In this document: positions 1 through 64,000 of the stretch, in pieces
How positions within the stretch are numbered: the first letter of the stretch is position 1
How the letters are laid out: each line of letters begins with the position of its first letter
From: an uncultured bacterium
Lineage (GTDB): Bacteria > Actinomycetota > Acidimicrobiia > Spongiisociales > ZC4RG35
Direction: 5' to 3'
DNA: 64,000 nt
Assembly (NCBI GenBank): GCA_963792365.1
Contig: CAWBVW010000001.1
Location: forward strand, 359,312-423,311
Made by a program: the position numbers and the translations under genes
Notes under the pieces: generated by a model
Told to the model about the DNA's origin: nothing
The model's input: only the letters and a program-made list of their open reading frames with translations
Database searches by the model: none

Positions 1-361
1 AGCGACCTTCGCCGAAGCCACACACCCCGTGCAGACGCTCGCAATGCGGTTCACGGCCGGCGGTCACAGCATCGCTTACACAGGTGACACCGGCCCCGCC
101 GGCGACTGGACGACCGTCGCCGGCGACGCCGACCTCTTCCTATGTGAGGCGACCTTCGTGGGCACCCGAGACGACCACCCCTATCCTTATCATCTCAACG
201 CTTTCGAAGCCGGGCAGATCGCGGCGGCAAACGGCGTCGACCGCTTGGTTCTGACCCACATTCCGATCCACTGGGACCCGGCCCGATCGCTGAGCGAGGC
301 CGAAACCCACTTCGACGGTGATCTGGGGCTCGCCGAGCCCGGTGCCTCCTTCTCGATCTGA
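1..361 (+). CDS. MBL-fold metallo-hydrolase (RNase Z/ElaC-like), C-terminal fragment. The gene starts upstream of the window.
   Basis: The reading frame is open from position 2 with no upstream stop in the window. The C-terminal motif ...VDRLVLTHIPIHW matches the conserved LvLTHxS region of MBL-fold hydrolases. Confidence 0.45.
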   Translation, partial: ATFAEATHPVQTLAMRFTAGGHSIAYTGDTGPAGDWTTVAGDADLFLCEATFVGTRDDHPYPYHLNAFEAGQIAAANGVDRLVLTHIPIHWDPARSLSEAETHFDGDLGLAEPGASFSI

Positions 362-464
362 CTCCTACGACTTACGCGATCGGTCCCCAGGCCGACGGGA
401 ATCCCGATCAAGGACGACAGAACGACGCCCACGGACGTGGCGGTCACCCTCTCTTTGGGATGCC

Positions 465-1514
465 GTGAGCGAAGACAAGTCCCAGAAAACTGAAAAGGCG
501 ACGTCGAAGCGCCGCCGTGACGCCCGCCGCAAGGGTCAGATCCCCAAGTCGACGGAGATCGGGGTCGCCGCGTCGTTCGTCACTGCTCTGATCGCCCTGC
601 GGGCATTCGGTCCGGCCACCGTCCGGATCTTGTTCGAGGACGCCCGTCACATCATCGGCTCGGCCGGCTCGAATCCCAGTCTCGGCACGGTTGCAGGGGT
701 GGCGGGCACCATGTTTCTCGTGGGGGTCGCGCCGTTTGTCGGGATCGCAGCGATCGCCGGAACCGCCGGCGCCGTCGCCCAGGTCGGCTTCGTCCTCACG
801 CCGGAAGCCGCCAAGCCGAAACTGTCCAACCTCAACCCCAAACGCGGGCTCGACAAGCTCAAGCCGGCGACCGCAACCTGGGAACTCGCTCGCACCACCT
901 TGAAGCTGGGGCTCTTCATCGCACTCGCCTGGGGCCCGGTTGTCGACGGCATCACCGAGCTCGCCGCCGTCAGGACCCTCGACCGCGCGATCTCCGACGT
1001 GTCGGCGGTCACCTGGGACGTTCTCGTGAGAGCGGCCCTGCTGGCGCTGCTCATCGGGCTCTCCGACTACGCCTTCAATCGTTGGAAGATGACGAAGGGG
1101 ATGCGCATGTCGAAAGAGGAGATCAAGCAGGAGTACAAGACCAGCGAAGGCGACCCCCTCGTCAAGGGCCAGCGGCGTCGCCGAGCCGCCGAGATGAACC
1201 GGAATCGGCTCATCAACGTTGCATCCGCCGACGTGGTGGTGACCAACCCGACACATTTTGCCGTGGCGCTGAAGTACGACCGCACGGAGCCCGCTCCACG
1301 TGTGGTTGCCAAGGGCACGGATCGACATGCCAAGAAGATCCGGAGGATGGCGGCGAGGCACGGCGTACCGATGGTCGAGAACCGACCCCTTGCGCGCAGC
1401 CTGTTCCGGCGCGTGAAGGTGGGCGGGTACGTTCCCACCGCGCTGTTCGAAGCCACCGCCGTCGTCCTGGCCGAGGGGTACCGCCGCCGGGGTAGAAGGC
1501 CGAGCGCAGCATGA
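465..1514 (+). CDS. flhB: Flagellar export apparatus protein FlhB
   Basis: N-terminus from the GTG at 465 reads (M)SEDKSQKTEKATSKRRRDARRKGQIPKS, the classic FlhB start. The C-terminal domain carries the NPTH autocleavage motif (VVVTNPTHFAVALKY). The stop overlaps the flhA start (ATGA). The ORF track's start at 318 is probably too far upstream. Confidence 0.85.
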   Translation: MSEDKSQKTEKATSKRRRDARRKGQIPKSTEIGVAASFVTALIALRAFGPATVRILFEDARHIIGSAGSNPSLGTVAGVAGTMFLVGVAPFVGIAAIAGTAGAVAQVGFVLTPEAAKPKLSNLNPKRGLDKLKPATATWELARTTLKLGLFIALAWGPVVDGITELAAVRTLDRAISDVSAVTWDVLVRAALLALLIGLSDYAFNRWKMTKGMRMSKEEIKQEYKTSEGDPLVKGQRRRRAAEMNRNRLINVASADVVVTNPTHFAVALKYDRTEPAPRVVAKGTDRHAKKIRRMAARHGVPMVENRPLARSLFRRVKVGGYVPTALFEATAVVLAEGYRRRGRRPSAA

Positions 1515-3562
1515 GGCGCGGAGCGGGAGCCCAGATGTTGACCCCATTGCTGCTCGTGGGCGTGGTCCTGATGATGGTGGTGCCGATGCCACCAGTGATG
1601 CTCGACGTGATGCTGGCAGCGAACTTCACGCTGGCCATCCTTGCGCTCCTTGCCGCCATGCTGCTGAAGGATTCGCTCGAACTGTCGGTGTTCCCGTCGT
1701 TCCTTCTCGTCGCCACCCTCACACGGCTTGCACTCAACGTGTCGTCGACGCGGCTCATACTGCTCAACGGATACGCCGGAAAGGTGATCGACGCATTCGG
1801 AACCTTCGTCATCGGTGGATCCGTGGTGGTCGGCCTGGTCGTGTTCCTGATCCTGGTGATCATCCAATTCGTCGTCATCACGAATGGCGCCGGCCGGGTG
1901 GCTGAGGTCGCAGCTCGATTCACTCTCGACGCCATGCCCGGCAAGCAGATGGCGATCGACGCCGATCTCGGGTCGGGTCTGATCAACGAAGCCCAGGCGC
2001 GGGAGATGCGGGCCAAGATCGCCAAGGAGGCCGATTTCTACGGCGCCATGGACGGTGCGTCCAAGTTCGTCAAGGGTGACGCCATCGCCGGCGTCATCAT
2101 CACGTCGATCAACCTGATCGGTGGGATGGCGATCGGGCTCGGATCGGCCGGGCTGAGTTTTGGCGAAGCGGTCGACACGTACTCACGCCTCTCGGTCGGC
2201 GATGGCCTCGTCTCGCAGATCCCGGCGTTGCTGATCTCGATCGCCACCGGTCTTCTCGTGACCAGGGTCGGCTCGGACAACGCCATGGGTTCCGATCTCG
2301 CCCGTCAGGTGTTCGGAAACCCCGACGCCCTCAGGATCGGCTCCATCGTCGTAACCGGGATGGGCCTGTTGCCCGGGCTACCAAAGCTTCCCTTCTTCGG
2401 GATCGCTGCGCTGCTGTTCTTCCTCTCCACACGCGCCGGCACCAACCCCGACGACGAGATTCCTCTCGACGGCGAGCCCGAGATCCGCACCAGTCCCGAC
2501 GACCCCGAAGCTCTCATCGAACGGATGCGCCTCGAGCCCCTGGAGCTCCACCTCTCCCACGAAATCCTCGATCTGGTGGACCCCGAGCGCGGTGGCGACC
2601 TCATGGAACGCGTCAGATCGCTCCGCCGGCAGATCGCCGACGAGCTCGGAGTGGTCATCCCATTGCTGCGCGTGCGAGACGACGCCACGCTCCCCGAATC
2701 GGCCTACAACATCCTCCTGCGCGGGATCGAGGTCGGCTCCGGTGTCGCACCCCGCGACCAACTCCTGGCTCTTCCGATGGGCGACGGGTCGGACTTGCGG
2801 GCGATGGGCGGGTCACCGACCACTGAACCGGTCTTTGGACTGGAGGCGTTCTGGGTCCCGGACTCTGCCCGCAGCGCAGCCGCCGCCACCGGCGCCACCG
2901 TCGTCGATCGCTCATCGGCCGTGGTGACCCACCTCGCCGAGGTGGTGCGAACCAACGCCTCCCAGCTCCTGAGCCGGCAGGACGTGTCGATGCTGCTCGA
3001 GGGGCTTCGATATGACGAGCCCATCCTCGCCAACGAGGTCGGAACCGACCAGCTTCCGCTCCAGACCCTGCATGCGGTACTCCGGGCGCTCCTCGACGAA
3101 CGGGTGTCCATTCGTGACATCGGCCGGATCATCGAGGCCGTGGCGTCCAAGGCGACCGAAACGCGGTCGGTCGAGGCGCTCGTGGCTGCGGCGAGGGTGT
3201 CCCTGGGATCGGCCATCGTCGGCAAGATCGCACCGGGGGGCCGCCTCAAGCTCATCACGCTCGAACCCGCCCTCGAAGCTGCATATCACGAGGCAATCCG
3301 CGAAGTCGACGGGACATCGCATCTGGTGCTCGATCCGGGCAAGCTCGAACGCCTCAGAGCCGACACGACGGCCGCGTTGTCGGCGGTGTCCGGCGAGCCG
3401 TTGGCGCTGGTCTGCAGCCTGGCCCTGCGCAAGCCCCTCCACAGAACCCTCACATCACTCGGCGTGGACCTCCCCGTGGTGGCCTACCCCGAGCTTCCCG
3501 CGCACCTGGAACTGATCCCGATCGGAGTGATCGAACATGGCGAACCAACCCACGCTGTCTGA
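1511..3562 (+). CDS. flhA: Flagellar export apparatus protein FlhA
   Basis: 683 aa with an N-terminal multi-TM domain and the conserved FlhA stretch ...FTLDAMPGKQMAIDADL...KFVKGDAIAG..., plus a large cytoplasmic C-domain. Translationally coupled to flhB. Confidence 0.9.
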   Translation: MRRGAGAQMLTPLLLVGVVLMMVVPMPPVMLDVMLAANFTLAILALLAAMLLKDSLELSVFPSFLLVATLTRLALNVSSTRLILLNGYAGKVIDAFGTFVIGGSVVVGLVVFLILVIIQFVVITNGAGRVAEVAARFTLDAMPGKQMAIDADLGSGLINEAQAREMRAKIAKEADFYGAMDGASKFVKGDAIAGVIITSINLIGGMAIGLGSAGLSFGEAVDTYSRLSVGDGLVSQIPALLISIATGLLVTRVGSDNAMGSDLARQVFGNPDALRIGSIVVTGMGLLPGLPKLPFFGIAALLFFLSTRAGTNPDDEIPLDGEPEIRTSPDDPEALIERMRLEPLELHLSHEILDLVDPERGGDLMERVRSLRRQIADELGVVIPLLRVRDDATLPESAYNILLRGIEVGSGVAPRDQLLALPMGDGSDLRAMGGSPTTEPVFGLEAFWVPDSARSAAAATGATVVDRSSAVVTHLAEVVRTNASQLLSRQDVSMLLEGLRYDEPILANEVGTDQLPLQTLHAVLRALLDERVSIRDIGRIIEAVASKATETRSVEALVAAARVSLGSAIVGKIAPGGRLKLITLEPALEAAYHEAIREVDGTSHLVLDPGKLERLRADTTAALSAVSGEPLALVCSLALRKPLHRTLTSLGVDLPVVAYPELPAHLELIPIGVIEHGEPTHAV

Positions 3563-4328
3563 CACACCAACCGTCACCATCGAGGCCGCCACGGTCGAAG
3601 AGGCACTTGGTCGCCTGACCGAGGAAGTCGGCCCCGGAGCCCGGATACTGCGAGCCGACCGAGTGCGGCGCGGCGGCATCGCCGGGTTCTTCGCCCGCGA
3701 GATGGTCGAGATCGAAGCGGAGGCCCCCGGCGGCGAGGGTGTCGACGGCGCGTTCGATCGGATGCTGGAAGCCGCCGAGAGCGCCGACGAGCGCCCTGTG
3801 CTCAACGACTCTCTCACCCGCCCCACCCTCGACTCGGGACCGCCGCCGGCGCTCACTTCACAGGCCCGACCGGTGACCACCACTGCGTGGGACAGCGCCA
3901 GGATGCTCGAACTGGGCCTCCCAGGTGCGTTGGTGCAAGCCGTGGCCTCCCTCGACCCCTCCGACGACCTCGGCCACCTCACGGCGCTCGTAGAGGTTCT
4001 CACGCCCGTTTGCGGGTCGCTGCCCGCCGAGCCGATGCGGCTGGTCGGCGAACGCGCCGAGCGCCTCCGCTCGGCGATCGCCATCGATGAGAGCGATACC
4101 GGTCTCATCCATCTCGTCGTAGGTGACGAGCTCCCGGCAACGCTGCCCGGGGTGCCGGCCGTGGTGTCGTGGGTCAGCGACGGCGGCGTCGCTCGAGCGA
4201 TCAGCCTGGCGCTGGGCACAGGAGCCTTGCTGGGCTACGGCATCGGAAGCTCCTTCGGCGCACCGGTTCGTCGAATCGCTCCCCTCGACGCCGCAATCGC
4301 GATTCGCGAGCTCATGGACCGGACATGA
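3537..4328 (+). CDS. Hypothetical protein with an FlhF N-terminal (B-domain)-like region and no SRP-GTPase domain
   Basis: The N-terminus TVTIEAATVEEALGRLTEEVGPGARILRADRVRRGGIAGFFAREMVEIEA resembles the start of FlhF. No G1-G5 GTPase motifs follow. Overlaps the flhA 3' end by 26 nt. Confidence 0.5.
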   Translation: MANQPTLSDTPTVTIEAATVEEALGRLTEEVGPGARILRADRVRRGGIAGFFAREMVEIEAEAPGGEGVDGAFDRMLEAAESADERPVLNDSLTRPTLDSGPPPALTSQARPVTTTAWDSARMLELGLPGALVQAVASLDPSDDLGHLTALVEVLTPVCGSLPAEPMRLVGERAERLRSAIAIDESDTGLIHLVVGDELPATLPGVPAVVSWVSDGGVARAISLALGTGALLGYGIGSSFGAPVRRIAPLDAAIAIRELMDRT

Positions 4329-4564
4329 ACGGACCTCAATACCTCAAGCGGCTCGTCGCCATCATCGGGCTCTTGCTGATGATGCCCATCGGGTACCAGC
4401 TGATCATGGGGACGGTGACACCGACGGATGCGGCCATCCGGGCAGGCGCGCTGTTCGCCGGCGTTGTCATGGCGCGCAAGGTGGCCGACCTCGCCCCAGG
4501 CGGCCGGACCGTGCTGATTCCCGTCCAGGAGGAACGCCCGGTCGAGACTCCGGTCGAGGGCTGA
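4325..4564 (+). CDS. Small hydrophobic protein (~79 aa, one or two TM)
   Basis: ATG at 4325 overlaps the stop of the preceding gene. MNGPQYLKRLVAIIGLLLMMPIGYQLIMG... has a strong hydrophobic helix. GC3-rich codons. Confidence 0.35.
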   Translation: MNGPQYLKRLVAIIGLLLMMPIGYQLIMGTVTPTDAAIRAGALFAGVVMARKVADLAPGGRTVLIPVQEERPVETPVEG

Positions 4565-4927
4565 CCGCGCACCGCCCACACTCCGAGGAGAGTCCGTACG
4601 CCGGCCCGGTCAGGCCGACCTCAGGTTCTCCCACTTGCCATCGCTGAAGCGTCTCGAGGAGGTCGAGGATCGACCGAGCGCCGCACACGGCGACGACCGA
4701 AACACCCGCTCACCTCTCGAGGCCGCGGCACTTCCGTTGGTAGGCATTGCCCCTGGTCCAAGAACGAGCACGCCCGCCAGAGGCGTCTCAGTGGTCTCTC
4801 ATCGCATCGCAGTCCATCGCCGGGCGTCCTCGATGGGGATGAGCTCTGCTGACTCGCTGGAGCCCGGCTACCCACCGAGATCCGACAGGTTCACCCGGCG
4901 AGGTACGACAGGCTCGGCGTGATGTCT

Positions 4928-5734
4928 TCAGCCCGCGAGCGGGTCGGCTTGGAGTTCCGACTCCGGCAGACTCGCGAACACCTGCGCCGTGGCTTCGGCG
5001 AAGAGGCGGGACTCCGTTTCGACGAACCCAACATGACCGTCGAGGCCGAGGCGTTTCATTGCGATCCGGAGCGGCATGTCCAGACATCGTGTCGGGGACT
5101 CGTCTTCGACAGCGCACATCGCTGCGGCGAGCGCCCGCTCCATCTCGGTGACGGGCTCGTGATGAGCTGCGACGGCCGCCACGATGTCGGTGGGGAGATT
5201 CCACTCGGCGAGCATCTTGGTGCCCATCTCGAGATGATCGGTTTCGTACGCCATTCGTTCACGACGCAACATCTGCTGGTCCTGGTACCCCCGCATCCAC
5301 TGCTTCCGACGCCACGCCAGGAAGCCCTCGTCTGTAGTGAGCAGCCCGGCCGTACCGGCAGCGGAGAAAAGCCCCGCCACGAACAACTGCTCGTTCTCGG
5401 CCCGTGAGAAGCCGAGGAGGCGTCCGATCAACTTGGCTGCACGGCCCACGACGAGAGACTCCTCCCACAGCTCGGGCGCACCCCAGGTATCGACGAGATC
5501 GCGGTTCAACGACGCCATGGCCAGAGCACCCACCGAGCGGCAGCCGACTCGGATGACAGCCTCCATCACCGTTCCCACGGGATACACCGCGCCGACGTAC
5601 GCAGAGTTGGCGTACCGCACGACCGCCGCTGCCGTGTCGGGGATCGTGGCCACGCGTGCAGCTACCTCATACAGGTCCGGATCGTTGGCCATAGCCGCCG
5701 TCCAGAGCTCTACTTTTCGCGAGCCGAGGTCCAT
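4928..5734 (-). CDS. HDOD domain-containing signalling protein
   Basis: 268 aa. The HDOD-like core ...IPDTAAAVVRYANSAYVGAVYPVGTVMEAVIRVG...LNRDL... has the HD motif degenerate (AGLFSAAG). Paralog of the next gene. Confidence 0.65.
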   Translation of the reverse strand: MDLGSRKVELWTAAMANDPDLYEVAARVATIPDTAAAVVRYANSAYVGAVYPVGTVMEAVIRVGCRSVGALAMASLNRDLVDTWGAPELWEESLVVGRAAKLIGRLLGFSRAENEQLFVAGLFSAAGTAGLLTTDEGFLAWRRKQWMRGYQDQQMLRRERMAYETDHLEMGTKMLAEWNLPTDIVAAVAAHHEPVTEMERALAAAMCAVEDESPTRCLDMPLRIAMKRLGLDGHVGFVETESRLFAEATAQVFASLPESELQADPLAG

Positions 5735-5848
5735 GATGCTTCAGTATCTCCTTGGAGGACCGGTCGGCCGTTTCGGACGCTGGAAAAGACCTCTGGGGGC
5801 CTTGATCGGGCCTGTAGGCCGAATCCGGCGCCCAGGCGTTGATCTATG

Positions 5849-6664
5849 TCAACCGACTCGCTCAGCTACCCGCTTCGACGCAACTGCGGGTCTTGGTGAC
5901 TCGCCCTCACCGAACACGGCCTCCACGTACCGAAGCGCCGCGACGCGCACGGAATCCACGTGCTTCGACAGTCCGATCTCGTCCATCGCTGCGCTGAACG
6001 AAGTGTCATGACACCTCGCTGCCGACGCCGAATCAGGGATGGTCATCCCCGCCCACAAGGCGAGATCGAACCGGTTCCGTGGCTCGTGATGAGACGCGAC
6101 CACGTCGATGATCGAAGTGGGCATGTTCCACTCGTCGAGCAGGCGAGACGCGGCGACCACGTGGTCGAGCTCAAATGCCATCCGCTCACGACGAAGCATC
6201 TGATCCTCGCTGTGCCCCTTCACCCATTGGCTCGCCCTCCACGAGAGGTAGCCGGCGTCCTGGGCCGTCAAGGCAGCGGCGCCGGCACTCGAGAAGAGAC
6301 CAGCGACGAACAGTGTCTCCGAATCGCGGCGGGGAAAGCCGTAGAGCCGACCGATCATTCGGGCTGCTCGGCCCACTGCGAGAGCGTCCGCTGCCAACTC
6401 GGGGATATCCCACCGATCGGCCAACTCACGATTCAGCGAAGCAAGCGCTATCGCTCCGACCTGACGACCACCGATCCGCACGACTGCGTCCAGCACACTC
6501 GCAACGGGGTATACCGCACCGACGTAGGAGGAGTTGGCGAAACGGATGACTGCACTCACCGTGTCCGGGATCGTGCCCAGCAGCGCTGCGATCCCGAACA
6601 CATCAGGCTCGTCATCCGAGGCCAACCGCCACAGTTCGAGTTTGCGCTGAACGACATCCATCAC
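5849..6664 (-). CDS. HDOD domain-containing signalling protein (tandem paralog)
   Basis: 271 aa, clearly homologous to 4928-5734 (LELW..A.D.PD...A...GTIPDT..AV.R.ANS.YVGAVYPV..V..AV.R.G.R.VGA.A.ASLNR). Confidence 0.65.
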   Translation of the reverse strand: MMDVVQRKLELWRLASDDEPDVFGIAALLGTIPDTVSAVIRFANSSYVGAVYPVASVLDAVVRIGGRQVGAIALASLNRELADRWDIPELAADALAVGRAARMIGRLYGFPRRDSETLFVAGLFSSAGAAALTAQDAGYLSWRASQWVKGHSEDQMLRRERMAFELDHVVAASRLLDEWNMPTSIIDVVASHHEPRNRFDLALWAGMTIPDSASAARCHDTSFSAAMDEIGLSKHVDSVRVAALRYVEAVFGEGESPRPAVASKRVAERVG

Positions 6665-6718
6665 GTCACGCTCCCCCGTCGACCAGGTCGACCGGGGCGA
6701 TAAGCGCTTTGCGGCAGC

Positions 6719-7606
6719 TCAGCCTGCTTCGTACAGACGGGTGTTGCCGGTGGTGGCGGACTCGAGCAGCGACTCCGCGTCGAGTCGGGTGCGCCAGTTC
6801 GATTGATCGGCCATGCGAGCCACGTACGCAGCTCGTGCGCGCTTACCGGGCGCTGAATCCGGGGAAGGCTCGACGCCCTCGTACTGAGTCGAGAAGAACG
6901 AGCGCATGGCCATCAGCGCCTCCGACCGGATCTGACTGACCCGGGCCTCTGTGAGACCGAGATCGTCGGCGATGTCCTGAAGGAGCTCGCCTTCGAGGTA
7001 GTACCGGGAGATCACCTCGGCTTGTACGGTCGGAAGATGGCGAACGGCGTCCACGAGCGAACCCCGCAGCTCACGCTGCTCCAGCGCCACCTCGGGGAGC
7101 GTCTCCACCCGCTCTTCTTCGACGCGGTCGGCAAGCGAGGTTTCGTCAGTCTCACTCGGCTGGTCGAGGTGGAGCAGTGTGCTGGTGGCGGCGTGGGCCT
7201 GCCGGCTGTTGAGCTCGTCGACGGAGATGCCCAGGAAGGCGGCGATCTCGTTGGTGGTGGGAGGCCGTCCATGCTGCTCTTCGAGGCCGGTCTGGGTCTC
7301 CTGGATCTCGCGGAGCCGGCGGCGGACTGATCGGCTCGCCCAGTCCCGGGTCCGGGTTGAGTCGATGATCGCGCCGCGAATGCGGATCGCGGCGTAGCGG
7401 GCGAACGGAATCCCGGATTCGGGATCGTACCGCCGGCTGGCTTCCACGAGGCCGAGTGCGCCTGCGTTCCAGAGTTCAGAACGGTCTACGTGACGCGGAT
7501 ACCGCGCCGACACCTCGCTGACGATGTGGCCTACGAGGTCAAGGGTTTCTGAGACGAGCTCGTTCTGCTCCTCTGCCGTCAACGCTGCCATGATGTGGAC
7601 CCCCAA
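6719..7606 (-). CDS. fliA: Flagellar sigma factor FliA/WhiG (sigma-28) with a ~60-aa C-terminal extension
   Basis: Sigma-70 regions 2 to 4 are recognisable (...ELWNAGALGLVEASRRYDPESGIPFARYAAIRIRGAIID..., region 4 ...LQDIADDLGLTEARVSQIRSEAL...). The start may be the TTG/ATG alternatives around 7590-7606. Confidence 0.8.
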   Translation of the reverse strand: MGVHIMAALTAEEQNELVSETLDLVGHIVSEVSARYPRHVDRSELWNAGALGLVEASRRYDPESGIPFARYAAIRIRGAIIDSTRTRDWASRSVRRRLREIQETQTGLEEQHGRPPTTNEIAAFLGISVDELNSRQAHAATSTLLHLDQPSETDETSLADRVEEERVETLPEVALEQRELRGSLVDAVRHLPTVQAEVISRYYLEGELLQDIADDLGLTEARVSQIRSEALMAMRSFFSTQYEGVEPSPDSAPGKRARAAYVARMADQSNWRTRLDAESLLESATTGNTRLYEAG

Positions 7607-7730
7607 ATGCGTGCCGAGTGCCTTACGTTTCAGGGATCGGACAATCGGGGGCTAATCCTTGAGGGTCATATTTCCATAGTCACTCGCCCGAACCACGAAA
7701 CCTCGGCGCGATCGGCCGACAGGTCCCTCG

Positions 7731-8180
7731 ATGACAACGGCACTGGCCTCTCCCACGTACTACGACCTGATCGGTCTCCTCGCCAACGAACGCCGACTCC
7801 TCGAGCGGCTTCTGTTCCGTCACGCCGAGATCTCGATGCTGATCGCCGCAGGCGAGCATCGATTCGTCGGCCGAGCCGTCGACGAGGCCCTCGAGGTCGA
7901 GGCCGAGCTCGCCGCATGTGATCTCACCAGGGCAATGATGCTCGTGGGGCTCACGCCTCGCGGTGACGACATGTCGATGGCCGAGCTCATCTCCGAGGCA
8001 CCCGCCGAGTTCCAGGCGCCCCTCGGCGATCTGACCCGCGACATGAAGCGAATCATGGCCCAGGTGGACAAATATCGTCGCGAGGCGGCAGCTTGGGCCG
8101 GCGAACGAGCCGAGCAGGTTCGCCAGGCCATCCAACGTTTTGGCGCCGATACCTACTTGGACGGTCGATTGGGGTCCTGA
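7731..8180 (+). CDS. FlgN-like flagellar chaperone family protein (paralog of flgN at 11184-11705)
   Basis: 149 aa. The block ERRLLERLLFRHAEISMLIAAGEHRFVGRAVDEALEVEAEL aligns with ERQLLEHLLFKLIEARLVLAADEARFLPQAMREVEAIVDRV of the flgN product. Convergent with csrA; the two 3' ends overlap by 28 nt. Confidence 0.5.
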   Translation: MTTALASPTYYDLIGLLANERRLLERLLFRHAEISMLIAAGEHRFVGRAVDEALEVEAELAACDLTRAMMLVGLTPRGDDMSMAELISEAPAEFQAPLGDLTRDMKRIMAQVDKYRREAAAWAGERAEQVRQAIQRFGADTYLDGRLGS

Positions 8181-8413
8181 AGCTTGAGTCCGGTCGCCTT
8201 CGTGGACAGCAAGCTCGACTTGAGGTCGGTGGAAGCGGCGGCCGCACGGTTCTCAGCAAGCACCTGCTCGTAGATCTCCGCACGATGGACCGCGAGACTG
8301 CGCGGGGCATCGACACCCACTCGTATCTGACCGCCTCGAACCTCGAGAATGGTGATCACCACATCGTTTCCGATGACGATGGACTCGCCGGCTCTTCTGC
8401 TCAGCACCAGCAT
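8153..8413 (-). CDS. csrA: Carbon storage regulator CsrA
   Basis: MLVLSRRAGESIVIGNDVVITILEVRGGQIRVGVDAPRSLAVHRAEIY is the canonical CsrA fold sequence. The internal ATG at 8413 overlaps the fliW stop. The 167-aa ORF-track version carries a spurious N-terminal extension. Confidence 0.85.
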   Translation of the reverse strand: MLVLSRRAGESIVIGNDVVITILEVRGGQIRVGVDAPRSLAVHRAEIYEQVLAENRAAAASTDLKSSLLSTKATGLKLQDPNRPSK

Positions 8414-8805
8414 CAGCCGGCACTCACAGGCAGCAGCGCCCGGATCGGGTAGTCCTGGTCGGTCAGTACGACCTGACGTCCCATCCGGGTCTTCACGTTG
8501 ACGATGAACGGTCCCAACAGATTCATGTGTGCACTCTTGCGGTCGGCGTCCAGCGTAACGGCGCAGAACACGACCGCATCCTGTTCCTGTTCGATACCCA
8601 GCCCTGCCTGGTCGACGTCGGTGAGCTCGGGGGCATAGTCGGGAAAGAACAGCCACGGCACGCCAACGACGATCGCCAAGTCGGGATCATCGACGTTCTG
8701 GAGCAGCTGGAAAGCTCCGTCATCGACGAGTTCGACGAGTTGGAAGCGATGGGCATCCGGGAACCCGGGAATCCCATCGTCGAACTCCAGATACTGCTCA
8801 TCCAT
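8413..8805 (-). CDS. fliW: Flagellar assembly factor FliW
   Basis: 130 aa, acidic, FliW-like (…FQLVELVDDGAFQLLQNVDDPDLAIVVGVPWLFFPDY…FIVNVKTRMGRQVVL). Sits in the conserved flgL-fliW-csrA arrangement. Confidence 0.8.
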   Translation of the reverse strand: MDEQYLEFDDGIPGFPDAHRFQLVELVDDGAFQLLQNVDDPDLAIVVGVPWLFFPDYAPELTDVDQAGLGIEQEQDAVVFCAVTLDADRKSAHMNLLGPFIVNVKTRMGRQVVLTDQDYPIRALLPVSAG

Positions 8806-8913
8806 CGTCGGCTACTTCCTCGATCGGCACGTGCAGGGAATGAGGGTAGTGGCCCGGGCCCTCGGTAGCCGGTAGGGACGGTGTTTCGCTCAGTCGGACG
8901 GGTCGAAGTGGGC

Positions 8914-9807
8914 TCAGCTGAGGAACGACGCCAGCGAGGGCTGTAGGGACTTGGCAAGGGCGCTCTGTGCCGCCTGATAGGCCGTCTCCTGAATCTGAAG
9001 CTCCATGATGGCCCTGGCCATGTCTGTGTCCTCGGTCTCGGACAGCGCGGTTCTCAAGCTGACCTCGTCCGCCTGTGCACGGAACGCCGCCTTCTCGATT
9101 CGATTGGCCGCTGCGCCAACCGTGGCACGGGCGGTGAGCATACGGTTCATCGACCGATCGACCTGATCGATGGCCGCTCCGATGCCCGCTCGGTCCTGGC
9201 TCCTGAACGCAGTCTCCAGGTTGTCGAGCAACGTGAAGACGTCCTCACCGGCACTGAAGCCGAACACCACGTCACCAGTCACGTTCACCTTGACCACGTC
9301 GTTCTCCGACACCCGACGTGTCACCTCACCAGTGTCGCCCTGGTAGGTCCAGGCGCCGGCGACCTTGGCGACGGCATCGCCGGGACGGAAGCCCGAGAAC
9401 AGGGGGCGGCCGTTGATCTTGGCGTTGGCGAGGGACTGCACCGACTCTCGGATTTCGGCGATCTCGACGGCCATTGCTTCCATCTCGACTGATCCAGCGG
9501 TGCCGTTACCTCCGAGGACTGCAAGCTCACGCACGCGCTGGAGCTGTTCGACCATGGTCCCCATGCGGGAGTCCGCCAGTTCGGTCCAGAGCATCCCGTC
9601 ATCGGCGTTGCGCTGCGCCTGGGCGTTCGCCGCGAGCGCTGCGCGCATGCCGAGCGCCGTGTTCATACCTGCTACATCGTCACTGGCGACGTGGATGCGA
9701 CGCCCGGTGGCAAGATCGCGCTGCGATCGTTCGAACTCCCCGATGCGAGTGTTCATTCGCTGGACAGCGAGGTCGACCATCATTCGGTTGGTGATCCTCA
9801 TGTTCAT
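8914..9807 (-). CDS. flgL: Flagellar hook-associated protein 3 FlgL
   Basis: 297 aa. The flagellin-family N-terminus MNMRITNRMM...SDDVAGMNTALGMRA...LQRVRELAVLGGNGT and a C-terminal flagellin-like helix. Directly downstream of flgK. Confidence 0.85.
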   Translation of the reverse strand: MNMRITNRMMVDLAVQRMNTRIGEFERSQRDLATGRRIHVASDDVAGMNTALGMRAALAANAQAQRNADDGMLWTELADSRMGTMVEQLQRVRELAVLGGNGTAGSVEMEAMAVEIAEIRESVQSLANAKINGRPLFSGFRPGDAVAKVAGAWTYQGDTGEVTRRVSENDVVKVNVTGDVVFGFSAGEDVFTLLDNLETAFRSQDRAGIGAAIDQVDRSMNRMLTARATVGAAANRIEKAAFRAQADEVSLRTALSETEDTDMARAIMELQIQETAYQAAQSALAKSLQPSLASFLS

Positions 9808-9813
9808 CTCCCA

Positions 9814-11184
9814 TTACCTCCCAACGATGCCCATTCGATTGATCACAGTGTCGAGCGCCTGGTCGACGGTCGTGATGACCCTCGCCGCCGCCTCGTACAT
9901 CCGCTGGAACTCGATGAGACTCACCATTTCTTCATCAACTGACACGGCATGACTCGAGGACCTGGCGAGGTCGGCAGCCGACGAGAGACCGGCCTGCGTC
10001 TCCGACGACATGCGGGCGGTCGCCGATTCCTGTCCCAGGGCCGTCACAAACGTTCGATATGAATCCAGCAACGACTGCGTGCCACCGGATGCCGAAAGCG
10101 TCGATCGAAGATCGGACAGGCGTTGGGCGTTGGAGCCGTCGAAGGTGGGATACGGGGGTCCGGCCGACGATGCCGTCGCCACGTCGGCGGGCGCAGTGAT
10201 GACCACCCTGAAGGTGGTGGCGGGCGAACCGGCGTCGAACGTCACGAGCGGACCACCTGGAGCGCCGGCAGCCGTGAACCCGGCGGCGTGCGTGGTGTTC
10301 AAGGCATCGGTGAGATCTCTCACGAAGTCGTCGAGCCGCGTGATCATGGCCGGGACGTCCTCCGTGACCGAGAGCTGCAATCCGCGCAACTCACCGCCGG
10401 GGACCAGTGCAACGCCACTGGCATGAAGCACCTGCCCCGTGCCCTCATCGTAGGAGAGCGGACGGGAGGTGGACCCGTTCACGAGCGAGATACCGCCGAT
10501 CATCACCCTGGCGTTGCCATTGTCTTCGATAGCCACGCTGACACCTGCGAGCTCCGACAGACGGTCGAGCAGAATGTCACGTTGATCCATCAGATCGTTC
10601 GGCGAGCCGGGGGCGGTGGACGCGTCGAGGATCGCAACGTTCAGCTTCGCCACCTGATCCAAGGCGTTGTTGATCTCTTGGATGGTCGAACGAATCGAGA
10701 CCACGCCGTCCTGTCGAAGGGAGTTCAGTCCAGTACCCACAGCGGCTACTCGCCCGGTGAGCGCACCCAGTTGTTCGATGACGGCGACGCGGGAGGCTTC
10801 ATCGGACGGGTTCAGGGCCAGATCCTCGAAGGCGTCGAACACCGATCCGAGTTCTGCTGTGACGCCCATCTCAGGCTCGGCCAAGATCTGTTCGGCCCGG
10901 TCGAAGAACGACGCACGCGCTTCGATGTTGTTCCTCGCTGAGACACTCGACCGATACCGGGCGTCGAGAAAGGTGTCGCGCACCCGGTTGATGTCAGTCA
11001 CCTTCACTCCCAACCCGACCTGACCGTTGGGGGTCATACGGGGATACCGCGACGCCATGTCGACCCGCTGGCGCGTGTATCCGGCGGTGTTGGCGTTCGA
11101 CACATTGTGGCTGGCGGTGTCCATCGCGAGCTGGGCCGCTCGCAGTCCGCTGAGCGCAACATGCAGCGCCGAAAAATCCGCCAT
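9814..11184 (-). CDS. flgK: Flagellar hook-associated protein 1 FlgK
   Basis: 456 aa. N-terminus MADFSALHVALSGLRAAQLAMDTASHNVSNANTAGYTRQRV matches FlgK. The C-terminal flg rod/hook helix ...MVSLIEFQRMYEAAARVITTVDQALDTVI is present. Confidence 0.9.
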   Translation of the reverse strand: MADFSALHVALSGLRAAQLAMDTASHNVSNANTAGYTRQRVDMASRYPRMTPNGQVGLGVKVTDINRVRDTFLDARYRSSVSARNNIEARASFFDRAEQILAEPEMGVTAELGSVFDAFEDLALNPSDEASRVAVIEQLGALTGRVAAVGTGLNSLRQDGVVSIRSTIQEINNALDQVAKLNVAILDASTAPGSPNDLMDQRDILLDRLSELAGVSVAIEDNGNARVMIGGISLVNGSTSRPLSYDEGTGQVLHASGVALVPGGELRGLQLSVTEDVPAMITRLDDFVRDLTDALNTTHAAGFTAAGAPGGPLVTFDAGSPATTFRVVITAPADVATASSAGPPYPTFDGSNAQRLSDLRSTLSASGGTQSLLDSYRTFVTALGQESATARMSSETQAGLSSAADLARSSSHAVSVDEEMVSLIEFQRMYEAAARVITTVDQALDTVINRMGIVGR

Positions 11185-11705
11185 CAGAGCACCTCATCGA
11201 TGTGGGTGGGAAGAACGGCAGTCTGGCGACCACGAGTTCCGCTTGGTGTGTACGTACCGGCGTCCTGACTCCCCAGCAACGTTCCGAGCGTGTCTGAGAG
11301 GCTCTGCACTGCGAGCCCGGCAAGACGTCGATTGTCGAGCGAGGCCTGTTCGATCTCGGTGGTGAGCCGTCGGAAGTGATCCTGATGCTCCTGGAACATG
11401 GTTCGAAAGGGCTCGGGTGACCAACCGACGAGGAACTTCATGGTGATCCGGTCTTCTGGCTCGCCGATGGCATCCGCCAGTCGTTGCACCGCAACCCGGC
11501 GATGACCCTCTCCGAACCGGACGCGGTCCACGATCGCTTCCACCTCGCGCATCGCCTGCGGAAGGAAACGCGCCTCGTCAGCCGCAAGTACGAGGCGCGC
11601 CTCGATGAGCTTGAAGAGGAGGTGCTCGAGCAGCTGACGCTCGGCGTGAAGCGTCTCAGCGAGCTCGGCCAGCTGTTTGCGGTAGGCGATGCTCATCGTC
11701 AGCAT
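11184..11705 (-). CDS. flgN: Flagellar export chaperone FlgN-like
   Basis: 173 aa helical protein immediately upstream of and coupled to flgK (stop/start at 11184). Occupies the flgN position of the flgN-flgK-flgL operon. Confidence 0.6.
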   Translation of the reverse strand: MLTMSIAYRKQLAELAETLHAERQLLEHLLFKLIEARLVLAADEARFLPQAMREVEAIVDRVRFGEGHRRVAVQRLADAIGEPEDRITMKFLVGWSPEPFRTMFQEHQDHFRRLTTEIEQASLDNRRLAGLAVQSLSDTLGTLLGSQDAGTYTPSGTRGRQTAVLPTHIDEVL

Positions 11706-11807
11706 CCTGTCGGCTCTCGATTTGGTGAATAAAGGCTTCCGGACGGTTTCTGTGAGCCTCGAGGATGGTCACTTCCCCTCGCCGACTGCACAGCTATCGT
11801 CGGGGGG

Positions 11808-12377
11808 GTGACACGCGTTCTTCCCGATGACCCGGCGGAGCTCAAGAACCTCTTGGATGCGGCTCTCGACGAGCTCGAACGACTGAAACTCACCTTGGAG
11901 GTTGTCGGCACCACCGATCTCGACGCAGGGATCCTCAATCGGACCGGTGTCCTGGAGTCACTGGAACGCGGTCGCAGATGGATGGCCCGCCGCGGTGACA
12001 TATACGGGCTGGTGGTCGTGCGGTTCCCGCTGCTCCGGCGGCTGGACCCCACCGACTCCGGCGACCTCGATCTGATCCAGCATCTCGCTGCGACGATCGG
12101 GGCGGGCGTCCGCGAGGTCGACGAAGTGGGACGCATCGACGACCTCACCTATGCGGCGACCCTGCAAGACCTCAAGCCGGGAACTATTCGGGTCGTGGTC
12201 GATCGCGTTCAGACGCTTCTCTCCAAGACGCTCATGTCGATGCCCGATCTCGGTCACTTCAAGCTGGGTGCAGTCGAAGTGCTCAATGCCGGTCACACAT
12301 CGGGCACGGTCCTCGAGGCAGCGATTCGGATATCCGACCAGGCATCCATCGACAACCACCGAGTCGGTCAGCTGTAG
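11808..12377 (+). CDS. Degenerate GGDEF-domain protein (likely catalytically inactive; candidate c-di-GMP-binding regulator)
   Basis: 189 aa. GGDEF-like scaffold D.LTGL.NR (DLDAGILNRTGVLESLE). The GGDEF/RYGGEEF site is replaced by GRIDDLTY and the DxDxFK metal site is absent. Divergent from the flgN operon. Confidence 0.5.
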   Translation: MTRVLPDDPAELKNLLDAALDELERLKLTLEVVGTTDLDAGILNRTGVLESLERGRRWMARRGDIYGLVVVRFPLLRRLDPTDSGDLDLIQHLAATIGAGVREVDEVGRIDDLTYAATLQDLKPGTIRVVVDRVQTLLSKTLMSMPDLGHFKLGAVEVLNAGHTSGTVLEAAIRISDQASIDNHRVGQL

Positions 12378-12465
12378 GTCTCGGACCGGTCGGCGCCCTT
12401 GGTCGGTGCCGGCACGAAGATGCAGCCACTTGAGGATCGGCGGCCGCGGCCGACAGGATGCCTCG

Positions 12466-12711
12466 ATGATCAGATTGCACCGCATCCGTGGCGAGGAGTT
12501 CTTCCTCAATGCCGACCTGGTCGAGAGCGTGGAGAACACGCCCGACACGGTCCTCACGCTCTTCGACGGGCGCAAGATCGTGGTTCACGAGAGCGCCGAA
12601 GAGGTGGCTGAGCTCATCACCACGTACCGAGCATCGGTGTTGCGTCTCGCCGACGCCGTTCGAGGTGGCGAGAGGAACCTGGTTGCGTTCCCCGGCGGAC
12701 GCGAAGACTGA
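12466..12711 (+). CDS. flbD: Flagellar protein FlbD
   Basis: 81 aa from the ATG at 12466. MIRLHRIRGEEFFLNADLVESVENTPDTVLTLFDGRKIVVHESAEEVAELI closely matches FlbD (MIKLTRLNGEEFYLNAELIE..TPDTVITL.NGKKY.V.ES.EEV). Confidence 0.75.
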   Translation: MIRLHRIRGEEFFLNADLVESVENTPDTVLTLFDGRKIVVHESAEEVAELITTYRASVLRLADAVRGGERNLVAFPGGRED

Positions 12712-12768
12712 CCCTCGGAGATCCGACTCTCCCACCGTCGGACGAGGAGGCCGGTCGTGGGCCGGGTG

Positions 12769-14280
12769 TCAGTGCTCTTCAGGCCGCATGGTCGGAAACA
12801 GGATCACGTCGCGAATGTGCGACTGGTCGGTGAGGAGCATCACCACCCGGTCGATTCCGATCCCCAGGCCACCTGAGGGCGGCATCCCGTACTCGAGAGC
12901 CCGCAGAAAGGCCTCATCCACCACGTGCGCCTCTTCGTCGCCGGCGTCCTTGGCTGCCGCTTGAGCAATGAATCGCTCCCGCTGGTCGATGGGATCGTTG
13001 AGCTCGGAATAGGCGTTGCCGTACTCCGATCCTGCGATGAACAACTCGAAACGCTCGGTCAGCAATGGGTCGTTCCGATGCCGTCGCGCCAGTGGCGAGA
13101 CCTCGACCGGATGGTCCAGCACGAAAACCGGATCCCAGATCTTGTGCTCCACCAGGTGATCGAACATGGCCTCGACGATCTTGCCAGCACCCCAGGCCGG
13201 GTCGACCTCGACACCGTGACGTTCGGCCAGATCGGCCAGCCCGTCACCGGGCGGCCAGACCGGCTCCCCGATCACCTCGGACACCAGGTCGACGAGACGA
13301 GCCCGCCGGAACGGCGGCGTGAGGTCGATCGTCCGGCCCTGATACTCGAAAGCGGTGGAACCGTGGATGGTGGTGGCGATCGCAGCAAAGATCTCCTCGA
13401 CCATCGTCATGATGTCGTGGTAATCGGCGTAGGCCTCGTACGACTCGAGCATCGTGAACTCCGGATTGTGCGTGCCGTCGACACCTTCGTTGCGAAAGAT
13501 CCTGCCGATCTCGAACACCTTCTCGAGGCCGCCGACGATCAGCATCTTGAGCGGGAGTTCGGTGGCGATTCGGAGGTACATGTCGAGATCGAGTGCGTTG
13601 TGATGGGTTTCGAAGGGCTTGGCGAGCGCTCCCCCCGCCTCGGCGAGCAACACCGGGGTTTCGACTTCCATGTACCCCCTCGACTCGAACTGCCGCCTCA
13701 TCTCCGAGACGATCAGGGACCGGGCGACAGCAACATCCCGCGACTGCGGGTTGACGATGAGATCCAGATATCGACGCCGCGACCGCGCCTCGATGTCCGC
13801 CAGGCCGTGCCACTTCTCGGGTAGCGGGCGCAGCCCTTTGGCAAGCAGGAGGAAGTCCGTCACGCGCACGCTGAGCTCGCCCTTGCGAGTGGTCACAACC
13901 TCCCCGGTCGCACCGATTGTGTCGCCGACGTCGAGGGCATCGAACTCATCGAGGCGGTCGAACAGCGTGTCTCGCTGGGCCATCAGCTGGATGCGACCCG
14001 ACCCGTCCTGGATCGTGGCGAACACGAGCTTTCCGAAGCTCCGGTGGAGCATGATCCGCCCGGCGACCGTGACCTCCACGCCGGTAGAGGCACCCGCATC
14101 CAGGCCCGCGAATTGATCGCGCACATCGGCAGCCAGGTGGGTTCGCTGGAACCCGACGGGATATGGGTCGACACCCGATGCCTCGAGCTCCTTCACCTTC
14201 TCGAGCCGCCGGGCGGTGAGGATGTGCTCTTCGAGGCCTGAGCCTTCGTGGTCGGATTCTGACGCTTCGATGTCTGTCAT
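12769..14280 (-). CDS. lysS: Lysine--tRNA ligase (class II)
   Basis: 503 aa. N-terminal OB anticodon-binding domain and class II core motifs (...FRNEGVDGTHNPEFTMLESYEAY..., ...GGLGIGIDRVVMLLT...). Confidence 0.95.
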   Translation of the reverse strand: MTDIEASESDHEGSGLEEHILTARRLEKVKELEASGVDPYPVGFQRTHLAADVRDQFAGLDAGASTGVEVTVAGRIMLHRSFGKLVFATIQDGSGRIQLMAQRDTLFDRLDEFDALDVGDTIGATGEVVTTRKGELSVRVTDFLLLAKGLRPLPEKWHGLADIEARSRRRYLDLIVNPQSRDVAVARSLIVSEMRRQFESRGYMEVETPVLLAEAGGALAKPFETHHNALDLDMYLRIATELPLKMLIVGGLEKVFEIGRIFRNEGVDGTHNPEFTMLESYEAYADYHDIMTMVEEIFAAIATTIHGSTAFEYQGRTIDLTPPFRRARLVDLVSEVIGEPVWPPGDGLADLAERHGVEVDPAWGAGKIVEAMFDHLVEHKIWDPVFVLDHPVEVSPLARRHRNDPLLTERFELFIAGSEYGNAYSELNDPIDQRERFIAQAAAKDAGDEEAHVVDEAFLRALEYGMPPSGGLGIGIDRVVMLLTDQSHIRDVILFPTMRPEEH

Positions 14281-14316
14281 GCGTGGCTGGCACTTTGGAC
14301 GGTCGGCCGCCCCGGT

Positions 14317-15078
14317 TCAAGTCGAATTGCGTTCGTAGATGAGTCGCAGACCTCTCAGTGTCAGATCCTCGTCGACCTCGGTCACCGTCTCGACGAGCGG
14401 AGCGATGACATTCGCGAGCCCACCGGTCGCAACGATCGGTGTATCCGGCGGCAGCGTGTGTTCGGTGCAGAAGCGCCTCACGAGCCCGTCGACCAGGCCG
14501 GCGAATCCGTACGTGAGACCAGCCTGCATCGCCTCGACCGTGCTCCGGCCGACCGCGTGACGCGGGACCGCGAGCTCTACGCGTCTGAGCGCCGAGGTTG
14601 CCTCGACCAACGCCTCGGCGGCGACCCGAACCCCGGGAGCGATTGCGCCACCGTGGTACGCGCCGGCGGACCCGACGAGGTCCACCGTGGTGGCCGTCCC
14701 GAAGTCCACCGTTATCACCGGCGCGCCATACCGGTCGATGGCGCCGACGGCGTTGGCGATTCGATCTGCCCCGACCTCGCGTGGATTGTCGACCGAGATC
14801 TGCAGACCCGTCTTCGTGCCCGGCCCCACCACCACGACTTCGTCGTCGATCATGCGCCTCAGGGTGGCACGCAACACCTCGGTCGTGGCAGGGACCACAC
14901 TTGCGACGGCGGCGCCCGTCACCGCCGGCGCGTCACCAGCGACCAAGCCGTCGAGCATCAACTCGAACTCGTCGGTGGTGCGATCGACAGTTGTGATCCT
15001 CCAACGACGAATCAGGCGATGGTCGTCGAACAGCCCGAACACGGAGGTGCTGTTCCCGATGTCGGCGACCAGCAGCAT
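14317..15078 (-). CDS. coaX: Type III pantothenate kinase
   Basis: 253 aa. MLLVADIGNSTSVFGLF... and the ASKHA-fold motifs of CoaX. Overlaps the panC stop by 1 nt. Confidence 0.9.
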   Translation of the reverse strand: MLLVADIGNSTSVFGLFDDHRLIRRWRITTVDRTTDEFELMLDGLVAGDAPAVTGAAVASVVPATTEVLRATLRRMIDDEVVVVGPGTKTGLQISVDNPREVGADRIANAVGAIDRYGAPVITVDFGTATTVDLVGSAGAYHGGAIAPGVRVAAEALVEATSALRRVELAVPRHAVGRSTVEAMQAGLTYGFAGLVDGLVRRFCTEHTLPPDTPIVATGGLANVIAPLVETVTEVDEDLTLRGLRLIYERNST

Positions 15079-15950
15079 CAGTTCGCGTCCTCGCGATGGA
15101 TGCCGCGATCGGGCCGGAAGTGCCCCTCGACGACGTCGAAGGCCACGTTGTCGATCAGTCTCGTCGCGCCGACCCGGGCCGCGACGGCCAGGAAGGCGGG
15201 GCGATCGAGATGGTCGAGTTTCGAGGCGTCCGACTGTGCTGCCAGCTCGACATAATCGATCGCATCCACGTCGAGCAGGTGGTCACGAGCTGCCGATTCG
15301 AGCACGCTCGCCGTCCGCTCGCCGGCATCGACCAGGTCGGCGGCCACCATCAGGCCGCTCGACAGACCCAGTGCACGTCGGCGTTCCTCATCCGACAGGA
15401 AGACGTTGCGGCTGCTGAGCGCCAATCCGTCGGCATCACGAACCGTCGAGCATGGAACCACCGCGACCGGAAAGTCGAGATCGGCGGCCATCGTCGAGAT
15501 CACCGCCACCTGTTGGGCGTCCTTCCGGCCGAAGAAGGCCAGGTCGGGCTGCAGCCCTGCAAACAGCTTCGCCACCACGGTAGCCACGCCGTCGAAGTGC
15601 CCTGGCCGCTGGGGCCCTTCCATGCGATCCACGACCTCGCTCACCGAGACCGTCGTTCTGGAGGGTCGCGGATACATGACCTCGACCGAGGGCACGAACG
15701 CCACGTCCGCCCCCGCCTGCCGCGAGATCTCCAGATCGGCTTCGATGGGCCGGGGGTATCGGTCGAGGTCGCCCGGGTCATCGAACTGGAGTGGATTGAC
15801 GAAAATCGACACGATCAGAGTGTCGACCCGTGCTCTCGCGGCGTCGAGTAGCGATCGGTGTCCGGCGTGAAGGGCACCCATCGTCGCCACCAGGCCCACC
15901 GTGCCCCGGTGCTGGGCCCGGGCTTCGTCGAAGGTCCGGACCTGTTTCAC
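15078..15950 (-). CDS. panC: Pantoate--beta-alanine ligase
   Basis: 290 aa. The motif GLVATMGALHAGHRSLL... (HIGH-like) and the PanC core. Confidence 0.95.
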   Translation of the reverse strand: MKQVRTFDEARAQHRGTVGLVATMGALHAGHRSLLDAARARVDTLIVSIFVNPLQFDDPGDLDRYPRPIEADLEISRQAGADVAFVPSVEVMYPRPSRTTVSVSEVVDRMEGPQRPGHFDGVATVVAKLFAGLQPDLAFFGRKDAQQVAVISTMAADLDFPVAVVPCSTVRDADGLALSSRNVFLSDEERRRALGLSSGLMVAADLVDAGERTASVLESAARDHLLDVDAIDYVELAAQSDASKLDHLDRPAFLAVAARVGATRLIDNVAFDVVEGHFRPDRGIHREDAN

Positions 15951-16768
15951 GATCGAGACCTGAGCAACCGGTCGAACACCTCGTAGTGGCGCGTGAGGCG
16001 GGCTGTGGCGTCCACCATCGACGCATAGACAGGTGCCAGCGCCGGCGATGCTGCCTCGACGGCATCGAGCTGGCCCGCAACCGTGCCCACGTCCCCCCGC
16101 GCGATCGGGCCGGTCAGCGCGTCCATGGCGCCCAGCTCGTAGCCGTTGGCAACCGACGTGTTCGTGAGGGCACGATATGCCTCCGGTGGCACCCCCGCCA
16201 AGGAGCCGAGCTTCGAGGCGAGAACGAGCGACGCGTTCACGAAGTTGGAAGCGGCCGCGGCAGCAGCGTGATGCAGCGGTTTCAGGCTGTCTTCGAGATC
16301 GAGCGGGGTCATACCGATCGACGCGGCCAGACCTCGAAGGACCTCCAGGGTCGATGGATCACCGGTGAGCGCGGCGAACGAACCAGCCAGTGACGACGAA
16401 CCCGGGTCCGGATCCGGCAGACTCTGCACCGGATGAAACGATCCGATGCCGAGGTCCGCCGATCGAAGCGGTGACAGCGCTTCAACCGTGGTGAAACCGC
16501 TGAGATGACAAACGTGCCTCACCGACGCGACCCGCCCGACGAGCTCGTGGGCAACCGACTCGATGGCGTCGTCACGGACGGCCACGAGGACCAGGTCCGC
16601 AGCGGGCAACGGCCCGCTCACCAGCGGAATCCCCACGAGCGGCGCAGGAACGAAGCCCGACGGCCCGGCCACGATCCCGACGATTTGGTGTCCCGCTCGC
16701 TGGGCGGCGAGCGCCATCGACCCTCCAGCCCGCCCGGGCCCGACTACCACTATCCGCAGCGCTCTCAT
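15947..16768 (-). CDS. Rossmann-fold NAD(P)-binding protein, DUF2520-like
   Basis: From the internal ATG at 16768 it reads MRALRIVVVGPGRAGGSMALAAQRAGHQIVGIV... (GxGxxG). Position upstream of panC matches the Rv3603c-type gene in mycobacteria. The longer 350-aa ORF-track version has a Ser/Arg/Pro-rich N-terminus and is unlikely. Confidence 0.55.
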   Translation of the reverse strand: MRALRIVVVGPGRAGGSMALAAQRAGHQIVGIVAGPSGFVPAPLVGIPLVSGPLPAADLVLVAVRDDAIESVAHELVGRVASVRHVCHLSGFTTVEALSPLRSADLGIGSFHPVQSLPDPDPGSSSLAGSFAALTGDPSTLEVLRGLAASIGMTPLDLEDSLKPLHHAAAAAASNFVNASLVLASKLGSLAGVPPEAYRALTNTSVANGYELGAMDALTGPIARGDVGTVAGQLDAVEAASPALAPVYASMVDATARLTRHYEVFDRLLRSRS

Positions 16769-16811
16769 ATCTTCGCACGAGCGTAGTGAGCGCAGTGGAA
16801 CCGGAGGTATC

Positions 16812-17486
16812 GTGGACATCGAGGGCAGGAGTTTCCTCATCGCCGGCGCATCAGGCGGGCTCGGTGGTGCCATCGCAACGGAGCTCGATGGGCGAGGCGC
16901 CAACCTTGTACTCACTGGTCGCGATCGTGAACGGCTGGCAAGGGTCCCGGTCGAGGCAGAGCGGTTCACCATCGATCTACGGCTCCCGGAAGCGGCCACT
17001 CAGGCAGTGGAGCGGGCACACGCCGTCCACGGGCGCCTCGATGGCGTGATCAACGCAGCGGGAGTGGTCGCCTTCGGGTGGTCCGCGGCTACGGACCCAG
17101 ACACCGTCGAGGAGCTGTTCCTCACGAACACGTTCCTCCCCATCTTCCTGTTCGACGCGGCGGCGCGGGCGATGTCAGAGGGCGGGGTGCTCGTGAACCT
17201 CAGTGGCCTCGTCGCAGAGCGTCCGACTGCCGGCATGGCGGCCTATTCCGCGTCGAAGGCGGCGATCGCCGCCCACCTGGTGGCGCTGCGCAAGGAACTC
17301 AGACGACAACGGATTGCCGTGATCGATGCTCGTCCCGGGCACACCGAAACGGACCTGTCACATCACCCGCTCGCCGGATCCGCTCCCCGGCTGAGCGACG
17401 GCATCGATCCTGCCGCGGTGGCCCGTCGCATCGGCGACGCCATCGCGGCGGACGAGGAAGACCTGGGTCCAGACGCCTTCGAGTGA
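16812..17486 (+). CDS. SDR family oxidoreductase
   Basis: GTG at 16812. FLIAGASGGLGGAIATEL (TGxxxGxG), the catalytic YSASKAA, and NAAG. Confidence 0.8.
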   Translation: MDIEGRSFLIAGASGGLGGAIATELDGRGANLVLTGRDRERLARVPVEAERFTIDLRLPEAATQAVERAHAVHGRLDGVINAAGVVAFGWSAATDPDTVEELFLTNTFLPIFLFDAAARAMSEGGVLVNLSGLVAERPTAGMAAYSASKAAIAAHLVALRKELRRQRIAVIDARPGHTETDLSHHPLAGSAPRLSDGIDPAAVARRIGDAIAADEEDLGPDAFE

Positions 17487-17506
17487 ACGACGCCGTCAGC
17501 CGGCCG

Positions 17507-17836
17507 TCACCACTCCTCGACTGGCTCCTGCTGCTCCAGCCACTGCGCATCCATGCGAGCACGCATGTCGCGGTAGGAGTCGCGTCGCTTCCAGAACTTC
17601 GTCTTCCAGACCTTGAAGCGCCTGCTCTGAACGGGCAGCTGTTCGAGCGGCTCGTGTTCGTGGGTCCGCTTCACCTGCGGCAATGGGTCTAGCTCATCGG
17701 GATCCGAAAGAGTGTGCAACATCTGGTTTGCGGTGTGGCGAGCACGACGGTGCTCGAGCCTGCGCTCTTCACGGCTTGGACGGACGTCGTCGTAGCCGCG
17801 GTTGACGGTGCGGTTTTCACGGGATCGGCGGGCCAT
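17507..17836 (-). CDS. Hypothetical basic protein (~110 aa)
   Basis: ORF from ATG at 17836 (MARRSRENRTVN...). Highly charged (KVWKTKFWKRRDSYRDMRARMDAQW); no recognisable domain. Confidence 0.3.
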   Translation of the reverse strand: MARRSRENRTVNRGYDDVRPSREERRLEHRRARHTANQMLHTLSDPDELDPLPQVKRTHEHEPLEQLPVQSRRFKVWKTKFWKRRDSYRDMRARMDAQWLEQQEPVEEW

Positions 17837-17958
17837 GGACACTCCTGGGATCGACGTTGGTGGACCTGGTCGACGGTCACTCGATCGGAGGAGCTCGCTC
17901 CATCTCTGACAACGTACCACTTCCGCTCACCGTATGAAGGGTCCATCGTCACCGGCTG

Positions 17959-18010
17959 CCCCCGGACCGGTTTTCGCGCACAAAAGGTGCGTGAATACGC
18001 ACCTTTTGTG
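17959..18010. repeat. Perfect 24-bp inverted repeat with a 4-nt loop (GGTTTTCGCGCACAAAAGGTGCGT-gaat-ACGCACCTTTTGTGCGCGAAAACC)
   Basis: Read directly from the sequence. The right arm is the exact reverse complement of the left arm. Lies in the 110-bp gap between two minus-strand genes. Confidence 0.9.
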
Positions 18011-18030
18011 CGCGAAAACCCGTGTCTGGG

Positions 18031-26820: not shown

Positions 26821-27861
26821 AGTGGCGAGGTCCGCGAACAGGTCGGCCAACAGGAGTTGGGGGCGGAGATTGGCCTCGAGGTCGATGACCGCCCCCATGA
26901 CGCGCTCGGCGCGTTCCACTGCGAGCCGGGGCGTCACCGTGGTGAGCGTGGCCACGGGGATGTCTCGGTTGCGCATTGGACCACCTAGCTGCACGGCCGC
27001 TGCGTCCAGATACCAGGACGCGATCAGCTCCAGCCCCGTGGAGAGCAGAGACTGGCGCGCCCGGCGGCGAGCCCGGTCAGCCTCCTCCTTGGAGAGGTCG
27101 CCGCCGACGCCCTCGAGCAACGGGTCGACCGACTCGATCATCTCGGCGGCGAGGCGGAACGCTTCCCCCGGACGGGCCGAGGCTCTCAGCGGCACCGACA
27201 ACCACGCCCTTCTGAACCCCGAGATCTCAGGGCTGGCCAGCACGGAGAAGGCCAGTCCTGGCCGACCACCGGCGAGCCCGGCGAGAACCTCGGCGTGTGT
27301 CCCATCGACGCCCCGTTCGGTGAGCGCCGCCGTGAGCACGTGGTCGGCCACTCGCCCGAAATGGACGGTACGGCAACGGCTCGCAACGGTTGACGGAAGC
27401 TGGTCCTCGAACTCGACGACGAGAATGAACACTGTGCTGACAGTCGGCTCTTCCAGCGTCTTCAGCAGGGCGTTCGCCGCCTGATCGGTCATCGAGCCCG
27501 CATCCTCGATCAAGAACACCTTGCGTGAGGCCTCGACCGGGCTCATCGAAGCCTGATGGATCGTGGCACGCGCCTGATCGACACCGAGACTCTGGCGGCC
27601 TTCGGGCTCCACCAGGATGATGTCCGGATGGGCGCCGGAGAGCACCCGACGACAGGATCGACACTCGTCCTCGTGCGCTCCGCCCGCGGGACACAGCAGC
27701 ATCGCCGCAAACCGCCTGGCAACCACGGCCTTGCCCACACCTGCCGCCCCTGTGAAGAGGTAGGCGTTTGCGGGTGCCGGAGCCTCTCTGACCAGCAACT
27801 CCAGAACGCGCTCGTGACCGACGACGTCCCCGAACAGCTTCAGCTGCGCAGACTCGGTCAT
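26812..27861 (-). CDS. holB: DNA polymerase III subunit delta-prime
   Basis: 349 aa. AAA+ clamp-loader motifs (...YLFTGAAGVGKAVVARRFAAMLLC..., the Zn module CRSCRRV, SRC-like ...TVASRCRTVHF). Confidence 0.85.
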   Translation of the reverse strand: MTESAQLKLFGDVVGHERVLELLVREAPAPANAYLFTGAAGVGKAVVARRFAAMLLCPAGGAHEDECRSCRRVLSGAHPDIILVEPEGRQSLGVDQARATIHQASMSPVEASRKVFLIEDAGSMTDQAANALLKTLEEPTVSTVFILVVEFEDQLPSTVASRCRTVHFGRVADHVLTAALTERGVDGTHAEVLAGLAGGRPGLAFSVLASPEISGFRRAWLSVPLRASARPGEAFRLAAEMIESVDPLLEGVGGDLSKEEADRARRRARQSLLSTGLELIASWYLDAAAVQLGGPMRNRDIPVATLTTVTPRLAVERAERVMGAVIDLEANLRPQLLLADLFADLATNT

Positions 27862-28457
27862 CGTTGCACCACCGCCAGCTCCAACACCCTTCGAGCGGTC
27901 TCGTCGACCGACCCGTCCGCCTCCACGAGCTTCACCCGGTCCGGCTCAGACACCGCCAGAGACCGATATGCATCCGCCACCCGCTTCTGAAACTGCACTC
28001 CGGTCGAGCCGATACGGTCGGGATCCATCTGGCGGGCCAATGCGACTTCCGGTTCCAGTTCCAGAACGGCGACGAGATCGGGAACCACGCCGTCGAGAAC
28101 CACCTCGTTGAGGGCGCGAACTGCCTCGACGCCGAGCCCACGGGCGGCGCCCTGATAGGCGAGTGACGAGTAGTACGTACGGTCGGAGATGACGAAAGCT
28201 CCCCGCTCGAGAGCCGGGCCGACCACCTCGGACGCCAGCTGGGCTCGCTGCGCCGCGAACAGTGCCGCCTCGGCCCAAGGTGTCATCTCGTCCGAATGCA
28301 ACAGGAGCCGACGCACCTCCTCGCCGAGCTTCGTCCCGCCGGGCTCACGAACAACAACCACTTCGTGCCCATCGGATTCGAGCCGGCGCGCCATCGCACG
28401 TGCAACTGTGGTCTTCCCCGATCCGTCGACTCCTTCGAGAGCGATGTACCGACTCAC
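27858..28457 (-). CDS. tmk: Thymidylate kinase
   Basis: MSRYIALEGVDGSGKTT P-loop. ...VVVREPGGT... Overlaps holB by 4 nt. Confidence 0.9.
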   Translation of the reverse strand: MSRYIALEGVDGSGKTTVARAMARRLESDGHEVVVVREPGGTKLGEEVRRLLLHSDEMTPWAEAALFAAQRAQLASEVVGPALERGAFVISDRTYYSSLAYQGAARGLGVEAVRALNEVVLDGVVPDLVAVLELEPEVALARQMDPDRIGSTGVQFQKRVADAYRSLAVSEPDRVKLVEADGSVDETARRVLELAVVQR

Positions 28458-29851
28458 TCTCCGTGCCGATCACCGCGAACCCATCCGGCGGCGCGACTGG
28501 CATCCTTCAGTGTCCGATAGGCGGACTCATCCATCGGCTCACCGCGCAGCTGGTGACGAACCGACCACATCGTCCCTCCACCTGAAGCGAAGATGACCGC
28601 CCCGCTCAACACGATGACCACACGAACGCCACTCCCGAGGAAGCCCGGGAGCACCCCGTCGAGCGCAGCGGCACCCACGCCCGCCAAGCCGAAGGAGATG
28701 AGCAACGCAAGCCGAGCAGACGCGAACAGGGCGGCGAACGTCCTCCCTCGAATCTCGTCGGTGACCACCGCATGGAGGTGAGTGAAACCGGTGACATACG
28801 CGATGCCCGTGCACAACCCTGCAGTCAGAACCCAACCGGCTGCCCCCCACACCGTCGACGTGAGACCGGCGAAGACGATGGAAAGACCGGCGAACACGAG
28901 CGCCAGGGCAAACACCGGTTCTCGCCGTTCTATGTGTTGACCGAGGAATGTCACGGCTCCCATACCCAGCCCTGCCCCCACACCGAGGGCCGTCACCACG
29001 ATGCCGTAGCCCGAGTTGCTCCCCTGCAAGACCTGTTCCGAGAAGGGCTGACCGAGCACGAACAATGCTCCTCCGCCGAACAACCCGGCTGCCATCCCGG
29101 ACACGAGGCGCCGAACCGATGGATAGGAGCCGACGAACCTGAAACCCTCGAGCATGTCCCGGAGCGGAGCTTTCATGTCCAGCTTGCCCCGAGCTTTGCG
29201 CTCGCGACTCAACACGGTCGCCGGGATCGCAATGGTGAGCATCATCACCCCCGACGCCACGAACGTGAAAGCATCGAACACGAAGGCCGCTGCGACGCCC
29301 GGGTTCGACACCGAGTCGGGTAGCAACCGCTCTCCGGACACGGCAAAAAGAGCGAAGAGGGCGGAGCCGACCGGCGCCGTGCCGTAACTGGCGATGAGAT
29401 TCAGGCCGTTGGCCGCCATGAGATGACGGCTGGGAATGAGCTGAGGGACAACCGACTCCCGAGCCGGCTGACGGATCAGCGAGAGCACCTCGATGAAGAA
29501 CGTCACGACGAACAGGTCCCGGTAGTTCCCCACGAAGACGAGCACGAGCACGAGAAGGGCTCGCCCGAAGTCCGCAACGACCATTGTTTTCTTGCGGTCG
29601 AGACGATCGGCGAGCACGCCACCGATGACACCGATCAACAACCCCGGAAGAATGCGCGCCACGAGCGCGACCAGAATCCCAATCGGGGCTGCGCGACCGC
29701 CGCCCGAGATGCGGGCGGCCAACGAGAAGGTCGCGAAAAGGGTGACCCAGTCGCCGAGGCTCGAGATGAGCTGTGACCACCACAACCGGGCAAACGGACC
29801 GCGCCGGATCAGTTCGCGGCCGGTGATGCGTTCGATCGATACGTCCACCAT
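28454..29851 (-). CDS. MFS transporter
   Basis: ~12 predicted TM helices; MFS-like loop motifs. Start taken at ATG 29851 (MVDVSIERITGRELIRRGPFARLWW...). The ORF-track N-terminal extension is Arg/Ser-rich. Confidence 0.75.
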   Translation of the reverse strand: MVDVSIERITGRELIRRGPFARLWWSQLISSLGDWVTLFATFSLAARISGGGRAAPIGILVALVARILPGLLIGVIGGVLADRLDRKKTMVVADFGRALLVLVLVFVGNYRDLFVVTFFIEVLSLIRQPARESVVPQLIPSRHLMAANGLNLIASYGTAPVGSALFALFAVSGERLLPDSVSNPGVAAAFVFDAFTFVASGVMMLTIAIPATVLSRERKARGKLDMKAPLRDMLEGFRFVGSYPSVRRLVSGMAAGLFGGGALFVLGQPFSEQVLQGSNSGYGIVVTALGVGAGLGMGAVTFLGQHIERREPVFALALVFAGLSIVFAGLTSTVWGAAGWVLTAGLCTGIAYVTGFTHLHAVVTDEIRGRTFAALFASARLALLISFGLAGVGAAALDGVLPGFLGSGVRVVIVLSGAVIFASGGGTMWSVRHQLRGEPMDESAYRTLKDASRAAGWVRGDRHGE

Positions 29852-29858
29852 GGCAAGG

Positions 29859-31499
29859 CTACCCGTGACTCCGACCGACGTCGGTGTTCGACGCGAACTC
29901 GACGGGAGCCGCACCATCCGGCGCCGGCAATGTGAGCACAGCTGCGGTTCCGGTGCCACGGCCCGCGCTCTCGAGCGTCAATGTCCCGCCCATAGCCTCG
30001 GCGAGCCGGCGGCTGATGACCAACCCGAGCCCGGTTCCGGTTCGCTCGCCAGAAGAAGACCGACCGGTGAAGGGTTGGAACAGCTCGCCCATCTCCTCTT
30101 TGTCGATACCTTCCCCTTCGTCTCGCACGGTCAGCACGACCTCGCCTCCCGAACATTCCGCCGTGACCAGTACCGCGGCGTCGGCGGTGAACTTGACCGC
30201 GTTCGACAACAGGTTGATCAGTATCTGGCGAACCCGCACGGCGTCTCCGAGCGCCGCGACCCCGCTCGAGACGGAGGATGTGACCTCGACCCGGCGTGCC
30301 GCGGCCTGAGGCCCGACCGAACCGAGCACTTCATTGACGATGGGTGCAAGGTCGACCCGTTGATCGGTGGCGACGGTGAGCCGGCCGGCATCAGACCGAG
30401 CAACGTCGAGCACATCCCCGATCAGTTCCAGGACGTGACGCGCGCTGTCGCGAATCGACGTTGCGAATTCGATGCGCTCGTCCGTTCCCAGCTCTGCGTC
30501 GTTCTCCATCAGGATCTCCGCATAGCCGGCGATTGCCGTCATCGGGGTTCGAAGCTCGTGACTCAGCGACGAGATGAACTCGCCTCTCGCACGGTGAGCA
30601 TCGATGACCGACCGTTCCAGCGCCGTCCGCTGCAGACATGCCACCGTGTGCGCAGCGATCGCCACCAACGCCGCGGTTCGGGAGTTGGCGGTGTCGACGG
30701 CCGATGCCGCCCCCACCACACCTCCCGTCGCATGGCCACCGACCGGAAGAGGCACAACGAGCAGATCGGCTCCGGTCGGGTCGGGTACGACCGCGGTGGA
30801 GAACCCCTCGTACCGCCCGGCGTATTCCAACACCTCGGCGACCTCCGGTGGCGAACCGGTGCCCGATTGCCTCAATGCGACGGTGATCGGTTCTGCGTCT
30901 TGCTGCGGCACGACGATCCGGCCGGCGGTCAGGCCGGCCACCCTTGCCACCAGCCTCAAGGCGTACTCGGCGACCAGCTCCGAGTCGGTGAGCGTCACCA
31001 TTGTCACGAGCGACCGGGCGACGTCTCCGCTCGGATTGACCATCGCCGACGTTCTGATCTTCCGAACCACGCGTTTGGCGAAGTGCTCGAGCGCGCCTAC
31101 CAGGTCGTCGTCTGGCGCATCTTCCAGCTCCACACTGAGCACGTGGTCGCCCACCGGGATCGCCACCTGAGCGGGCAACTCGGCCACCACGGGGACCCAG
31201 TCCCGGTCGTCGGGCCCATGCACGACCCGTTGCACTTCCCCCGTGCGGAAAGCCCGCCCGATCACGCCGAACTCGGCCACCATGCCGTCGAAGACCGTCT
31301 CGTAACCGGCTTGGGCGATCAGCCACAACCGACCTTCCCAATGCCGATACACCGAGGCCGCCAACGCCCCTCCGCTCAGCTCGCGCAACCGACTCATCGC
31401 CACTTGCGCGGCTTCTGGACCGGACTCATCGTCCAGAGCGCCTTCGACCCGCGCTATCGCCTCGGCCACAGGGGCACTTTCGGTCTTCACAGCACCCAT
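29859..31499 (-). CDS. Sensor histidine kinase with tandem GAF domains (soluble; no cognate response regulator adjacent)
   Basis: HisKA H-box SHELRTPMTAIAGYAEIL; HATPase_c N/G boxes (LINLLSNAVKF..., GTGLGLVISRRLAEAMGG). Two N-terminal GAF-like segments. Start at ATG 31499. Confidence 0.8.
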   Translation of the reverse strand: MGAVKTESAPVAEAIARVEGALDDESGPEAAQVAMSRLRELSGGALAASVYRHWEGRLWLIAQAGYETVFDGMVAEFGVIGRAFRTGEVQRVVHGPDDRDWVPVVAELPAQVAIPVGDHVLSVELEDAPDDDLVGALEHFAKRVVRKIRTSAMVNPSGDVARSLVTMVTLTDSELVAEYALRLVARVAGLTAGRIVVPQQDAEPITVALRQSGTGSPPEVAEVLEYAGRYEGFSTAVVPDPTGADLLVVPLPVGGHATGGVVGAASAVDTANSRTAALVAIAAHTVACLQRTALERSVIDAHRARGEFISSLSHELRTPMTAIAGYAEILMENDAELGTDERIEFATSIRDSARHVLELIGDVLDVARSDAGRLTVATDQRVDLAPIVNEVLGSVGPQAAARRVEVTSSVSSGVAALGDAVRVRQILINLLSNAVKFTADAAVLVTAECSGGEVVLTVRDEGEGIDKEEMGELFQPFTGRSSSGERTGTGLGLVISRRLAEAMGGTLTLESAGRGTGTAAVLTLPAPDGAAPVEFASNTDVGRSHG

Positions 31500-31537
31500 A
31501 TTGCCTTCTCGGGAGGCATTAGCCCACCTGTGCTCCC

Positions 31538-31567
31538 TTGACACCAGGTCGATCCCTGGCGTAGCTT
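31538..31567 (+). promoter_or_regulatory. Candidate sigma-70-type promoter for topA (TTGACA -35, 17-18 bp spacer, TAGCTT -10). It predicts a leaderless or near-leaderless mRNA.
   Basis: TTGACA at 31538-31543 and TAGCTT at 31562-31567 lie 9 nt before the GTG start at 31576. Pattern match only. Confidence 0.3.
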
Positions 31568-31575
31568 GCCCATCC

Positions 31576-34149
31576 GTGTCCGGCCCCCTCGTCATCGTCG
31601 AGTCCCCCACCAAGGCCAAATCCATTGGTCAGTTTCTGCGCGCCCTGGACCCCGACATAAAGGTCGAGGCGTCGATCGGCCACATCCGGGACCTGCCTGA
31701 GGGCGCCAAGGCCCTGCCCGAGCGGTACAAGAAGGAGAAGTGGGCGTATCTCGGCGTCAAGGTGGACGAGGGTTTCGAACCGGTCTACGTGATCTCGACG
31801 CGTTCCAAGTCGCAGATCAAGAAGCTGAAAGAGCTGCTGGCCGACGCCGACGAGCTCTATCTCGCGACCGACGAGGACCGCGAGGGTGAGGCGATCGCCT
31901 GGCACCTGGCCGAAGTGCTGAAGCCCAAGGTGCCGGTCAAACGGATGGTGTTCCACGAGATCACCGAGCAGGCGATCCGAGAGGCATTTGCGTCACCACG
32001 CGACATCGACGAAAACCTGGTGGATGCACAGGAGACTCGCCGGATACTCGATCGGATCGTCGGGTATGACATCTCCCCGGTGGCCTGGAAGAAAGTCCGT
32101 CCTCGTCTTTCGGTCGGTCGGGTGCAATCGGTGGCCGTTCGCATCGTGGTCGAACGTGAGCGTGAGCGAATGGCATTCCGCTCCGCGTACTACTGGGACA
32201 TCGAGGGCGAGTTCGCCACCGACGACGGCGAGTTCACGGGGTCGCTCGTGGCAGTCGACGGTGTCCGGGTCGCGGCCGGCCGCGACTTCTCTTCGCTGGG
32301 CGAGCTCACGACCTCGGATGTCGTGGCTCTCGGTCAAGCCGACGCTGAAGCGCTGGTCGGAGCACTCGATGGCGCCGACTTCAAGGTCCGGTCGACCGAG
32401 ACGAAGCCATACACACGCCGGCCATATCCGCCATTCCGCACCTCGACCCTCCAGCAGGAGTCCGGCCGCAAGCTGAAGTACTCGTCGACTCGCACCATGA
32501 GTGTCGCTCAACGCCTGTACGAGAACGGCTTCATCACCTACATGCGTACCGATTCCACGTCGCTCTCCGAGGCTGCGATCACCGCGGCCCGTGGTGAGAT
32601 CCACAAGCTGTACGGCGATGACTATCTGCCCGACAAGCCGCGCGCCTATTCCGGCAAGGCAAAGAACGCCCAGGAAGCGCACGAGGCGATCCGCCCGGCA
32701 GGAGAAGCCTGGAGGACGCCGGCTCAGGTCAGCAGGGAGCTGGGTGCGTCGAGCGACGAAGCCAGGCTGTACGACCTGATCTGGAAGCGGACCCTGGCTT
32801 CGCAGATGCCGGACGCCAAGGGAGAGTCGCTGTCCGTGAGGCTCGGAGCGATCGCCTCGGACAATCGGGACGCCGAGTTCTCGACTTCCGGGCGTGTCAT
32901 CCAGTTTCCCGGCTTCCTCAAGGTCTACGTCGAATCGATCGACGACCCCGACGCCGACACCGACGACACCGAGCGCCGACTCCCGCCACTGGCCGTGGAT
33001 GACCCTCTCGAGGTCAGGTCTCTCGAAGCATCCGGCCACGAGACGAAACCACCCCGTCGCTATACCGAGGCTTCCTTGGTGCAGAAACTGGAGGAGCTCG
33101 GAGTCGGGCGACCGTCGACGTACGCATCGATCATCGAGAAGATCCTCGACCGCCACTACGTGTGGAAGAAGAGCGGAGCGCTCGTCCCCTCATTCACCGC
33201 GTTCGCCGTCGTCGCGCTGCTCGAACAGCACTTCCCCGACCTCGTGGACTACGCCTTCACAGCACGGATGGAAGAGGACCTCGACCTCATCGCATCTGGC
33301 GAAGAGCAGCGAGTCGACTGGCTGAGCAGCTTCTACTTGGGCGAGACCGGGCTCCGACAGCGGATCGCCGACAACCTCGAGCATATCGACGCCCGCGAGA
33401 TCAACTCGATTCCGATCGGGACCGACGAACAAGGACGCGAGATCGTCGCCAGGGTCGGGCGATATGGCCCCTACCTGGAGAGGGACGAAGATCGCGCTTC
33501 GATCCCCGACGACCTCCCGCCCGATGAACTCGACGTGGCGAGGGCGACCGAGTTGATCGACGACCAGTCGAAGGGCGACAAGATCCTCGGAACCGACCCG
33601 GACTCGGGGCTGGTGGTGTTGGCGCGTACCGGCCGGTTCGGCCCCTACGTGCAGTTGGGCGAGCAGGAAGAGGGCAGCAAGGAGAAGCCGAAACGAGCGA
33701 GCCTCCTCAAAGGTATGGAACTCGACGAGTTGGGTCTCGACGGGGCCCTGAGACTGCTGTCGCTTCCTCGCCTCGTAGGAACCGACCCCGATGGCACCGA
33801 GATTCGCGCCTTCAACGGGAAGTACGGGCCCTACATCAAACGCGGGGACGACTCGAGAAGCCTCGAGTCCGAGGACCAGCTGTTCAGCGTCACCGTGGAA
33901 GAGGCGATGGTGCTGCTCGCCGAACCCCCTCGGCGACGTGGTCAGCAAGCGGCGTCCGGCCCACTGCGCGAACTGGGTGAAGACCCCGTGTCGAAGAAGC
34001 CTGTCACCGTTCGCAAGGGCCGCTACGGGCCCTACGTGACCGACGGCGACGTGAACGCATCTCTTCGCAAGGGCGACGACCCGGAGAAGATCACCCTCGA
34101 ACGCGCTGCCGAGCTGCTGGCCGACCGCCGATCCCGCCTCGGCAAATGA
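31576..34149 (+). CDS. topA: DNA topoisomerase I
   Basis: From GTG 31576 it reads (M)SGPLVIVESPTKAKSIGQFL..., the Toprim start of TopA. The 857-aa body matches type IA topoisomerase, with a long basic C-terminal tail with repeated GRYGPY motifs typical of actinobacterial TopA. Confidence 0.95.
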   Translation: MSGPLVIVESPTKAKSIGQFLRALDPDIKVEASIGHIRDLPEGAKALPERYKKEKWAYLGVKVDEGFEPVYVISTRSKSQIKKLKELLADADELYLATDEDREGEAIAWHLAEVLKPKVPVKRMVFHEITEQAIREAFASPRDIDENLVDAQETRRILDRIVGYDISPVAWKKVRPRLSVGRVQSVAVRIVVERERERMAFRSAYYWDIEGEFATDDGEFTGSLVAVDGVRVAAGRDFSSLGELTTSDVVALGQADAEALVGALDGADFKVRSTETKPYTRRPYPPFRTSTLQQESGRKLKYSSTRTMSVAQRLYENGFITYMRTDSTSLSEAAITAARGEIHKLYGDDYLPDKPRAYSGKAKNAQEAHEAIRPAGEAWRTPAQVSRELGASSDEARLYDLIWKRTLASQMPDAKGESLSVRLGAIASDNRDAEFSTSGRVIQFPGFLKVYVESIDDPDADTDDTERRLPPLAVDDPLEVRSLEASGHETKPPRRYTEASLVQKLEELGVGRPSTYASIIEKILDRHYVWKKSGALVPSFTAFAVVALLEQHFPDLVDYAFTARMEEDLDLIASGEEQRVDWLSSFYLGETGLRQRIADNLEHIDAREINSIPIGTDEQGREIVARVGRYGPYLERDEDRASIPDDLPPDELDVARATELIDDQSKGDKILGTDPDSGLVVLARTGRFGPYVQLGEQEEGSKEKPKRASLLKGMELDELGLDGALRLLSLPRLVGTDPDGTEIRAFNGKYGPYIKRGDDSRSLESEDQLFSVTVEEAMVLLAEPPRRRGQQAASGPLRELGEDPVSKKPVTVRKGRYGPYVTDGDVNASLRKGDDPEKITLERAAELLADRRSRLGK

Positions 34150-34325
34150 GCTCGGCGCCTGGGGCGCCTACGTAGAGCGTATTACGCAATACGTCGGCCA
34201 GTGGCGTCCGCTACCCGGCCAGGCATGGCTCTCCCGGTCGACGCTCAAGTTTCGACGCTGTTGGGGCCGATGCACCTCCCAGAGGTACTCGTCTCACAGA
34301 AGGTGCGCTTGACGTGTTCGGGGGA

Positions 34326-36002
34326 ATGCGATTGACCGATCGGAACCGAACCTGGAGCCGGCTGGCACCGATCGTCGCTGTCATCGGGTTGCTCCTCGCC
34401 GTGATTCCCGCCTCCACGCCGAGGGACAGCGCCATGGAGCAGGTCATCGTGCGTGCCGATTCGACGATGCTCGACATGGTCCGTCGCAATGTCGAGTCGA
34501 TCGGCGGCGTGATCGTCCGAGACCTCTCGATCATCGACGGGTTCGCTGCACAGGTGCCGGCCGGGCTCGATACGGCGTCGCTGCCGGGCGTCACCGAGGT
34601 CACGGTCGACGGTCGCATCGGGTTGTCATCGACCCGGACCGGCGGAGGCCACACCTCGATGCGGACGCTGACCGATCGCGTCCTCGACGTGGATCGGCTC
34701 TGGGCCCGTGGGATCACGGGAGCCGGCGTGGGAGTCGCTCTCATCGATACGGGCGTCACTCCCGTGGGCGGACTCGACGGAGACGGCAAGATCGTCAACG
34801 GCCCTGACCTGTCCTTCGACGCCGAATACGAGAACCTCAGATGGCTCGACATGTATGGGCACGGAACCCACCTGGCCGGCATCATCGCCGGCGAGGATCC
34901 CTCATTCTCACCGCGCAGCAGCCGCCGTAACGCGTTCGCGGGGGTCGCACCGGGGGCCCAGATCGTCAATGTCAAAGTGGCAGACGCCACGGGGACCGCC
35001 GACGTCTCTCAGGTCATCGCCGGAATCCAGTGGGTGGTGGATCACAAGGACGACGGTCCGGTCGACATCAGAGTGTTGGCACTGGCGTTCGGAACCGATG
35101 GCACACAGGCATACACACTCGATCCACTCGCCTACGCCGCCGAGGTGGCGTGGCATGAAGGCATCGTCGTGGTGGTCGCCGCCGGCAACGATGCAGCCGC
35201 ACGGCCACTGCGCAATCCGGCCACGGACCCCTATGTGATCGCAGTGGGAGCGCTGGACCCCGGCAACAGCTCGAAGGTGTCGGATGATCGGCTGTTGGCT
35301 TTCTCGAACTGCGGCACCGCAGAACGCTCCGTGGATGTCTTTGCACCGGGCAAGTCCATCGCCAGTCTCCGAGTTGGAGGCTCCTTCATCGACGATCAGT
35401 ACCGGGAGGCACGCACAGGTCGCCGGTACTTCCGAGGCACGGGAACATCACAGGCCGCGGCGGTCGTGTCTGGAGCCGCAGCATTGTTGATCGACCAACG
35501 ACCCGATCTGACTCCAGATCAGGTCAAGGAGTTGCTGACCGGATCGGCGCGCACCTTGCAGACCGCCGGCGGAACCTGCGCGGGAGCCGGATCTCTCGAC
35601 GTTCGCCGAGCGTCAGCGAGCGCCACGCCCACCATGGTGCAGGACTTCGACCGGTCTGACGGATCGGGATCGCTGGAAGCCGCTCGCGGGTCGTACCACG
35701 TGTCACACGACGGCACCATTCTCGAGGGTGAGATCGACGTCACCGGCGGCACGTGGTCCGGAGGCACCTGGTCAGGCGGCACCTGGTCCGGAGGCACCTG
35801 GTCAGGCGGCACCTGGTCCGGAGGCACCTGGTCCGGAGGCACCTGGTCCGGAGGCACCTGGTCCGGAGGCACCTGGTCCGGAGGCACCTGGTCCGGAGGC
35901 ACCTGGTCCGGAGGCACCTGGTCCGGAGGCACCTGGTCAGGCGGCACCTGGAGCGGAGGCACCTGGTCAGGGAGCACCTGGTCCGGTGCCCGATGGCGGT
36001 GA
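34326..36002 (+). CDS. Secreted S8 (subtilisin-like) serine peptidase with a C-terminal (GGTWS)n pentapeptide repeat tail
   Basis: Signal peptide MRLTDRNRTWSRLAPIVAVIGLLLAVIPASTP. Catalytic triad context D (VALIDTGV), H (HGTHLAGII), S (GTSQAAAVVSGAAALL). The last ~90 aa are about 17 tandem GGTWS units. The ORF-track start at 34314 (GTG) is an alternative. Confidence 0.85.
   Translation: MRLTDRNRTWSRLAPIVAVIGLLLAVIPASTPRDSAMEQVIVRADSTMLDMVRRNVESIGGVIVRDLSIIDGFAAQVPAGLDTASLPGVTEVTVDGRIGLSSTRTGGGHTSMRTLTDRVLDVDRLWARGITGAGVGVALIDTGVTPVGGLDGDGKIVNGPDLSFDAEYENLRWLDMYGHGTHLAGIIAGEDPSFSPRSSRRNAFAGVAPGAQIVNVKVADATGTADVSQVIAGIQWVVDHKDDGPVDIRVLALAFGTDGTQAYTLDPLAYAAEVAWHEGIVVVVAAGNDAAARPLRNPATDPYVIAVGALDPGNSSKVSDDRLLAFSNCGTAERSVDVFAPGKSIASLRVGGSFIDDQYREARTGRRYFRGTGTSQAAAVVSGAAALLIDQRPDLTPDQVKELLTGSARTLQTAGGTCAGAGSLDVRRASASATPTMVQDFDRSDGSGSLEAARGSYHVSHDGTILEGEIDVTGGTWSGGTWSGGTWSGGTWSGGTWSGGTWSGGTWSGGTWSGGTWSGGTWSGGTWSGGTWSGGTWSGGTWSGGTWSGSTWSGARWR
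35740..35990 (+). repeat. Tandem 15-bp DNA repeat (ggcacctggtccgga / ggcacctggtcaggc), ~17 copies, coding for the GGTWS repeats
   Basis: Read directly. Near-identical units with third-position variants only. Other reading frames give the artefactual PDQVP and RRHLV repeat ORFs. Confidence 0.95.
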
Positions 36003-36022
36003 GTCGAGTCTCACTGCGGAGG

Positions 36023-38506
36023 ATGACCAGCGGTAACAACCGCGTGTGGTGGCTCACGTCCGCCATCATCTTCGCGACAGCGCCGCTGGTCCTGCTCGCA
36101 GTCGATCTGCCTGCCCCCGACAGCCCGATCCGGATGCCGTTGTGGCTCTTGGCCGTCTTCTACTACGTGGCCGAGATCACCGTGGTGCACGTGCGTTTCC
36201 GGCGGGACGCCCATTCCTTCTCGATGAGCGAGTTCCCCCTGGTCATGTCGCTCTTCTTTGCATCTCCGATCACGATCATCGCTGCTCAGATGATCGGATC
36301 CGCAGCCGCGCTCGGGTTCACCAGACGGCAGCGACCGGTGAAACTCATCTTCAACCTCGCACAGCTGAGCCTGCAGACTGCTGTAATGACTTCAGTGTTC
36401 TGGGCGATCACGGGGAGCGGCGATCCCCTCGGACCTCGCGGCTGGTACGCGGTTGGGAGCGGCATCGCCTGCACCCTGGTCATATCGAACGCTCTGATCT
36501 CAGGCGCGATCGTCCTGTCGGGCGGCTCCATCAGCCGTTCCGAACGAACGACCATGTACATGCTGACGGGCGGTGCGGGTCTCATGAACGCCACCCTTGG
36601 GCTCGTCGCAGCCACGATCTTGTGGGCTCGGCCCCAGTCCTCGTGGATCGCCGCCGCTCCCCCGCTCGTGCTGTTCTTTGCATACCGGGCCTACCTGTCC
36701 CAACGGCTGGAACGTGAGCGGGTGCAAGCCCTGTACGAGGTCAGTGAGGAGCTGCATCGACTTCCGCACATCGAAGACGCGCTGGAGGCCGCCGTCGACC
36801 GCGCCCGCGTGATGTTCGATGCGGAGACCGCCGAGATCCTCCTGTACCCCGAGGGCCTCGACTCCGAGGGGATATCGACGACAGCACGAATCGACGAAGA
36901 GATCGACGTCATGGGTGTGGCTCCGCCGGCGACCGATGATGAGGAACTGGTGGAGATCGCGCGGTCGGGCACCGGGCGACTGATCTCCGACACGGGCAGG
37001 GTGGTCGGGATGATCGTTCCCATTCCCGGGACCGGTGGCGTGTTGCGGGTCACCATCCCGAGGAGCGACATCGGAGGCTTCGGCGAACGCGATCTCCAGT
37101 TGCTCAGCACTCTGGCCGGTCACGTGGGGATCTCGCTCGAGAACGGTCGCCTCGAGGATTCTCTCACCAAGCTCACCGAGCTCAAGGACCAGTTGCGGCA
37201 TCAGGCCCTGCACGACGGGCTGACCGGCCTCGCAAACCGCAGCCTCCTCCTCGACCGATTGGTCGACGCGACGTCCCTGCCTTCAGGGTCGACGGCCGTG
37301 CTCTTCCTCGACCTCGATGACTTCAAGGGTGTGAACGACGGTCATGGTCACGAGGCCGGTGACGCTCTGCTCGTCCAGGTGGCACGGCGTCTCGAGGCAT
37401 GTTGCCGGCCGACCGACACGGTGGCGAGATTGGGGGGTGACGAGTTTGCCCTGTTGGTGACCGAACTCGCCAACCCTGACCACGTTGTGACCGTCGCCCG
37501 CCGAGTGATCGAAGAGCTCAGCAAACCATTCCATGTCGCGGGCACCGCGCTCGAGATCCATGCCTCCATCGGCGTGGCGGTCATCGACCGCGGGACACCG
37601 CCAGACGAGGTCCTCAAGGCTGCCGACGAGGCCATGTATGTGGCGAAGGGCGAGGGCAAAGGAACCTACCGGGTGTACAGCCCGGGCCTGCGTTCGACAC
37701 ACAGCATGGAATTGAGCGCACTGGCCGAGCTTCGCGCTGCGATCCGAGAAGAGCGCCTCGTGCTGCACTACCAACCGATCTTCAATCTGTCGACCGGACG
37801 CATCGAAGGCGTCGAAGCCCTGGTGCGATGGGATCATCCAGAGCGCGGTCTCATCTCGCCGGACGAATTCGTCCCGTTGGCCGAGCGTCGCGGTGTCGTC
37901 GAGGAGATCGGCGACTGGGTCCTGAGGAAGGCTGCGGATGCCCTCCGAACCTGGCGGGTCGGCTTCGGTGCAGACGCCCCCTACATGTCGGTCAACTTCT
38001 CGGCGGCGGAGATCGCCGAACCCGCACTCCTCAGGACGGTGCTCGACGTGCTGGCCGTCCGCGACCTCGATCCCGCCTCCCTCCAGATCGAGATCACCGA
38101 GGGTGCGATGATGGACAGCGGGACGTCCGTGCTCGACGGGCTCCGCAGATCAGGCGTACGTGTGGCTCTCGACGACTTCGGGACCGGATACTCATCACTC
38201 GCCTACCTCGATCAGCTGCCGGTCGACACCATCAAGCTCGCCCGAGGATTCGTCGACCGCATCGGTGACCCTCGGGTCCGCACGATCATCGAGATGATGG
38301 TGGGTGTGGGCGAGACGCTGGGTTTCTCGACCATCGCCGAAGGGGTCGAGCGCCAGGATCAACTCGACACACTGCGGGCGATCGGCTGCGAGCAGGCACA
38401 GGGCTACCACCTGGCTCGACCGATGCCCGAGGCCGAGCTCATGGAGATCCTGGCAGCCCACACGGAGCCGAACGCACGGGGACATCTGCGCATCGCCACG
38501 GCGTGA
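36023..38506 (+). CDS. Membrane-anchored GAF-GGDEF-EAL signalling protein (c-di-GMP turnover)
   Basis: An N-terminal ~8-TM domain, then GAF. The GGDEF domain looks intact (...LTGLANRSLLLDRL...LFLDLDDFKGVNDGHGHEAGDALL...RLGGDEFALL). EAL domain (...LVLHYQPIFNLSTGRIEGVEALVRW..., EITEG, DDFGTGYSSLAYL). Start at ATG 36023 (alternative ATG 35993). Confidence 0.85.
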   Translation: MTSGNNRVWWLTSAIIFATAPLVLLAVDLPAPDSPIRMPLWLLAVFYYVAEITVVHVRFRRDAHSFSMSEFPLVMSLFFASPITIIAAQMIGSAAALGFTRRQRPVKLIFNLAQLSLQTAVMTSVFWAITGSGDPLGPRGWYAVGSGIACTLVISNALISGAIVLSGGSISRSERTTMYMLTGGAGLMNATLGLVAATILWARPQSSWIAAAPPLVLFFAYRAYLSQRLERERVQALYEVSEELHRLPHIEDALEAAVDRARVMFDAETAEILLYPEGLDSEGISTTARIDEEIDVMGVAPPATDDEELVEIARSGTGRLISDTGRVVGMIVPIPGTGGVLRVTIPRSDIGGFGERDLQLLSTLAGHVGISLENGRLEDSLTKLTELKDQLRHQALHDGLTGLANRSLLLDRLVDATSLPSGSTAVLFLDLDDFKGVNDGHGHEAGDALLVQVARRLEACCRPTDTVARLGGDEFALLVTELANPDHVVTVARRVIEELSKPFHVAGTALEIHASIGVAVIDRGTPPDEVLKAADEAMYVAKGEGKGTYRVYSPGLRSTHSMELSALAELRAAIREERLVLHYQPIFNLSTGRIEGVEALVRWDHPERGLISPDEFVPLAERRGVVEEIGDWVLRKAADALRTWRVGFGADAPYMSVNFSAAEIAEPALLRTVLDVLAVRDLDPASLQIEITEGAMMDSGTSVLDGLRRSGVRVALDDFGTGYSSLAYLDQLPVDTIKLARGFVDRIGDPRVRTIIEMMVGVGETLGFSTIAEGVERQDQLDTLRAIGCEQAQGYHLARPMPEAELMEILAAHTEPNARGHLRIATA

Positions 38507-38547
38507 GCGTTTCCAGCGCTCTGGGCTGCCTCGACGACGTACCGGCG

Positions 38548-40068
38548 TCACCCTCCTGCGGCCCGGCCCGAATTCGGGTCGATGATCAGCCCTGACACAT
38601 CGACCGCCTCGAAGGACGAGCCCGGAATCGTCTTCAGCTCATCGAGGATGCCATTGTCCCAACGGTCGTCGGGTGCGCCGGAGATGTACCAGGCCGAACC
38701 GTTGTCAGCCAGGATGATCCCGTACTCCTGGAAGGCGCGGAGAATCACCTGCACATCATCAGAGAATCCCGAGATGTCGAAAGACTCGGACAGCCGGAAT
38801 CGTTGCCCCATCGGGGGAACGTCCAGGTCGGTGTTCGAGGATGCGAAATGACGGGCGGGCCAGACGTATGCCTGCTGGGTGACAGGTGCAGTGAAGCGAA
38901 TGGCGTGATCGATCTCCCCCGCCGCGACCTCGTCGTAGCGCACCAGGCCCGGGTAGATGGGCAGACCGGCGGCGTCGGCCGAAGTCCACCCGGCCGGTCG
39001 GAGCTCGTTCGAGGTGAGGTCATATCGGGCGGCTGAATCGGCGGACCACAAGGCACCCCCATTCATCGGGAACGCTCGATACAGCTCGTAGAGCACGCAA
39101 TCTTCCGCATCGAGCACCAGGACGTGGCGATCCCCGTCTGAGCTCGGCCCTCCTTCGATCGGTGCATCGGACGGCACCGGATAGGGACCAGGGTCGCTCT
39201 CGTCCCCGTAGGCGGTGAACACGATGGGCACGTCGGGCTGATCTGCGTCCACCTCGACGTACGGGATCCCTATCGGCGCGCCCTCCCAGAGGCCCGAACC
39301 AAAGTCGGGATGGAGGTTCGACGATCCGATCGAAGCCACGTATGCGGCCGACCGGGGGTGCAGGGGCAGGCCGTCCACGCGAGTGTTCCAGATGTTGTCG
39401 TCGGGTAGGACCGGGCAGCGCTCGGCTACGACGATGGGTGTGAGACCCTCCGCACGACCGAGGAATGACGCCATCTGATCTCGACGGACGGGGTCGTTTG
39501 GGCAGAACCGATCGTTGTCCGGCGGGTTGCACCCAAGCGTGACCCCCGCCACGGCGAGTCGTTCGATGTCGTCCTCGAAGACCGAGTCGTCATCGTCTTC
39601 GAAGAGGTCTCCAGTTGCGGGCGGATACGTGTACGCCCTCACCAGGAACGCCGCCATCTGACCCCGCGAGACCGGGTCGTCCGGACAGAATCGTGTGTTC
39701 TGCGGAGGATCGCACCCCCGGGTCACACCGGCTTCGGCCAGCGATTCGATGTCGGCCTCGAACACCGACCCATCATCGTCTCCGAAACTGTCGACGCCCG
39801 ATGAGGCCGGGAGGTCGAGCGCCCGGACGAGGAACGCCGCCATCTGCCCACGTGTGACCACGTCACCGGGGCAGTACCGATCGTTGGCCGGTGGATTGCA
39901 TCCTCTTGTGATCCCCGCAGCGGCGACCGCCTCGATCATCCCTTCATGCACGTTGCCGTCGTCATCGACGAACGTGCCGCCGGGCTCGGCGGCCCACGAT
40001 GGGCTCACGAGGAAGATCGAGGCGACCAGCGCGACGACGAGCGCGAAAGGACCACGACTCTTGTCCAC
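38548..40068 (-). CDS. Secreted protein with three SLH-like (S-layer homology) repeats and a ~290-aa C-terminal domain of unknown function
   Basis: Signal peptide (M)DKSRGPFALVVALVASIFLVSPSWA. Three ~60-aa repeats F.DDDG.V.E..IE..A.AG.TRGC.PP.N.R.CP.D.V.RGQMAAFLVRA match the SLH pattern (F.D...AG.T.G..F.P...TR.E.A..L.RA). GTG start at 40068 with GGGAGAG 7 nt upstream. Confidence 0.65.
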   Translation of the reverse strand: MDKSRGPFALVVALVASIFLVSPSWAAEPGGTFVDDDGNVHEGMIEAVAAAGITRGCNPPANDRYCPGDVVTRGQMAAFLVRALDLPASSGVDSFGDDDGSVFEADIESLAEAGVTRGCDPPQNTRFCPDDPVSRGQMAAFLVRAYTYPPATGDLFEDDDDSVFEDDIERLAVAGVTLGCNPPDNDRFCPNDPVRRDQMASFLGRAEGLTPIVVAERCPVLPDDNIWNTRVDGLPLHPRSAAYVASIGSSNLHPDFGSGLWEGAPIGIPYVEVDADQPDVPIVFTAYGDESDPGPYPVPSDAPIEGGPSSDGDRHVLVLDAEDCVLYELYRAFPMNGGALWSADSAARYDLTSNELRPAGWTSADAAGLPIYPGLVRYDEVAAGEIDHAIRFTAPVTQQAYVWPARHFASSNTDLDVPPMGQRFRLSESFDISGFSDDVQVILRAFQEYGIILADNGSAWYISGAPDDRWDNGILDELKTIPGSSFEAVDVSGLIIDPNSGRAAGG

Positions 40069-40070
40069 GA

Positions 40071-40559
40071 TCACACTCTCCCGATCATGGCGCTGAGGCG
40101 CCCGAGAATCTGCGTCATGACGTCGATGGACCCCATGGGATCGCCCGGGAGCTCGAAGTACCGATCGACACGGGCGAGGTGCAGCACCTCGAACTGGCGG
40201 AGCCGCGCCGCCGAGGCCCGATCCCACCCCTCGTCGGAGAGGCTCCCCACGATCAGGCCTGGGCCCTTGGCGTTGGAGAGCGCGGTGGCGGTGTCCGGAT
40301 CGGCGAAGTTGGGTGAAAGCCATACGCCCAGATCGACATCGGCGGCACGTCTGCAGCCGGAACCGAATGCCACCACAAACCCGACATCGTGCAAGGAATC
40401 ATCCACTTCGGCCACTATGCAGTCATACCCAGCCACGGCGATCAACGCACGGACGTAATGAAAGAGCGGCAGACCTGCCGCTTCCTCCGTGGGGATGACG
40501 ACACACTTTGTCACAGACCTCCGACGATCGACCTGCTCACGGTACCGGTCGGATCGCAC
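40071..40559 (-). CDS. Hypothetical protein (162 aa)
   Basis: ORF immediately downstream of phoH2 with GC3-rich codon usage. No domain recognised by eye. Confidence 0.35.
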   Translation of the reverse strand: MRSDRYREQVDRRRSVTKCVVIPTEEAAGLPLFHYVRALIAVAGYDCIVAEVDDSLHDVGFVVAFGSGCRRAADVDLGVWLSPNFADPDTATALSNAKGPGLIVGSLSDEGWDRASAARLRQFEVLHLARVDRYFELPGDPMGSIDVMTQILGRLSAMIGRV

Positions 40560-40589
40560 AGGCGTTGGCCCAGGCCGTTCCCTTGGCGT

Positions 40590-41933
40590 TCAGAGGATCC
40601 GCGCCGCCATCTCGGCCAGCGGGCTCCGGATCGACTTCTCGAGGATCACGTGCCCGAACAGCGGAGAGTCCTTGAACTTCTCGATCAACGCCGCCATGCC
40701 ACCGTATGGCGAGACATACGGATTGTCGACCTGGGAGAGATCGCCGCAGAAGACCACTTTCGAGTCCTTGCCCAACCGGGTGAGGATGACCTTCAGCGTC
40801 GGGAGCTCGAGGTTCTGGGCTTCGTCGATGATCACGAACTCGCCCGTGATAGACCGGCCGCGGAGATACGTGACGGCGGCCATCTCGAGCTCACCGCGCT
40901 CCAGGAGCTCGGTGACGGCAGCGTTGGCCCCCTCGGCCCCGCTGTCGTGGAACAGGGCGTGGAGGTTGTCGTGGACGGCGGCCATCCAGGGCGCCAGCTT
41001 CTCGTCGAGATCGCCAGGCAGATAGCCAACCTCCTGACGCCCCACCGCCACCAACGGTCGGTACACGGACACCTTCCGGTACCGCTGTTGCTCGACCACC
41101 TGTTCGAGGCCGGCGGCGAGCGCGAGAAACGTCTTGCCCGAACCGGCGGTTCCCATCATCGAGACGGCAGGGATGTCCGGATCGAGCAGATGGGTCATGG
41201 CCACGGTTTGCCGGAGGTTCTTGGGTTCGACGCCGAACGCCCTCGGGTGGTTGGTGACTCGTTCGACGGTCACGTGTGGATTCGACTCGATGACGCGAGC
41301 AAGACCCGACCGTGAGATGTCGGCTTTCAAGGTCACGAAGTCGTTCACGTCGGCCTCGACGCCTTCCAATACGATCTTGCCCTCTTCGAAGAGCCTGTCG
41401 ATCGTGTCACCTGTCGTACTGACCTCGATCACCCCGGTGCGCAGTTCGGAGGCCTGCACCGTATCGGCGCGATAGTCCTCGACCTCGACACCGAGCTGCG
41501 CACCTTTGATCCGTAGCGAGGCGTCCTTGGTGACGAGGACTGGATCGCCGCCGACATCGGCGAGATTGAGGCAGGTGGCAAGGATCCTGTGATCCGGACT
41601 GTGCGGGTCGAGCACCTGCGGGAGCCGCTGCGACACGATGCCGTTCAGCTCGATCCGAAGGCTTCCACCCCCCGGAAGCGCAACAGGGTCTCGTAAACCT
41701 CCCGATCGCGAGGCGCCGAGCTCCTCCAAGGAGCGTATGGCCATGCGGGCATTCGCCCCCACCTCGTCCATACGGGTCTTCTTGCGATCCAGCTCCTCGA
41801 TCACCACCAGTGGTAGGACCACCTGATGCTCGTCGAACCGCAACGTGGCATGCGGATCGGCGAGCAGAACGCACGTGTCGAGGACGTAGGTGCGTGACAC
41901 CTGATCGACTCCTTCAATTGGCCAGCGGTGCAT
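40590..41933 (-). CDS. phoH2: PhoH2-type protein: N-terminal PIN domain fused to a PhoH-like ATPase
   Basis: PIN acidic residues (...TYVLDTCVLLADPH..., ...LVVIEELDRKK...). PhoH Walker A MMGTAGSGKTFLALAAG and a Walker B-like block. Start at ATG 41931-41933. Confidence 0.85.
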   Translation of the reverse strand: MHRWPIEGVDQVSRTYVLDTCVLLADPHATLRFDEHQVVLPLVVIEELDRKKTRMDEVGANARMAIRSLEELGASRSGGLRDPVALPGGGSLRIELNGIVSQRLPQVLDPHSPDHRILATCLNLADVGGDPVLVTKDASLRIKGAQLGVEVEDYRADTVQASELRTGVIEVSTTGDTIDRLFEEGKIVLEGVEADVNDFVTLKADISRSGLARVIESNPHVTVERVTNHPRAFGVEPKNLRQTVAMTHLLDPDIPAVSMMGTAGSGKTFLALAAGLEQVVEQQRYRKVSVYRPLVAVGRQEVGYLPGDLDEKLAPWMAAVHDNLHALFHDSGAEGANAAVTELLERGELEMAAVTYLRGRSITGEFVIIDEAQNLELPTLKVILTRLGKDSKVVFCGDLSQVDNPYVSPYGGMAALIEKFKDSPLFGHVILEKSIRSPLAEMAARIL

Positions 41934-42100
41934 CAGTATCCCCGACCCTTGGGCGAAAAACGAGGACCAAATCGGTTGCCGCAATGTGAATGAACCAGAG
42001 GACCTATGTGCGGAGTCGCGCTACACCAGGCGCGCGGTCCGGGCGCTCTGTGAGTGTCTGCGCCTTGCCGGCGCCGGCCCATTGATCCAGAATCCGTGCG

Positions 42101-42709
42101 GTGCCCGCCAACGTCGCCCTCGATCACCTCACCGCTGTGTTGCCCTTGGCCGACCGTCAGGCGGCGCTCGACTCACGCCTCCGGTCGGTGCATCGGGCGA
42201 TCCTTCGAGGATTCCTCGAACAGGGCGTGCCGCCGGAGGCGGACCCCCATGATGCCATGGCGCTCGCCGACGTCGACCTCGTTGTGACCGGCGCCGACGG
42301 AGCGGTCACCGGGGCGTACCCGTTCACTCTGGAGCACACGCCGCACGCCGTCCAGACGGAAGCCACCCACGTCCACGCCATGTGCTCGCTCGATGCCCTC
42401 GCGGTCGCTCCGATGTACGGGGTGACCACGCGGGTGATCTCGAAATGCGCCGTGTCCGGCGGCGCCATCGAAATCCGCCAGAGAGACAACGACCTGGTAT
42501 CGAGCCGACCACCCGCACCGTGGATTGGCATCCGCTGGCAAGCGCCATCCGAACATGCCGCCACATCCCTGTGTCGGGACATGGTGTTGCTGCGCGATGA
42601 GCGGACTGCAGTGCGATGGCGGGGCGCCGACCCTGACTCGGCCGCGATCCTGCCGCTGCCCGAAGCGATCGAGCTCGCAGCCGCGTTCTTCGGTCCTCTC
42701 GCCGGTTGA
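42101..42709 (+). CDS. Alkylmercury lyase (MerB) family protein
   Basis: 202 aa. The MerB-like core ...HAMCSLDALAVAPMYGVTTRVISKCAVSGG... has candidate catalytic Cys and Asp. No mer operon partners nearby. Confidence 0.55.
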   Translation: MPANVALDHLTAVLPLADRQAALDSRLRSVHRAILRGFLEQGVPPEADPHDAMALADVDLVVTGADGAVTGAYPFTLEHTPHAVQTEATHVHAMCSLDALAVAPMYGVTTRVISKCAVSGGAIEIRQRDNDLVSSRPPAPWIGIRWQAPSEHAATSLCRDMVLLRDERTAVRWRGADPDSAAILPLPEAIELAAAFFGPLAG

Positions 42710-42736
42710 GCCACTGCGCCGGGGACCTCCAGGCCA

Positions 42737-43321
42737 TCACACCCGTTCGACGAGCGTCACGAACTGGGGGCTCGAAAGCAGATTGAACTCGGAGTGGAGA
42801 TGCCGAAATCCGCGGTGCTCCGTCATTCGCCGAACCTTCGACGGCCACAACCACTGGCAGTGCACCTGACGGGCCTTCAGGGGGTTCTTGTGGAGGATCA
42901 GGGCCGTCGGCACCGCCCAGATCCCCTGGATGGGTTCCGCCGGGTATATGAACATCGCGCGGGCCGAAGGCTTGAGAACACGCGCCATCTCATCGAACGC
43001 TTCCCCCAGCGCCGGTATGTGCTCGATGGCATGAACCGAGACGATCTTGTCGAAGGTCGAGTCGGGGAAATCGAGCCGTTCGGCATACATGTGACTGACC
43101 TTTTCGGACACCGCAACCTCTCCCGCCCGGGGATTGGCATCGATGCCTGTGACATCGACACCCCAGTCGTCGAGCACTCTGGTGAGATGCCCTCTGCCGC
43201 AACCGACCTCGAGAACCCGCTCCCCCGGTCGAGGATCCAGCACGCGTCGGACCGTCGCCTCGTGCCGTTGGTCCCAGCGATTGACGAGCGCATATCTGGT
43301 CGAGTCGTAGTCGGTTCCCAC
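42737..43321 (-). CDS. Class I SAM-dependent methyltransferase
   Basis: Motif I VLEVGCGRGHLTRVL, the post-I acidic residue, and motif II. Confidence 0.8.
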   Translation of the reverse strand: MGTDYDSTRYALVNRWDQRHEATVRRVLDPRPGERVLEVGCGRGHLTRVLDDWGVDVTGIDANPRAGEVAVSEKVSHMYAERLDFPDSTFDKIVSVHAIEHIPALGEAFDEMARVLKPSARAMFIYPAEPIQGIWAVPTALILHKNPLKARQVHCQWLWPSKVRRMTEHRGFRHLHSEFNLLSSPQFVTLVERV

Positions 43322-43322
43322 G

Positions 43323-44549
43323 TCAAGCCCTTTCGAGGTGAGGCGCGAGCGAATAGTCGGCGAGCATCGGTCCGGTCGGCGGTAGTGCGATGTGGGTGAC
43401 CGAGCTGTTCAGCGCCACTCCGAGATCGCGATTGATGTCATTTCCCCTGCGTTGGAACCCGGCGATGGTGGCACGGATCGCCGCTCCGTGCGACACCACG
43501 ATCGTTCGGTCGGCGGCCTCGAACTGAAGCGCCTGGAGGAACCGGGTCATTCGCTCCGCCACCTCGGCAAAGGACTCCCCAGTGTGTCCGCGACGGAGGT
43601 CTTCGCCGTCCCGGTAGATCCTGACTGCTTCTTCCTGATCGGAGAACTCCGATCCCCTGAGGCCCTCCCACTCACCAAAGGCCATCTCCATGACCTCGGG
43701 ATCGGGCTCGATATGACGACCGAAGGCTGCCGCCGTCTCCATCGCCCGCTGAAGCGGTGACGATATGAGCCGGTCGGGTCTTGGGTACCACGCGGCCAGG
43801 CCGACGGCTTGAGCGTGGCCTTCCTCGTCGAGGCCCCAGCAACTCTGCCCTTGGACCCGGCCCTCCTTGTTCGCTGTCGTGACCCCGTGCCGAACGAAGG
43901 CCACCACCGGGATGCCGTCGGAACGCATGCGACCCAGGAACCCGACATCCAAACCGAGATGGGTGGCGTCGTTGAAGACCGCAAGTCGCATCGCGTCCCG
44001 TGTGCCTTCGAGCACCGTGAGGGATGTGTTCGTGACGATGGGAAAGGTCCTGCGGTCGGGCAATCGGCCGAGAAACCGGCCGACGATCGAATCGATCACA
44101 CCCCCATGGGTGGCGACCAGCGCGCTCTGCCCGTCACCAAGCCGATCGACCAGGGCGTCGAACGCATCGAGCGAGCGACGCTCGAAATCGGCGATCGTCT
44201 CGCCCGAGGCGCCAAATGCCACAGCCTCGCCAGTCCGGATGGCCTGCAGCAGATCGGGGTGCTTGGCCACCACTTGTTCGAAACGTTGCCCCTCCCACTC
44301 GCCGAGATTCATCTCCCGCCATGCGTGATCTACCTCAGGGTCTCCACCGATGGCCTGTGCCGTCTCGAGGGCCCGATCGAGATCGGATGACAACACCAGG
44401 TCGAACCTCCGACCATCCAGACGCGCGCCGACGGCCCCGGCCTGCCTTCGACCCTCCGCGGACAGTGGAGCGTTGCCTTGCCCCTGCCATATGTTGGCCT
44501 CGTTGGCTTCTGAGCGCCCGTGACGGACGAGCGTGATCCGGATCGACAT
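43323..44549 (-). CDS. Histidine phosphatase superfamily protein with two tandem PGM-like domains
   Basis: Two RHG motifs (ITLVRHGRSEAN... and VAFVRHGVTTAN...) about 200 aa apart. Start at ATG 44549. The upstream extension in the ORF track is unlikely. Confidence 0.75.
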   Translation of the reverse strand: MSIRITLVRHGRSEANEANIWQGQGNAPLSAEGRRQAGAVGARLDGRRFDLVLSSDLDRALETAQAIGGDPEVDHAWREMNLGEWEGQRFEQVVAKHPDLLQAIRTGEAVAFGASGETIADFERRSLDAFDALVDRLGDGQSALVATHGGVIDSIVGRFLGRLPDRRTFPIVTNTSLTVLEGTRDAMRLAVFNDATHLGLDVGFLGRMRSDGIPVVAFVRHGVTTANKEGRVQGQSCWGLDEEGHAQAVGLAAWYPRPDRLISSPLQRAMETAAAFGRHIEPDPEVMEMAFGEWEGLRGSEFSDQEEAVRIYRDGEDLRRGHTGESFAEVAERMTRFLQALQFEAADRTIVVSHGAAIRATIAGFQRRGNDINRDLGVALNSSVTHIALPPTGPMLADYSLAPHLERA

Positions 44550-44745
44550 GAGGGAAAGAGGATATGACCTTTGCGAGGGTGCGCAGCGCACAGTCGCCGG
44601 ACGGCTGAGACGGGGCCTTTCGGCCCCGGTCCCAAGCAACAAGCCGGACAAAGCAGTCAGCGGCGAACCAGACATGTCCGACGTCCGGATCACCCCACCC
44701 ACGTCCGTCCAACGCCTGCCGCCCGACCCCGGGTCCGACCTCCGC

Positions 44746-44773
44746 ACGGACATCGGACCTCGGACTTCGGACC
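44746..44773. repeat. Heptanucleotide tandem array ACGGACA-TCGGACC-TCGGACT-TCGGACC. Inverted copy of the array at 48323-48357.
   Basis: Read directly, in the intergenic region downstream of hppA. Confidence 0.85.
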
Positions 44774-44810
44774 CGAGACCAGCGAAGCGATGCCCTTCGA
44801 GACCAGGTCG

Positions 44811-46904
44811 TCAGCCGATGAAAGCCGAGGCGAAGATCAGCGACACGATGGTCATCACCTTGATGACGATGTTCATCGATGGACCGGAAGTGTCCTTGAA
44901 GGGGTCGCCGACGGTGTCGCCGATCACGGCGGCCTTGTGCGGTTCCGAGCCTTTGCCGCCGTGATGTCCGCTCTCGATGTACTTCTTGGCGTTGTCCCAT
45001 GCGCCACCGGCGTTGGCCATGTAGATGGCCAGAAGGAAACCCGTGACGAGGGCACCGGCCAGGAACCCTCCGAGGGCTTCCACGTCGATGAATCCGATGA
45101 CGAGCGGGAACACGATGGCCAGAAGCCCGGGGACGACCATCTCCCTGAGGGCCCCGGCCGTGGCGATGTCGACGCACTTGGCGTACTCGGGCTTGACGCC
45201 CTCGCGGCCCTCGCGCAGACCCGGGATGTCCCGGAACTGGCGGCGGACTTCTTCGATCATCGTGAACGCCGCCCGACCGACGGCCTTCATCGTGAGTGCT
45301 GCAAACAGGAAGGGGAACGCTGCACCGAGGAACAGGCCGATCGTCACCCGGACGTCGGCGATGTTGATGCCGGCGGCCAGCGGGTTCTCCACGCCCTTCA
45401 ATTCTGCGGCGCTTCCAATTGCCTGGATGAATGTCGAGAACAGTGCGAGGGCGGTCACGGCCGCCGACCCGATGGCGAATCCCTTGGCGATCGCAGCGGT
45501 GGTGTTGCCGAGCGAGTCGAGCGCATCGGTGGTCTCGCGCACCTCAGGCGGCAGATGGGCCATTTCGGCGATGCCGCCGGCATTGTCGGCGATCGGCCCG
45601 TAGGCATCCACCGAGATGGTGATGCCAAGCGTTGCCAACACTCCGATGGCGGCAATGGCAACTCCGTAGATGCCACCGCTCTCGCCCAGCGCCCAGTCAC
45701 CGGCCCAATAGGCAGCGCCGATGCCAATCACGGTCACGAGGACCGAATACGCGGCCGACACCTTTCCGAGCGCGATGCCGGCGATGATCACCGTGGCGGG
45801 ACCGGTCTCGGCCTGGTCGGCCAGACCTTTCACGGACTTGTAGTGGTCAGACGTGTAGATCTCCGAGATCTTCCCGATCACGAAGCCGACGAGCAGTCCT
45901 ACCACCACTGAAATCCAGACGCCGATGGGGTTCTCGGCGACGTCGCCGAAGATCCAATAGGCGAGTCCGAGCACGGCCAATGCCGCCAGCACCATCGCGG
46001 AGTTGGTTCCCCTGTGGAGCGCCGCGGCAAGATCGTTCTCGTCCTTGGGCTTGACCAGGAAAGAACCGACGATCGACGCCAGCATGCCGAACGCCCCGAC
46101 GGCCAGCGGGAACAGGATCGCCGACACCTGGAGCTCACCCGAGAAGGCAAACGCCGCGAATGCGATGGGCGCCACGAGGGAGCCGACGTACGACTCGAAC
46201 AGGTCGGCGCCCATGCCGGCGACGTCGCCCACGTTGTCTCCCACGTTGTCGGCGATCGTTGCCGGGTTCCGGGGATCGTCCTCGGGAATCCCTGCCTCGA
46301 CCTTGCCGACCAGATCGGCGCCGACATCGGCAGCCTTCGTGTAGATGCCTCCACCCACGCGAGCGAACAGGGCGATCGACGAACCACCGAGTCCGATGGC
46401 AGCCACGATCTCGGCACCCCGGATCAATTCTGCGCCGGTCTTTCCGTCCACGAACACCAGGTATCCGAGAGTCACACCAAGCAGACCGAGTCCGGCGACG
46501 GTGAAGCCCATGACGGCGCCGCCTCTGAACGCGAGTGGAAGCGCCTTCTGAACGCCGCCTTCGCGCGCAGCTTCGGCGGTCCGGGCGTTGGCGGCCGTGG
46601 CGATGCGCATTCCCACGAATCCGGCGCCGGCGCTCAAGAGCGCACCGAGCACATAGGCGAGTGCTCGCAACGGCCCGTCTTCCAGCAGCGAGGCGATGAG
46701 CAGGGCCATCGCAACGACGAACACGGAAACCCATGTGTACTCACGCCGAAGGAAGGCCATGGCCCCTTCGCGAATGGCGGCCGCCAATTCGACCATGCGC
46801 TCGTTGCCTTGGCTGGCGGCGTTGACGGTGCGCGTGAAGAGCATCGCCAGCACGATCGCCGCTGCCCCGGACCCGAGCGCGAGTGTCAACACGGTGTTGG
46901 ACAT
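44811..46904 (-). CDS. hppA: Membrane-bound proton-translocating pyrophosphatase
   Basis: ~16 TM. Conserved H+-PPase motifs (...GGIYTKAADVGADLVGKVE..., DNVGDNVGDVAGMGADLFESY, ...AIGDTVGDPFKDTSGPS...). Start at ATG 46904 (GGGAGAG SD). The ORF-track extension to 47102 is unsupported. Confidence 0.95.
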   Translation of the reverse strand: MSNTVLTLALGSGAAAIVLAMLFTRTVNAASQGNERMVELAAAIREGAMAFLRREYTWVSVFVVAMALLIASLLEDGPLRALAYVLGALLSAGAGFVGMRIATAANARTAEAAREGGVQKALPLAFRGGAVMGFTVAGLGLLGVTLGYLVFVDGKTGAELIRGAEIVAAIGLGGSSIALFARVGGGIYTKAADVGADLVGKVEAGIPEDDPRNPATIADNVGDNVGDVAGMGADLFESYVGSLVAPIAFAAFAFSGELQVSAILFPLAVGAFGMLASIVGSFLVKPKDENDLAAALHRGTNSAMVLAALAVLGLAYWIFGDVAENPIGVWISVVVGLLVGFVIGKISEIYTSDHYKSVKGLADQAETGPATVIIAGIALGKVSAAYSVLVTVIGIGAAYWAGDWALGESGGIYGVAIAAIGVLATLGITISVDAYGPIADNAGGIAEMAHLPPEVRETTDALDSLGNTTAAIAKGFAIGSAAVTALALFSTFIQAIGSAAELKGVENPLAAGINIADVRVTIGLFLGAAFPFLFAALTMKAVGRAAFTMIEEVRRQFRDIPGLREGREGVKPEYAKCVDIATAGALREMVVPGLLAIVFPLVIGFIDVEALGGFLAGALVTGFLLAIYMANAGGAWDNAKKYIESGHHGGKGSEPHKAAVIGDTVGDPFKDTSGPSMNIVIKVMTIVSLIFASAFIG

Positions 46905-47104
46905 CGCGGTATCTCTCCCAGGAGTTGGTGTGGGCGGGAGTATATGCCGACGGCGGCTCCGGTTTCGAAACGGCGTCGCCAGGTCGTCGACATCGATTGC
47001 ATATTCGACTGTCGGGGCCACGTGTTCGGCCCGTTGGTGCGCCCCGGCAATGAGCGGTAGCCTGTCGGCCGGCTGGGGATGCAGTCGTTTCAGGGGGATC
47101 ACCT

Positions 47105-48301
47105 ATGTCGAAGATGTATTCGTGCGTGCTGGCCTTCGTGCTCGTCGCGTGCACCACCGCCGGTGCCGCCGACGTCACCAGCTCGACCACGACCACTGCG
47201 CCGTCCACGACCACCACAACCGCACCCACCACGACCACCACCCATCCTCCGGTCGTGTCGCTGGAAGGCGGCGGTGACGCCATCACTCGATACATGAGCC
47301 GGTACTACGGCTACGCCTCAGGGCGCTCGGAGGCCGAACCGGAGCGGGTGCCTGCGGCGTTGCTCCCCGAGGCCGGCTCCCATCCGGATCTCGGAACCGT
47401 CGAAGGCGAAGTTGCGATCGCTACGTACCGGGGGACGCGAATCGCCGTGTTCAAGTCCGATCGTGATGTCATCGGCCTGGTGTACGGCGACGAAGGCTGG
47501 CGGATGGTCGGCGGACGAGCCCCGTCGATCGGGGTCCGCCGGTGGTACGGCAACGATCCGATCTTGGTGGCGGTAGTCGGATCGGATGCCCGTCCCGGAG
47601 AGGATGTGGCGGCCAGCCGGGCCGACTCGATCCACATCCTCGGAATCGACGGGAAGGGTGGCGCCGCGCTCGTGGGGATCCCGAGAGACTCGTGGGTTCC
47701 GATCCCTGGATATGGGACGTCCAAGATCAACGCCTCATTGTCGGCTGGCGGCCCCGAGATGATGATGGCGACCTTCGAAGACCTCTCGGGCCTGGAGTTG
47801 GACGGCTACGTCCTCACCGGTTTCGAAGGATTCGGGCATCTGGTCGACGACGTCCTGCTCCCATTCGAGCTCGACGTGCCGTTCGGGTTCAGCGATCGGG
47901 CGGCAAAAGCCAACTTCGCCGCGGGACCACAGTCGGTCGACGGAACACAAGCTCTGGCCTTCTCGCGCACACGGAAGGCGTTCGCAAGCGGAGATTTCCA
48001 GCGTCAGCTCAATGGAGGGCTGCTCCTCATCGCCGCGCTGGGTGGTGCCAAAGTGCGCGGACCACTTGCGTTCCCTGAGATCATCGCCGGAACGGAAGAT
48101 TGGATGCTGACGGACCTGACGCCTGGAGAGATGCTCCGATTCGCGCTCGCCGCAAATGACGTCAAACTGACCGAGATCGACAATCTCGTGCTGGAAGGAT
48201 CGAACGCCACCACGTCGGGTGGGGCGGCGATCGTGCGACTCAACAGTTCGTTCGCATCCGCCACGTTCGCGGACTTGGCCGACGGCACCCTCGACCAGTG
48301 A
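47105..48301 (+). CDS. LCP (LytR-CpsA-Psr) family cell-envelope phosphotransferase
   Basis: N-terminal TM/signal followed by a Thr-rich linker (TTTTAPSTTTTTAPTTTTT). LCP core ...ILVAVVGSDARPG...RADSIHILGID...ALVGIPRDSWV... Confidence 0.85.
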   Translation: MSKMYSCVLAFVLVACTTAGAADVTSSTTTTAPSTTTTTAPTTTTTHPPVVSLEGGGDAITRYMSRYYGYASGRSEAEPERVPAALLPEAGSHPDLGTVEGEVAIATYRGTRIAVFKSDRDVIGLVYGDEGWRMVGGRAPSIGVRRWYGNDPILVAVVGSDARPGEDVAASRADSIHILGIDGKGGAALVGIPRDSWVPIPGYGTSKINASLSAGGPEMMMATFEDLSGLELDGYVLTGFEGFGHLVDDVLLPFELDVPFGFSDRAAKANFAAGPQSVDGTQALAFSRTRKAFASGDFQRQLNGGLLLIAALGGAKVRGPLAFPEIIAGTEDWMLTDLTPGEMLRFALAANDVKLTEIDNLVLEGSNATTSGGAAIVRLNSSFASATFADLADGTLDQ

Positions 48302-48322
48302 ACTCGACCCGCCGCAGCTGAT

Positions 48323-48357
48323 AGTCCGAGGTCCGAGATCCGAGGTCCGAAGTCCGG
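48323..48357. repeat. Heptanucleotide tandem array AGTCCGA-GGTCCGA-GATCCGA-GGTCCGA-AGTCCGG (reverse complement of the TCGGACN units at 44746-44773)
   Basis: Read directly, immediately after the LCP stop codon. Confidence 0.85.
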
Positions 48358-48381
48358 TGTCTCGCCTATCAGGCGTTCACG

Positions 48382-48969
48382 TCAGAACAGGGTCCGATCG
48401 AGCCTCTTGCGCCGCCGCCGGCGAATGAATGCGACCAAACCGATCACCGTCGCCACGATCAAACCTGTCAGCTCGAAACCCCACATGCGGATCACGGCCA
48501 TGATGCGGTCGACGGACGAAGTCTCGAACGTCTCTGGCGTTCCGAAACGCGACTCCAACAGCAACGCCTCCGCCGACGTCAGCCCGTCCCGGCGCTTGAT
48601 GGCGCTCCGCTGGTCCCCCCAATCGGCTTCGGCGCCACGGAAGTCGTATTCGAGGTCGCCGACGGAGGACGCCGGGTCGCGGGGGCAAGCCTCGAACTGT
48701 CGATCACTCACCTTCCAACGGTCGGTTCGAATACCTCCCCATATCCTCGTGACCACCGAAATCGAAGCGCCCCACGGCAGCGGGTTCGTGGCGAGCGTCT
48801 TGCGTTCGACGACTCCCACGACCCCTTCGTTGGCGGCTGCTCTGCTGAACGCGGGTTCTTCGGGGGCCTCGCACGACGCGGCCATGGCCGACGACGGGCT
48901 GAGCGCCACCGCCAACAGCATCGAGATGATGAGAGCCGATCGCGTCGGGGCACCACGCATGACGCTCAT
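48382..48969 (-). CDS. Hypothetical exported protein with a C-terminal membrane anchor
   Basis: Signal peptide MSVMRGAPTRSALIISMLLAVALSPSSAMAAS. C-terminal TM GLIVATVIGLVAFI followed by RRRRRKR (stop-transfer). Confidence 0.45.
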   Translation of the reverse strand: MSVMRGAPTRSALIISMLLAVALSPSSAMAASCEAPEEPAFSRAAANEGVVGVVERKTLATNPLPWGASISVVTRIWGGIRTDRWKVSDRQFEACPRDPASSVGDLEYDFRGAEADWGDQRSAIKRRDGLTSAEALLLESRFGTPETFETSSVDRIMAVIRMWGFELTGLIVATVIGLVAFIRRRRRKRLDRTLF

Positions 48970-49020
48970 TCTCCACGATCACCCGCGCAAAGCCGGTGAT
49001 TGACCGTCTGCCGGAAACGG

Positions 49021-50754
49021 TCAATGACGACGACCGAGCCATGACAGGAAGTCCTCGCCCGGCATGGTGTTCACCACCCGATCTTTGGGGGTCCATCCAC
49101 GTTGGGCGTTGAGAACGCCGTAACGCATCCTGCCCAGTTCGGAGGTGTGGTGGCTGTCGGTCGAGATCGCCAGGCTGACGCCGTGCGCAAGTGCCCGGCG
49201 GATCACGTCGGACGATGCGTCGAGACGTTCGAGCGCGCCGTTGACCTCTAGCGCAACCCCTGATGTCGCCAGGCCCTCGAGTACCGCTTCGAGGTCCAAC
49301 TCGATACCAGGCCGCCTCCCGATGTACCGACCCGTCAGGTGCCCGATGACGTCGACCGAGGGGTCCGCCATCGCCCTGAGGAGACGTTCGGTCTGACGTT
49401 CGGCAGGAAGATCGAAGTGCGAATGCACGGAGGCCACTGTGAAGTCGAACTCTCGACGGAAGTCCTCGTCGTAGTCCAGCCCGCCGTCGGCACCGATGTT
49501 CAACTCACAGCCGAAGAAGAGCTTGATGTCGGGCACGCTGTCCTGGACGCGCCGAATCGCGTCCCGGTGCTTCAGCATCTGCTCACGGGACGATCCGTTG
49601 ATCGCCAGATCCTCGCCGTGGTCCGTGATCGCGACGTACTCGTGGCCACGTTCCACGGCGGCCCGGACCATTTCCTCCAGGGAGGAACGGCCGTCACCGG
49701 AACGCGTCGTGTGATAGTGGAGGTCGCCTCGAATGTCATCGAGGGTCACGAGGTCGGGCAGCGTGCCGGACCCCGCGGCCTCGATCTCGCCGGTGGACTC
49801 CCGGAGCGGGGGCGGGATGAACTCGAGCCCCAGCGCGTCGTAGATGGCCTCTTCGGTCTCCGACGCAACGACGGACCCCGTCTCCTTGTCGTTCAGGCCG
49901 TACTCGTTGAGCAGCCAACCACGGTCGATCGCTCGCTGCCGAAGCGCAATGTTGTGGCTCTTGGACCCCGTGAAGTACAGAATCGCCGCCCCGAACTGGT
50001 CCGGTGTGACCACGCGCACGTCCACCTGCAGACCGTCACGAGTGACGATGGAGGTCTTCGTATCGCCATGTCCGATCACCTCGGAGGCCTGGGCGTGGCC
50101 CGCCACGAAGTCCATGACGGGGAGAGGGTCGGTCGATGCCACTGTGATGTCGACGTCGCCGATCGTCTCCGAGAACCGACGCAGGCTTCCGCAGTACTGG
50201 ACCGCCGTGACGCCTTTCAGGGCGCTCATCTCCGTCGACAGTCGCTCGGCCAGCGGCATCGCCTCAGAGATGGGTGTTCTGCGGTCCTTGCCGTGCAACC
50301 CCAGCCGCTCGATCGCCTTGCCGATCTTCTCCTCACTGGTTGCCCCCAGACCTGGAAGCCCCCTGAGTGTCTGGGAAGCTATCGCAGCGCGAAGGTCATC
50401 GAGGTTCTCCACACCGAGTTCACGTCGGATGAGCTTCAAGGTCTTCGGCCCGAGGCCCGGGATCTTCGAGAGCTCCACAAAGGCAGGCGGGTACTTTGTC
50501 CTGAGGTCTTCCAGCTTCTGTACCGACCCAGAGTCGACGAACTCACGGATCTTCTCGGCGATCGACTTGCCGACACCCTTCATCTTCACGAGCTCGGACA
50601 CCGACCTGACGGTGACATCGTCGGTCACACCTTCCAGGGCGTGATAGGCGTTCTCATAGGCCCGCACCTTGAAGCTCTGATTGCTCTCCTCATCGAGGAT
50701 CGTGAGCTTGGCGAGCTCGGACAGCATGTCGAGAACGTCACGGTTGGTGGGCAT
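49021..50754 (-). CDS. polX: DNA polymerase X family protein with a C-terminal PHP (3'-5' exonuclease/phosphoesterase) domain
   Basis: PolX HhH and palm segments (...VKMKGVGKSIAEKI..., GSLRRFSETIGDVDITV). PHP motif LHYHTTRSGDG...ITDHG. Start at ATG 50754 (MPTNRDVLDML...). Confidence 0.9.
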   Translation of the reverse strand: MPTNRDVLDMLSELAKLTILDEESNQSFKVRAYENAYHALEGVTDDVTVRSVSELVKMKGVGKSIAEKIREFVDSGSVQKLEDLRTKYPPAFVELSKIPGLGPKTLKLIRRELGVENLDDLRAAIASQTLRGLPGLGATSEEKIGKAIERLGLHGKDRRTPISEAMPLAERLSTEMSALKGVTAVQYCGSLRRFSETIGDVDITVASTDPLPVMDFVAGHAQASEVIGHGDTKTSIVTRDGLQVDVRVVTPDQFGAAILYFTGSKSHNIALRQRAIDRGWLLNEYGLNDKETGSVVASETEEAIYDALGLEFIPPPLRESTGEIEAAGSGTLPDLVTLDDIRGDLHYHTTRSGDGRSSLEEMVRAAVERGHEYVAITDHGEDLAINGSSREQMLKHRDAIRRVQDSVPDIKLFFGCELNIGADGGLDYDEDFRREFDFTVASVHSHFDLPAERQTERLLRAMADPSVDVIGHLTGRYIGRRPGIELDLEAVLEGLATSGVALEVNGALERLDASSDVIRRALAHGVSLAISTDSHHTSELGRMRYGVLNAQRGWTPKDRVVNTMPGEDFLSWLGRRH

Positions 50755-51796
50755 GAGGCGCAGGATACGCGTCAGTCGTCGGCCACCGGTCATAGGCTGC
50801 CGCTCGTCGGTCACCCGAGGTCGCGGGACCAAAACCCAACCCCCCGTTCGGCGTTGATGCCGGGGTCTGGGGTCGCGTCCCTAGACATCACTGGCCGTAC
50901 GCTGGACCGATGCCTTCATTGCACCGCCTCGGGTGGGTCTTGTTCATCGTCAGCTCGGCCCTCTTCACCTGGTCCGGATACCGGGCGCGGGACTGGATCG
51001 CGGTGGCGGGCAGCGTGGTGTTCGGCCTCGCATGCATCTTGTTCCTGCTTCCCGACCGGGAGTGATTCTCTTCACGCATTCCGAAGGTTGCCTTGACCCC
51101 GGCTTTAACGGAGCTCTCGTAGGTTGGAATCAAGCCCAGGCGTCAGGGACGGGTTCTTTTCTCTCTCCCTCCTCGCGTCCCGATGCCTGGACTCTCAAGT
51201 GGATGGTGCGGCGCCTCGGATCCTCCCCCGGGGCGTCGACTCCACCTCCTCCCCAGACCAACCGCGCCATGGTGCGACACGGGGTGCCTTCCCTCCATTG
51301 TCCCCATGGATGTGAAATCCCCCCTGCTTCGCCTCCGGCGAATCAGTCCGCCGGTCGCCTGCGGCGACCTGAGCGAGTTTGCTCCGCAAACTCGACCCGA
51401 CACCGCATGACCAGCAGGGCGCAATCTGCGCTCCACGTGTCAACGGTGAGGTGAGTCCAGCGAGGCAGCCAGGGGGTTTCGAAGTACACGTGTCGCACCA
51501 AGACGGACAGGACACCTTTTGAGGGACGCGGTCAGTGGACCGCGGTCAAATGCCTCTTTGATCTCGGCGCCCATCCAGATCACGGTGGTATCGCCCTCGT
51601 TGTGTCCCCCGTACAGGTGGGACTGGCTGCCGCAGGCAGCCAGGGGGGATTCCGTAATTGCCGTGTCGCCTCGAGACGCGACGGGACACTATCGGTAGCC
51701 GAGCTCCGATCGGTACCATGTTCTCATCGCATGACCACACGAAACCAACAGTCACCCGACAGACAGTCCTCACCGCCAGGATGGCGGGTGGAAGGT

Positions 51797-53755
51797 ATGC
51801 CCGAGGACCAACAGAAGAAGGATCAACCTACTGGTCGCGGGCGCTTCCCCACCCCGCCCGGGGCGAGGTGGCTCTGGATCGTTCTCGCCGGCCTGCTGGT
51901 GGTCAACATTCTCGTGTCGAACGCCCTGCTCCAGCCCGAAGAGCCGATCCGAATCTCATACACCGTGTTCGTCGAGCAGGTGAGGAACGGCAACGTGGAG
52001 TCGGTGACCTCCACCGATCAGACCATCACCGCCCGTCTGATCGAGGCGATCACCGATCCGAACGCCGAAGATGTCACGAGCTCTCGAATCGAGACCGAGC
52101 GCCCGTCCTTTGCCGAAGACGACCTTCTCTCGCTGCTCGAAGAACAGAACGTGGACGTCAACGCCGAAGATCCGGACGCGCCACTGCCCACGTGGCAACT
52201 CATCCTGTTCAATTTCGGACCGTGGTTGTTGATCGCCTGGTTCTTTTTCTACATCTACCGGCGCGCCGGGTCGGCCATGGGCGGGCTCGGCGGGCTGGGA
52301 CGCAGCAAGGCCAAACGCTATGAGGCGACGGAGCATCGGACCACCTTCGACGACGTCGCGGGGATCGAAGACGCCGAGGAAGAGCTGATCGAGATCGTCG
52401 ACTTCTTGAAGAACCCGAAGAAGTACACACAACTGGGCGGGAAGATCCCGAAAGGTGTGCTGCTGTCGGGACAGCCCGGTACCGGAAAGACCTTGCTCGC
52501 ACGGGCCGTTGCCGGGGAGGCCGATGTTCCGTTCTTCTCGATGTCGGCATCCGAGTTCATCGAGATGGTCGTTGGTGTGGGGGCCAGCCGGGTGAGGGAC
52601 CTGTTCAACCAGGCAAAACAGGTGGCCCCGGCCATCATCTTCATCGACGAGCTCGATGCGATCGGCCGCTCCCGAGGCGGCAGCATGAGTATGGGCGGAC
52701 ATGACGAGCGCGAGCAGACGCTCAACCAGATCCTCACCGAGATGGACGGGTTCACAGGCAACGAAGGCGTCATCGTCATCGCCGCCACCAACCGACCCGA
52801 GATTCTCGACTCGGCGCTCCTGCGTCCTGGACGATTCGACCGTCAGGTCCCGGTGAGCCCCCCCGATCAGAACGGACGGCGGGCGATTCTCGAGGTCCAT
52901 ACGCGCGAAGTGCCGCTGGGCCACGACGTCGACCTGAACGCCATCGCCTCCACGACGCCGGGAATGGTGGGCGCAGATCTCATGAACCTCGTCAACGAGG
53001 CAGCGCTGATGGCTGCCCGGCGCAACCACGCCCGAGTGATGCTGGGTGACTTCACGGACGCGCTCGAGAAGATCGTTCTCGGAACCGAACGCCGCATCAT
53101 GATGAGCCAGGAGGAGAAGGAGCGGACGGCGTTCCACGAGTCCGGTCACGCCCTCCTCGGCATGCTCCAAGAAGGTGCGGATCCGGTCCGGAAGATCTCC
53201 ATCGTTCCCAGGGGACGGGCCCTTGGCGTCACGCTCCAGTCTCCCGACGCCGACAAGTACTCATATCGAGTCGATTACCTGCGCGGCAAGATCATCGGCA
53301 TGCTCGGTGGCCGGGCCGCCGAAGAGGTCGTGTTCGGCAACGTCTCGACCGGGGCCGAGAACGACATGGTCCAGGCGACCACGCTGGCCCGCAACATGGT
53401 GGGCCGTTGGGGAATGTCAGACGCGATCGGGCCGGTGACCGTCTTCGATGATCGCACCGTGGACGCCTTCGGGCGCCCTCAGGTGTCGGAAGCGACCATG
53501 GAACTGGTCGACTCCGAGGTTCGCCGGATCATCGAGGAGTGCTACGTCGCGGCCGTCGAGCAACTCAATCAATATCGGGACAAACTCGACTCCCTCACCG
53601 AAGCGTTGCTCGTCAAAGAGACGCTCGAAGAGCAGGAGGCATACGAGGTGGCCGGTATCGCCCGCACCGTCAATCCCGATCGCCCGATTGCGGAGACGGT
53701 CGAGCCCCCGGTGGAAGACTTGCCGGTGGAGCCGGTTTCCGGGATGCCGTCGTAG
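51797..53755 (+). CDS. ftsH: ATP-dependent zinc metalloprotease FtsH (second paralog)
   Basis: TMs, Walker [32 protein letters not shown] zinc site. Start chosen at ATG 51797 (GGTGGAAGG SD-like). ATG 51731 or the track's 51602 are alternatives. Confidence 0.9.
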
Positions 53756-53788
53756 GCAGGCCCTCGCCGGCATCGGGCATCCGGGTCG

Positions 53789-54697
53789 TCAACGAATCCG
53801 TTCGTGTTCGCCGATGCCGGCCCACCCTTCGGTGATCGACCACAGACGGGCGGCTACGTCCGCATCGACGGCCTCCGCGCTCGGCTCGGATTCGGCGCAC
53901 TCATCGAAGTAGCGCCCGCCGATCCCATCCAACTCGGGAGCAGTGGCAACGTAGCAACTGGTGGCGGCGCCCTGCGCCACCGATCTGGTGAATGGCCGCA
54001 TCGCCAGCATCGCGATGCGCGCAAGCAGCCAGCCGCGTCCGATGCCTGTGGGGATCATCGTGCCCGGATGGAGCGAGTTCGACGTGACACCACGAGAGGC
54101 GACTCGACGATTCAACTCGTTGGCGAACAGGACGTTGCAGAGCTTCGCCTGTCCGTAGGCGATCATCGGCCGGTATTTCTCCTCGGTGAGCGGCAAACGA
54201 TCGAAGTCGAGTGTGGCCGGCGATCGGTGCGATTCGGACGCCACCACGACCACCCTGCCGCCACCCGACGCCTCCAGCTTTGGCAGCACGAGATGGGTCA
54301 GCAGGAAATGACCGACGTGACACACCCCGACGGTGCGCTCGAACCCCTCCTCCGTCGTGAGATACCGGTCACTGATGAGACCGGCGTTGCAGATCAGAAC
54401 ATCGAGCGAGGCGTCCTGGAGCATCTCGGCACCCTGTCTGATGCTGTCGAGGGATGCGAGGTCCACGGGCAGGGGATCGACGAGGACTCCGGGATGCATT
54501 TCGGTGATCCGATCGCACGCACGTTCGGTTCGAGTGGCGTCACGGCCGGCGATCGTGACCCGGGCCCCGCCCGCGGCGAGAGCTCGGGCGGTCTCGAAAC
54601 CGATCCCGCTCGTAGCACCGGTGATCAGAATCCGGCGGCCCATCGGATTGGAGATCTCAACGACCTCATCGGCGGTCGTGCGGCGGTCGAAAGACAT
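53789..54697 (-). CDS. SDR family oxidoreductase (retinol-dehydrogenase-like)
   Basis: ILITGATSGIGFETARAL (TGxxxGxG), NAG, and catalytic YGQAKLCN. Confidence 0.85.
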   Translation of the reverse strand: MSFDRRTTADEVVEISNPMGRRILITGATSGIGFETARALAAGGARVTIAGRDATRTERACDRITEMHPGVLVDPLPVDLASLDSIRQGAEMLQDASLDVLICNAGLISDRYLTTEEGFERTVGVCHVGHFLLTHLVLPKLEASGGGRVVVVASESHRSPATLDFDRLPLTEEKYRPMIAYGQAKLCNVLFANELNRRVASRGVTSNSLHPGTMIPTGIGRGWLLARIAMLAMRPFTRSVAQGAATSCYVATAPELDGIGGRYFDECAESEPSAEAVDADVAARLWSITEGWAGIGEHERIR

Positions 54698-54754
54698 TGC
54701 TGGGACGCTAGTTGAGCATGGGGTGCTCGCGGCGGATCCGTATCATCGGCATCG

Positions 54755-55510
54755 ATGCCCGACATCCATCCCATCGCCCGCGCCGGCTTCGCCAGCGATG
54801 CTGGGCGGTACGAGCACGGGCGACCCGGGTACCCGCCCGATGCGGTGGCATGGTTGATCGATCGTCTCGAGCTCGATTCGACTTCGACTGTGCTGGACGT
54901 GGCCGCCGGCACCGGGAAGCTCACCCGGCTCCTGCGGGCGGCCGATCTCGACGTGACCGCCGTCGAACCGGTGGCCGAGATGTCGGCGGTCCTGCGCCAC
55001 ATGACTCCGGATGTCCCGATCGTCAACGCAACCGCCGAACATCTGCCTATACGCAGTGAATCGGTGGACGCAATCACCGTTGCCCAGGCGTTGCACTGGT
55101 TCGACACAGAAAGGACCTGGACCGAGTTTGCGCGCGTGATCCGACCCACCGGGGGCGTCGGCCTCATCTGGAATGTCCGGGATCGCTCGGTGGAGTGGGT
55201 CGACGAGGTGTGGGCGATCATGGATGGCGTCGAGAAACAGGCACCGTGGCGGGACCACGATCAACCTGTCGAATTTGCCCTTGGTGCTGCGGCTGCTGCA
55301 TACGGCACGATCGAATGCGAAGAGTTCGTCCACGAGGTCACGGTGTCGCCCGATGCGATGGTCGACCGGGTTGCCTCGGTCAGTCACGTGGCGGTGCTCC
55401 CCGATCGTGCACGTCGCGAGGTGCTCGACGCCGTGCAGGCCGCGCTGCCCGAGGGTGACGAGCTGGTCGTTCCCTATCGGGTCGACGTCTATGTCGTGCG
55501 TCGCACGTGA
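54755..55510 (+). CDS. Class I SAM-dependent methyltransferase
   Basis: Motif I VLDVAAGTGKLTRLL. Stop overlaps the downstream helicase start (GTGA). Confidence 0.8.
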   Translation: MPDIHPIARAGFASDAGRYEHGRPGYPPDAVAWLIDRLELDSTSTVLDVAAGTGKLTRLLRAADLDVTAVEPVAEMSAVLRHMTPDVPIVNATAEHLPIRSESVDAITVAQALHWFDTERTWTEFARVIRPTGGVGLIWNVRDRSVEWVDEVWAIMDGVEKQAPWRDHDQPVEFALGAAAAAYGTIECEEFVHEVTVSPDAMVDRVASVSHVAVLPDRARREVLDAVQAALPEGDELVVPYRVDVYVVRRT

Positions 55511-57762
55511 GCGCCATCGACGAAGTGCTGGCGCGGTGGTACGACGACGAGGAGGGTTCATTGGTCCACGTCGAGCACCTGCCCGAACGCGGCGCGATGT
55601 ACCAGAAACTCGACCCGCCGCTGCATCCTCTGCTGGCGGCACGGCTCGCCGAGCGGGGCGTCGAGCGGCTCTACCGCCATCAGGTGAAGGCAATCACACG
55701 CCTCCGTGAGGGCATCAACACCGTCGTGGTGGCGGGCACGGCCGCCGGCAAGACCCTGTGCTACCAGGCACCCATCGCCGAGATGCTGCTCGCCGAGCCG
55801 AAGACGAGCGCCCTGCTGCTCTACCCCACCAAGGCGCTGGCCCAGGATCAGTTGCGCAGCTTCGCCGACCTGCGCATTCCTGAGGTCAAATCAGCCACCT
55901 ACGACGGCGACACACCCCCACACGAGCGCACGAGGATCCGCCGTCAGGCCAACGTGATCCTCACGAACCCCGACATGCTCCACGTCGGAATCCTCCCCTC
56001 CCATGGTCCGTGGGCCGACTTCTTCCACCGACTCCGATTCGTCGTCGTCGACGAGATGCACAGCTTCAAGGGCATCTTCGGTACGCATGTGTCGATGGTC
56101 CTGCGCAGGCTGAGACGGATCTGCCTGCACTACGGGTCGGACCCGACGTTCGTGTTCGGGTCGGCCACCATCGGCAATCCCGGAGAGCTGGCCGAGGCGC
56201 TGTGCGGAAAGCCGGTCGAGGTCGTCGCCGACGATGCGTCGCCACGAGGCGAGCAGTGGGTGGCGATGTGGAACCCACCCGTCGTGGACGAGGATTTGAA
56301 CAAGCGGCGTTCGCCGATCGCCGACTCCGTCGATCTGTTCCTCGACCTCGTGGGAGCCGATCTCAACACCATCGCGTTCGCAAGGAGTCGGCGAACCACG
56401 GAGTTGATGTACCGGATGGCGGCAGACCGGATGCCGTCGGGCCGGCGAGATCGAATCGCTCCGTACCGCTCCGGGTATCTGCCGGGACAACGCCGTGAGA
56501 TCGAGGCAAGGCTGTTCTCGGGGCAACTGGCCGGCGTGATCGCCACCAACGCGCTGGAGTTGGGCATCGACGTCGGCGGACTCGACGCAGCCGTGTTGAC
56601 GACATTCCCGGGAACCATCTCGTCGTTCCGTCAACAGTCGGGTCGCGCGGGTCGCCGCCGTGAGTCCTCACTCGTGGCTCTGGTGGCCGGCGAAGACGCG
56701 CTCGATCAGTACTTCATGACCCATCCCGACGAGCTGTTCACACGGACGCCGGAGTCGGCGGTCGTCAATCCGTCGAACCCATTGATCGCCGAGGCGCACG
56801 CGGCATGCGCCGCCCACGAGCTGCCGCTCGACCTGAACGATCGGGCGGTGCTGGGCGAGGCGATGGAGGAGGCTGCCAATAGGCTGGTCCAACAAGGTCA
56901 TCTGGTGCTCAAGAACGGTGCTTTGTACTGGGCTCGTCGACAGCGCCCGGCCGGCCAAATCGACATCCGTTCCTCGGGCGGGCCCACGTACGTGATCGTG
57001 AGCGAGGGAGAGTCGCTCGGGACCGTCGATGAGGAGCGAGGATTCCGCGACGGGCATCCGGGTGCCATTTACCTCCATCAAGGGGACACCTACGTAGTCG
57101 ATAAGCTCGACCTCGATCGGCACGAGATTCGCGTGGCGCCGAGCAAGGTGGACTACTACACGCAACCCAAGACCGAGAAGGACCTCGAGATCGTGGATCT
57201 GATCGCAAAGGACCGGATCGGGGTGGTCGGCCATCACCATGGGGTCGTCAGGGTCGAGACCGCCGTGGTCGGGTATCAGAAGCGAAAGCTGGGGTCACGG
57301 GAAGTGATCGACACGATCTACCTGGACCTGCCGTCGACCGTCTTCGAGACGGAGGGAATCTGGTTCACGATCCCCGATCACGTGCTCGACGCCGCCGACC
57401 TGGGCGAGAAGGCGATCCCGGGTGCGCTCCACGCAGCCGAGCATGCCGGGATCGGGATGATGCCGCTGATGGCCATCTGCGACCGATGGGACATCGGCGG
57501 GCTCTCCACCAATTGGCACCCGCAGACGGGCGTCGCCACGATCTTCATCTACGAGGCATTCCCGGGTGGTGCGGGAATCTCTCCCGTGGCGTATCAAGCC
57601 GGCACCGATCACCTACGGGCGACGGTCGAAGCGATTCGGGCATGTCCATGCGTGGCCGGGTGCCCGAGCTGTGTGCAATCGCCGAAGTGCGGCAACTACA
57701 ACGACCCGCTCGACAAGGACGGAGCGGTTCGGCTGCTCGATGTGGTTCTTTCTCAGTACTGA
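55507..57762 (+). CDS. DEAD/DEAH-box helicase with a C-terminal DUF1998 zinc-ribbon domain (MrfA/YprA-like)
   Basis: Helicase motif I VVAGTAAGKTL, motif II VVVDEMH, motif VI QQSGRAGRR. C-terminal four-Cys cluster CPCVAGCPSCVQSPKCGNYN (DUF1998). Confidence 0.85.
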   Translation: MSAIDEVLARWYDDEEGSLVHVEHLPERGAMYQKLDPPLHPLLAARLAERGVERLYRHQVKAITRLREGINTVVVAGTAAGKTLCYQAPIAEMLLAEPKTSALLLYPTKALAQDQLRSFADLRIPEVKSATYDGDTPPHERTRIRRQANVILTNPDMLHVGILPSHGPWADFFHRLRFVVVDEMHSFKGIFGTHVSMVLRRLRRICLHYGSDPTFVFGSATIGNPGELAEALCGKPVEVVADDASPRGEQWVAMWNPPVVDEDLNKRRSPIADSVDLFLDLVGADLNTIAFARSRRTTELMYRMAADRMPSGRRDRIAPYRSGYLPGQRREIEARLFSGQLAGVIATNALELGIDVGGLDAAVLTTFPGTISSFRQQSGRAGRRRESSLVALVAGEDALDQYFMTHPDELFTRTPESAVVNPSNPLIAEAHAACAAHELPLDLNDRAVLGEAMEEAANRLVQQGHLVLKNGALYWARRQRPAGQIDIRSSGGPTYVIVSEGESLGTVDEERGFRDGHPGAIYLHQGDTYVVDKLDLDRHEIRVAPSKVDYYTQPKTEKDLEIVDLIAKDRIGVVGHHHGVVRVETAVVGYQKRKLGSREVIDTIYLDLPSTVFETEGIWFTIPDHVLDAADLGEKAIPGALHAAEHAGIGMMPLMAICDRWDIGGLSTNWHPQTGVATIFIYEAFPGGAGISPVAYQAGTDHLRATVEAIRACPCVAGCPSCVQSPKCGNYNDPLDKDGAVRLLDVVLSQY

Positions 57763-57812
57763 GTACTGGGGTACTGAGAACTGAGTACAAGGTATTGAGT
57801 ACAAGGTCCTGA
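57763..57812. repeat. Degenerate GTACTGAG / TGAGTACAAGGT tandem repeats starting at the helicase stop codon
   Basis: Read directly: ...cagtactgagtactggggtactgagaactgagtacaaggtattgagtacaaggtcctgag. It is a locally AT-richer element between convergent genes. Confidence 0.8.
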
Positions 57813-57895
57813 GACCAAGCTCCGCCTTCGCCTGACTGGCGGCCGTGGGCCCCCTTGAGCTTTGGATCCATCCGTGCCGAGTACCTCGGCTCGAA

Positions 57896-58504
57896 CTACT
57901 CGATCTGGCTTGGGGTCTCGCCGTTCCAGTCGGCGAGGGGTTTGCAGTGCCAGACCCAGCGGCTGAGGCGGGGTCGATCGTCGAAGGCGATGCGGCCGTT
58001 GGCCCACAGGAGTGCCTTCCAGGGGTCTTCCGATTCGACCCAGGGGAACAGTCGCCCGAGCACCGCTTCGGCGAGGTCGGCGGGTACCTCGAAGCTCCGG
58101 CTGAGACCCCGGGCGGCGTCGTCGGTGTGGATGAGTAGTTCGTCGCACGCCATACCGGCGAACCCCGACGGATCGGCCGGGCCGACCGGGTGGAAGCCGA
58201 GCGTGGCGGGGTCGGCGCAGTCGATGGTCGATGCGACCACCTCGGCGTAGGCAACCATGGTGCCGAGGAGCTGGCTCGGCCGAGCTGTCGCCAGCACCTC
58301 GTGCTTGACCGCCTCATCGAGCTCCGCTCCCGCGGCGGCGAGATCGATGGCGTACCAGAGGCACCCTTCGGCGGCGTGGGCGACGGTCTTGGCAACGTTC
58401 CAATCCATTTCCGGGACCGGGCGAGCCCAGTCGTCATCGATGGCAGACGTGAGGAAGGATGCACAGACCCCGGCGGCACGCCTCACGTGGGATCCATCGA
58501 GCAT
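57896..58504 (-). CDS. DinB_2 / mycothiol-dependent maleylpyruvate-isomerase N-terminal domain family protein
   Basis: 202 aa. N-terminal helix bundle with ...WNVAKTVAHAAEG...AYAEVVAS... and His-containing motifs typical of the TIGR03083 (actinobacterial DinB-like) family. Confidence 0.55.
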   Translation of the reverse strand: MLDGSHVRRAAGVCASFLTSAIDDDWARPVPEMDWNVAKTVAHAAEGCLWYAIDLAAAGAELDEAVKHEVLATARPSQLLGTMVAYAEVVASTIDCADPATLGFHPVGPADPSGFAGMACDELLIHTDDAARGLSRSFEVPADLAEAVLGRLFPWVESEDPWKALLWANGRIAFDDRPRLSRWVWHCKPLADWNGETPSQIE

Positions 58505-58692
58505 GGTTCAACCCTACCGAGAACCGGCTCCGGCGTTCGCGACCAGCGACGCTGCGAGATCGACGACGCCGTTCATCCTTCACGTAGCCGGCGAGGTCGA
58601 GCTCGAACGGCTCGATCTCGGCCGACTCGTGTGCAGCACGCTCGGTCAGAGCCCCGCCAATCCCCCACCTCCTCGAGCTAGACCACGGTGAT

Positions 58693-59864
58693 GTGAGGCG
58701 GAACGACCCGAGCGACGGTCGGATCTCGGTCCATCCTCAACGCCTTGATCTCAGCCGCCAGAGGCTCGGCGGCCCGTGGAGAATCTGCCCGCCTCGACGT
58801 GTCGCACGACACGGCTTGGGCGCTGGTGACCACCGCGCGATCGATCCCCGCCTGGATCCACTCGATCTGTCGGACGGTGTCATCGGGTGGGAACGCCGTG
58901 TCGAGGAAACCCGCCTGCACGTCCTGGGCCTCAGCGACGAGAGGGTACGCACATCACGCGGCCTCGACCTTGCCGGAGTCCGCAGGCTCGCAGCTCGCCA
59001 TCGCCGGATGTCACGCCGGGATGAGGCAGAGGCGTTCGCCGGTCAACACGTCGTCATCCAACCCTCGCTCGCCGAGTCGTCGTGGCGACTGCACGGGATG
59101 CTCGCCGGTCTCGAGGGCCGCATGGTCGAGAAGGCACTTCAAAAGCGGGGCGACGACGTGACCATCGCAGACGAAGGCCATCTCCCGACCGGACTCCGCT
59201 CCGCCATGGCGCTCGTGTCCGTGTCCCAGGACTCCCTCGACCCCACATCCGAATCGGGGAGCGTGGGAGGTGAACCCATCGTGACGGTCACGGTCGACGC
59301 AGAAGCGATGACCGGCACCAACGGGGAAGCCGGAGCCACGACCACCGCCGGTCCCGGCATCGGACCCAACACCCTCGATCGGCTGCTCTGCGGCGGTTCG
59401 GTCGAGCTCGCGATCACCTCAGACGACGGCGCGATCCTCGGAATCGGGGCCACCACCAGGGTCATCCCGCCAAGACTCACGCGAGCCGTGCTCGCACGGG
59501 ACGACGGCTGCGTGGTCGACGGATGCTCCAGCCGAAACCACCTCGAGGTCCACAAGTCGTGGAACGATCACGAGGCGGTGGCCACGAATCCGACAACCTC
59601 GCCACCCTGTGCCGGACTCATCACCACGTGACGGCCCATGGGCTGGGGTACTCGATCGACATCGTCTCCCCACCCGGACGCCGAAGACTCAGTGGCTCCT
59701 GGCGAATCTACAGGCTGACAACCCAGCCCCAGATCAGTCCGGGTCGTCCGCGGTTCTCCAGGCCTGGGCGGCGATGTGTTCGATCAGCCCATACGGCATT
59801 GGCTCGTGCAGTGGCAACTTCAGCGTGCCCTGACCCGACCGATAGCGGGCGAGCTCGCTCGTGA
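58693..59864 (+). pseudogene. DUF222 / HNH endonuclease gene remnant, frameshifted
   Basis: The DUF222 C-region (...IPPRLTRAVLARDDGCVVDGC...) is in the frame of ORF 58693-59631. The HNH motif (...ERSRGGGHESDNLATLCRTHHHVTAHG) is in the +2 frame of ORF 59523-59864. About 1 nt appears missing near 59545-59560. The N-terminal region is also atypical. Confidence 0.55.
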
Positions 59865-60093
59865 GCTCGCCGTCGCCCGAGGGAATGGGGTACATGCCGA
59901 CATGCTTCTTCCAGCCGCTGAAGTGCAAGATGCTCCTGCCATCCCTCTTGAAGGTCGGCATCTCATAGGCGATGGCCTCGACGGCCTCGGGCGCGCCTCT
60001 GCGGATAGCCTGTCTGACCTGCTCGAGGACCATCCGGACCTCCATTGGGAACGACGCGATGTAATCGTCGACAGCGTCGAACCGGGTCGCCAC
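59734..60093 (-). CDS. DUF1801 (YdhG-like) domain protein
   Basis: 119 aa. MATRFDAVDDYIASFPMEVRMVLEQVRQAIRRGAPEAVEAIAYEMPTFKRDGRSILHFSGWKKHVGMYP is characteristic of DUF1801. Confidence 0.7.
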   Translation of the reverse strand: MATRFDAVDDYIASFPMEVRMVLEQVRQAIRRGAPEAVEAIAYEMPTFKRDGRSILHFSGWKKHVGMYPIPSGDGELTSELARYRSGQGTLKLPLHEPMPYGLIEHIAAQAWRTADDPD

Positions 60094-60094
60094 C

Positions 60095-60736
60095 TCAGAC
60101 TCCGTAGTTGTCGTCGTAGTCGGTGAGCGCAGCCTCGACCACCTTGCGGGCGTGGTCGACCCCGTACACCTGCTCGATCGAGACGCTCACCTCCTTGCCG
60201 CGGATCAGCTTGTAGGTCGAGAAGTAATGATGGAGCCGCTCGACCATCGCTGTGGGGATGTCGCCGATGTCGCGCGCATGACCCCACACATCGTCATTGG
60301 CGAGAACCGCAACGATCTTGTCGTCGGCCTCGGAGTCGTCGACCATCTGGAGCCCGCCGACGACGCGGGCGGTTATCAGGATCTCCGACTTCTGAATCGG
60401 TCGTTCCGAGATGACACAGATGTCGAGCGGGTCACCATCCCCCCCGGTCGCCGCCGGAGAAAGGTCGGCGACCCGCTCTGCGCAGTAGGTCTGGGGTATG
60501 AATCCGTAGAGAGCCGGGAGGACGGCGGAGCTTCGCTGCGGTCGGTCGATTCGCAGGTATCCGTTCGCTTTGTCGATCTCGTACTTGACGAGGTCGAAAG
60601 GCGTCATCTCGATGAAACATGTGACCAGATCGGGAGCGTGGTCGCCCGGTTCGAGTCCGTGCCAAGGGTGGGCACGCCACTGATGGAGAGGGTTCAGTCG
60701 TTTCATCAGGTATCGCAGGCCAGCGTACCGTGGCAT
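60095..60736 (-). CDS. ppa: Inorganic pyrophosphatase, family I (soluble)
   Basis: ...YGFIPQTYCA...DGDPLDICVIS... are the family I PPase metal-binding motifs. Has an N-terminal extension; the start may be the internal ATG near 60706. Confidence 0.85.
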   Translation of the reverse strand: MPRYAGLRYLMKRLNPLHQWRAHPWHGLEPGDHAPDLVTCFIEMTPFDLVKYEIDKANGYLRIDRPQRSSAVLPALYGFIPQTYCAERVADLSPAATGGDGDPLDICVISERPIQKSEILITARVVGGLQMVDDSEADDKIVAVLANDDVWGHARDIGDIPTAMVERLHHYFSTYKLIRGKEVSVSIEQVYGVDHARKVVEAALTDYDDNYGV

Positions 60737-61358
60737 GCTCCCTCACATGACGACACGAATCGGCATTCTCCTCTTCGACGACGTCGACCTCCTGGACGCG
60801 GGTGGCCCCTACGAGGTGTTTCTGACCGCCGGCCGGTTGTGTGAACGACGAGACGAGCCCAACCCCTTCGAGGTCATCACGATCGGTACATCCCTCGCTC
60901 CGGTCCGCTCGTACGGTGGCATGGGACTGACCCCGACCCACACGGTGGCCGACGCCGAGAGCCTTGCTGTCACCATCGTCCCGGGGGCGATTGCGATCGA
61001 CGAGGTTGCCGACCGACCTGCTGTGCGGGACGCCGTCCGAACACTGAGCTCCACGTCCGGAATCACGGCGAGCATCTGCACGGGAGCATTCCTCCTCGGC
61101 GATGCCGGGTTGTTGGGCGACGTGCCTTGGACGACACATTGGGAAGACATCGAGAGCCTCGAGGCCAGGATCGGGTCGGATCGAGGGATCGTCGCGCCAT
61201 GGGTCGACGCAGGGCTCGTGGTGACGGGTGGCGGCTTGAGCAACGGCATCGCCATGGCGCTGCATCTCGTGGCACGCCTAGCCGACAGAGAACTTGCGAT
61301 CGAGACTGCACGGCAAATCGACTACGTCTGGGATCCGAATTCCGGGCTGGTCGTGTGA
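60735..61358 (+). CDS. DJ-1/PfpI family protein
   Basis: RIGILLFDDVDLLDAGGPYEVF. Nucleophile-elbow Cys in ...ITASICTGAFLLGDAG.... Confidence 0.85.
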   Translation: MLPHMTTRIGILLFDDVDLLDAGGPYEVFLTAGRLCERRDEPNPFEVITIGTSLAPVRSYGGMGLTPTHTVADAESLAVTIVPGAIAIDEVADRPAVRDAVRTLSSTSGITASICTGAFLLGDAGLLGDVPWTTHWEDIESLEARIGSDRGIVAPWVDAGLVVTGGGLSNGIAMALHLVARLADRELAIETARQIDYVWDPNSGLVV

Positions 61359-61378
61359 AGAGAGTGCAGTGGCCGTTG

Positions 61379-61918
61379 CTACCACTGCATTCGGGGCGCC
61401 CCCATGGCATGCTCCCCCGGTATGCCAAGCGCCATCACCGTGAAGGCGAGCAGTACCGCCCCAAGCGGGACGGGACGTTGGGTTGCGATGACCTCCGGTT
61501 GTCTGCCGAGCTCGGCCACGGGCTCGCCCCATGAGGTCAACTCCCACCTGGTCGGCTTCGAGCGCCACGTGTGCGGCGTGTCCGCGATCAGCCGAAACCC
61601 TTCATCGATGGTGTCGATCATGTAGCTGCCGTGGGGACCGGGAGTCGCCCTGGCGACGGTGTTGCGCCGGTCGTCGGTGACCACCGGAATGATCCAGTTG
61701 CGCATGCCGGTACCCACGATTCGTCCACCGCTGCCGTCCGGAAGCGTGACCCGCTGACCAGGTCCCATGTAGATCCACAGCCAGCTGCGAGGCCCCAGGG
61801 CGGCCACCGTTGCCGATCGATCCCTCAGCTCCCACCGCCGTATCGGTGGACTTCCAAGCGGGTGCATTTCGAGCCGACCTTCAACGATGCGTTGTTCGAC
61901 GCGGGCGACCATGCACAT
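61379..61918 (-). CDS. Hypothetical protein (179 aa)
   Basis: An ORF with coding-like composition. No recognisable motifs. Confidence 0.35.
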   Translation of the reverse strand: MCMVARVEQRIVEGRLEMHPLGSPPIRRWELRDRSATVAALGPRSWLWIYMGPGQRVTLPDGSGGRIVGTGMRNWIIPVVTDDRRNTVARATPGPHGSYMIDTIDEGFRLIADTPHTWRSKPTRWELTSWGEPVAELGRQPEVIATQRPVPLGAVLLAFTVMALGIPGEHAMGAPRMQW

Positions 61919-62058
61919 GCTCCTCCACCCGCGAGGCTAACCGATGCCGTTGGCGCGTAGCTCAGGCTTGGCGCGGCGGTCGAGCTGTGGTGAGGAGTCG
62001 AGAATCGCGCCCGATACACTCGCTCCTGTATTGCGAGTTGGCGAGTGAAGGGTTCGAC

Positions 62059-62676
62059 ATGGAGGTACTCGACGCCGCCGAGGCGCGCATCCTCGGCTGC
62101 CTCATCGAGAAACAGATGACAACACCCGAGTACTACCCGATGACGGTCAACGCCCTCGTCGCGGCATCCAGCCAGAAGACCAACCGCGACCCGGTGCAGA
62201 ACTACGACGAGGAGATGGTCGACCGGGCGCTCTCCTCGCTCAACGACAAGGGCCTTTCCCGCTTCACCCGCATGTCCGGAGCCCGCACACTCAAATACGT
62301 CCACAAGGCCGACGAGGTGCTGGAGGTCGACTCCCAGCAATTGGCGGTTCTCGCAGTACTGCTTCTCCGCGGCCCGCAGACACCCGGAGAGCTGCGTACG
62401 CGCACGGATCGCTACGTCCACTTCAGCGGCACCGAGGCGGTCGAGGAGGTTCTGGACGACCTCATGACTCGCGATGTCCCCCTGGTGGCTCGTCTCGAGC
62501 GGGAGGCCGGCCAGAAGGAACATCGGTATCGAACCTTGCTCACCGGTTACGACCCGGCATCGCTCCAGCGGCCGGCGGCAAGCCGGAGTGGCGAGGATCC
62601 AGTGGCCCGAATCGAGGCGCTCGAGCGACGTTTGGATCGAATCGAGCGGGAACTCGGCATCACGGGTGAGGAGTGA
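62059..62676 (+). CDS. DUF480 (YceH-like) family protein
   Basis: From ATG 62059: MEVLDAAEARILGCLIEKQMTTPEYYPMTVNALVAASSQKTNRDPVQNYDE... is typical of DUF480, with a C-terminal coiled coil (RIEALERRLDRIEREL). Confidence 0.75.
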   Translation: MEVLDAAEARILGCLIEKQMTTPEYYPMTVNALVAASSQKTNRDPVQNYDEEMVDRALSSLNDKGLSRFTRMSGARTLKYVHKADEVLEVDSQQLAVLAVLLLRGPQTPGELRTRTDRYVHFSGTEAVEEVLDDLMTRDVPLVARLEREAGQKEHRYRTLLTGYDPASLQRPAASRSGEDPVARIEALERRLDRIERELGITGEE

Positions 62677-62693
62677 TCGGTCTTTCCTTCTCG

Positions 62694-62719
62694 AAACACG
62701 GTGTTTACATTCGGATAAT
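62694..62719 (+). promoter_or_regulatory. Candidate operator/promoter element upstream of glnII: palindrome AAACAcggTGTTT, followed by GATAAT (-10-like)
   Basis: Read directly. The 5-3-5 palindrome at 62694-62706 and GATAAT at 62714-62719 lie ~80-100 nt upstream of the glnII start. Confidence 0.25.
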
Positions 62720-62796
62720 GGGAGCGAAATCGGTCGGTGGTTGCGTTCCGCCACGACACCGTTCGCTCGTGACCATCCCCAAGGTCACTCATCGAC

Positions 62797-63816
62797 ATGA
62801 GGAGAGCCGTGCCTTACCGAGCTGAATACATCTGGATCGATGGATCCGAGCCGACGCAGCGACTGCGATCGAAGACCAAAATCGTTCCCGACCAGGCCGA
62901 ACCACCCATCTGGGGCTTCGACGGTTCGTCCACGAACCAAGCCCCGGGCAACCAGTCGGACTGTGTGCTGCAACCCGTGAGGGTGGTGCCAGACCCGATA
63001 CGTGGCAACGACGACGTCCTCGTTCTCTGCGAAGTGCTGACCGTCGACATGGAGGTCCATCCATCGAACACCCGGGCCTCGTGTCGCGCGGTGGCGGAGA
63101 AGTACGCCAGCTACGAGTCGTGGTTCGGCATCGAGCAGGAATACACGTTCTTCAAGGACGGACGCCCGTACGGGTTCCCGATGGGAGGCTATCCCGCACC
63201 ACAGGGTGGCTACTACTGCGGTGTGGGCTGGGACGAGATCTTCGGGCGTGAGGTCGTGGAGAACCACACGGCGTATTGCCTGGAGGCAGGGCTCTCGATC
63301 TCCGGCACCAATGCCGAAGTGATGATCGGACAGTGGGAGTTCCAGATCGGACCCGCCGGCCCGGTCGAGGCGTCGGACGAAATCTGGCTGGCCCGGTGGC
63401 TCTTGTATCGAGCTGCCGAGGACTACGGCATCTCTGCCCATCTCGATCCGAAGCCTGTGAAGGGCGACTGGAACGGGGCCGGGGCCCACACCAACTACTC
63501 GACCAACGAGATGCGGGAGAGCTACGACCCGATCGTGGCGGCTTGCGAGGCCCTCGGGAAGCGCCATGACGTCCACATCACCAACTATGGCGCCGAGATC
63601 GAGCATCGGCTGACCGGTCTCCACGAGACTGCGCCCTGGACGCACTACTCATACGGCGTGTCGGACCGAGGCGCTTCGGTCCGGATTCCGTGGCAGTGCG
63701 CCAAAGACGGAAAGGGCTACCTCGAGGATCGTCGCCCCAACGCCAACATGGATCCGTATGTCGTGACCAAGCTCATCACCGAGACGGTGTGTGGTTCTGC
63801 CGCCGGCGACCTCTGA
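62797..63816 (+). CDS. glnII: Glutamine synthetase type II (eukaryote-like GSII)
   Basis: 339 aa. ...YIWIDGSEP...WGFDGSSTNQAPG...WFGIEQEYTFF...GGYYCGVG...GTNAEVMIGQWEFQIGP...KGDWNGAGAHTNYST...YLEDRRPNANMDPY are GSII signatures. Confidence 0.9.
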   Translation: MRRAVPYRAEYIWIDGSEPTQRLRSKTKIVPDQAEPPIWGFDGSSTNQAPGNQSDCVLQPVRVVPDPIRGNDDVLVLCEVLTVDMEVHPSNTRASCRAVAEKYASYESWFGIEQEYTFFKDGRPYGFPMGGYPAPQGGYYCGVGWDEIFGREVVENHTAYCLEAGLSISGTNAEVMIGQWEFQIGPAGPVEASDEIWLARWLLYRAAEDYGISAHLDPKPVKGDWNGAGAHTNYSTNEMRESYDPIVAACEALGKRHDVHITNYGAEIEHRLTGLHETAPWTHYSYGVSDRGASVRIPWQCAKDGKGYLEDRRPNANMDPYVVTKLITETVCGSAAGDL

Positions 63817-63841
63817 CTCTCGAGCGACCCAGGTATCGGTT

Positions 63842-63873
63842 GAAGTGGCCCCGCCTGCCGGCGGGGCCACTTC
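63842..63873. terminator. GC-rich hairpin (14-bp perfect stem GAAGTGGCCCCGCC/GGCGGGGCCACTTC, loop TGCC) between glnII and a convergent downstream gene. Likely a bidirectional intrinsic terminator.
   Basis: Read directly. 26 nt after the glnII stop. Followed by AGTTGTC, a weak U-tract, as is common in high-GC actinobacteria. Confidence 0.55.
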
Positions 63874-63878
63874 AGTTG

Positions 63879-64000: not shown

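Follow-up and report, generated by a model that had tools for sequence, protein, structure and literature searches.

Two adjacent genes in the window, as we call the whole 64-kb stretch of DNA analyzed here, which comes from an uncultured actinobacterium of the class Acidimicrobiia, encode stand-alone HDOD proteins (HDOD-A and HDOD-B) that are probably motility regulators, because the genes lie next to the flagellar sigma-28 gene fliA and appear, judging by the promoter-like sites in front of them, to be switched on by FliA. We lean towards a reading in which the two proteins are intact, paralogous adaptors of the late flagellar regulon that are transcribed by FliA, lack enzymatic activity, and feed back on flagellar gene expression. 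They belong to an already-known kind of protein, the motility-linked HDOD proteins. The HDOD domain is widespread, with 18,184 cluster representatives matched at E≤0.001 by a profile made from the HDOD-A/HDOD-B family only, and it has repeatedly been tied to motility. Here, its genetic partner is unusually explicit: the HDOD gene always follows fliA, carries the promoter type of that sigma factor, and is missing from all sampled loci where flagellar genes are missing.

HDOD-A (4928..5734, minus strand) is a 268-aa protein, and HDOD-B (5849..6661, minus strand) has 270 aa when read from the ATG at 6661. An alternative GTG start at 6664 gives 271 aa; the public gene call begins one codon later, at ATG 6661, and HDOD-B is 100% identical to this 270-aa call (P0001). 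The 268-aa and 271-aa open reading frames together have exactly the span (4928-6664) that an earlier note, made from the sequence alone, had assigned to two neighboring same-strand proteins of ~270 aa, and the HDOD-like core it described (TIPDT..AV.R.ANS.YVGAVYPV) is found in both. The Pfam search that it proposed returned HDOD (PF08668) at 97.3 bits (E 1.1e-27) for HDOD-A and 85.9 bits for HDOD-B, where the cut-off is 22.9; the matches span positions 10/14-196 of the 196-position profile. Profile searches assigned neither protein to any other family, and an NCBIfam search gave no model for either. Pairwise alignment of the two products showed 51% identity over 249 ungapped residues (E 3e-96), bearing out their paralogy.

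On the minus strand, the 5′ to 3′ order is fliA (6719-7591), a 54-nt spacer, HDOD-B, and then HDOD-A. The fliA product, a flagellar sigma-28 factor of the FliA/WhiG family, has 290 aa from the ATG at 7591, with an open frame reaching up to TTG 7606. It contains sigma-70 regions 2, 3, and 4 (Pfam), and its best NCBIfam match is TIGR02479 FliA_WhiG at 184.2 bits, slightly below the cut-off of 189.6. On the other side of the pair lie the export genes flhB (318-1514, plus strand, with a likely start near 465) and flhA (1511-3562, plus strand). The coordinates thus agree with the earlier placement of the pair between export genes and fliA, but not with its description as directly upstream of the sigma-28 gene; the HDOD genes are downstream (3′) of fliA, with all three on the minus strand, and convergent with flhBA.

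We collected 43 homologs, all of which match PF08668 and all of which come from uncultured metagenome-assembled genomes. They form a small, sharply bounded HDOD subfamily found only in Acidimicrobiia metagenome-assembled genomes. The duplication next to fliA that the earlier note emphasized is real, as the genes are tandem paralogs, but it is confined to one subclade, and a single copy is the commoner state among relatives. HDOD-A is the conservative copy, orthologous to the single-copy gene and grouping with single-copy genes in the tree. HDOD-B is the fliA-proximal paralog, and the B copies group as a clade of their own (bootstrap 100%).

HDOD-B evolves 3-4 times faster than HDOD-A, which is the one observation in favor of either or both copies being decaying duplicates. 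We regard decay as having a negligible chance of being correct. Both copies are full-length, without frameshift or stop, in five independent genomes, and dN/dS is 0.03 for HDOD-A and 0.09-0.13 for HDOD-B, so that both are under purifying selection and therefore not decaying, contrary to the possibility that the earlier note had left room for. The dS between the copies is 1.8, indicating that the duplication is old and that both copies have been retained. Following duplication, HDOD-B would have diverged more quickly and probably acquired a second input or an altered specificity. The two proteins represent a natural paralog pair for studies of specificity.

The AF2 model of HDOD-A (pLDDT 92.4) is all-helical, with 16 helices. 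Over its full length it matches the HDOD structures 3M1T (Shewanella amazonensis) and 3HC1 (Geobacter sulfurreducens) with a Foldseek TM of 0.67-0.72, and its top Foldseek matches, each with probability 1.00, are 3M1T, 3HC1, MmoQ, 3I7A, SadB, and 3MEM. The best PDB matches by sequence are also HDOD structures (3HC1 and 3M1T). These two proteins resemble HDOD-A and HDOD-B in domain, in length (about 270-300 aa), and in their all-helical fold, although the sequence identity of the pair to solved stand-alone HDOD structures is only 19-21%. We considered the C-terminal 70 residues as an additional domain and rejected this, since they align inside the normal stand-alone HDOD fold. The motifs IPDTAAAVVRYANSAYVG, EWNLP, and AAHHEP are present. 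Residues P32, D33, R40, N43, S44, W178, P181, H191, and H192 are invariant across 42 family sequences, and in alignments with 3HC1 and 3M1T they fall on the corresponding motifs. Based on the Pfam model and PDB alignments, we take the HDOD consensus to be an N-terminal '...DP/PD....(L/V)R.ANS..(Y/F)' helix followed by 'W.(L/F)P ... HH'. HDOD-A and HDOD-B are true HDOD members with a complete HDOD fold.

The metal site is degenerate. The di-iron site of 3HC1 is complete, with 5 His and 1 Asp, but neither HDOD-A nor HDOD-B has the first His or the HD dyad: the first metal His of 3HC1 corresponds to E92 in HDOD-A and to D in HDOD-B, and the dyad corresponds to S124-A125 in HDOD-A, S-S in HDOD-B, and S-C in most relatives. 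S124 is invariant in the family, while position 125 is C, A, or S. Among the 3HC1 metal ligands, only H167, H191, and H192 are retained, and the catalytic ligand set H...HD...H...HH...D, including the HD dyad, is not found in either protein. Enzymatic activity is unlikely because S-A or S-S stands in place of the canonical dyad, suggesting that the non-catalytic nature proposed in the earlier note is likely correct.

PdeH of E. coli offers a parallel for the contrary idea that HDOD-A and HDOD-B remain active as metal-dependent phosphohydrolases, such as a nucleotide phosphodiesterase expressed along with the late flagellar genes. The three retained His residues and weak matches to the Pfam profiles HD, HD_5, and Cas3_HD lend this some support, as does the di-iron center held by some structures labeled HDOD, such as 3HC1 (PMC12075610). 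However, all three profile matches are sub-threshold (HD_5 at 15.3 bits against a cut-off of 27.2), the GYP motif is missing, and the HD dyad and first His ligand are absent from every family member. We therefore regard retained catalysis as highly improbable.

D135, R142, Q145, E159, R216, C217, and H234 are also invariant in the family. The three kept His residues together with R216, C217, and H234 could constitute a ligand, metal, or redox site, and the proteins could thus serve as small-molecule sensors. A related alternative holds that HDOD-A and HDOD-B are receptors that sense a nucleotide (c-di-GMP or a different one), a metal, or a redox signal, are made late under FliA, and target the motor, stator, or export gate instead of transcription. 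An analog is ycgR, a class-3 gene in E. coli. Besides the retained pocket residues, this alternative draws on the placement of HDOD within the HD/HD-GYP superfamily and on the c-di-GMP enzymes of the same organism, which has a GGDEF-EAL protein (35753-38506) and a degenerate GGDEF-like gene within the flagellar locus. Against it, GYP, PilZ, RxxD, and RsiG-type motifs are missing from both HDOD-A and HDOD-B, the PilZ and GYP motifs are found in no protein of the locus, and no HDOD protein is known to bind a component of the motor. The literature on HDOD proteins and c-di-GMP is contradictory: SadB of P. fluorescens is reported as a c-di-GMP binder (PMC6543031), whereas SadB of P. aeruginosa shows no c-di-GMP binding and is unaffected by pocket mutations (PMC12075610). 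We consider such a receptor role possible, though rather unlikely.

We examined gene order across related loci, all of which come from one class, so that the synteny counts are inflated by common descent. HDOD comes immediately after fliA in 17/17 species-level loci with upstream sequence, and likewise in L039 and L040. Where inserted genes are present, they part HDOD from flhA and never from fliA. In the six loci that have fliA but lack flgKL, fliW, and flhBA at the locus, HDOD is absent (6/6). HDOD presence thus tracks the local genes for flagellar structure and export and not fliA itself, a pattern that also counts in favor of the receptor alternative. The conserved C-terminal tail of FliA did not co-vary with HDOD presence. 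Given this and the occurrence of FliA without HDOD in the six reduced loci, HDOD is not an obligatory partner of FliA.

To assign putative promoters by computation, we trained a weight matrix only on sites upstream of flgN at nine other loci and scanned it over the 64-kb window. Its six best matches lie 5′ of HDOD-A, flgN, HDOD-B, N149, flhB, and flbD; 0.3 positions above 16 bits are expected under the null. The first-ranked match (17.9 bits) is a sigma-28 (FliA/WhiG1)-type promoter-like site in front of HDOD-A (5760..5788, minus strand; CTTTTCC-N13-GCCGACCGG), which is followed by an AAGGAG ribosome-binding site and has an orthologous site in L001, L006, and L008. The second (17.0 bits; 11706..11734, minus strand) precedes the flgN-flgK-flgL-fliW-csrA operon, the reference member of the putative regulon; the motif occurs 5′ of flgN in all examined loci with upstream sequence (12 related loci and the window). 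The third (16.0 bits) is located inside the fliA/HDOD-B spacer (6675..6704, minus strand; CTTATCG-N14-GTCGACGGG), and its equivalents rank 1-4 in the same three related loci. The remaining promoter-like sites of this type are on the plus strand, in front of N149 (7695..7723, rank 4, 14.3 bits), flhB (371..399, rank 5, 14.1 bits), and flbD, whose ATG is at 12466 (12429..12457, rank 6, 13.6 bits).

The motif, CT(T/C)(T/A)-N16-17-G(C/T)CGAC, agrees with the published WhiG1 consensus for actinobacterial flagellar genes, CTCA-N16-17-GCCGAACT (PMC12871210). That study called sigma-28 promoters by a -35 element of CTCA/TAAA, a 16-17 nt spacer, and a -10 element of GCCGA with an invariant CGA core, at most 200 bp from the start codon (PMC12871210); by this definition, 5760-5788 and 6675-6704 are putative promoters of the same type. 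A further conserved motif (CTCAAGGATT...TCCGATCC) precedes fliA itself (7634..7663, minus strand) in the window and in seven related loci, about 39-54 nt before the start. It opens with CTCA, the reported WhiG1 -35 element (PMC12871210), and may represent an autoregulatory sigma-28-type promoter.

In 14-15 of 19 related loci, the intergenic site in front of HDOD is among the three best-scoring of the locus as a whole. L002, L019, L021, and L023 have no good site upstream of HDOD; the latter three have a short spacer of about 13-50 nt, which would be consistent with co-transcription with fliA. Operon-internal control genes (fliW, a 79-aa ORF, and a 263-aa ORF) have no motif match upstream. Simpler patterns were not enriched across the window, with 7 occurrences of GYCGACWGG observed versus 6.2 expected and 11 matches to a relaxed bipartite regular expression versus 8 expected. 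Only the position-specific weight matrix is informative among these motif analyses.

The lack of enrichment of the relaxed motif, together with the single class from which all loci derive, bears on whether the HDOD genes have any functional tie to flagella: they could be neighbors of fliA by descent, with promoter-like motifs that arose by chance. Such a coincidence is improbable. The two genes stay adjacent even where identity falls to 42% for HDOD and 59% for FliA, and also where genes have been inserted on the far side of HDOD, and HDOD is lost exactly where the locus lacks flagellar genes. In addition, all six best weight-matrix matches in the window are 5′ of flagellar-locus genes, and the HDOD-upstream site is kept in intergenic DNA. 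The motility link made in the earlier note is well supported by the fliA-to-HDOD order, the absence of HDOD from the reduced loci, and the sigma-28-type motifs before both genes.

Characterized HDOD proteins provide precedents for the adaptor role that we favor. We take Cj0248 of Campylobacter jejuni, whose structure (1VQR) is among the Foldseek matches, to be CheP; its structural match to the window HDOD is weak (TM about 0.33-0.37), and it comes from another phylum. CheP is a stand-alone HDOD protein with roles in motility and chemotaxis that, together with the transcription regulator CheQ, controls a chemotaxis operon (PMC9665402, PMC9040570, PMC11004494). CheQ differs from FliA in that it is not a sigma factor, and neither fliA adjacency nor a sigma-28 promoter is reported for CheP. 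SadB of Pseudomonas is an HDOD protein whose pocket is degenerate and which, without catalytic activity, serves as an adaptor in the proteolysis of the transcription regulator AmrZ and controls motility versus attachment (PMC12075610). Its structure (PDB 9QZK) matches HDOD-A with a Foldseek TM of 0.66. However, SadB requires an additional YbaK-like domain at its N terminus for function, and its gene lies outside flagellar loci.

Loss of the HDOD proteins GsmR (Xanthomonas) or I2285 (Burkholderia pseudomallei) lowers flagellar gene expression or swimming (PMC9040570, PMC6543031, PMC11004494). Both depend on a conserved Trp but not on their His residues (PMC9040570, PMC6543031), and the absence of a phenotype in the I2285 His mutants (PMC9040570) also speaks against a receptor function of the His pocket. 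Like GsmR and I2285, the window family keeps this Trp, the invariant W178, in the equivalent 'EWNLP' motif. GsmR differs from the window proteins in having a receiver domain, I2285 is paired with an EAL phosphodiesterase, and neither adjoins fliA.

Under the adaptor reading, RNA polymerase containing FliA would transcribe the HDOD genes with the late class of flagellar genes. Transcription would start at the promoters of the two genes themselves, with read-through from fliA as a possible addition. The proteins would then act as non-enzyme adaptors that feed back on flagellar gene expression through protein-protein contact. We infer this mode of action by analogy with CheP (with CheQ) and SadB (with AmrZ), both of which act on transcription regulators. 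The neighboring FliA is the most plausible single target of these candidate adaptors, although we give even this target a low probability. We hypothesize that the pair could operate as a checkpoint module, as suggested in the earlier note.

A more specific version of this idea is that the fliA-linked HDOD protein is the missing post-translational partner of sigma-28 (WhiG1 type) in Acidimicrobiia, namely a folded, non-secreted anti-sigma factor or an adaptor of proteolysis or activity that provides FliA-dependent negative feedback, with the duplicate as a second signal input. We consider this version doubtful, and a regulator that restrains the flagellar sigma factor would be a speculative role for the pair. 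The likeness to FlgM and RsiG is one of genetic logic only, as these are regulators tied to a sigma-28-family factor with no sequence or fold relationship to the window HDOD. FlgM, whose own gene depends on sigma-28, is a secreted and mostly disordered protein of about 100 aa; HDOD-A, in contrast, is compact, well-folded, and 268 aa long. RsiG is a coiled coil with E(X)3S(X)2R(X)3Q(X)3D motifs, and HDOD-A and HDOD-B have none of these; RsiG is not known to act on WhiG1. Almost all actinobacterial flagellar clusters reportedly lack FlgM, and the same study leaves the regulator of WhiG1 open (PMC12871210); the locus therefore offers a concrete and cheaply testable candidate for this regulator, within one class only. 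If HDOD is the sigma partner, it would represent a new class of sigma-factor-binding module; if the two proteins are merely generic late-class motility modulators, the result is a useful but ordinary annotation.

We also looked for other regulators and regulatory elements at the locus. N149 (7731-8180, plus strand) was considered as a hidden FlgM or anti-sigma factor and rejected, as it is a FlgN paralog (hhalign probability 98%). The Pfam FlgM profile (PF04316) had no match at E≤1 in HDOD-A, HDOD-B, N149, the 263-aa ORF, or a 131-aa ORF, and neither a strict nor a relaxed regular expression for the RsiG motif matched any of 15 locus proteins. A search for sigma-70-type promoters found none, and one for known RNA families over positions 1-13000 gave nothing beyond chance. 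We likewise rejected a regulatory hairpin or a terminator in the fliA/HDOD-B spacer, where the stem overlaps the promoter-like site and is not significant (z -1.28). The region 3′ of HDOD-A has no significant fold (z -0.10), and a consensus scan placed a terminator-like stem-loop with a T-rich tail there, about 140 nt after the HDOD-A stop (4770..4786, minus strand; 1 site versus 1.1 expected).

Two adjacent open reading frames (ORFs) on the minus strand, HDOD-A (4928-5734, 268 aa) and HDOD-B (5849-6664, 271 aa), encode paralogs that both carry the core motif quoted in the earlier note, and codon-position GC content supports their coding status. The public gene call for HDOD-B, P0001, starts one codon later (ATG at 6661), with its 270 aa 100% identical. 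Both products score above the Pfam HDOD (PF08668) cut-off of 22.9 bits (97.3 bits for HDOD-A and 85.9 bits for HDOD-B), and they align ungapped over 249 residues at 51% identity, which bears out the tandem HDOD-like pair described earlier. The placement of that pair directly upstream of fliA, the flagellar sigma-28 gene, was wrong: fliA (6719-7591) likewise lies on the minus strand, and the pair is downstream of it. In the direction of transcription the genes are ordered fliA, HDOD-B, HDOD-A, spaced 54 and 114 nt apart, and this block is convergent with plus-strand flhB, flhA, a 263-aa ORF, and a 79-aa ORF.

The AF2 model of HDOD-A (pLDDT 92.4, pTM 0.89, 16 helices) superposes end to end on 3M1T and 3HC1, both structures of stand-alone HDOD proteins (TM 0.67-0.72), with further structural matches to SadB (9QZK), MmoQ, and Cj0248. 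The 70 residues past the Pfam model superpose within the normal HDOD fold, ruling out an added C-terminal domain. By every sequence and fold measure applied, HDOD-A and HDOD-B are bona fide HDOD family members; the defining features of HD-GYP enzymes, FlgM, and RsiG were looked for in the pair and were not found.

In 3HC1, five His and one Asp hold the two irons of the pocket (PMC12075610). Alignment indicates that the window proteins keep only H167, H191, and H192 of these ligands, with the first His replaced by E or D and the HD dyad by S-A or S-S. Among 42 family members, S124 never varies, and position 125 is occupied by C, A, or S. Neither protein contains a GYP motif, and HD-type Pfam models stay below threshold for both. 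Because of these replacements and absences, catalysis appears unlikely, in line with the non-catalytic role first suggested for the pair, and we consider residual phosphohydrolase activity very improbable, even with three metal ligands retained. Family-specific invariant residues (D135, W141, R142, Q145, E159, R216, C217, and H234) leave room for a candidate ligand or partner site.

To gauge the size of the subfamily, we ran an exhaustive profile search of 1.84 billion cluster representatives. Four of them reached at least 274 bits, and two short fragments came in at 111 and 95 bits; below the top four, full-length scores fell abruptly to at most 97 bits, the level of generic HDOD proteins, a pool of 18,184 representatives at E ≤ 0.001. 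A word-indexed search recovered 43 subfamily members. All relatives come from metagenome-assembled genomes with the label Acidimicrobiia or Actinomycetota, none of the members has a functional name, and NCBIfam has no model for HDOD-A or HDOD-B. A link between HDOD proteins and motility was already known, and a full-text literature search for HDOD combined with FliA and flagella found no description of a fliA-tied subfamily of this kind. What is new here is an unannotated, sharply delimited HDOD subfamily tied to fliA, with a lineage-specific tandem duplication.

Scanning a single genome for each species yielded 18 loci, all from Acidimicrobiia or unclassified Actinomycetota. In the tblastn map, fliA lies directly upstream of HDOD on the same strand in 17/17 loci with upstream sequence, and the adjacency recurs in additional metagenome contigs. 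At L004/L013, L012, and L016, 2-6 kb of unrelated genes separate HDOD from the flhA block, and HDOD stays by fliA. FliA homologs far outnumber the subfamily (1281 at E ≤ 1e-30). At six sampled acidimicrobial loci whose FliA is 64-69% identical (L035-L038, L041, and L042), flgK, flgL, fliW, flhB, flhA, and HDOD are all absent locally. These loci may or may not also keep a FlgN-like remnant, a CsrA of only 59-61 aa, and N149, a 149-aa FlgN paralog; the genes convergent with fliA encode response regulators and Hpt-response regulators. This arrangement suggests that the flagellum was lost and that the sigma factor took on another role, as in the case of WhiG. Since these six fliA-bearing loci lack both, HDOD tracks the flagellar apparatus genes and not fliA as such.

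At two loci, the fliA-HDOD spacer is expanded to 365 nt (L001:7636-8001, equivalent to L007) and 235 nt (L008:3556-3791). The extra DNA consists of short ACGTT/GCGTTCT-type repeats that together form a long imperfect inverted repeat (MFE of -179 kcal/mol in L001), and looks like an inserted repeat element. Separately, Burkholderiaceae metagenome-assembled genomes (L027:5287-6501, plus strand, and also L028 and L029) encode a 404-aa protein with a degenerate EAL domain and an HDOD domain between cheD-cheB-cheY and flhB-flhA. It shares an 'ENLFVAGLFS' motif, with HD replaced by FS, and here HDOD has become linked to a flagellar locus independently.

Spacers between fliA and HDOD in related loci contain a recurring bipartite motif, CT(T/C)(T/A)..-N13-15-G(C/T)CGAC(N)GG, which ends 7-30 nt ahead of the HDOD start codon. 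The motif also lies upstream of flgN in the window and in all 12 related loci examined that have upstream sequence, and is absent upstream of operon-internal control genes. It matches the consensus reported for WhiG1, the actinobacterial flagellar sigma-28, in Actinoplanes (CTCA-N16-17-GCCGAACT; PMC12871210) and is near the general sigma-28 consensus. To avoid circularity, we trained a weight matrix on flgN-upstream sites from nine other loci only and scanned both strands of the whole 64-kb window. The six best matches lie upstream of HDOD-A (17.9 bits), flgN (17.0; 11706-11734, minus strand), HDOD-B (16.0), N149 (14.3; 7695-7723, plus strand), flhB (14.1; 371-399, plus strand), and flbD (13.6; 12429-12457, plus strand); simulated sequence gave 0.3 positions above 16 bits. 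An HDOD-upstream site ranks in the locus-wide top 3 in 14-15 of 19 related loci. Exceptions are L002, with two weak HDOD-upstream sites, and L019, L021, and L023, in which a spacer of only ~13-50 nt makes co-transcription with fliA the simpler reading. Upstream of fliA itself (~39-54 nt), the window (7634-7663, minus strand) and seven related loci conserve a variant, CTCAAGGATT...TCCGAT, that may be an autoregulatory WhiG1-type promoter. Simple motifs showed no window-wide enrichment, and a hairpin in the fliA/HDOD-B spacer was not significant. The -10-like GCCGACAGG ends 0-8 nt before the predicted starts of flgN, flbD, and N149, and in many relatives the -10-like element ends 7-10 nt before HDOD; such proximity points to leaderless or very-short-leader mRNAs or to mis-set start codons.

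These motifs are putative sigma-28 promoters predicted computationally, and the subfamily apparently belongs to the fliA regulon. Strict fliA adjacency, co-occurrence with flagellar genes, and the conserved motifs support the motility link proposed in the earlier note; that the genes merely share an inherited neighborhood with fliA, with no functional link, seems improbable.

Most loci have a single HDOD gene. The tandem pair is found only in a clade comprising the window, L006, L001/L007, L008, L002/L003, L009, and probably L022. In a neighbor-joining tree, the B copies, next to fliA, group together (bootstrap 100), as do the distal A copies (bootstrap 92), which fall among the single-copy genes; the tree supports the B clade itself but no particular deeper position for it. 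The dS of 1.8 between the window copies indicates an old duplication, and HDOD-B is the diverged copy. Both copies are under purifying selection: two independent pairs of close genomes gave dN/dS values of 0.03 (A) and 0.09-0.13 (B). Given these low ratios, the age of the duplication, and full length in 10/10 copies examined, we rejected decay of the duplicates, which the earlier note had allowed for, as having next to no chance of being correct; the genes stand as intact.

We lean modestly toward a reading in which the HDOD proteins are late-class, FliA-driven, non-catalytic adaptors that feed back on flagellar gene expression: FliA would transcribe the HDOD genes, and their products would act as non-enzymatic adaptors on flagellar gene expression. 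We adopted the adaptor reading because in two precedents HDOD proteins act through a transcription regulator. SadB, which needs no ligand, serves as an adaptor in the proteolysis of AmrZ, and the P. aeruginosa protein does not bind c-di-GMP (PMC12075610). In C. jejuni, the CheP-CheQ pair is devoted to controlling transcription of the cheVAW operon (PMC9665402; Cha et al. 2019, cited in PMC9040570). Other HDOD proteins with motility phenotypes include GsmR, I2285, PFL_0554, and PFL_5871 (PMC9040570, PMC11004494). A small-molecule receptor that is made late and acts on the motor or the export gate, for which the invariant residues could offer a site, is an unlikely alternative to such adaptors.

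Among single targets of the HDOD proteins, FliA is the most plausible, if still a doubtful one. A 2026 preprint reports that Actinomycetota flagellar WhiG1 sigma factors are not under RsiG control, that nearly every actinobacterial flagellar cluster lacks FlgM, and that what partners WhiG1 'remains unclear' (PMC12871210), which makes the idea more interesting. Neither a FlgM domain nor an RsiG motif was found at the locus. We think it unlikely, however, that HDOD is the sigma-28 partner in organisms lacking FlgM. The six reduced loci keep FliA in the absence of HDOD, and the conserved C-terminal tail of FliA shows no co-variation with HDOD: this extension of ~50 aa (residues ~240-290; 6719-6880, minus strand) has a PGKRAR..Y...W..R motif invariant in all 11 Acidimicrobiia homologs aligned, HDOD present or not. 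Because the subfamily is confined to Acidimicrobiia, HDOD cannot be the general actinobacterial answer. N149 (7731-8180, plus strand), divergent from fliA and its one unassigned neighbor, was considered as a hidden anti-sigma factor and ruled out because it is paralogous to the FlgN of this locus (hhalign probability 98%, E 2.8e-13); its AF2 model has three long helices, and it is kept beside fliA in some loci without flgK and flgL.

The window (GC ~65%) consists of housekeeping genes outside a compact flagellar island (318-12711) that contains flhB, flhA, the 263-aa ORF, the small membrane ORF, HDOD-A, HDOD-B, fliA, N149, csrA, fliW, flgL, flgK, flgN, a degenerate GGDEF-like gene, and flbD. 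The listed flhB ORF (318-1514, plus strand, 398 aa) is probably over-long at its 5′ end, with FlhB-like sequence from near 465 (VSEDKSQKTEK...). The 263-aa ORF (3537-4328, plus strand) overlaps the end of flhA, is FlhF-like in its first ~65 residues only, and lacks the GTPase domain; after it comes the conserved 79-aa membrane ORF (4325-4564, plus strand), and both are syntenic in all flagellated loci. The GGDEF-like gene (11808-12377, plus strand, 189 aa), divergent from flgN, looks degenerate, with IDDLTY in place of GGDEF, and has a weak NCBIfam SiaD match (E 1.4e-5); BLASTP also aligns it weakly, in register, with the 917-aa GGDEF-EAL protein of the window (35753-38506, plus strand), whose presence shows that the organism has c-di-GMP signaling. 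A 182-202-aa gene without a Pfam match occupies the same position in fliA-keeping loci without flagellar genes and, by size and position, is likely its homolog. The window also encodes an ECF sigma factor with an adjoining zf-HC2 anti-sigma gene (25789-26794, minus strand) and two FtsH paralogs (20708-22636, minus strand; 51602-53755, plus strand).

Follow-up and report, generated by a model that had tools for sequence, protein, structure and literature searches.

A stand-alone degenerate GGDEF protein with an invariant inhibitory site, encoded beside flagellar late genes in Acidimicrobiia-like Actinomycetota, is a predicted c-di-GMP receptor

The window (the whole stretch of DNA analysed, 64,000 nucleotides) contains a gene for a stand-alone 189-residue protein with a degenerate GGDEF domain, situated where a flagellar block of genes borders a housekeeping block (lysS, coaX, panC, folate genes, ftsH). 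Its open reading frame begins with GTG and has a GC3 of 0.75, as is typical of coding sequence. The gene is divergent from flgN, downstream of which lie flgK and flgL, just as the original prediction described. The main features of the locus are these:

4928-5734 and 5849-6664, both minus strand: genes for two HDOD proteins
6719-7606, minus strand: gene for a FliA/WhiG-family sigma factor (TIGR02479 FliA_WhiG, 184 bits; Pfam r2, r3 and r4)
11184-11705, minus strand: flgN, first gene of the divergent late flagellar operon flgN-flgK-flgL-fliW-csrA, 8153-11705 (Pfam FlgN, E 3e-12; synteny)
11709-11734, minus strand: sigma-28/WhiG-type promoter of flgN, CTTTA-N15-GCCGAC (pattern scan, conservation)
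11795-11800, plus strand: TATCGT, a -10-like TANNNT box 7 nt upstream of the GTG (sequence)
11808-12377, plus strand: coding sequence of the 189-residue degenerate GGDEF protein (open reading frame, homologs, model, Foldseek)
12429-12454, plus strand: sigma-28/WhiG-type promoter of flbD, CTTGA-N15-GCCGAC (pattern scan)
12466-12711, plus strand: flbD (SwrD family), transcribed separately from the degenerate GGDEF gene upstream of it (Pfam FlbD, E 7e-25; own promoter)
36023-38506, plus strand: gene for a GGDEF-EAL protein with intact catalytic motifs (Pfam GGDEF 2e-42, EAL 5e-68)

The gene had also been described as lying upstream of flbD, which is true of its position but does not extend to an operon: a conserved sigma-28-type promoter precedes flbD itself, and three related loci (L001, L002 and L010) have flbD inverted. 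A joint transcription unit was rejected on these grounds. Also rejected was a phase-variable, invertible flbD segment, as no consistent flanking inverted repeats are seen in the window, L001 or L010. The sigma-28/WhiG pattern has only two matches in the 64 kb, one before flgN and one before flbD. The -10 element of the former lies 12 nt before the conserved ATG, and the motif is kept upstream of flgN in at least 10 loci; the -35/-10 pair preceding flbD (core CCGAC or TCGAC) is found in the window and in 10 loci, those with inverted flbD included. The flgN-like gene (7731-8180) also carries a promoter of this type. The flgN promoter resembles the published WhiG1 consensus, CTCA-N16-17-GCCGAACT, and FlbD is a top predicted WhiG target (PMC12871210).

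The degenerate GGDEF gene itself appears to be expressed differently. Of the 35 sequences scanned (the window and 34 retrieved loci, with some duplication among them), 29 have a TANNNT box 5-11 nt ahead of the start codon, a placement that suggests a housekeeping-type promoter and a leaderless or very short-leader mRNA. A sigma-28-type promoter was considered and rejected: a GCCGAC does occur 21 nt upstream, but it has no matching -35 and is not conserved. A generic promoter and terminator scan gave no matches with a tool that targets the E. coli-type consensus.

The homology of the protein to GGDEF domains rests on a profile of its family together with a structure model, single-protein searches giving almost nothing. 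NCBIfam SiaD matches the protein at 1.4e-5, far below the SiaD cut-off. Alignment to Pfam PF00990, proposed earlier as a check, gave a divided answer: the window protein alone has no match even at E<=10, while 24 of 30 family members match weakly (best 2.2e-5). The family profile, run against PDB, finds GGDEF chains only (E 5e-6 and 1e-4). In the AlphaFold2 model (pLDDT 90.6) an N-terminal coiled-coil helix leads directly into a complete GGDEF fold, with its elements in the order alpha0-(hairpin)-alpha1-beta1-alpha2-beta2-beta3-alpha3-beta4-alpha4-beta5, which is canonical for GGDEF. The top 50 Foldseek matches to the model are all GGDEF proteins (probability 1.00, E down to about 1e-9), led by the coiled-coil plus GGDEF cyclases WspR, DgcB, SiaD and IsPadC. 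The helix has a conserved a/d heptad seam (L12, L16, A19, L23, L26, L30, V33), and stalk and fold together match the coiled-coil plus GGDEF constructs 3i5c, 6ttr and 7e6g; it is predicted from the model to be a dimerisation stalk, as in WspR, DgcB and SiaD. The early GGDEF scaffold D.LTGL.NR, which the original prediction took to be kept, is broadly retained, the actual sequence D37-L-D-A-G-I-L-N44-R45 preserving its D, G, N and R. The residues that bear on function are the following:

11832-11906, plus strand: N-terminal helix, residues 9-33, predicted dimerisation stalk (model, column conservation, structural matches)
11967-11999, plus strand: residues 54-64, end of helix alpha1, with R54, W58, R61, R62 and D64 invariant (entropy 0 in 74 sequences)
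12021-12029, plus strand: R72-F73-P74, replacing the metal-binding D-x-D (profile alignment to WspR D209-V-D211)
12111-12122, plus strand: R102-E-V-D105, RxxD primary inhibitory site, or I-site (aligns with WspR R242xxD245 and with RQSD of 3ign)
12138-12152, plus strand: D111-D112-L113-T114-Y115, replacing GG(D/E)EF, a degenerate variable hairpin (aligned with WspR G251-G-E-E-F255)
12204-12206, plus strand: R133, helix alpha3, invariant arginine (all alignments; aligns with R in 3ign and K273 in WspR)

Searches for homologs yielded 74 close sequences, and 94 on further search. The family comprises about 90 sequence clusters, beyond which lies a wider tier of roughly 200-residue relatives (22-42% identical within their own alignment), and both were seen only in Acidimicrobiia-like metagenome-assembled genomes. 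Family members, orthologs such as MEO1062700.1 and MDF1595971.1 included, stand alone as a stalk helix joined to a GGDEF fold, at a length of 185-220 residues; among longer proteins in the database, REC-GGDEF response regulators come nearest to them. By sequence comparison this is a separate family, confined to Acidimicrobiia-like Actinomycetota.

That the catalytic GG[DE]EF and the metal-binding DxD are missing, as first proposed, is borne out by profile alignment to WspR, in which DDLTY stands opposite GGEEF (251-255), and R72 and P74 opposite D209 and D211. Judged from its sequence, this protein, which has neither the GGDEF motif nor the metal-binding Asp pair, cannot be a cyclase. Across the family, the R72 column is variable (entropy 2.95), columns of the former GGDEF hairpin reach an entropy of 3.2 (74 sequences), and loop 75-87, where the guanine-binding Asn/Asp loop is expected, varies with an entropy of 2-3.5 bits. 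Such free variation at former active-site positions is a signature of relaxed constraint.

The I-site columns, by comparison, have an entropy of zero in the same 74 sequences, against values of up to 2.5-3.5 bits in the former active-site columns. R102xxD105, which sits five residues before the former hairpin, is unchanged in all 74 core sequences and throughout the wider tier, so that scoring of I-site and active-site residues, another check suggested at the outset, returns an RxxD that is present and invariant alongside replaced catalytic residues. R61, R102, D105 and R133 are invariant across eight relatives aligned with the protein (25-49% identical), and even positional orthologs only 25-30% identical to it keep all four. 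In the wider tier, invariance is limited to the equivalents of D37, G47, R102 and D105, those of R61, R109 and R133 being at least 90% conserved. The c-di-GMP contacts in WspR include R242, D245 and R198, the last of these being the arginine of the secondary inhibitory site, through which an adjacent domain completes the binding of c-di-GMP (PMC2270323). R61 aligns with this R198. We take the R198-type arginine to be the counterpart of R313 in PleD, and R133 presumably matches PleD R390, the third residue of the primary I-site in that protein.

A lost catalytic site combined with invariant R102xxD105, R133 and R61 argues for a protein that receives c-di-GMP without producing it and that is improbable as a GTP sensor. 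The most likely role suggested by these alignments is that of a c-di-GMP sensor without catalysis, working through the retained I-site, and we consider it probable that the protein both binds c-di-GMP there and is non-catalytic. The receptor role was originally framed as one for c-di-GMP or GTP; the invariant I-site supports the former, and the variable guanine-, metal- and phosphate-binding positions speak against the latter. The best explanation overall (probability roughly 0.55) is a non-catalytic GGDEF-fold protein that acts as a c-di-GMP sensor by way of the I-site it has kept. Flagellar control is read from gene position alone, and a mainly flagellar output, taken by itself, is a tentative proposal whose odds fall just short of even.

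Gene position is well conserved. In about 20 of 23 distinct loci, the flgN-flgK-flgL-fliW-csrA operon and the FliA/WhiG sigma gene are divergent from the degenerate GGDEF gene, whose most consistent neighbour is the sigma gene (again about 20 of 23, within 7 kb upstream and on the opposite strand). Absence from flagellated relatives had been named as grounds for abandoning the idea; the gene is instead conserved in relatives with flagellar genes, at the same position beside flgN and the sigma factor. Its immediate divergent neighbour is the sigma gene in four loci (L006, L007, L021 and L027) and csrA in two (L019 and L023). All members fall within one class-level lineage, and the kept gene order may therefore partly reflect vertical inheritance, not functional coupling.

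The same loci bear on the first alternative, a c-di-GMP receptor with an output outside the flagellum. On this view the gene would have long resided in the clpC-polyprenyl synthase-lysS interval, would simply happen to adjoin the flagellar late genes and the sigma gene, and would control, for example, envelope, proteostasis or growth-phase functions. Consistent with this, lysS is adjacent to the gene or within about 2 kb of it in nearly all loci, and the TANNNT promoter differs from the sigma-28-type promoters of the flagellar neighbours. In two loci (L005 and L034) the ortholog retains its I-site residues and is flanked by polyprenyl synthase and lysS, and the nearest 8-9 kb contain neither sigma nor flagellar genes. 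We nevertheless regard this alternative as unlikely, though by no means negligible, in view of loci where it is the flagellar context that persists. The ortholog in L032 has no lysS nearby and lies between flgN-flgK-flgL-fliW-csrA and fliH-fliG-fliF, so that both flanks are flagellar. In L029 and L030 lysS is absent and the gene comes directly before flgN-like, fliW and csrA (in L029 co-directionally with the genes of the flgN slot, unlike the divergent arrangement in the window). Reduced loci that have no flgK, flgL, fliW or flbD still keep it beside the sigma gene and csrA.

A second alternative dispenses with the ligand. The protein would be a pseudoenzyme or scaffold, a dimeric protein-binding module whose arginines form a protein- or RNA-binding surface. 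Ligand-independent scaffold roles have been proposed for GdpS and for the GGDEF part of CsrD, and c-di-GMP binding is lacking in many degenerate GGDEF domains. With R54, W58, R61, R62 and D64, the invariant cluster is richer than a canonical secondary I-site, and the two loci with csrA as immediate divergent neighbour recall the link between CsrD and Csr. It is conceivable that folding, or another anionic ligand, accounts for the retention of RxxD and the arginines around it. What renders the scaffold quite unlikely is that residues invariant at 25-30% identity are ones that align with the c-di-GMP contacts of WspR and, we presume, with PleD R390, and that the invariant residues lie on two separate surfaces, a pattern hard to explain without a ligand. 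A diguanylate cyclase with weak residual activity from an unorthodox active site, or an allosteric domain that binds GTP, such as the degenerate GGDEF of Caulobacter PdeA, would suit the retained fold and D37...N44-R45 motif but is highly improbable, and was rejected on the conservation pattern, since hairpin, Asp pair and guanine loop are all replaced and vary at 2-3.5 bits among orthologs.

According to the preferred reading, a non-catalytic c-di-GMP sensor with flagellar output, the protein would be made constitutively and would track c-di-GMP, whose level the GGDEF-EAL protein and similar enzymes would set. It would dimerise through its stalk helix, and an intercalated c-di-GMP dimer at the primary site would be completed by R61 of another domain, as in product-inhibited WspR and PleD. 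Binding would lock or re-arrange the oligomer. This conformational change would be the output, relayed through protein-protein contact either to a flagellar regulator of the late stage or to a part of the motor; FlgN, FlbD, the FliA/WhiG-type sigma factor and the FliW-CsrA pair are candidate partners. The original prediction drew support from the GGDEF-EAL and HDOD proteins, all of which are present. The GGDEF-EAL protein has intact RxxD-N5-GGDEF, EAL and DDFGTG motifs (reading RPTDTVARLGGDEF, EALVR and DDFGTG) and is likely a source or sink of c-di-GMP in this genome. The two HDOD proteins add little, because HDOD domains are not known to bind c-di-GMP. Better support for c-di-GMP signalling is provided by the intact GGDEF-EAL protein in the window and by an intact HD-GYP phosphodiesterase gene beside the sigma factor gene in L032.

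A bolder form of flagellar output, speculative and on balance improbable, would make the protein a c-di-GMP-armed anti-sigma factor or sigma-binding adaptor for the flagellum-associated FliA/WhiG1-type sigma factor. A c-di-GMP dimer at the RxxD site would glue the dimeric protein to the sigma factor, and high c-di-GMP would silence the sigma-28-type promoters that drive flgN, flbD, the flgN-like gene and flagellin. Room for such a regulator is left by the lack of FlgM and by the failure of RsiG to bind sigma factors of this clade, and there are further leads: the sigma gene adjoins the degenerate GGDEF gene in the simplest loci (the four named above), the gene sits in the flgM slot upstream of flgN, and it has no sigma-28-type promoter of its own, which suits a regulator needed in advance. 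If true, the protein would stand in functionally for FlgM, would be analogous to RsiG without being homologous to it, and would be the missing regulator of the WhiG1-type sigma factor in Actinomycetota.

How c-di-GMP controls motility is well known for Proteobacteria and Firmicutes, through PilZ brakes, FleQ and other proteins. Two recent studies leave a gap for Actinomycetota: flagellated members have no FlgM, and RsiG does not control their flagellum-linked WhiG1 sigma factors, leaving no known late-stage regulator (PMC12871210). The family described here, encoded beside the sigma factor, is a concrete candidate for it, with named residues and partners. It would also offer a minimal natural "I-site-only" GGDEF module for studying c-di-GMP cross-linking as a signal output. 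Should the output prove not to be flagellar, the proteins would still represent a new, lineage-specific family of predicted c-di-GMP receptors.

Among known systems, the PilZ motor brakes YcgR and MotI offer a functional analogy, c-di-GMP input to flagellar function, and no homology; no PilZ domain is matched in Pfam or NCBIfam, and the fold is GGDEF. The comparison with FlgM is one of position, as the gene occupies the FlgM slot upstream of flgN, divergently in the window and co-directionally in L029 (flgM of Bacillus is presumably directly upstream of flgN-flgK-flgL). The protein is predicted to be a well-folded domain of 189 residues and has no match to the FlgM profile in Pfam or NCBIfam. 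FlgM has been reported to be missing from Acidimicrobiia and from later classes of Actinomycetota (PMC10746217).

In the RsiG-(c-di-GMP)-sigma WhiG switch of Streptomyces and Rubrobacter (PMC7005675, PMC8325347, PMC12871210), an actinobacterial sigma-28-family factor is under c-di-GMP control, and it is such a sigma factor that the degenerate GGDEF gene neighbours. Flagellum-associated WhiG1 sigma factors, however, are not bound by RsiG (PMC12871210). RsiG and the degenerate GGDEF protein have no relationship in sequence or fold, and a regular-expression scan for the RsiG motif E-x3-S-x2-R-x3-Q-x3-D found it in neither the protein, the 74 family members nor any reading frame of the window.

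Closer in kind are the I-site-type degenerate GGDEF receptors of c-di-GMP: PelD (Pseudomonas aeruginosa), PopA (Caulobacter), SgmT (Myxococcus), CdgA (Bdellovibrio) and YdaK (Bacillus). Like these, the protein has a GGDEF fold, a ruined active site and a conserved RxxD as presumed ligand site, although no membership in any of the five families was found at the sequence level. Those receptors carry extra domains (transmembrane plus GAF, REC-REC, histidine kinase, or transmembrane), whereas this protein is stand-alone; it differs further in also keeping the secondary-site arginine, in its restriction to Acidimicrobiia-like Actinomycetota and in its location beside flagellar late genes and a sigma factor. 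The best structural and profile matches are WspR-type and DgcB-type cyclases (3bre, 3i5c, 6ttr) and SiaD (7e6g), with which it shares the stalk-GGDEF junction, the RxxD and the R198 equivalent, while lacking a receiver or other input domain, the GGDEF motif and the metal-binding Asp pair. By analogy, c-di-GMP-mediated domain cross-linking is probably common to the WspR-type cyclases and this protein, and the event that inhibits WspR by feedback would in this protein serve as the signal.

The gene for the stand-alone degenerate GGDEF protein lies among flagellar genes as the original prediction described. The two HDOD genes and the GGDEF-EAL protein that it placed in the window are both present.

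Genes of the window
window start: flhB, flhA
4928-5734 and 5849-6664, minus: two HDOD proteins
6719-7606, minus: FliA/WhiG-family sigma factor (TIGR02479, 184 bits)
after fliW, minus: csrA
8413-8805, minus: fliW
8914-9807, minus: flgL
9814-11184, minus: flgK
11184-11705, minus: flgN
11808-12377, plus: degenerate GGDEF gene (GTG start, 189 aa, GC3 of coding type)
12466-12711, plus: flbD (Pfam E 7e-25), downstream of the degenerate GGDEF gene
after flbD, minus: lysS, coaX, panC
ending at 38506: GGDEF-EAL protein (RxxD-GGDEF, EAL and DDFGTG motifs all intact)

Other features of the window deserve mention. A second, divergent FlgN-like gene at 7731-8180(+) (Pfam FlgN E 2e-4, below threshold) has its own GCCGAC element and is kept in most related loci; its neighbours are the sigma factor on one side and, in convergent orientation, csrA on the other. 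After flhA, and conserved beside it in related loci, a 263-aa protein (3537-4328, plus strand) shows just a weak N-terminal FlhF match (TIGR03499, E 1.3e-5, residues 14-79) and no GTPase-domain match; FlhF has been reported absent from Acidimicrobiia (PMC10746217). A 15-bp tandem repeat at 35743-35986 (16.3 copies, 90% matches), whose consensus reads P-E-A-P-G in one candidate reading frame, lies just ahead of the GGDEF-EAL gene, at the 3' end of an S8 subtilase ORF (34314-36002), and it gives the GGDEF-EAL ORF a spurious long upstream extension of VRRHL repeats.

Searched alone, the window protein does not match PF00990 even at E<=10, and its NCBIfam match to the cyclase SiaD is sub-threshold (1.4e-5, residues 22-185). 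The GGDEF relationship is clear at the family level, where the predicted assignment holds. The 74 homologs (180-190 aa, 45-100% identical) all come from Acidimicrobiia-type metagenome-assembled genomes; 24 of 30 match PF00990 weakly, and in the PDB the family profile finds only GGDEF chains (3ezu at 5e-6, 3ign at 1e-4, then WspR, IsPadC and SiaD). In a confident AlphaFold2 model built from the 74-sequence alignment (pLDDT 90.6), residues 9-33 form a long N-terminal helix, after which the GGDEF elements come in canonical order. GGDEF proteins account for all of its best 50 Foldseek matches in the PDB, the top ones being cyclases with a coiled-coil stalk before the domain (IsPadC, SiaD, GCN4-WspR, WspR, DgcB). 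Conserved hydrophobic residues occupy the heptad positions of the helix in the 74 sequences (L12, L16, A19, L23, L26, L30, V33), a pattern that would fit a dimerising coiled coil.

A profile search of a word-indexed database returned 94 clusters, all at 220 bits or more except one fragment, with none in between. Scanning 1.84 billion cluster representatives exhaustively with HMMER added a second tier of about 70 representatives at 55-115 bits, stand-alone proteins of 170-230 aa from sources named Acidimicrobiia, Acidimicrobiales or "Actinomycetota bacterium"; ordinary multidomain GGDEF proteins score only below these. Second-tier genes occupy the same genomic slot as the core family; the protein is present, in its place, in relatives with flagellar genes.

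Profile alignment of the family to the reference cyclase WspR gives the following residue map.

Residues of the window protein and their WspR equivalents
D111-D-L-T-Y115: G251-G-E-E-F255, active-site hairpin
R72 and P74: D209 and D211, metal-binding Asp pair
R102 and D105: R242 and D245, primary inhibitory site (RxxD)
R61: R198, arginine from the neighbouring GGDEF domain

The catalytic GG[DE]EF and metal-binding DxD are thus lost, as had been proposed, and the RxxD inhibitory site (I-site) is retained. In WspR, R242xxD245 is the core of the inhibitory site, and R198 from the adjacent GGDEF domain completes binding of an intercalated c-di-GMP dimer (PMC2270323). Invariant columns in the 74 sequences include R54, W58, R61, R62, D64, R102, V104, D105, R133 and E157, while the former active-site columns vary (R72, 2.95 bits; loop 75-87, 2-3.5; D112, 2.5; L113, 3.2). 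R133 aligns with an Arg or Lys of helix alpha3, presumably PleD R390. Among 24 aligned second-tier proteins (22-42% identity) only the equivalents of D37, G47, R102 and D105 are invariant, those of R61, R109 and R133 being at least 90% conserved; across eight relatives 25-49% identical to the window protein, R61, R102, D105 and R133 are all invariant. Selection has thus kept the c-di-GMP-contacting residues and let the catalytic ones drift, and this is the main argument for an I-site receptor.

The best-supported proposal is a stalk-dimerised, catalytically dead GGDEF domain. Intercalated c-di-GMP would be held at R102, D105 and R133, with R61 closing the site in trans; WspR and PleD are product-inhibited through this same geometry. 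The computations establish the fold, the residue correspondence, the pattern of conservation, the gene context and the layout of promoters, whereas we infer ligand binding, dimerisation and output. The signal itself would be the shift in how domains are arranged or in oligomeric state, passed on by protein contacts, and proximity makes the FliA/WhiG sigma factor, FliW-CsrA, the FlgN proteins and FlbD candidate partners. The reading as a candidate c-di-GMP effector is supported as far as an analysis of sequence can go.

A role in flagellar control is plausible but argued from gene position, which was compared across the window and 34 fetched loci (about 23 distinct) by tblastn with window proteins and by Pfam families of called genes.

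Context of the degenerate GGDEF gene (GGDEF below)
Full (window, L001, L003, L008, L010, L014, L016, L018, L024, L031): sigma(-), flgN-like(+), csrA, fliW, flgL, flgK, flgN (all -), divergent GGDEF(+), flbD, lysS(-)
Reduced (L019, L020, L022, L023, L026): sigma, csrA, at times flgN, divergent GGDEF, lysS
Minimal (L006, L007, L021, L027): sigma divergent from GGDEF, at times flbD, then lysS; Hpt-REC and REC proteins upstream
Flipped (L029, L030): panC(+), GGDEF(+), flgN-like(+), fliW(+), csrA(+); lysS absent
L032 (second tier): GGDEF between flgN-flgK-flgL-fliW-csrA and fliH-fliG-fliF; also fliD, fliS, flagellins, and an intact HD-GYP phosphodiesterase beside sigma
L033: sigma, 150-aa ORF and flagellin/FlgL-like gene, divergent from GGDEF; lysS further downstream
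L005, L034: polyprenyl synthase(+), GGDEF(+), lysS(-)

About 20 of the 23 distinct loci have the sigma factor within 7 kb, and the link to the late flagellar and regulatory block outlasts loss of lysS as well as several rearrangements. Two lineages, L005 and L034, break it: there no sigma or flagellar gene was found within 8-9 kb; these loci favour the rival in which a c-di-GMP receptor has a non-flagellar output. Another rival, set against the retained I-site, is a ligand-free scaffold. A GTP sensor or residual cyclase is disfavoured by an I-site kept while catalytic columns drift, and of the two roles that the original prediction named for inactive GGDEF domains in general, that of c-di-GMP receptor is supported here and that of GTP receptor is not.

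Several loci carry peculiarities of their own. Directly beside sigma in the minimal loci, about 1-3 kb upstream and where flagellar structural genes are missing from the vicinity, sits a conserved pair made up of an Hpt-plus-receiver protein (485 aa) and a single-domain response regulator (121 aa), which might feed a phosphorelay into the sigma factor. In L021 (8664-9936, 10573-12097) frameshifts split the sigma-factor gene and lysS each into overlapping ORFs, probably assembly indel errors in a metagenome-assembled genome rather than pseudogenes. Beside the FliA/WhiG sigma factor of L032, the HD-GYP protein (393-1913, minus strand; HD, HHE and GYP motifs intact) takes the place of the window's two HDOD genes, and a Ser/Thr kinase gene is inserted in that cluster. 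The degenerate GGDEF gene is itself flipped in L029 (10001-10549) and L030 (3045-3593), co-directional with flgN-like, fliW and csrA, at a site without lysS, coaX, flbD, flgK or flgL that keeps a sigma-28-like promoter in the 52-nt gap after the gene. Relative to the window, flbD is inverted as a single gene in L001 (8616-8861), L002 (3143-3388) and L010 (10630-10872), keeping its CTTGA-N15-(G)CCGAC promoter in both orientations. No consistent inverted repeats were found flanking it in the window, L001 or L010; the inversion therefore looks like an evolutionary flip, and a phase-variation switch is rejected.

Promoters separate the gene from flbD. The 64-kb window holds just two matches to CT[TA]NA-N14-16-GCCGA[CT], one immediately before flgN (minus strand), the other immediately before flbD. 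The element GCCGACAGG occurs four times, at 7715-7723(+), 11706-11714(-), 12449-12457(+) and 47061-47069(-), and three copies stand 7-9 nt before the start codons of flgN-like (7731), flgN (conserved ATG 11696) and flbD; this position suggests -10 elements of the sigma-28/WhiG type and very short leaders. Near the 5' end of an H+-pyrophosphatase ORF (44811-47102, minus strand), whose Pfam match starts only at residue 81, is the fourth copy; it may mark another target of the sigma factor or be a chance match. Before flbD, a similar -35/-10 pair with CCGAC or TCGAC as its -10 core recurs in the window and 10 loci, the three with inverted flbD among them; such pairs precede flgN in at least 10 loci and lie in the L029 gap between the degenerate GGDEF gene and flgN-like. 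The pattern resembles the published WhiG1 consensus CTCA-N16-17-GCCGAACT, and the WhiG targets predicted most often in flagellar clusters are FlbD and flagellin (PMC12871210). The start codon of the degenerate GGDEF gene instead follows a TANNNT box (in the window TATCGT) at a distance of 5-11 nt in 29 of 35 sequences (window and 34 loci). Leaderless actinobacterial genes under housekeeping-type promoters usually have such a box near the start. Its predicted place upstream of flbD stands, but an operon does not, flbD having its own promoter and flipping in three loci; we conclude that the gene is monocistronic and probably outside the sigma-28 regulon, which would suit a regulator that must be present beforehand.

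Literature searches found no description of this family. Acidimicrobiia are reported to carry flagellar clusters commonly and to lack FlgM, and non-motile genera have been the focus of c-di-GMP studies in the phylum (PMC10746217). According to PMC12871210, RsiG does not bind the WhiG1 sigma factors linked to flagella, whose anti-sigma factor is still unknown. That the protein is a c-di-GMP-dependent regulator of the flagellar sigma factor is improbable, though of high value if true. An RsiG-like identity was rejected (the RsiG motif is absent), as was a FlgM-like or PilZ identity. Among longer proteins its closest relatives are response regulators of the REC-GGDEF type, and this suggests that it descends from a cyclase of that kind which lost both its receiver domain and its catalytic activity. 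Functionally the protein would belong with degenerate GGDEF receptors of the I-site type, such as PelD, PopA, SgmT, CdgA and YdaK; unlike these it has none of their extra domains and forms its own sequence family, structurally closest to the stalk-GGDEF cyclases WspR, DgcB and SiaD.

Follow-up and report, generated by a model that had tools for sequence, protein, structure and literature searches.

The window, i.e., the whole 64-kb stretch of DNA that was analysed, contains a folate operon with the gene order folP-unknown-folB-folK, which is closed by a gene fusing folK (HPPK) to a PEMT/ICMT-like membrane methyltransferase. Next to this gene lies a perfect 24-bp inverted repeat with a 4-nt loop, GGTTTTCGCGCACAAAAGGTGCGT-GAAT-ACGCACCTTTTGTGCGCGAAAACC, at 17969-18020, around which the pairing reaches 27 bp with 96% complementarity (17966-18023). 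The distance to the stop codon of the fusion gene (18031-18033) is thus 10 nt for the perfect stem and 7 nt for the extended one. On the other side follows a small ORF for a basic protein, which matches no Pfam family and is called as a gene in three other assemblies (L004, L005, and L006). The names carried by homologues assign the lineage to the Acidimicrobiia. The original prediction had set a 52-nt hairpin between the end of the folate operon (stop at 18031) and this small gene, a context that is confirmed here; its sequence and flawless symmetry stand as well, whereas its coordinates, 17959-18010, lay 10 bases too far to the left. The features of the locus are as follows.

18031-18984, minus strand: fusion of HPPK (folK) and a PEMT/ICMT-like membrane methyltransferase (Pfam PF01288, 6.6e-38; PF04191, 9e-8)
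17960-18030: extended element of about 71 nt, consisting of the core and partly complementary outer flanks, CCCCGGAC...GTGTCTGGG
17997-18020: right arm, ACGCACCTTTTGTGCGCGAAAACC, exactly reverse-complementary to the left arm
17993-17996: loop GAAT, which reads AUUC on the folK mRNA strand
17969-17992: left arm, GGTTTTCGCGCACAAAAGGTGCGT, with its own mini-palindrome, CGCAC-AAAAG-GTGCG (DNA hairpin of the single arm, -5.6 kcal/mol)
17979-18003, minus strand: terminator-like module on the folK mRNA, GGUGCGU-AUUC-ACGCACC (18003-17986), then UUUUGUG (17985-17979)
17986-18010, plus strand: terminator-like module on the other strand, GGUGCGU-GAAU-ACGCACC, then UUUUGUG (18004-18010)
17507-17836, minus strand: conserved 109-aa basic ORF, with its ATG at 17836, 132 nt past the hairpin

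The palindrome is a genuine feature and no chance event. Given the base composition of the window, a perfect 24-bp inverted repeat with a loop of 3-10 nt would be expected 1.3e-8 times, which bears out the earlier claim that so long a stem is unlikely by chance. Among sliding 60-nt folds, it is the most stable of the window (-46.1 kcal/mol; mean -18.3, standard deviation 4.8), and the 52-mer itself has a fold energy of -43.7 kcal/mol as RNA and -32.6 kcal/mol as DNA, with z-scores of about -11 to -12 relative to shuffled sequences. The GC content is 51.9% in the element and 64.8% in the window, where about 70% had been given for the genome. Each arm can additionally form a mini-hairpin of 5-6 bp, GCGCAC-AAAAG-GTGCGC, with energies from -5.6 to -7.4 kcal/mol.

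A 15-bp repeat at 63841-63874 is the only other perfect inverted repeat of at least 11 bp within the 64 kb. This second strong hairpin lies 24 nt past a glutamine-synthetase-like ORF and likewise has no clean U-tract; thus, long GC stems may be the usual gene-end signal of this genome.

The absence of a U-tract had been taken to mean that the hairpin is no textbook intrinsic terminator. This holds for the full stem of 24-27 bp, which is followed on the folK strand by CCGGUCCGG and not by a U-rich tract. It does not hold for an inner stem of 7 bp, directly after which TTTTGTG is found on both strands. The inner stem contains five G-C pairs and has an energy of -10.3 kcal/mol, or -19.6 kcal/mol with the pairing of the A/U tracts, since ACAAAA precedes it and UUUUGUG follows it in either direction. 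The combination of this stem with UUUUGUG on both strands amounts to a bidirectional intrinsic-terminator layout; the site was not flagged by a scan with a terminator consensus.

On this layout, the following course can be proposed. The 3' end of the folate-operon mRNA would consist of the transcribed element at the folK locus, and once the polymerase has passed the loop, the GC-rich inner stem of 7 bp would form directly ahead of UUUUGUG, so that termination would be possible in either direction at the inner stem and its U-run. Read-through RNA would close at least 10 more pairs to give a stem of -44 kcal/mol, and this full stem should block 3'-to-5' exonucleases and insulate the downstream small ORF. 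The element thus probably ends or stabilises the folate-operon transcript. In E. coli, Liang and Deutscher reportedly found that terminating ribosomes can be impeded when a REP stem lies no more than about 15 nt from the stop codon; by analogy, such an effect may hold here, at 7-10 nt past the stop codon. A block to 3'-to-5' exonucleases is also proposed for REPs, for which roles in transcription termination and mRNA stabilisation are hypothesised (PMC3733652).

Copies of the element were found outside the window. A scan for a 20-mer of the arm in one genome per prokaryotic species gave three matches, all of them in the MAG CAWATW01 (MFD09779.bin.1.206) and on three contigs, and each of these corresponds to a full hairpin of about 53 nt, which is near-identical to that of the window and lies in a differing intergenic context. 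Apart from the position in the window, the copies occupy four other intergenic sites in related Acidimicrobiia assemblies, including a second copy at the folK locus. The copies beyond the conserved position after folK are placed as follows.

L001: 10 nt past the stop codon of an ABC-2 permease gene and 44 nt ahead of the start of a dehydrogenase E1-alpha gene, between tandem genes
L002: between convergent genes, with a second GC-rich hairpin adjoining
L003: between a GABA-type aminotransferase gene and a NAPRTase gene with divergent starts
L008: orthologous to L003 (aminotransferase 93% identical in amino acids), with the hairpin ending 21 nt from the NAPRTase start codon
L004b: between padR and the small ORF, in a divergent promoter region

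All nine copies seen are intergenic, and they represent five independent positions. Three of the five are gene ends and two are regions between divergent starts (L003/L008 and L004b); placement between convergent genes is seen in L002, L004a, and L013. An nhmmer profile and a covariance model each recover all copies. The proposal that the rest of the genome be searched for the 24-mer is thus answered positively in related genomes, with a single copy in the window itself, where neither the arm with up to three mismatches nor the nhmmer profile nor the covariance model gave any further copy. Likewise, no extra copies were found in about 191 kb of sequence examined.

Wider searches gave no valid match. 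In the JGI metagenomes, a two-arm gapped pattern had zero matches, and the lone match of a 22-mer of the arm was a single arm inside a lolE-like CDS, with no palindrome, and was set aside as chance. A scan of IMG/VR also had zero matches, and blastn against plasmid and phage collections returned none; the family is thus narrow in distribution. Rfam, at gathering and at permissive thresholds, gave only the tRNA and chance-level miRNA matches. Four open-frame translations of the element, compared with a protein database, yielded no candidate for an ORF running through the copies.

These positions bear on the reading of the hairpin as a terminator. An efficient two-way terminator between divergent starts, as at L003/L008 and L004b, would be harmful, which counts against a pure terminator role. 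The family therefore behaves as a dispersed repeat that is found in all intergenic types, with some of its copies well placed as terminators. They also bear on the idea that the hairpin is a one-off RNA structure of the folate operon, such as an attenuator or processing signal specific to this locus, or an artefact of assembly. The single copy in 64 kb would suit this idea; however, copies lie at four other unrelated positions, and the element is present in four independent assemblies, one of them short-read. A one-off origin is accordingly hardly credible.

The region after folK was compared among relatives. An orthologous copy is present in L006, which is 98.8% identical to the window at the nucleotide level. 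In L004 (about 92.5% nucleotide identity), there are two copies, contained in direct repeats of 70/71 nt (10963-11033 and 12431-12500), to both of which positions 17953-18019 of the window are mapped by blastn. The repeats bracket a 1.4-kb segment that encodes, on the opposite strand, a PadR regulator and a HAAS-domain membrane protein. Each repeat comprises the core from the first arm and 16 nt beyond it on the side of the small ORF, without reaching the outer flank on the folK side. Partly complementary outer flanks are also common to copies at unrelated loci, CCC(C)G(G)AC being found at one end and GTC...GGG at the opposite end (alignment A1). Together with the extent of the direct repeats, this indicates a unit of about 71-75 nt, of which the perfect 52-nt stem is the core. 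The distance from the folK stop codon to the element is 7-10 nt in the window, L004, and L006.

In more distant relatives, conservation of the element fades. L013, with a folK identity of 76% in amino acids, has a diverged but again perfect palindrome directly after the folK stop codon, TTTTCACGCACAAAAGGTCGCA-TAT-TGCGACCTTTTGTGCGTGAAAA, with a convergent HAAS gene next to it; its contig has a k141-type name, and we take it to be a MEGAHIT short-read assembly. In L014 and L015 (69%), a convergent HAAS-PadR pair lies 15 nt past folK and the element is absent. A possible half-element remnant in L012 (69%), CTTGTGCGCGAGAAC-GGGG-GTTCGGGCGCAC, had an nhmmer E-value of 1.6 and was not relied on. Neither the gene pair nor the element is found in L011 (75%) and L005 (61%), which have only unrelated, weaker hairpins. 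The expected conservation in relatives thus holds for closer relatives, which carry orthologous copies, and fails at 75%, 69%, and 61% folK identity. In a 90% relative, P0002, both short-read contigs end 36-37 nt past the folK stop codon, which is suggestively close to the place of the palindrome centre in the window.

The PadR-HAAS pair is present downstream of folK in relatives at 94%, 76%, and 69% folK identity and is thus older than the lineage of the window. In the window and in L006, the pair is missing and the element is present exactly once. The simplest history would be that both lost the pair through recombination between two direct copies of the element, with one copy left. The ancestral setting of the window copy would then have been between the convergent folK and HAAS genes, which would suit a two-way terminator.

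The same arrangement could be read as a gene-cassette system, in which the element is a recombination site with an attC- or dif-type hairpin and modules like PadR-HAAS are inserted or excised there. The pair between the direct repeats of L004 and its absence beside the single copy of the window and L006 would suit this, as would extrahelical bases of fixed polarity in the copies. However, the pair is ancestral, and ordinary homologous deletion between 70-nt repeats explains the state of the window; additionally, a single such case was seen, no integrase or recombinase is found nearby, and the end motifs GTTTTC...GAAAAC stand in the order opposite to that of attC core sites. A cassette site is thus regarded as very improbable.

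The predicted fold of each copy is the same long stem, with z-scores from -3.3 to -8.5 against shuffles of the copy and its flanks. In an alignment of eight copies, 93.5% of the cells are paired and three pairs are altered on both sides. The covariation control is weak on eight sequences, with 43 of 500 shuffles reaching the observed score, because most columns never vary. Comparison of orthologous copies is more informative. Between L003 and L008, TTTTCGCGCAC is changed to TTTTGGTGCAC and GTGCGCGAAAA to GTGCACCAAAA, such that two stem positions are altered on both sides and none is broken. Between the window and L013, five pairs are altered on both sides, one becomes a wobble, and none of the 23 is broken; the two-sided changes are G-C to A-T and GCGT/ACGC to CGCA/TGCG. 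The pairs of L013 were counted by hand, as MAFFT misaligned its centre in alignment A2. These comparisons show that the palindrome itself was preserved across considerable divergence.

Paired changes by themselves are no proof of selection on an RNA, since hairpin-templated repair can also yield them. Without any selection, template switching within a hairpin makes the arms homogeneous and inverts the spacer (PMC8604942, PMC7202029), and both of its signatures are present in this family, namely perfect arms in the window and L013 and an inverted loop. On the folK sense strand, the loop reads GAATAG in L004 and AUUC or CUAUUC in the window and L006, with collinear flanks. This loop inversion is real whether the bulge described below is biological or an artefact.

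In all seven long-read copies, the element has one polarity, with a short 5' arm (CACAAA-GTGCG), a loop that consists of GAATA and a variable base, and a 3' arm of full length; the shortened arm results in a 2-nt bulge. The seven bulged copies come from two long-read assemblies of the Microflora Danica Nanopore data (PMC12313526), and the two copies with perfect arms belong to other assemblies. Inverted repeats are known to degrade Nanopore base-calling (PMC7229812), and frameshifted genes are found in the long-read assemblies, i.e., FtsH and TilS in L006, NAPRTase in L010, and HAAS in L004. The 2-nt bulge may be biological, or it may be an artefact of the consensus, along with the extra loop base, with CACAAAAGG as the true sequence of both arms. 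The flawless symmetry of the window copy would be a derived state, produced by arm homogenisation through replication template switching in a quasi-palindrome; alternatively, perfect arms could be the true state, which the long-read assemblies of the relatives mis-call.

On balance, the hairpin is interpreted, with a probability of roughly 60%, as a copy of a low-copy, lineage-restricted palindromic repeat of the REP/REPIN-like (or mycobacterial TRIT-like) kind, which belongs to an uncultured clade of soil Acidimicrobiia. Because the identity between loci spans the loop, the copies would have arisen by duplication or transposition of one source. Of the three alternatives in the original prediction, the miniature or REP-like element thus comes closest, given the copies at unrelated intergenic loci. 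Its further wording, a remnant pair of terminal inverted repeats, does not apply, as the palindrome is the whole element, with only a loop of 4-5 nt between the arms. The copy number, at one per 64 kb and three exact-arm matches per whole MAG, looks low and counts against the preferred reading; in classical REP families, copies number in the tens to hundreds. Neither a target-site duplication nor a GTAG tag nor a consistent CGTC tag was found by eye in the aligned flanks, and no transposase is present in the flanks of the loci examined.

A stricter form of this reading holds that the element is a RAYT-type REPIN, i.e., a non-autonomous inverted doublet of REPs, in which each arm comprises a tag and a small palindrome. 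A tyrosine transposase of the IS200/IS605-like type, present as a single-copy gene elsewhere in the genome, would mobilise it in single-stranded form, and any effects on transcription would be incidental. The inverted doublet with a short spacer, the mini-hairpin in each arm, the restriction of copies to extragenic positions in every type of intergenic context, and the near-identity within a genome as opposed to compensatory divergence between genomes all fit this form. A 2-nt bulge of fixed polarity in all seven long-read copies would additionally suit strand-specific recognition of single-stranded DNA, though the bulge is possibly an assembly artefact. Further points stand against it, since the copy number is low and no RAYT was seen in the approximately 0.2 Mb inspected. 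To our knowledge, no REP-RAYT system has been reported for the phylum Actinobacteria. A literature search on REP, RAYT, and Actinobacteria found no paper, and PMC3733652, which describes the GTAG tag that the element lacks as characteristic, makes no mention of Actinobacteria. A strict REPIN is thus possible, but rather doubtful.

Another explanation is a protein-binding site with a small set of loci, either an operator of a dimeric or tetrameric DNA-binding protein, as the original prediction had also offered, or a target of a dsRNA-binding termination factor. The low copy number fits a small regulon, two copies lie in divergent promoter regions, and a 15-mer, GTTTTCGCGCACAAA, is invariant in all eight arms of the first four copies. 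The authors of the work on TRIT likewise proposed a factor that binds conserved dsRNA (PMC3152330). However, identity over all 52 nt, including the loop, exceeds what binding needs and points to common descent, and in orthologues the arms vary at different positions in each lineage, yet keep their pairing. Most copies, moreover, lie downstream and not upstream of genes, and no common functional theme links the neighbouring genes. A long operator is therefore disfavoured, and the explanation as a whole is considered unlikely.

In a bolder proposal, which we regard as similarly improbable, the element would be a polar hairpin marked by its bulge, and a putative dedicated factor of the Acidimicrobiia would recognise it in a strand-specific manner; this factor might be a new ssDNA transposase or recombinase or a dsRNA-binding termination factor. 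The element would then be mobile, would supply a portable terminator that works in both directions, and would drive the gain and loss of neighbouring modules such as PadR-HAAS.

For the preferred reading, i.e., a lineage-restricted repeat of the REP/REPIN- or TRIT-like kind, the significance lies in the addition of a dispersed palindromic repeat family to the Acidimicrobiia, a class known almost only from metagenomes and for which no REP-type report was found in the literature searched. It is a known kind of element in a new lineage and opens no long-standing question. Within one small case, it brings together three textbook behaviours of palindromes, namely compensatory evolution of the arms, inversion of the loop, and loss of a gene pair that lay between two copies. 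The element marks a probable operon boundary after folK and is useful as a strain-level marker. It also carries a warning for assembly, since the short-read contigs of a close relative stop near the point where the palindrome centre would be expected and long-read assemblies may mis-call one arm.

The element can be compared with several known systems. With MITEs, including the Correia elements of Neisseria, which can act as terminators or recombination substrates, it shares a small, non-coding, repeated, intergenic, and hairpin-forming character. However, it is much shorter (52-75 nt) and has no internal segment between terminal inverted repeats; since only the loop of 4-5 nt separates the arms and no target-site duplication occurs at any copy, identity with a MITE was rejected. 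The attC sites of integrons are imperfect palindromes that end in RYYYAAC...GTTRRRY, with cassettes adjoining them and an integrase, IntI. Identity with attC was also rejected, as the GTTTTC...GAAAAC ends run in the opposite order and no integrase is present in the flanks.

Compared with a canonical bidirectional intrinsic terminator, the inner part of the element has the same arrangement on both strands, ACAAAA-GGUGCGU-loop-ACGCACC-UUUUGUG, and the window copy has the corresponding location at a gene end, just past the stop codon of the folK-PEMT gene. The element differs in that at least 10 further pairs (CGCG and GGUUUU/AAAACC) extend beyond the A/U tracts, such that the completed hairpin has no free U-tail. 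The long-stem terminators of high-GC actinomycetes, which have no U-tracts, are a further comparison. Among actinobacterial systems, the closest analogue appears to be TRIT, a sequence-conserved, palindromic, bidirectional terminator motif with 147 copies in M. tuberculosis, which is found only in Mycobacterium (PMC3152330). Both are actinobacterial and lineage-restricted, conserved in sequence and structure, and form a palindromic hairpin near stop codons with no classical trailing U-tract. The sequences appear to differ, and no Rfam family reaches threshold for the element; the likeness is functional only. Additionally, TRIT usually starts inside the CDS, near position -8, whereas the present element starts 7-10 nt past the stop codon, and two of the five positions of the present family are not at gene ends.

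REPs and REPINs, which are known from Proteobacteria and some other phyla, differ from the element in several respects. The element has neither the GTAG tag nor a consistent CGTC tag (PMC3733652); CGTC/GACG stands beside the core only in L001, L004a/b, and L006, and not in the right flank of the window or in L002, L003, and L013. Its spacer has 4-5 nt instead of tens of nucleotides, its copies number a handful instead of tens to hundreds, and the gene tables of the loci examined contain no Y1_Tnp gene. REPINs are inverted REP doublets that form hairpins and undergo compensatory changes (PMC3116915), and the present arms are exact inverted copies, each with a mini-hairpin, with the full hairpin predicted in every copy. 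Like REPs, the element appears to be a short extragenic palindrome dispersed in the genome, and as an inverted doublet it would form a long hairpin as ssDNA or mRNA. Compensatory changes in the stem, vertical inheritance at fixed loci, and homogeneity within a genome are also common to both (PMC3116915, PMC3337134). Among known systems, the REP/REPIN elements are the closest match.

Convergent to folK, some relatives encode a PadR regulator paired with a HAAS-domain membrane protein, a pair that is absent from the window. The features at these and the other loci are as follows.

Features of the window and its relatives
Window 318-3562 (+); L006 16273-20831: flagellar genes
Window 17507-17968 (-); L004 12487-12945; L005 11100-11572: Arg-rich ORF (MARRSRENRT...) with its leader
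Window 18031-18984 (-): fusion of HPPK (folK) with a PEMT/ICMT-like membrane methyltransferase domain, which forms the C-terminal part
L004 10907-12351 (-); L014 2623-3878 (-); L013 1328-1681 (-): PadR regulator and HAAS-domain membrane protein pair
Window 26681-26753 (+): tRNA-Thr (CGT), within segment 26629-26753
Window 63841-63874: perfect 15-bp GC-rich stem, TGAAGTGGCCCCGCC-TGCC-GGCGGGGCCACTTCA, followed by GTTGTC
L002 3523-3555: 13-bp GC hairpin, GCCGACCCCCGGG-TCGTC-CCCGGGGGTCGGC, separate from the dispersed 52-nt hairpin family

In L004, a relative with about 92.5% nucleotide identity to the window, the HAAS ORF continues across the family palindrome; the gene is frameshifted or a pseudogene, because homology to the HAAS protein of L014, a more distant relative, ends at residue 252. 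Upstream of padR in L004 lies a different palindrome, GTAATACGTACTACGTAGTACCAC (~12385-12410), which may be the PadR operator. This palindrome is related to a heptamer tandem repeat, (ACGTATT)x4, located immediately 3' of the tRNA-Thr gene of the window (26789-26822). The tRNA-Thr(CGT) segment itself, of about 125 bp, is in the opposite orientation in L004 (2021-2147) relative to the window, within flanks that are otherwise collinear, and the spacers on either side of it are not alike between these two sequences.

The GC-rich stem at 63841-63874, the second-best hairpin in the window, begins 24 nt past a glutamine-synthetase-like ORF (62797-63816, +) and is likely a terminator, albeit one that lacks a clean U-tract. 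At L002, a locus of the MAG CAWATW01, the 13-bp hairpin immediately adjoins the family element between convergent genes; therefore, each of these genes may have its own stop signal.

The flagellar set of this Acidimicrobiia genome comprises FlhB and FlhA, together with FlbD, FlgN, FlgK, flagellin, FliW, and CsrA. Compared over its whole locus with window 8030-28910 (21 kb), L006, a long-read assembly of a close relative, shows 159 mismatches and 56 gap openings, and several of its genes are called as broken up or absent (FtsH has 480 aa vs. 642 aa; TilS is missing), which together point to indel errors in the assembly.

The Arg-rich ORF, of 109-110 aa, is conserved between the window and its relatives, with no family match in Pfam or NCBIfam. 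Its leader of about 130 nt is partially conserved even in the relative with 61% folK identity, and the conserved pieces include CTCCTCCGATCGAGTGACC and the stretch preceding the ATG. The HPPK-PEMT/ICMT-like fusion (~317 aa) is kept across many Acidimicrobiia, down to ~40% identity, while the remaining HPPK matches are stand-alone proteins of ~188 aa without the fusion.

Follow-up and report, generated by a model that had tools for sequence, protein, structure and literature searches.

The window, by which we mean the whole 64-kb stretch of DNA analysed here, encodes a predicted secreted S8 peptidase whose C-terminus is a run of pentapeptides with a Trp at every fifth residue, followed directly by a gene for a membrane sensor. 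This locus raises the question of what such a tail does on a protease, and of whether it is a recent product of repeat expansion or a module kept for a function. The features of the locus, all on the + strand, are listed below.

34314..36002, +, secreted S8 peptidase gene with Trp-pentapeptide tail (ORF list; PF00082)
34326..34418, +, predicted signal peptide: basic n-region, hydrophobic LAPIVAVIGLLLAVIPA, S-T-P (read from the sequence; approximate limits)
34434..34607, +, putative I9-like N-terminal propeptide, residues ~41–98 (AlphaFold2 model)
34719..35561, +, S8 catalytic domain, residues 136–416 (Pfam, alignment)
34746–34748, +, catalytic residue D145 (alignment)
34860–34862, +, catalytic residue H183 (alignment)
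35187–35189, +, oxyanion residue N292 (alignment)
35448–35450, +, catalytic residue S379 (alignment)
35631..35744, +, conserved linker DGSGSLEAARGSYHV...L.GE.D..G from the catalytic domain to the tail (alignment, model)
35745..35984, +, 16 in-frame 15-bp units, 15 GGTWS and one GSTWS (Tandem Repeats Finder, translation)
35985..36002, +, degenerate final unit GARWR (35985–35999) and TGA (36000–36002), overlapping the start of the next gene
35993..38506, +, partner gene, 837 aa, membrane sensor with GGDEF-EAL; ATG within the protease ORF (10-nt overlap)
36044..36697, +, unannotated ~8-TM domain of the partner, residues ~18–235 (conservation in 72 sequences; topology by eye)
36740..37147, +, GAF-like region of the partner, residues ~250–385 (GAF_2, E=0.04, weak)
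37205..37660, +, GGDEF domain of the partner, residues 405–556, motif intact at 481 (Pfam)
37727..38422, +, EAL domain of the partner, residues 579–810, motif intact at 608 (Pfam)

A subtilase and its C-terminal array

The first-pass annotation had placed the start of the protease at position 34326, which is indeed an in-frame ATG (MRLTDRNR..., 558 aa) and the position at which the ortholog P0001 starts, but a longer ORF of 562 aa opens at GTG 34314, with AAGGTG 8 nt 5' of this codon. Scans of the locus for promoter and terminator consensus sequences gave nothing informative. The Peptidase_S8 match (PF00082, residues 136–416) scores 133.8 bits, the cut-off being 21.8, and the residues D145 (IDTG), H183 (GHGTH), N292 (AGN) and S379 (GTSQ), all invariant in an alignment of 83 sequences, provide the Asp-His-Ser triad in S8 order and the oxyanion Asn. 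The score and the intact catalytic residues uphold the earlier description of a complete secreted S8 peptidase: to judge from its sequence, the window protein is a secreted S8 subtilase with an intact active site.

The order of domains is signal peptide, putative I9-like propeptide, catalytic domain, linker and about 17 units of the form G-x-[ST]-W-[ST]. The N-termini of the relatives are of the typical Sec type. The propeptide is modelled by AlphaFold2 as beta-alpha-beta-beta-beta with a pLDDT >90; the window protease itself has no Pfam I9 match, but Inhibitor_I9 is matched by the relatives P0114 and P0013, in P0114 above the threshold (28.4 versus 21.2), and the top Foldseek matches are pro-forms of Tk-SP and subtilisin E. 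In the linker, G452, R458 and G459 are invariant and G467, L470, G472, E473 and D475 almost so in the alignment; the linker is predicted to be ordered, unlike the tail, because its pLDDT in the AlphaFold2 model is 87–95.

The nearest solved relatives are prokaryotic secreted subtilases that combine an I9 propeptide with an accessory domain at the C-terminus, such as Tk-SP of Thermococcus kodakarensis (PDB 3afg; sequence E=2e-29, Foldseek E=8e-26); they likewise have a signal peptide, a propeptide, a catalytic domain and a C-terminal extension. In Tk-SP this extension is a folded beta-jelly-roll domain, whereas the window protein ends in a Trp pentapeptide array that has neither a predicted fold nor a family in the databases. 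The best NCBIfam match of the catalytic domain is to the mycosins, actinobacterial like the present protein (TIGR03921, E=2e-40), at 138.9 bits versus a cut-off of 278.75; assignment to these T7SS-associated S8 peptidases was rejected, as the protein has no C-terminal TM anchor and its gene is flanked by topA and GGDEF-EAL genes, not by ESX genes.

The array begins in frame at G478 (nt 35745). The earlier count of about 17 tandem GGTWS units is borne out, as 15 GGTWS, one GSTWS and a terminal GARWR encoded by near-identical 15-bp units from 35745 to 35999. Tandem Repeats Finder reports it as 35743–35986 (period 15, 16.3 copies, 90% matches, score 397); no other repeat of the 64-kb window comes near it in strength, and it is the sole period-5 Trp run in the six frames of this window. 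An identical 15-mer makes up nine units, eight of which are consecutive (35812–35931, 120 bp of perfect repeat), and the first 15 units differ among themselves only synonymously. The near-identity of the DNA units that had first drawn attention to the locus is thus confirmed for the window, with a mean pairwise identity of 93%, which ranks third among 79 arrays.

The tail in distant relatives

A genome scan yielded 579 relatives, from which 80 loci were taken for inspection; these span Acidimicrobiia, Geodermatophilaceae, Micromonosporaceae, Frankiaceae, Thermoleophilia, Dormibacterota and Chloroflexota. A (G-x-[ST]-W-[ST])n tail ends all of the 120 homologs listed and the proteins of nearly all of the 80 genome loci. 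That the tail might be absent from orthologs, and be an artefact of assembly, had been allowed for in the first-pass annotation; it is present in every homolog listed, and its occurrence in independent assemblies and in cultured genomes rules the artefact out. The period is strict, since 92.7% of the Trp-to-Trp spacings in the family tails are exactly 5 residues and 97.7% are multiples of 5. The number of units has a median of 20 and lies mostly between 17 and 23 across very distant lineages, which argues against variable length as a general account of the tail. The first four units follow a position-specific pattern, WDG..WSG..WSGG.WNG, in most relatives, and in some lineages (e.g. Actinoplanes, Dactylosporangium and the locus L022) the units are heterogeneous. 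Where one genome carries several copies they share their unit type: two paralogs at L008 with 57% identity in the catalytic domain both have GNSWS, and the three copies of the L004 genome all have GSTWS.

The DNA that encodes these tails is much less uniform than the peptides. Across the family arrays the median identity of DNA units is 71%, and many arrays repeat the same peptide unit with nearly all codons different, including TCN/AGY serine switches. As such switches inflate codon pN/pS across units, amino-acid identity was compared with codon identity instead: among unit pairs identical in amino acids, codon identity is 45–67%, and the amino acid at x, the variable position, shows 58% identity inside an array and 10% from one array to another. 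In L078, 12 GASWS units show a pS of 0.63 and a pN of 0, and the 12 GASWS units of L006 are encoded by 11 distinct DNA units. Peptide units that stay identical while their DNA units diverge indicate that the peptide unit is kept by purifying selection; the tail is an old, family-wide module maintained by selection.

The array of the window stands out by the near-identity of its DNA units, which is peculiar to the Acidimicrobiia clade to which it belongs: the mean DNA unit identity is 90–93% in the window and in L001, L002 and L012, its closest clade. Recent expansion, proposed at first sight, accordingly fits the near-identical DNA units of the window and does not fit the family, with its median of 71%. 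We infer that near-identity is a clade-specific state that results from recent homogenisation and is not the reason for which the module exists. The array of the 91%-identical ortholog, the sole close one available, has about one unit more and an RRPS scar, and in three assemblies (L015, L050, L059) runs of N interrupt the repeat. A metagenome scan for exact matches to the pre-repeat junction returned chance matches only and no conspecific alleles. The window array does have the near-identical, slippage-prone DNA units that characterise contingency loci; its unit being 15 bp long, however, a change of copy number never shifts the frame, so that on/off switching is not expected. These arrays are a reminder that perfect DNA repeats are not always recent and neutral, and that selection on the peptide can be strong even in a low-complexity repeat.

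The adjoining membrane sensor

The first-pass annotation had missed a conserved operon with a membrane sensor, the most informative feature of the locus. The partner gene encodes a predicted bifunctional GGDEF-EAL protein of c-di-GMP turnover, with Pfam scores of 145.3 bits for GGDEF and 229.7 bits for EAL and with both signature motifs present. Its N-terminal ~8-TM domain has no match in Pfam or NCBIfam, and contains the motifs PWW, F..aE..vvH...rR, GLff..P, RRQ...KLaFN and ayRaY in 72 sequences. The topology, read by eye from the hydrophobic stretches with the help of the positive-inside rule, predicts short outward loops (~38–49, ~140–149 and ~211–216). The GAF-like region that follows is better defined in relatives of the histidine-kinase type: among ten that were scanned, nine match GAF and GAF_2 at E values of 1e-8 to 1e-16. 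Behind one TM-GAF module the output therefore varies, as it is GGDEF-EAL in the window and HisKA-HATPase_c in some relatives; a swap of this kind is typical of a sensory input module, which the shared part would then be. No response regulator directly adjoins the partners of the histidine-kinase type.

A gene homologous in its TM domain lies directly 3' of the protease, on the same strand and usually abutting, at 71 of 81 loci, and the distance from the protease stop to the first TM segment of the partner has a median of 83 nt and is below 250 nt in 69 of 70. The order topA, S8 peptidase, GGDEF-EAL is the same in the 91%-identical ortholog. This arrangement makes protease and membrane sensor, as far as gene order can tell, a two-gene cassette or operon. 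At a few loci (L004, L040, L048, L053, L070) tailed S8 genes have no adjoining sensor. A search with the partner TM domain returned five matches only. A histidine kinase encoded upstream (29859..31625, – strand) was considered as a homologue of the sensors and rejected, since it grouped with the partner proteins through its kinase domain only and lacks a TM domain like theirs.

Each member of the pair is familiar in itself, secreted subtilases as well as GGDEF-EAL sensors, but their pairing is apparently undescribed in the sources searched, and it is conserved in at least three phyla. Actinomycete development is under the control of c-di-GMP, and little is known about the signals to which the membrane-bound enzymes concerned respond (PMC6205966). 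With an extracellular protease as its dedicated partner, one such c-di-GMP input would become accessible to study.

A parallel to the pair is LapG/LapD of Pseudomonas fluorescens, a system of inside-out control of a periplasmic protease by c-di-GMP, in which an extracytoplasmic protease is likewise functionally paired with an inner-membrane GGDEF-EAL protein. However, the window protease belongs to S8 whereas LapG comes from a different family, of cysteine proteases, LapD has degenerate domains that bind c-di-GMP whereas the GGDEF and EAL motifs of the window partner are intact, and, unlike in LapG/LapD, a histidine kinase replaces GGDEF-EAL in some relatives. The partner scores 130.7 against the NCBIfam LapD model, the cut-off of which is 1020. 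The likeness lies in the logic of the two systems only, and signalling may run in the reverse direction.

Possible functions of the tail

The tail is covered by no model in Pfam or NCBIfam and by no PDB structure, and nothing on it was found in the literature searched; searches on motif strings, on Trp-rich pentapeptide repeats on subtilases and on S8/GGDEF-EAL pairs found nothing relevant. The database search for GGTWS tails that had been proposed at the outset finds the same type of tail on homologs of the protease and no known family, and a tail with a Trp at every fifth residue appears to be an undescribed module. Searching a very large set with phmmer (1.84 billion representatives) gave 2861 matches to the tail, and most of the best ones come from unrelated proteins with another register, G-[TIV]-W-x-[DNG]. 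A synthetic-tail profile run against a large protein index gave no find, only two candidates with shared short words, and repetitive words are perhaps not indexed there.

The reading that we prefer, to which we give a probability of about 40%, is that the Trp tail holds the matured protease at the envelope beside its sensor. Once the signal peptide has been removed and the propeptide processed, the tail would be the sole remaining candidate to hold the mature enzyme. The protease has no LP.TG motif and no C-terminal TM segment (the sequence, inspected to its end, closes with ...GSTWSGARWR), and neither the protease nor the tail has a Pfam match to SLH, LysM or CW_binding domains; the earlier statement that the tail is neither LPXTG nor SLH is in agreement with these results. 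A flexible tail rich in Gly, Ser and Thr, with one Trp per five residues, would stick to the membrane interface and/or to wall glycan, and its adhesion would keep the protease beside the sensor. On the Wimley-White interfacial scale, by calculation and not by measurement, the 85 residues of the tail sum to a free energy of –24.9 kcal/mol (–0.29 per residue, where the remainder of the mature protein has +0.22), and the sum is negative in 119 of 119 family tails. The sensor, nearly devoid of an external domain, could then read a protease-dependent cue, be it small products of cleavage or the tail's own state, and turn it into c-di-GMP turnover or, in relatives, phosphotransfer. We infer both the retention at the envelope and the direction of signalling, and on the present evidence surface retention is the best-supported candidate function of the tail.

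There is precedent for this role in C-terminal tandem repeats with conserved aromatic residues that secreted enzymes of Gram-positive bacteria carry, namely choline-binding CW_binding_1 repeats, GW modules, SLH and LysM, for which holding the enzyme on the envelope is the role proposed in common with the present tail. Their units, however, are folded and 20–80 residues long, none is a five-residue unit, and none has a Pfam match here. Retention by a sticky tail leaves unexplained that x is uniform within a protein and that the period of 5 is strict. Furthermore, an unfolded tail with a large hydrophobic residue at every fifth position would be expected to make an excellent substrate for a subtilase, so that it must be either protected or meant for cutting. 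The few tailed S8 loci at which no sensor adjoins do not conform to retention beside a sensor.

A folded solenoid, either a beta-helix akin to Rfr/Qnr or another solenoid of period 5 that would act as a rigid spacer or a binding domain, is a doubtful alternative. It would account for the strict period kept by selection and for the unit number, as about 20 units of five residues would make about five coils of four units (20 residues each), and homogeneous arrays would suit stacked ladders of residues. The tail resembles the pentapeptide-repeat proteins (PF00805; Rfr/Qnr/MfpA) in its five-residue period and its pattern of small, polar, hydrophobic, polar and Gly residues, A-S-W-S-G mapping onto A-[DN]-[LF]-[ST]-G, and some relatives show a weak sequence match to these proteins: among those with GASWS- or GATWS-type units, P0060 passes the whole-protein threshold of Pentapeptide (PF00805, 25.7 bits versus 20.2), although no single stretch of it passes alone, and P0101 that of Pentapeptide_3 (PF13576, 27.2 versus 27). 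The first-pass annotation had set the tail apart from A[DN]LXX repeats; this stands for the window tail, which alone matches no Pfam family even at E up to 10, but is less clear for the GASWS-type relatives that pass these whole-sequence thresholds, the fold being unpredicted. The best PDB match of linker and tail by sequence is QnrB1, at a non-significant E=0.24. The A[DN]LXX pattern itself is not followed, as the centre of the unit is always Trp and not Leu or Phe, and four Trp per coil would be bulkier than the Leu/Phe core of known members. The residue two before Trp, which should be small, inward-facing and buried (i-2), is the variable x: besides G, A and S, this position takes R, K, N, Q, M or L in many relatives, and also V, and it is often charged. 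A beta-helix versus a disordered tail had been the question put to structure prediction: no confident fold was obtained and the quadrilateral beta-helix is not predicted, with pLDDT values of 24–38 for the tails of both the window protein and the Pfam-positive P0060 in two AlphaFold2 runs (the rest of the protein being above 90), but such a failed prediction is no proof of disorder. The studied pentapeptide-repeat proteins Qnr and MfpA are cytoplasmic DNA mimics, unlike the tail of a secreted protease.

An unlikely alternative is that the tail is an array of signals that the protein processes itself, the subtilase releasing pentapeptides (e.g. S-G-x-T-W) in cis or in trans and the adjoining receptor sensing them, in a circuit that would be autocrine or of the quorum type and act through c-di-GMP or His-kinase signalling. 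Less likely still is its full version, in which each molecule yields about 16 identical peptides cut after Trp, x provides specificity, the 8-TM/GAF receptor is the sensor and the system is widespread in Actinomycetota, Chloroflexota and Dormibacterota; if true, this would add a self-contained circuit of a new kind to the known systems of peptide signalling. Units that are uniform within a protein under purifying selection, while x differs between lineages, resemble the diversification of pheromones, and the diverged paralogs that share their unit type (GNSWS at L008, GSTWS at L004) are in keeping with this. Trp is the only plausible P1 site because it is the sole large hydrophobic residue of the unit, and a cut after it would put x at P3, the side chain of which faces solvent in subtilisin-substrate complexes. 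The tail is predicted to be unfolded and accessible, and a receptor-like partner with short external loops is the next gene of the operon. Several known systems offer precedents: the repeats of yeast alpha-factor are cut by the S8 protease Kex2, the Bacillus Phr pentapeptides, with a five-residue unit as in the window tail, are released by subtilisin, Epr and Vpr, and a further parallel is the agrBDCA gene order of peptide-sensing systems. By analogy with these, the locus would combine tandem identical short units, an S8 protease and an adjoining polytopic receptor with small loops. Unlike peptide precursors, however, protease and repeats form one polypeptide here, the released peptides being hypothetical, and we know of no protease-pheromone fusion; unlike in agrBDCA, the receptor has GAF and GGDEF-EAL domains and is not a kinase of the HPK10 type. 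The peptide, its cleavage and its binding by the receptor are proposals; units are heterogeneous in Actinoplanes, Dactylosporangium and L022, the conserved pattern of the first four units suggests a structural role, and the narrow unit number is left unexplained. Tail type does covary with the sensor (partial Mantel r 0.26, p=5e-4), but it tracks the cytoplasm-facing TM columns more strongly than the outward-facing ones, the reverse of what contact between ligand and receptor predicts, and coevolution by contact was rejected in favour of phylogenetic resolution.

The view of the first-pass annotation, a recently expanded, slippage-prone locus at which a varying number of copies sets how long a stalk or surface-retention module is, is the least probable of all: the 90–93% identity of DNA units in the window and the clade nearest to it, the perfect 15-mers over 120 bp, the ortholog array with its additional unit and RRPS scar and the three assemblies that break within the repeat speak for it, but across the family the DNA units have diverged while the peptide units are conserved, the unit number is narrow in distant lineages, and the unit length preserves the frame. 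The pair of protease and sensor occurs in the cultivable genera Blastococcus, Geodermatophilus, Actinoplanes and Dactylosporangium, which makes it directly testable.

The conserved S8 protease–sensor operon

The new finding of this analysis is a conserved operon in which an S8 protease ending in a tryptophan-pentapeptide tail is followed by a putative membrane sensor, and its main value lies in this protease–sensor cassette and in the selection signature of the tail. The features of the window that compose it are:

34314–36002 (+): S8 protease ORF, 562 aa from a GTG preceded by AAGGTG
From 35745 (+): in-frame array starting at G478; 15 GGTWS units, then GSTWS, GARWR and the stop codon
35993–38506 (+): partner gene, ATG start 10 nt inside the protease ORF, 837 aa
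Partner residues ~18–235: TM region of ~8 hydrophobic segments, no Pfam or NCBIfam match
Partner GAF: weak match
Partner residues 405–556: GGDEF, motif intact
Partner residues 579–810: EAL, motif intact

The first-pass annotation started the protease at an in-frame ATG (34326), where the 91%-identical ortholog P0001 also begins. The Pfam Peptidase_S8 domain covers residues 136–416 (133.8 bits for a cut-off of 21.8), and D145, H183, N292 and S379 do not vary across 83 aligned members of the family; given this domain and these residues, the enzyme should be active. The N-terminus runs from a basic stretch through LAPIVAVIGLLLAVIPA to S-T-P and reads as a putative signal peptide; the leaders of relatives are similar and of Sec type. 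In the AlphaFold2 model (mean pLDDT 82) residues 41–98 are confidently modelled as a propeptide-like unit, together with the subtilase core, and the conserved linker at residues 440–485 (DGSGSLEAARGSYHV..L.GE.D..G) has good confidence, unlike the tail. The nearest solved structures are the pro-forms of Tk-SP (3afg) and of subtilisins, and the protease, which has the S8 domain, the catalytic triad and the oxyanion Asn, belongs to family S8. A mycosin identity was rejected (138.9 for a cut-off of 278.75, no TM anchor, no ESX neighbours).

The partner most likely starts at ATG 35993. When all ORFs of 81 loci around tailed S8 genes and of the window were clustered, only the S8 and partner families were common to more than nine loci. 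In 71 of the 81 loci, the N-terminal 330 residues of the partner suffice to recover a homolog. Of the 70 loci that were measured, counting the window, 69 have the partner directly after the S8 gene on the same strand (in L062 it is on the opposite strand), and the distance from the S8 stop to its first TM segment has a median of 83 nt and is below 250 nt in 69/70; L059 is outside this count, its S8 ORF being broken by an N run. Contig ends truncate three of the 10 loci with no partner match (L036, L060, L077), and N runs within the repeat interrupt two more (L015, L050), which leaves L004, L040, L048, L053 and L070 as real exceptions.

In all ten scanned partners with no GGDEF-EAL match, HisKA-HATPase_c replaces these domains behind the TM module, with a clear GAF in nine. 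A TM module that keeps its neighbour while its outputs are swapped looks like a sensor domain. Its predicted outward loops are of ~6–12 residues, and the best-conserved motifs (E61, H66, RR, RRQ...KLaFN) would face the cytoplasmic side, in a topology inferred by eye. One MAG (L082:2394-7896) has input and output in two genes after the S8 gene: first a 430-aa copy of the TM module that lacks an output domain, then GAF-GGDEF-EAL. The histidine-kinase-type partners look like orphan kinases, as no response-regulator gene is directly adjacent to those of L009, L013, L014, L016, L025, L026, L045, L047, L056 and L076; among these ten loci only L025 has an OmpR-like ORF, ~1.2 kb downstream. The window also encodes a soluble histidine kinase devoid of TM segments just upstream of the protease (29859–31625, −), divergent from topA (31501–34149, +). 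Homologous kinases occupy the equivalent upstream minus-strand position in L001, the locus of the 91%-identical ortholog, and in L002, and topA is also divergent in L001; the window kinase resembles the histidine-kinase-type partners in the kinase domain only.

The nearest known logic is that of LapG/LapD, a protease with a membrane c-di-GMP protein. The partner is a GGDEF-EAL protein with intact motifs and is not LapD-like (score 130.7 versus 1020). The existence of histidine-kinase variants argues for outside-in signalling in the protease–sensor pair. A census of Streptomyces c-di-GMP enzymes contains membrane-bound GGDEF-EAL proteins whose inputs are unknown, and lists no protease partner (PMC6205966).

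Distribution of the tail and selection on its unit

That the S8 peptidase ends in a GGTWS array, as first annotated, is confirmed. Tandem Repeats Finder reports period 15, 16.3 copies and a score of 397 at 35743–35986. Nine units are one identical 15-mer, eight of them consecutive (35812–35931), and the first 15 units differ from each other by synonymous changes only. The tail is 28% S, 22% G, 20% W and 12% T, and no second Trp run at period 5 was found in any frame of the 64-kb window. Read in other frames of both strands, the repeat yields long spurious ORFs as by-products (35519–36069; PEAPG, RRHLV, QVPPD and RCLRT runs), and it stretches the partner ORF 5' to 35753 (35753–38506). Five other short tandem repeats detected in the window are all far weaker, with 2–5 copies each:

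26789–26821: 7-bp unit
32940–32980: 21-bp unit
47184–47241: 24-bp unit
48324–48356: 7-bp unit
57780–57813: 14-bp unit

A (G-x-[ST]-W-[ST/N])n tail, where x is the variable second residue, ends 120/120 homologs among the matches listed, down to 47% identity. When a single genome of each species was scanned, 579 relatives emerged, and the 80 loci fetched from them represent Acidimicrobiia, Thermoleophilia, Frankiaceae and Euzebya, cultured Blastococcus, Geodermatophilus, Actinoplanes, Dactylosporangium, Paractinoplanes and Planosporangium, and MAGs that carry the labels Dormibacterota, Chloroflexota and a few more. To judge from these sequences, the tail is a family-wide module and not a local oddity. 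It is also undescribed: no Pfam or NCBIfam model matches the window tail (membership of the Pfam pentapeptide family failed as tested), no solved structure does (the best, QnrB1, at E=0.24, is not significant), and its motif strings have no relevant occurrence in the searchable literature. Successive Trp residues of 62 tails are exactly 5 positions apart in 92.7% of cases, and 97.7% of the spacings are multiples of 5. The residue x (G, S, N, A, Q, T, V, K, R, M, L or H) is mostly uniform inside one protein and differs among proteins.

The first-pass annotation read the array as a recent expansion, possibly variable in length, and neither property characterises the family. The median length of the longest unbroken chain is 20 units, and most proteins have 17–23. 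The DNA units of the window have a mean pairwise identity of 93%, third among 79 arrays after L002 (labelled Acidimicrobiia) and L012, with L001 at 90%; all four are GGTWS arrays, and the family median is 71%. The near-identical units of the window reflect a recent homogenisation within one clade. Many arrays combine identical peptide units with nearly all-different DNA units: L003 has 14 GSTWS among 18 units, encoded by 15 distinct sequences, L006 has 12 GASWS among 13 units with 11 distinct sequences, and in L078 (12 GASWS) the eight core units have a pS of 0.63 and a pN of 0. Both TCN and AGY codons are used for tail serines, and codon identity is only 45–67% among amino-acid-identical unit pairs, while at x of the core units amino-acid identity is 58% within arrays versus 10% between them. 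Diverged codons for the same peptide units indicate that the units are old and are kept alike by purifying selection, lineage-variable x position included.

The L001 array differs from that of the window by ~1 unit. It contains GGTW-RRPS-GGTWS at mid-array (L001:7480-7505), where RRPS is the scar of a local double frameshift that looks like a 2-nt loss with compensating losses one unit on (6 nt net); it may be either a genuine mutation or an indel error of long-read sequencing. Two genomes carry tandem tailed paralogs: two copies at L008:4922-8619 (57% identical in the catalytic region, GNSWS in both) and three at L004:3013-8746 (51–70% identical, GSTWS in all, no adjacent sensor gene). That diverged paralogs of one genome share the unit type is suggestive, in these two genomes only. 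In three public assemblies (L015, L050, L059) N runs sit exactly inside the repeat; arrays of this kind are evidently broken or scaffolded over when assembled from short reads, and copy numbers in such records are therefore not to be trusted.

Possible functions of the tail

The anatomy, the conservation, the selection pattern and the operon described above are shown by the sequences; for the mechanism our leading proposal, with a probability of about 0.4, is that the tail retains the protease at the envelope beside the sensor, whose signal would then depend on products of the protease or on the condition of the tail. After removal of leader and propeptide nothing N-terminal would be left to hold the enzyme, and the tail would be the sole candidate for retention of its mature form. 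On the Wimley-White scale the summed interfacial free energy of the tail is −24.9 kcal/mol, and the sums are negative for all 119 family tails, those with Lys or Arg at x included. Composition and free energy fit a flexible tail that would bind the membrane interface and/or wall glycans via Trp and that, extended (~100 residues), would be long enough to cross a Gram-positive wall. The protease would so be held next to a sensor that itself lacks an external domain and that may turn protease-dependent products, or tail state, into c-di-GMP turnover. Retention explains neither why x must be alike in every unit nor how the tail, if unfolded and with Trp at each fifth position, avoids cleavage by the protease that carries it. 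The earlier proposal of an undescribed surface-retention module stands in part, the tail being undescribed and retention a possibility.

It is unlikely, in our estimate, that the tail is a folded solenoid. The (GASWS)n tail of the homolog P0060 passes the Pfam Pentapeptide whole-protein threshold. AlphaFold2 gives pLDDT 24–32 to residues 497–562 of the window protein and >90 to the remainder (83-sequence alignment), and 24–38 to the P0060 tail in a second run, although a failed fold prediction is not proof of disorder. In a pentapeptide-repeat register with Trp central, x, often Arg, Lys, Gln or Met, takes the small buried position. Because of the low pLDDT and of these residues at x, we rank an Rfr-type helix as a rival and not as the lead.

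Somewhat less probable still is an array of pentapeptide signals that the protein would release from itself and the receptor encoded next to it would perceive; alpha-factor/Kex2, Phr/subtilisin and agrBDCA are precedents. Such an array would account for the likeness of the units, for an x specific to each lineage, for the fusion to a protease and for the neighbouring receptor, but units are heterogeneous in some lineages, the first four have a position-specific pattern, and a test of tail/sensor covariation pointed in the wrong direction. A slippage-prone stalk of variable length is improbable, as it fits the DNA of the window's clade only, and the assembly artefact that had been considered is rejected, since hundreds of assemblies made independently have the tail.

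Trp repeats in another register

Searches also returned proteins (P0126–P0274, e.g. P0128, P0167, P0127) in which Trp again recurs every five residues but in another register, G-[TIV]-W-x-[DNG], and in which Lys, Glu and Asn are abundant. They apparently form a very large, undescribed set: Pfam gave no match over the repeats of the ten proteins scanned against it, nor did PHROGs for the ten scanned there, and P0167 has no PDB match. P0128 has up to 68 consecutive units, and P0127 combines 93 units with GPS and 7tm_2 domains and is therefore a eukaryotic adhesion-GPCR-like protein.
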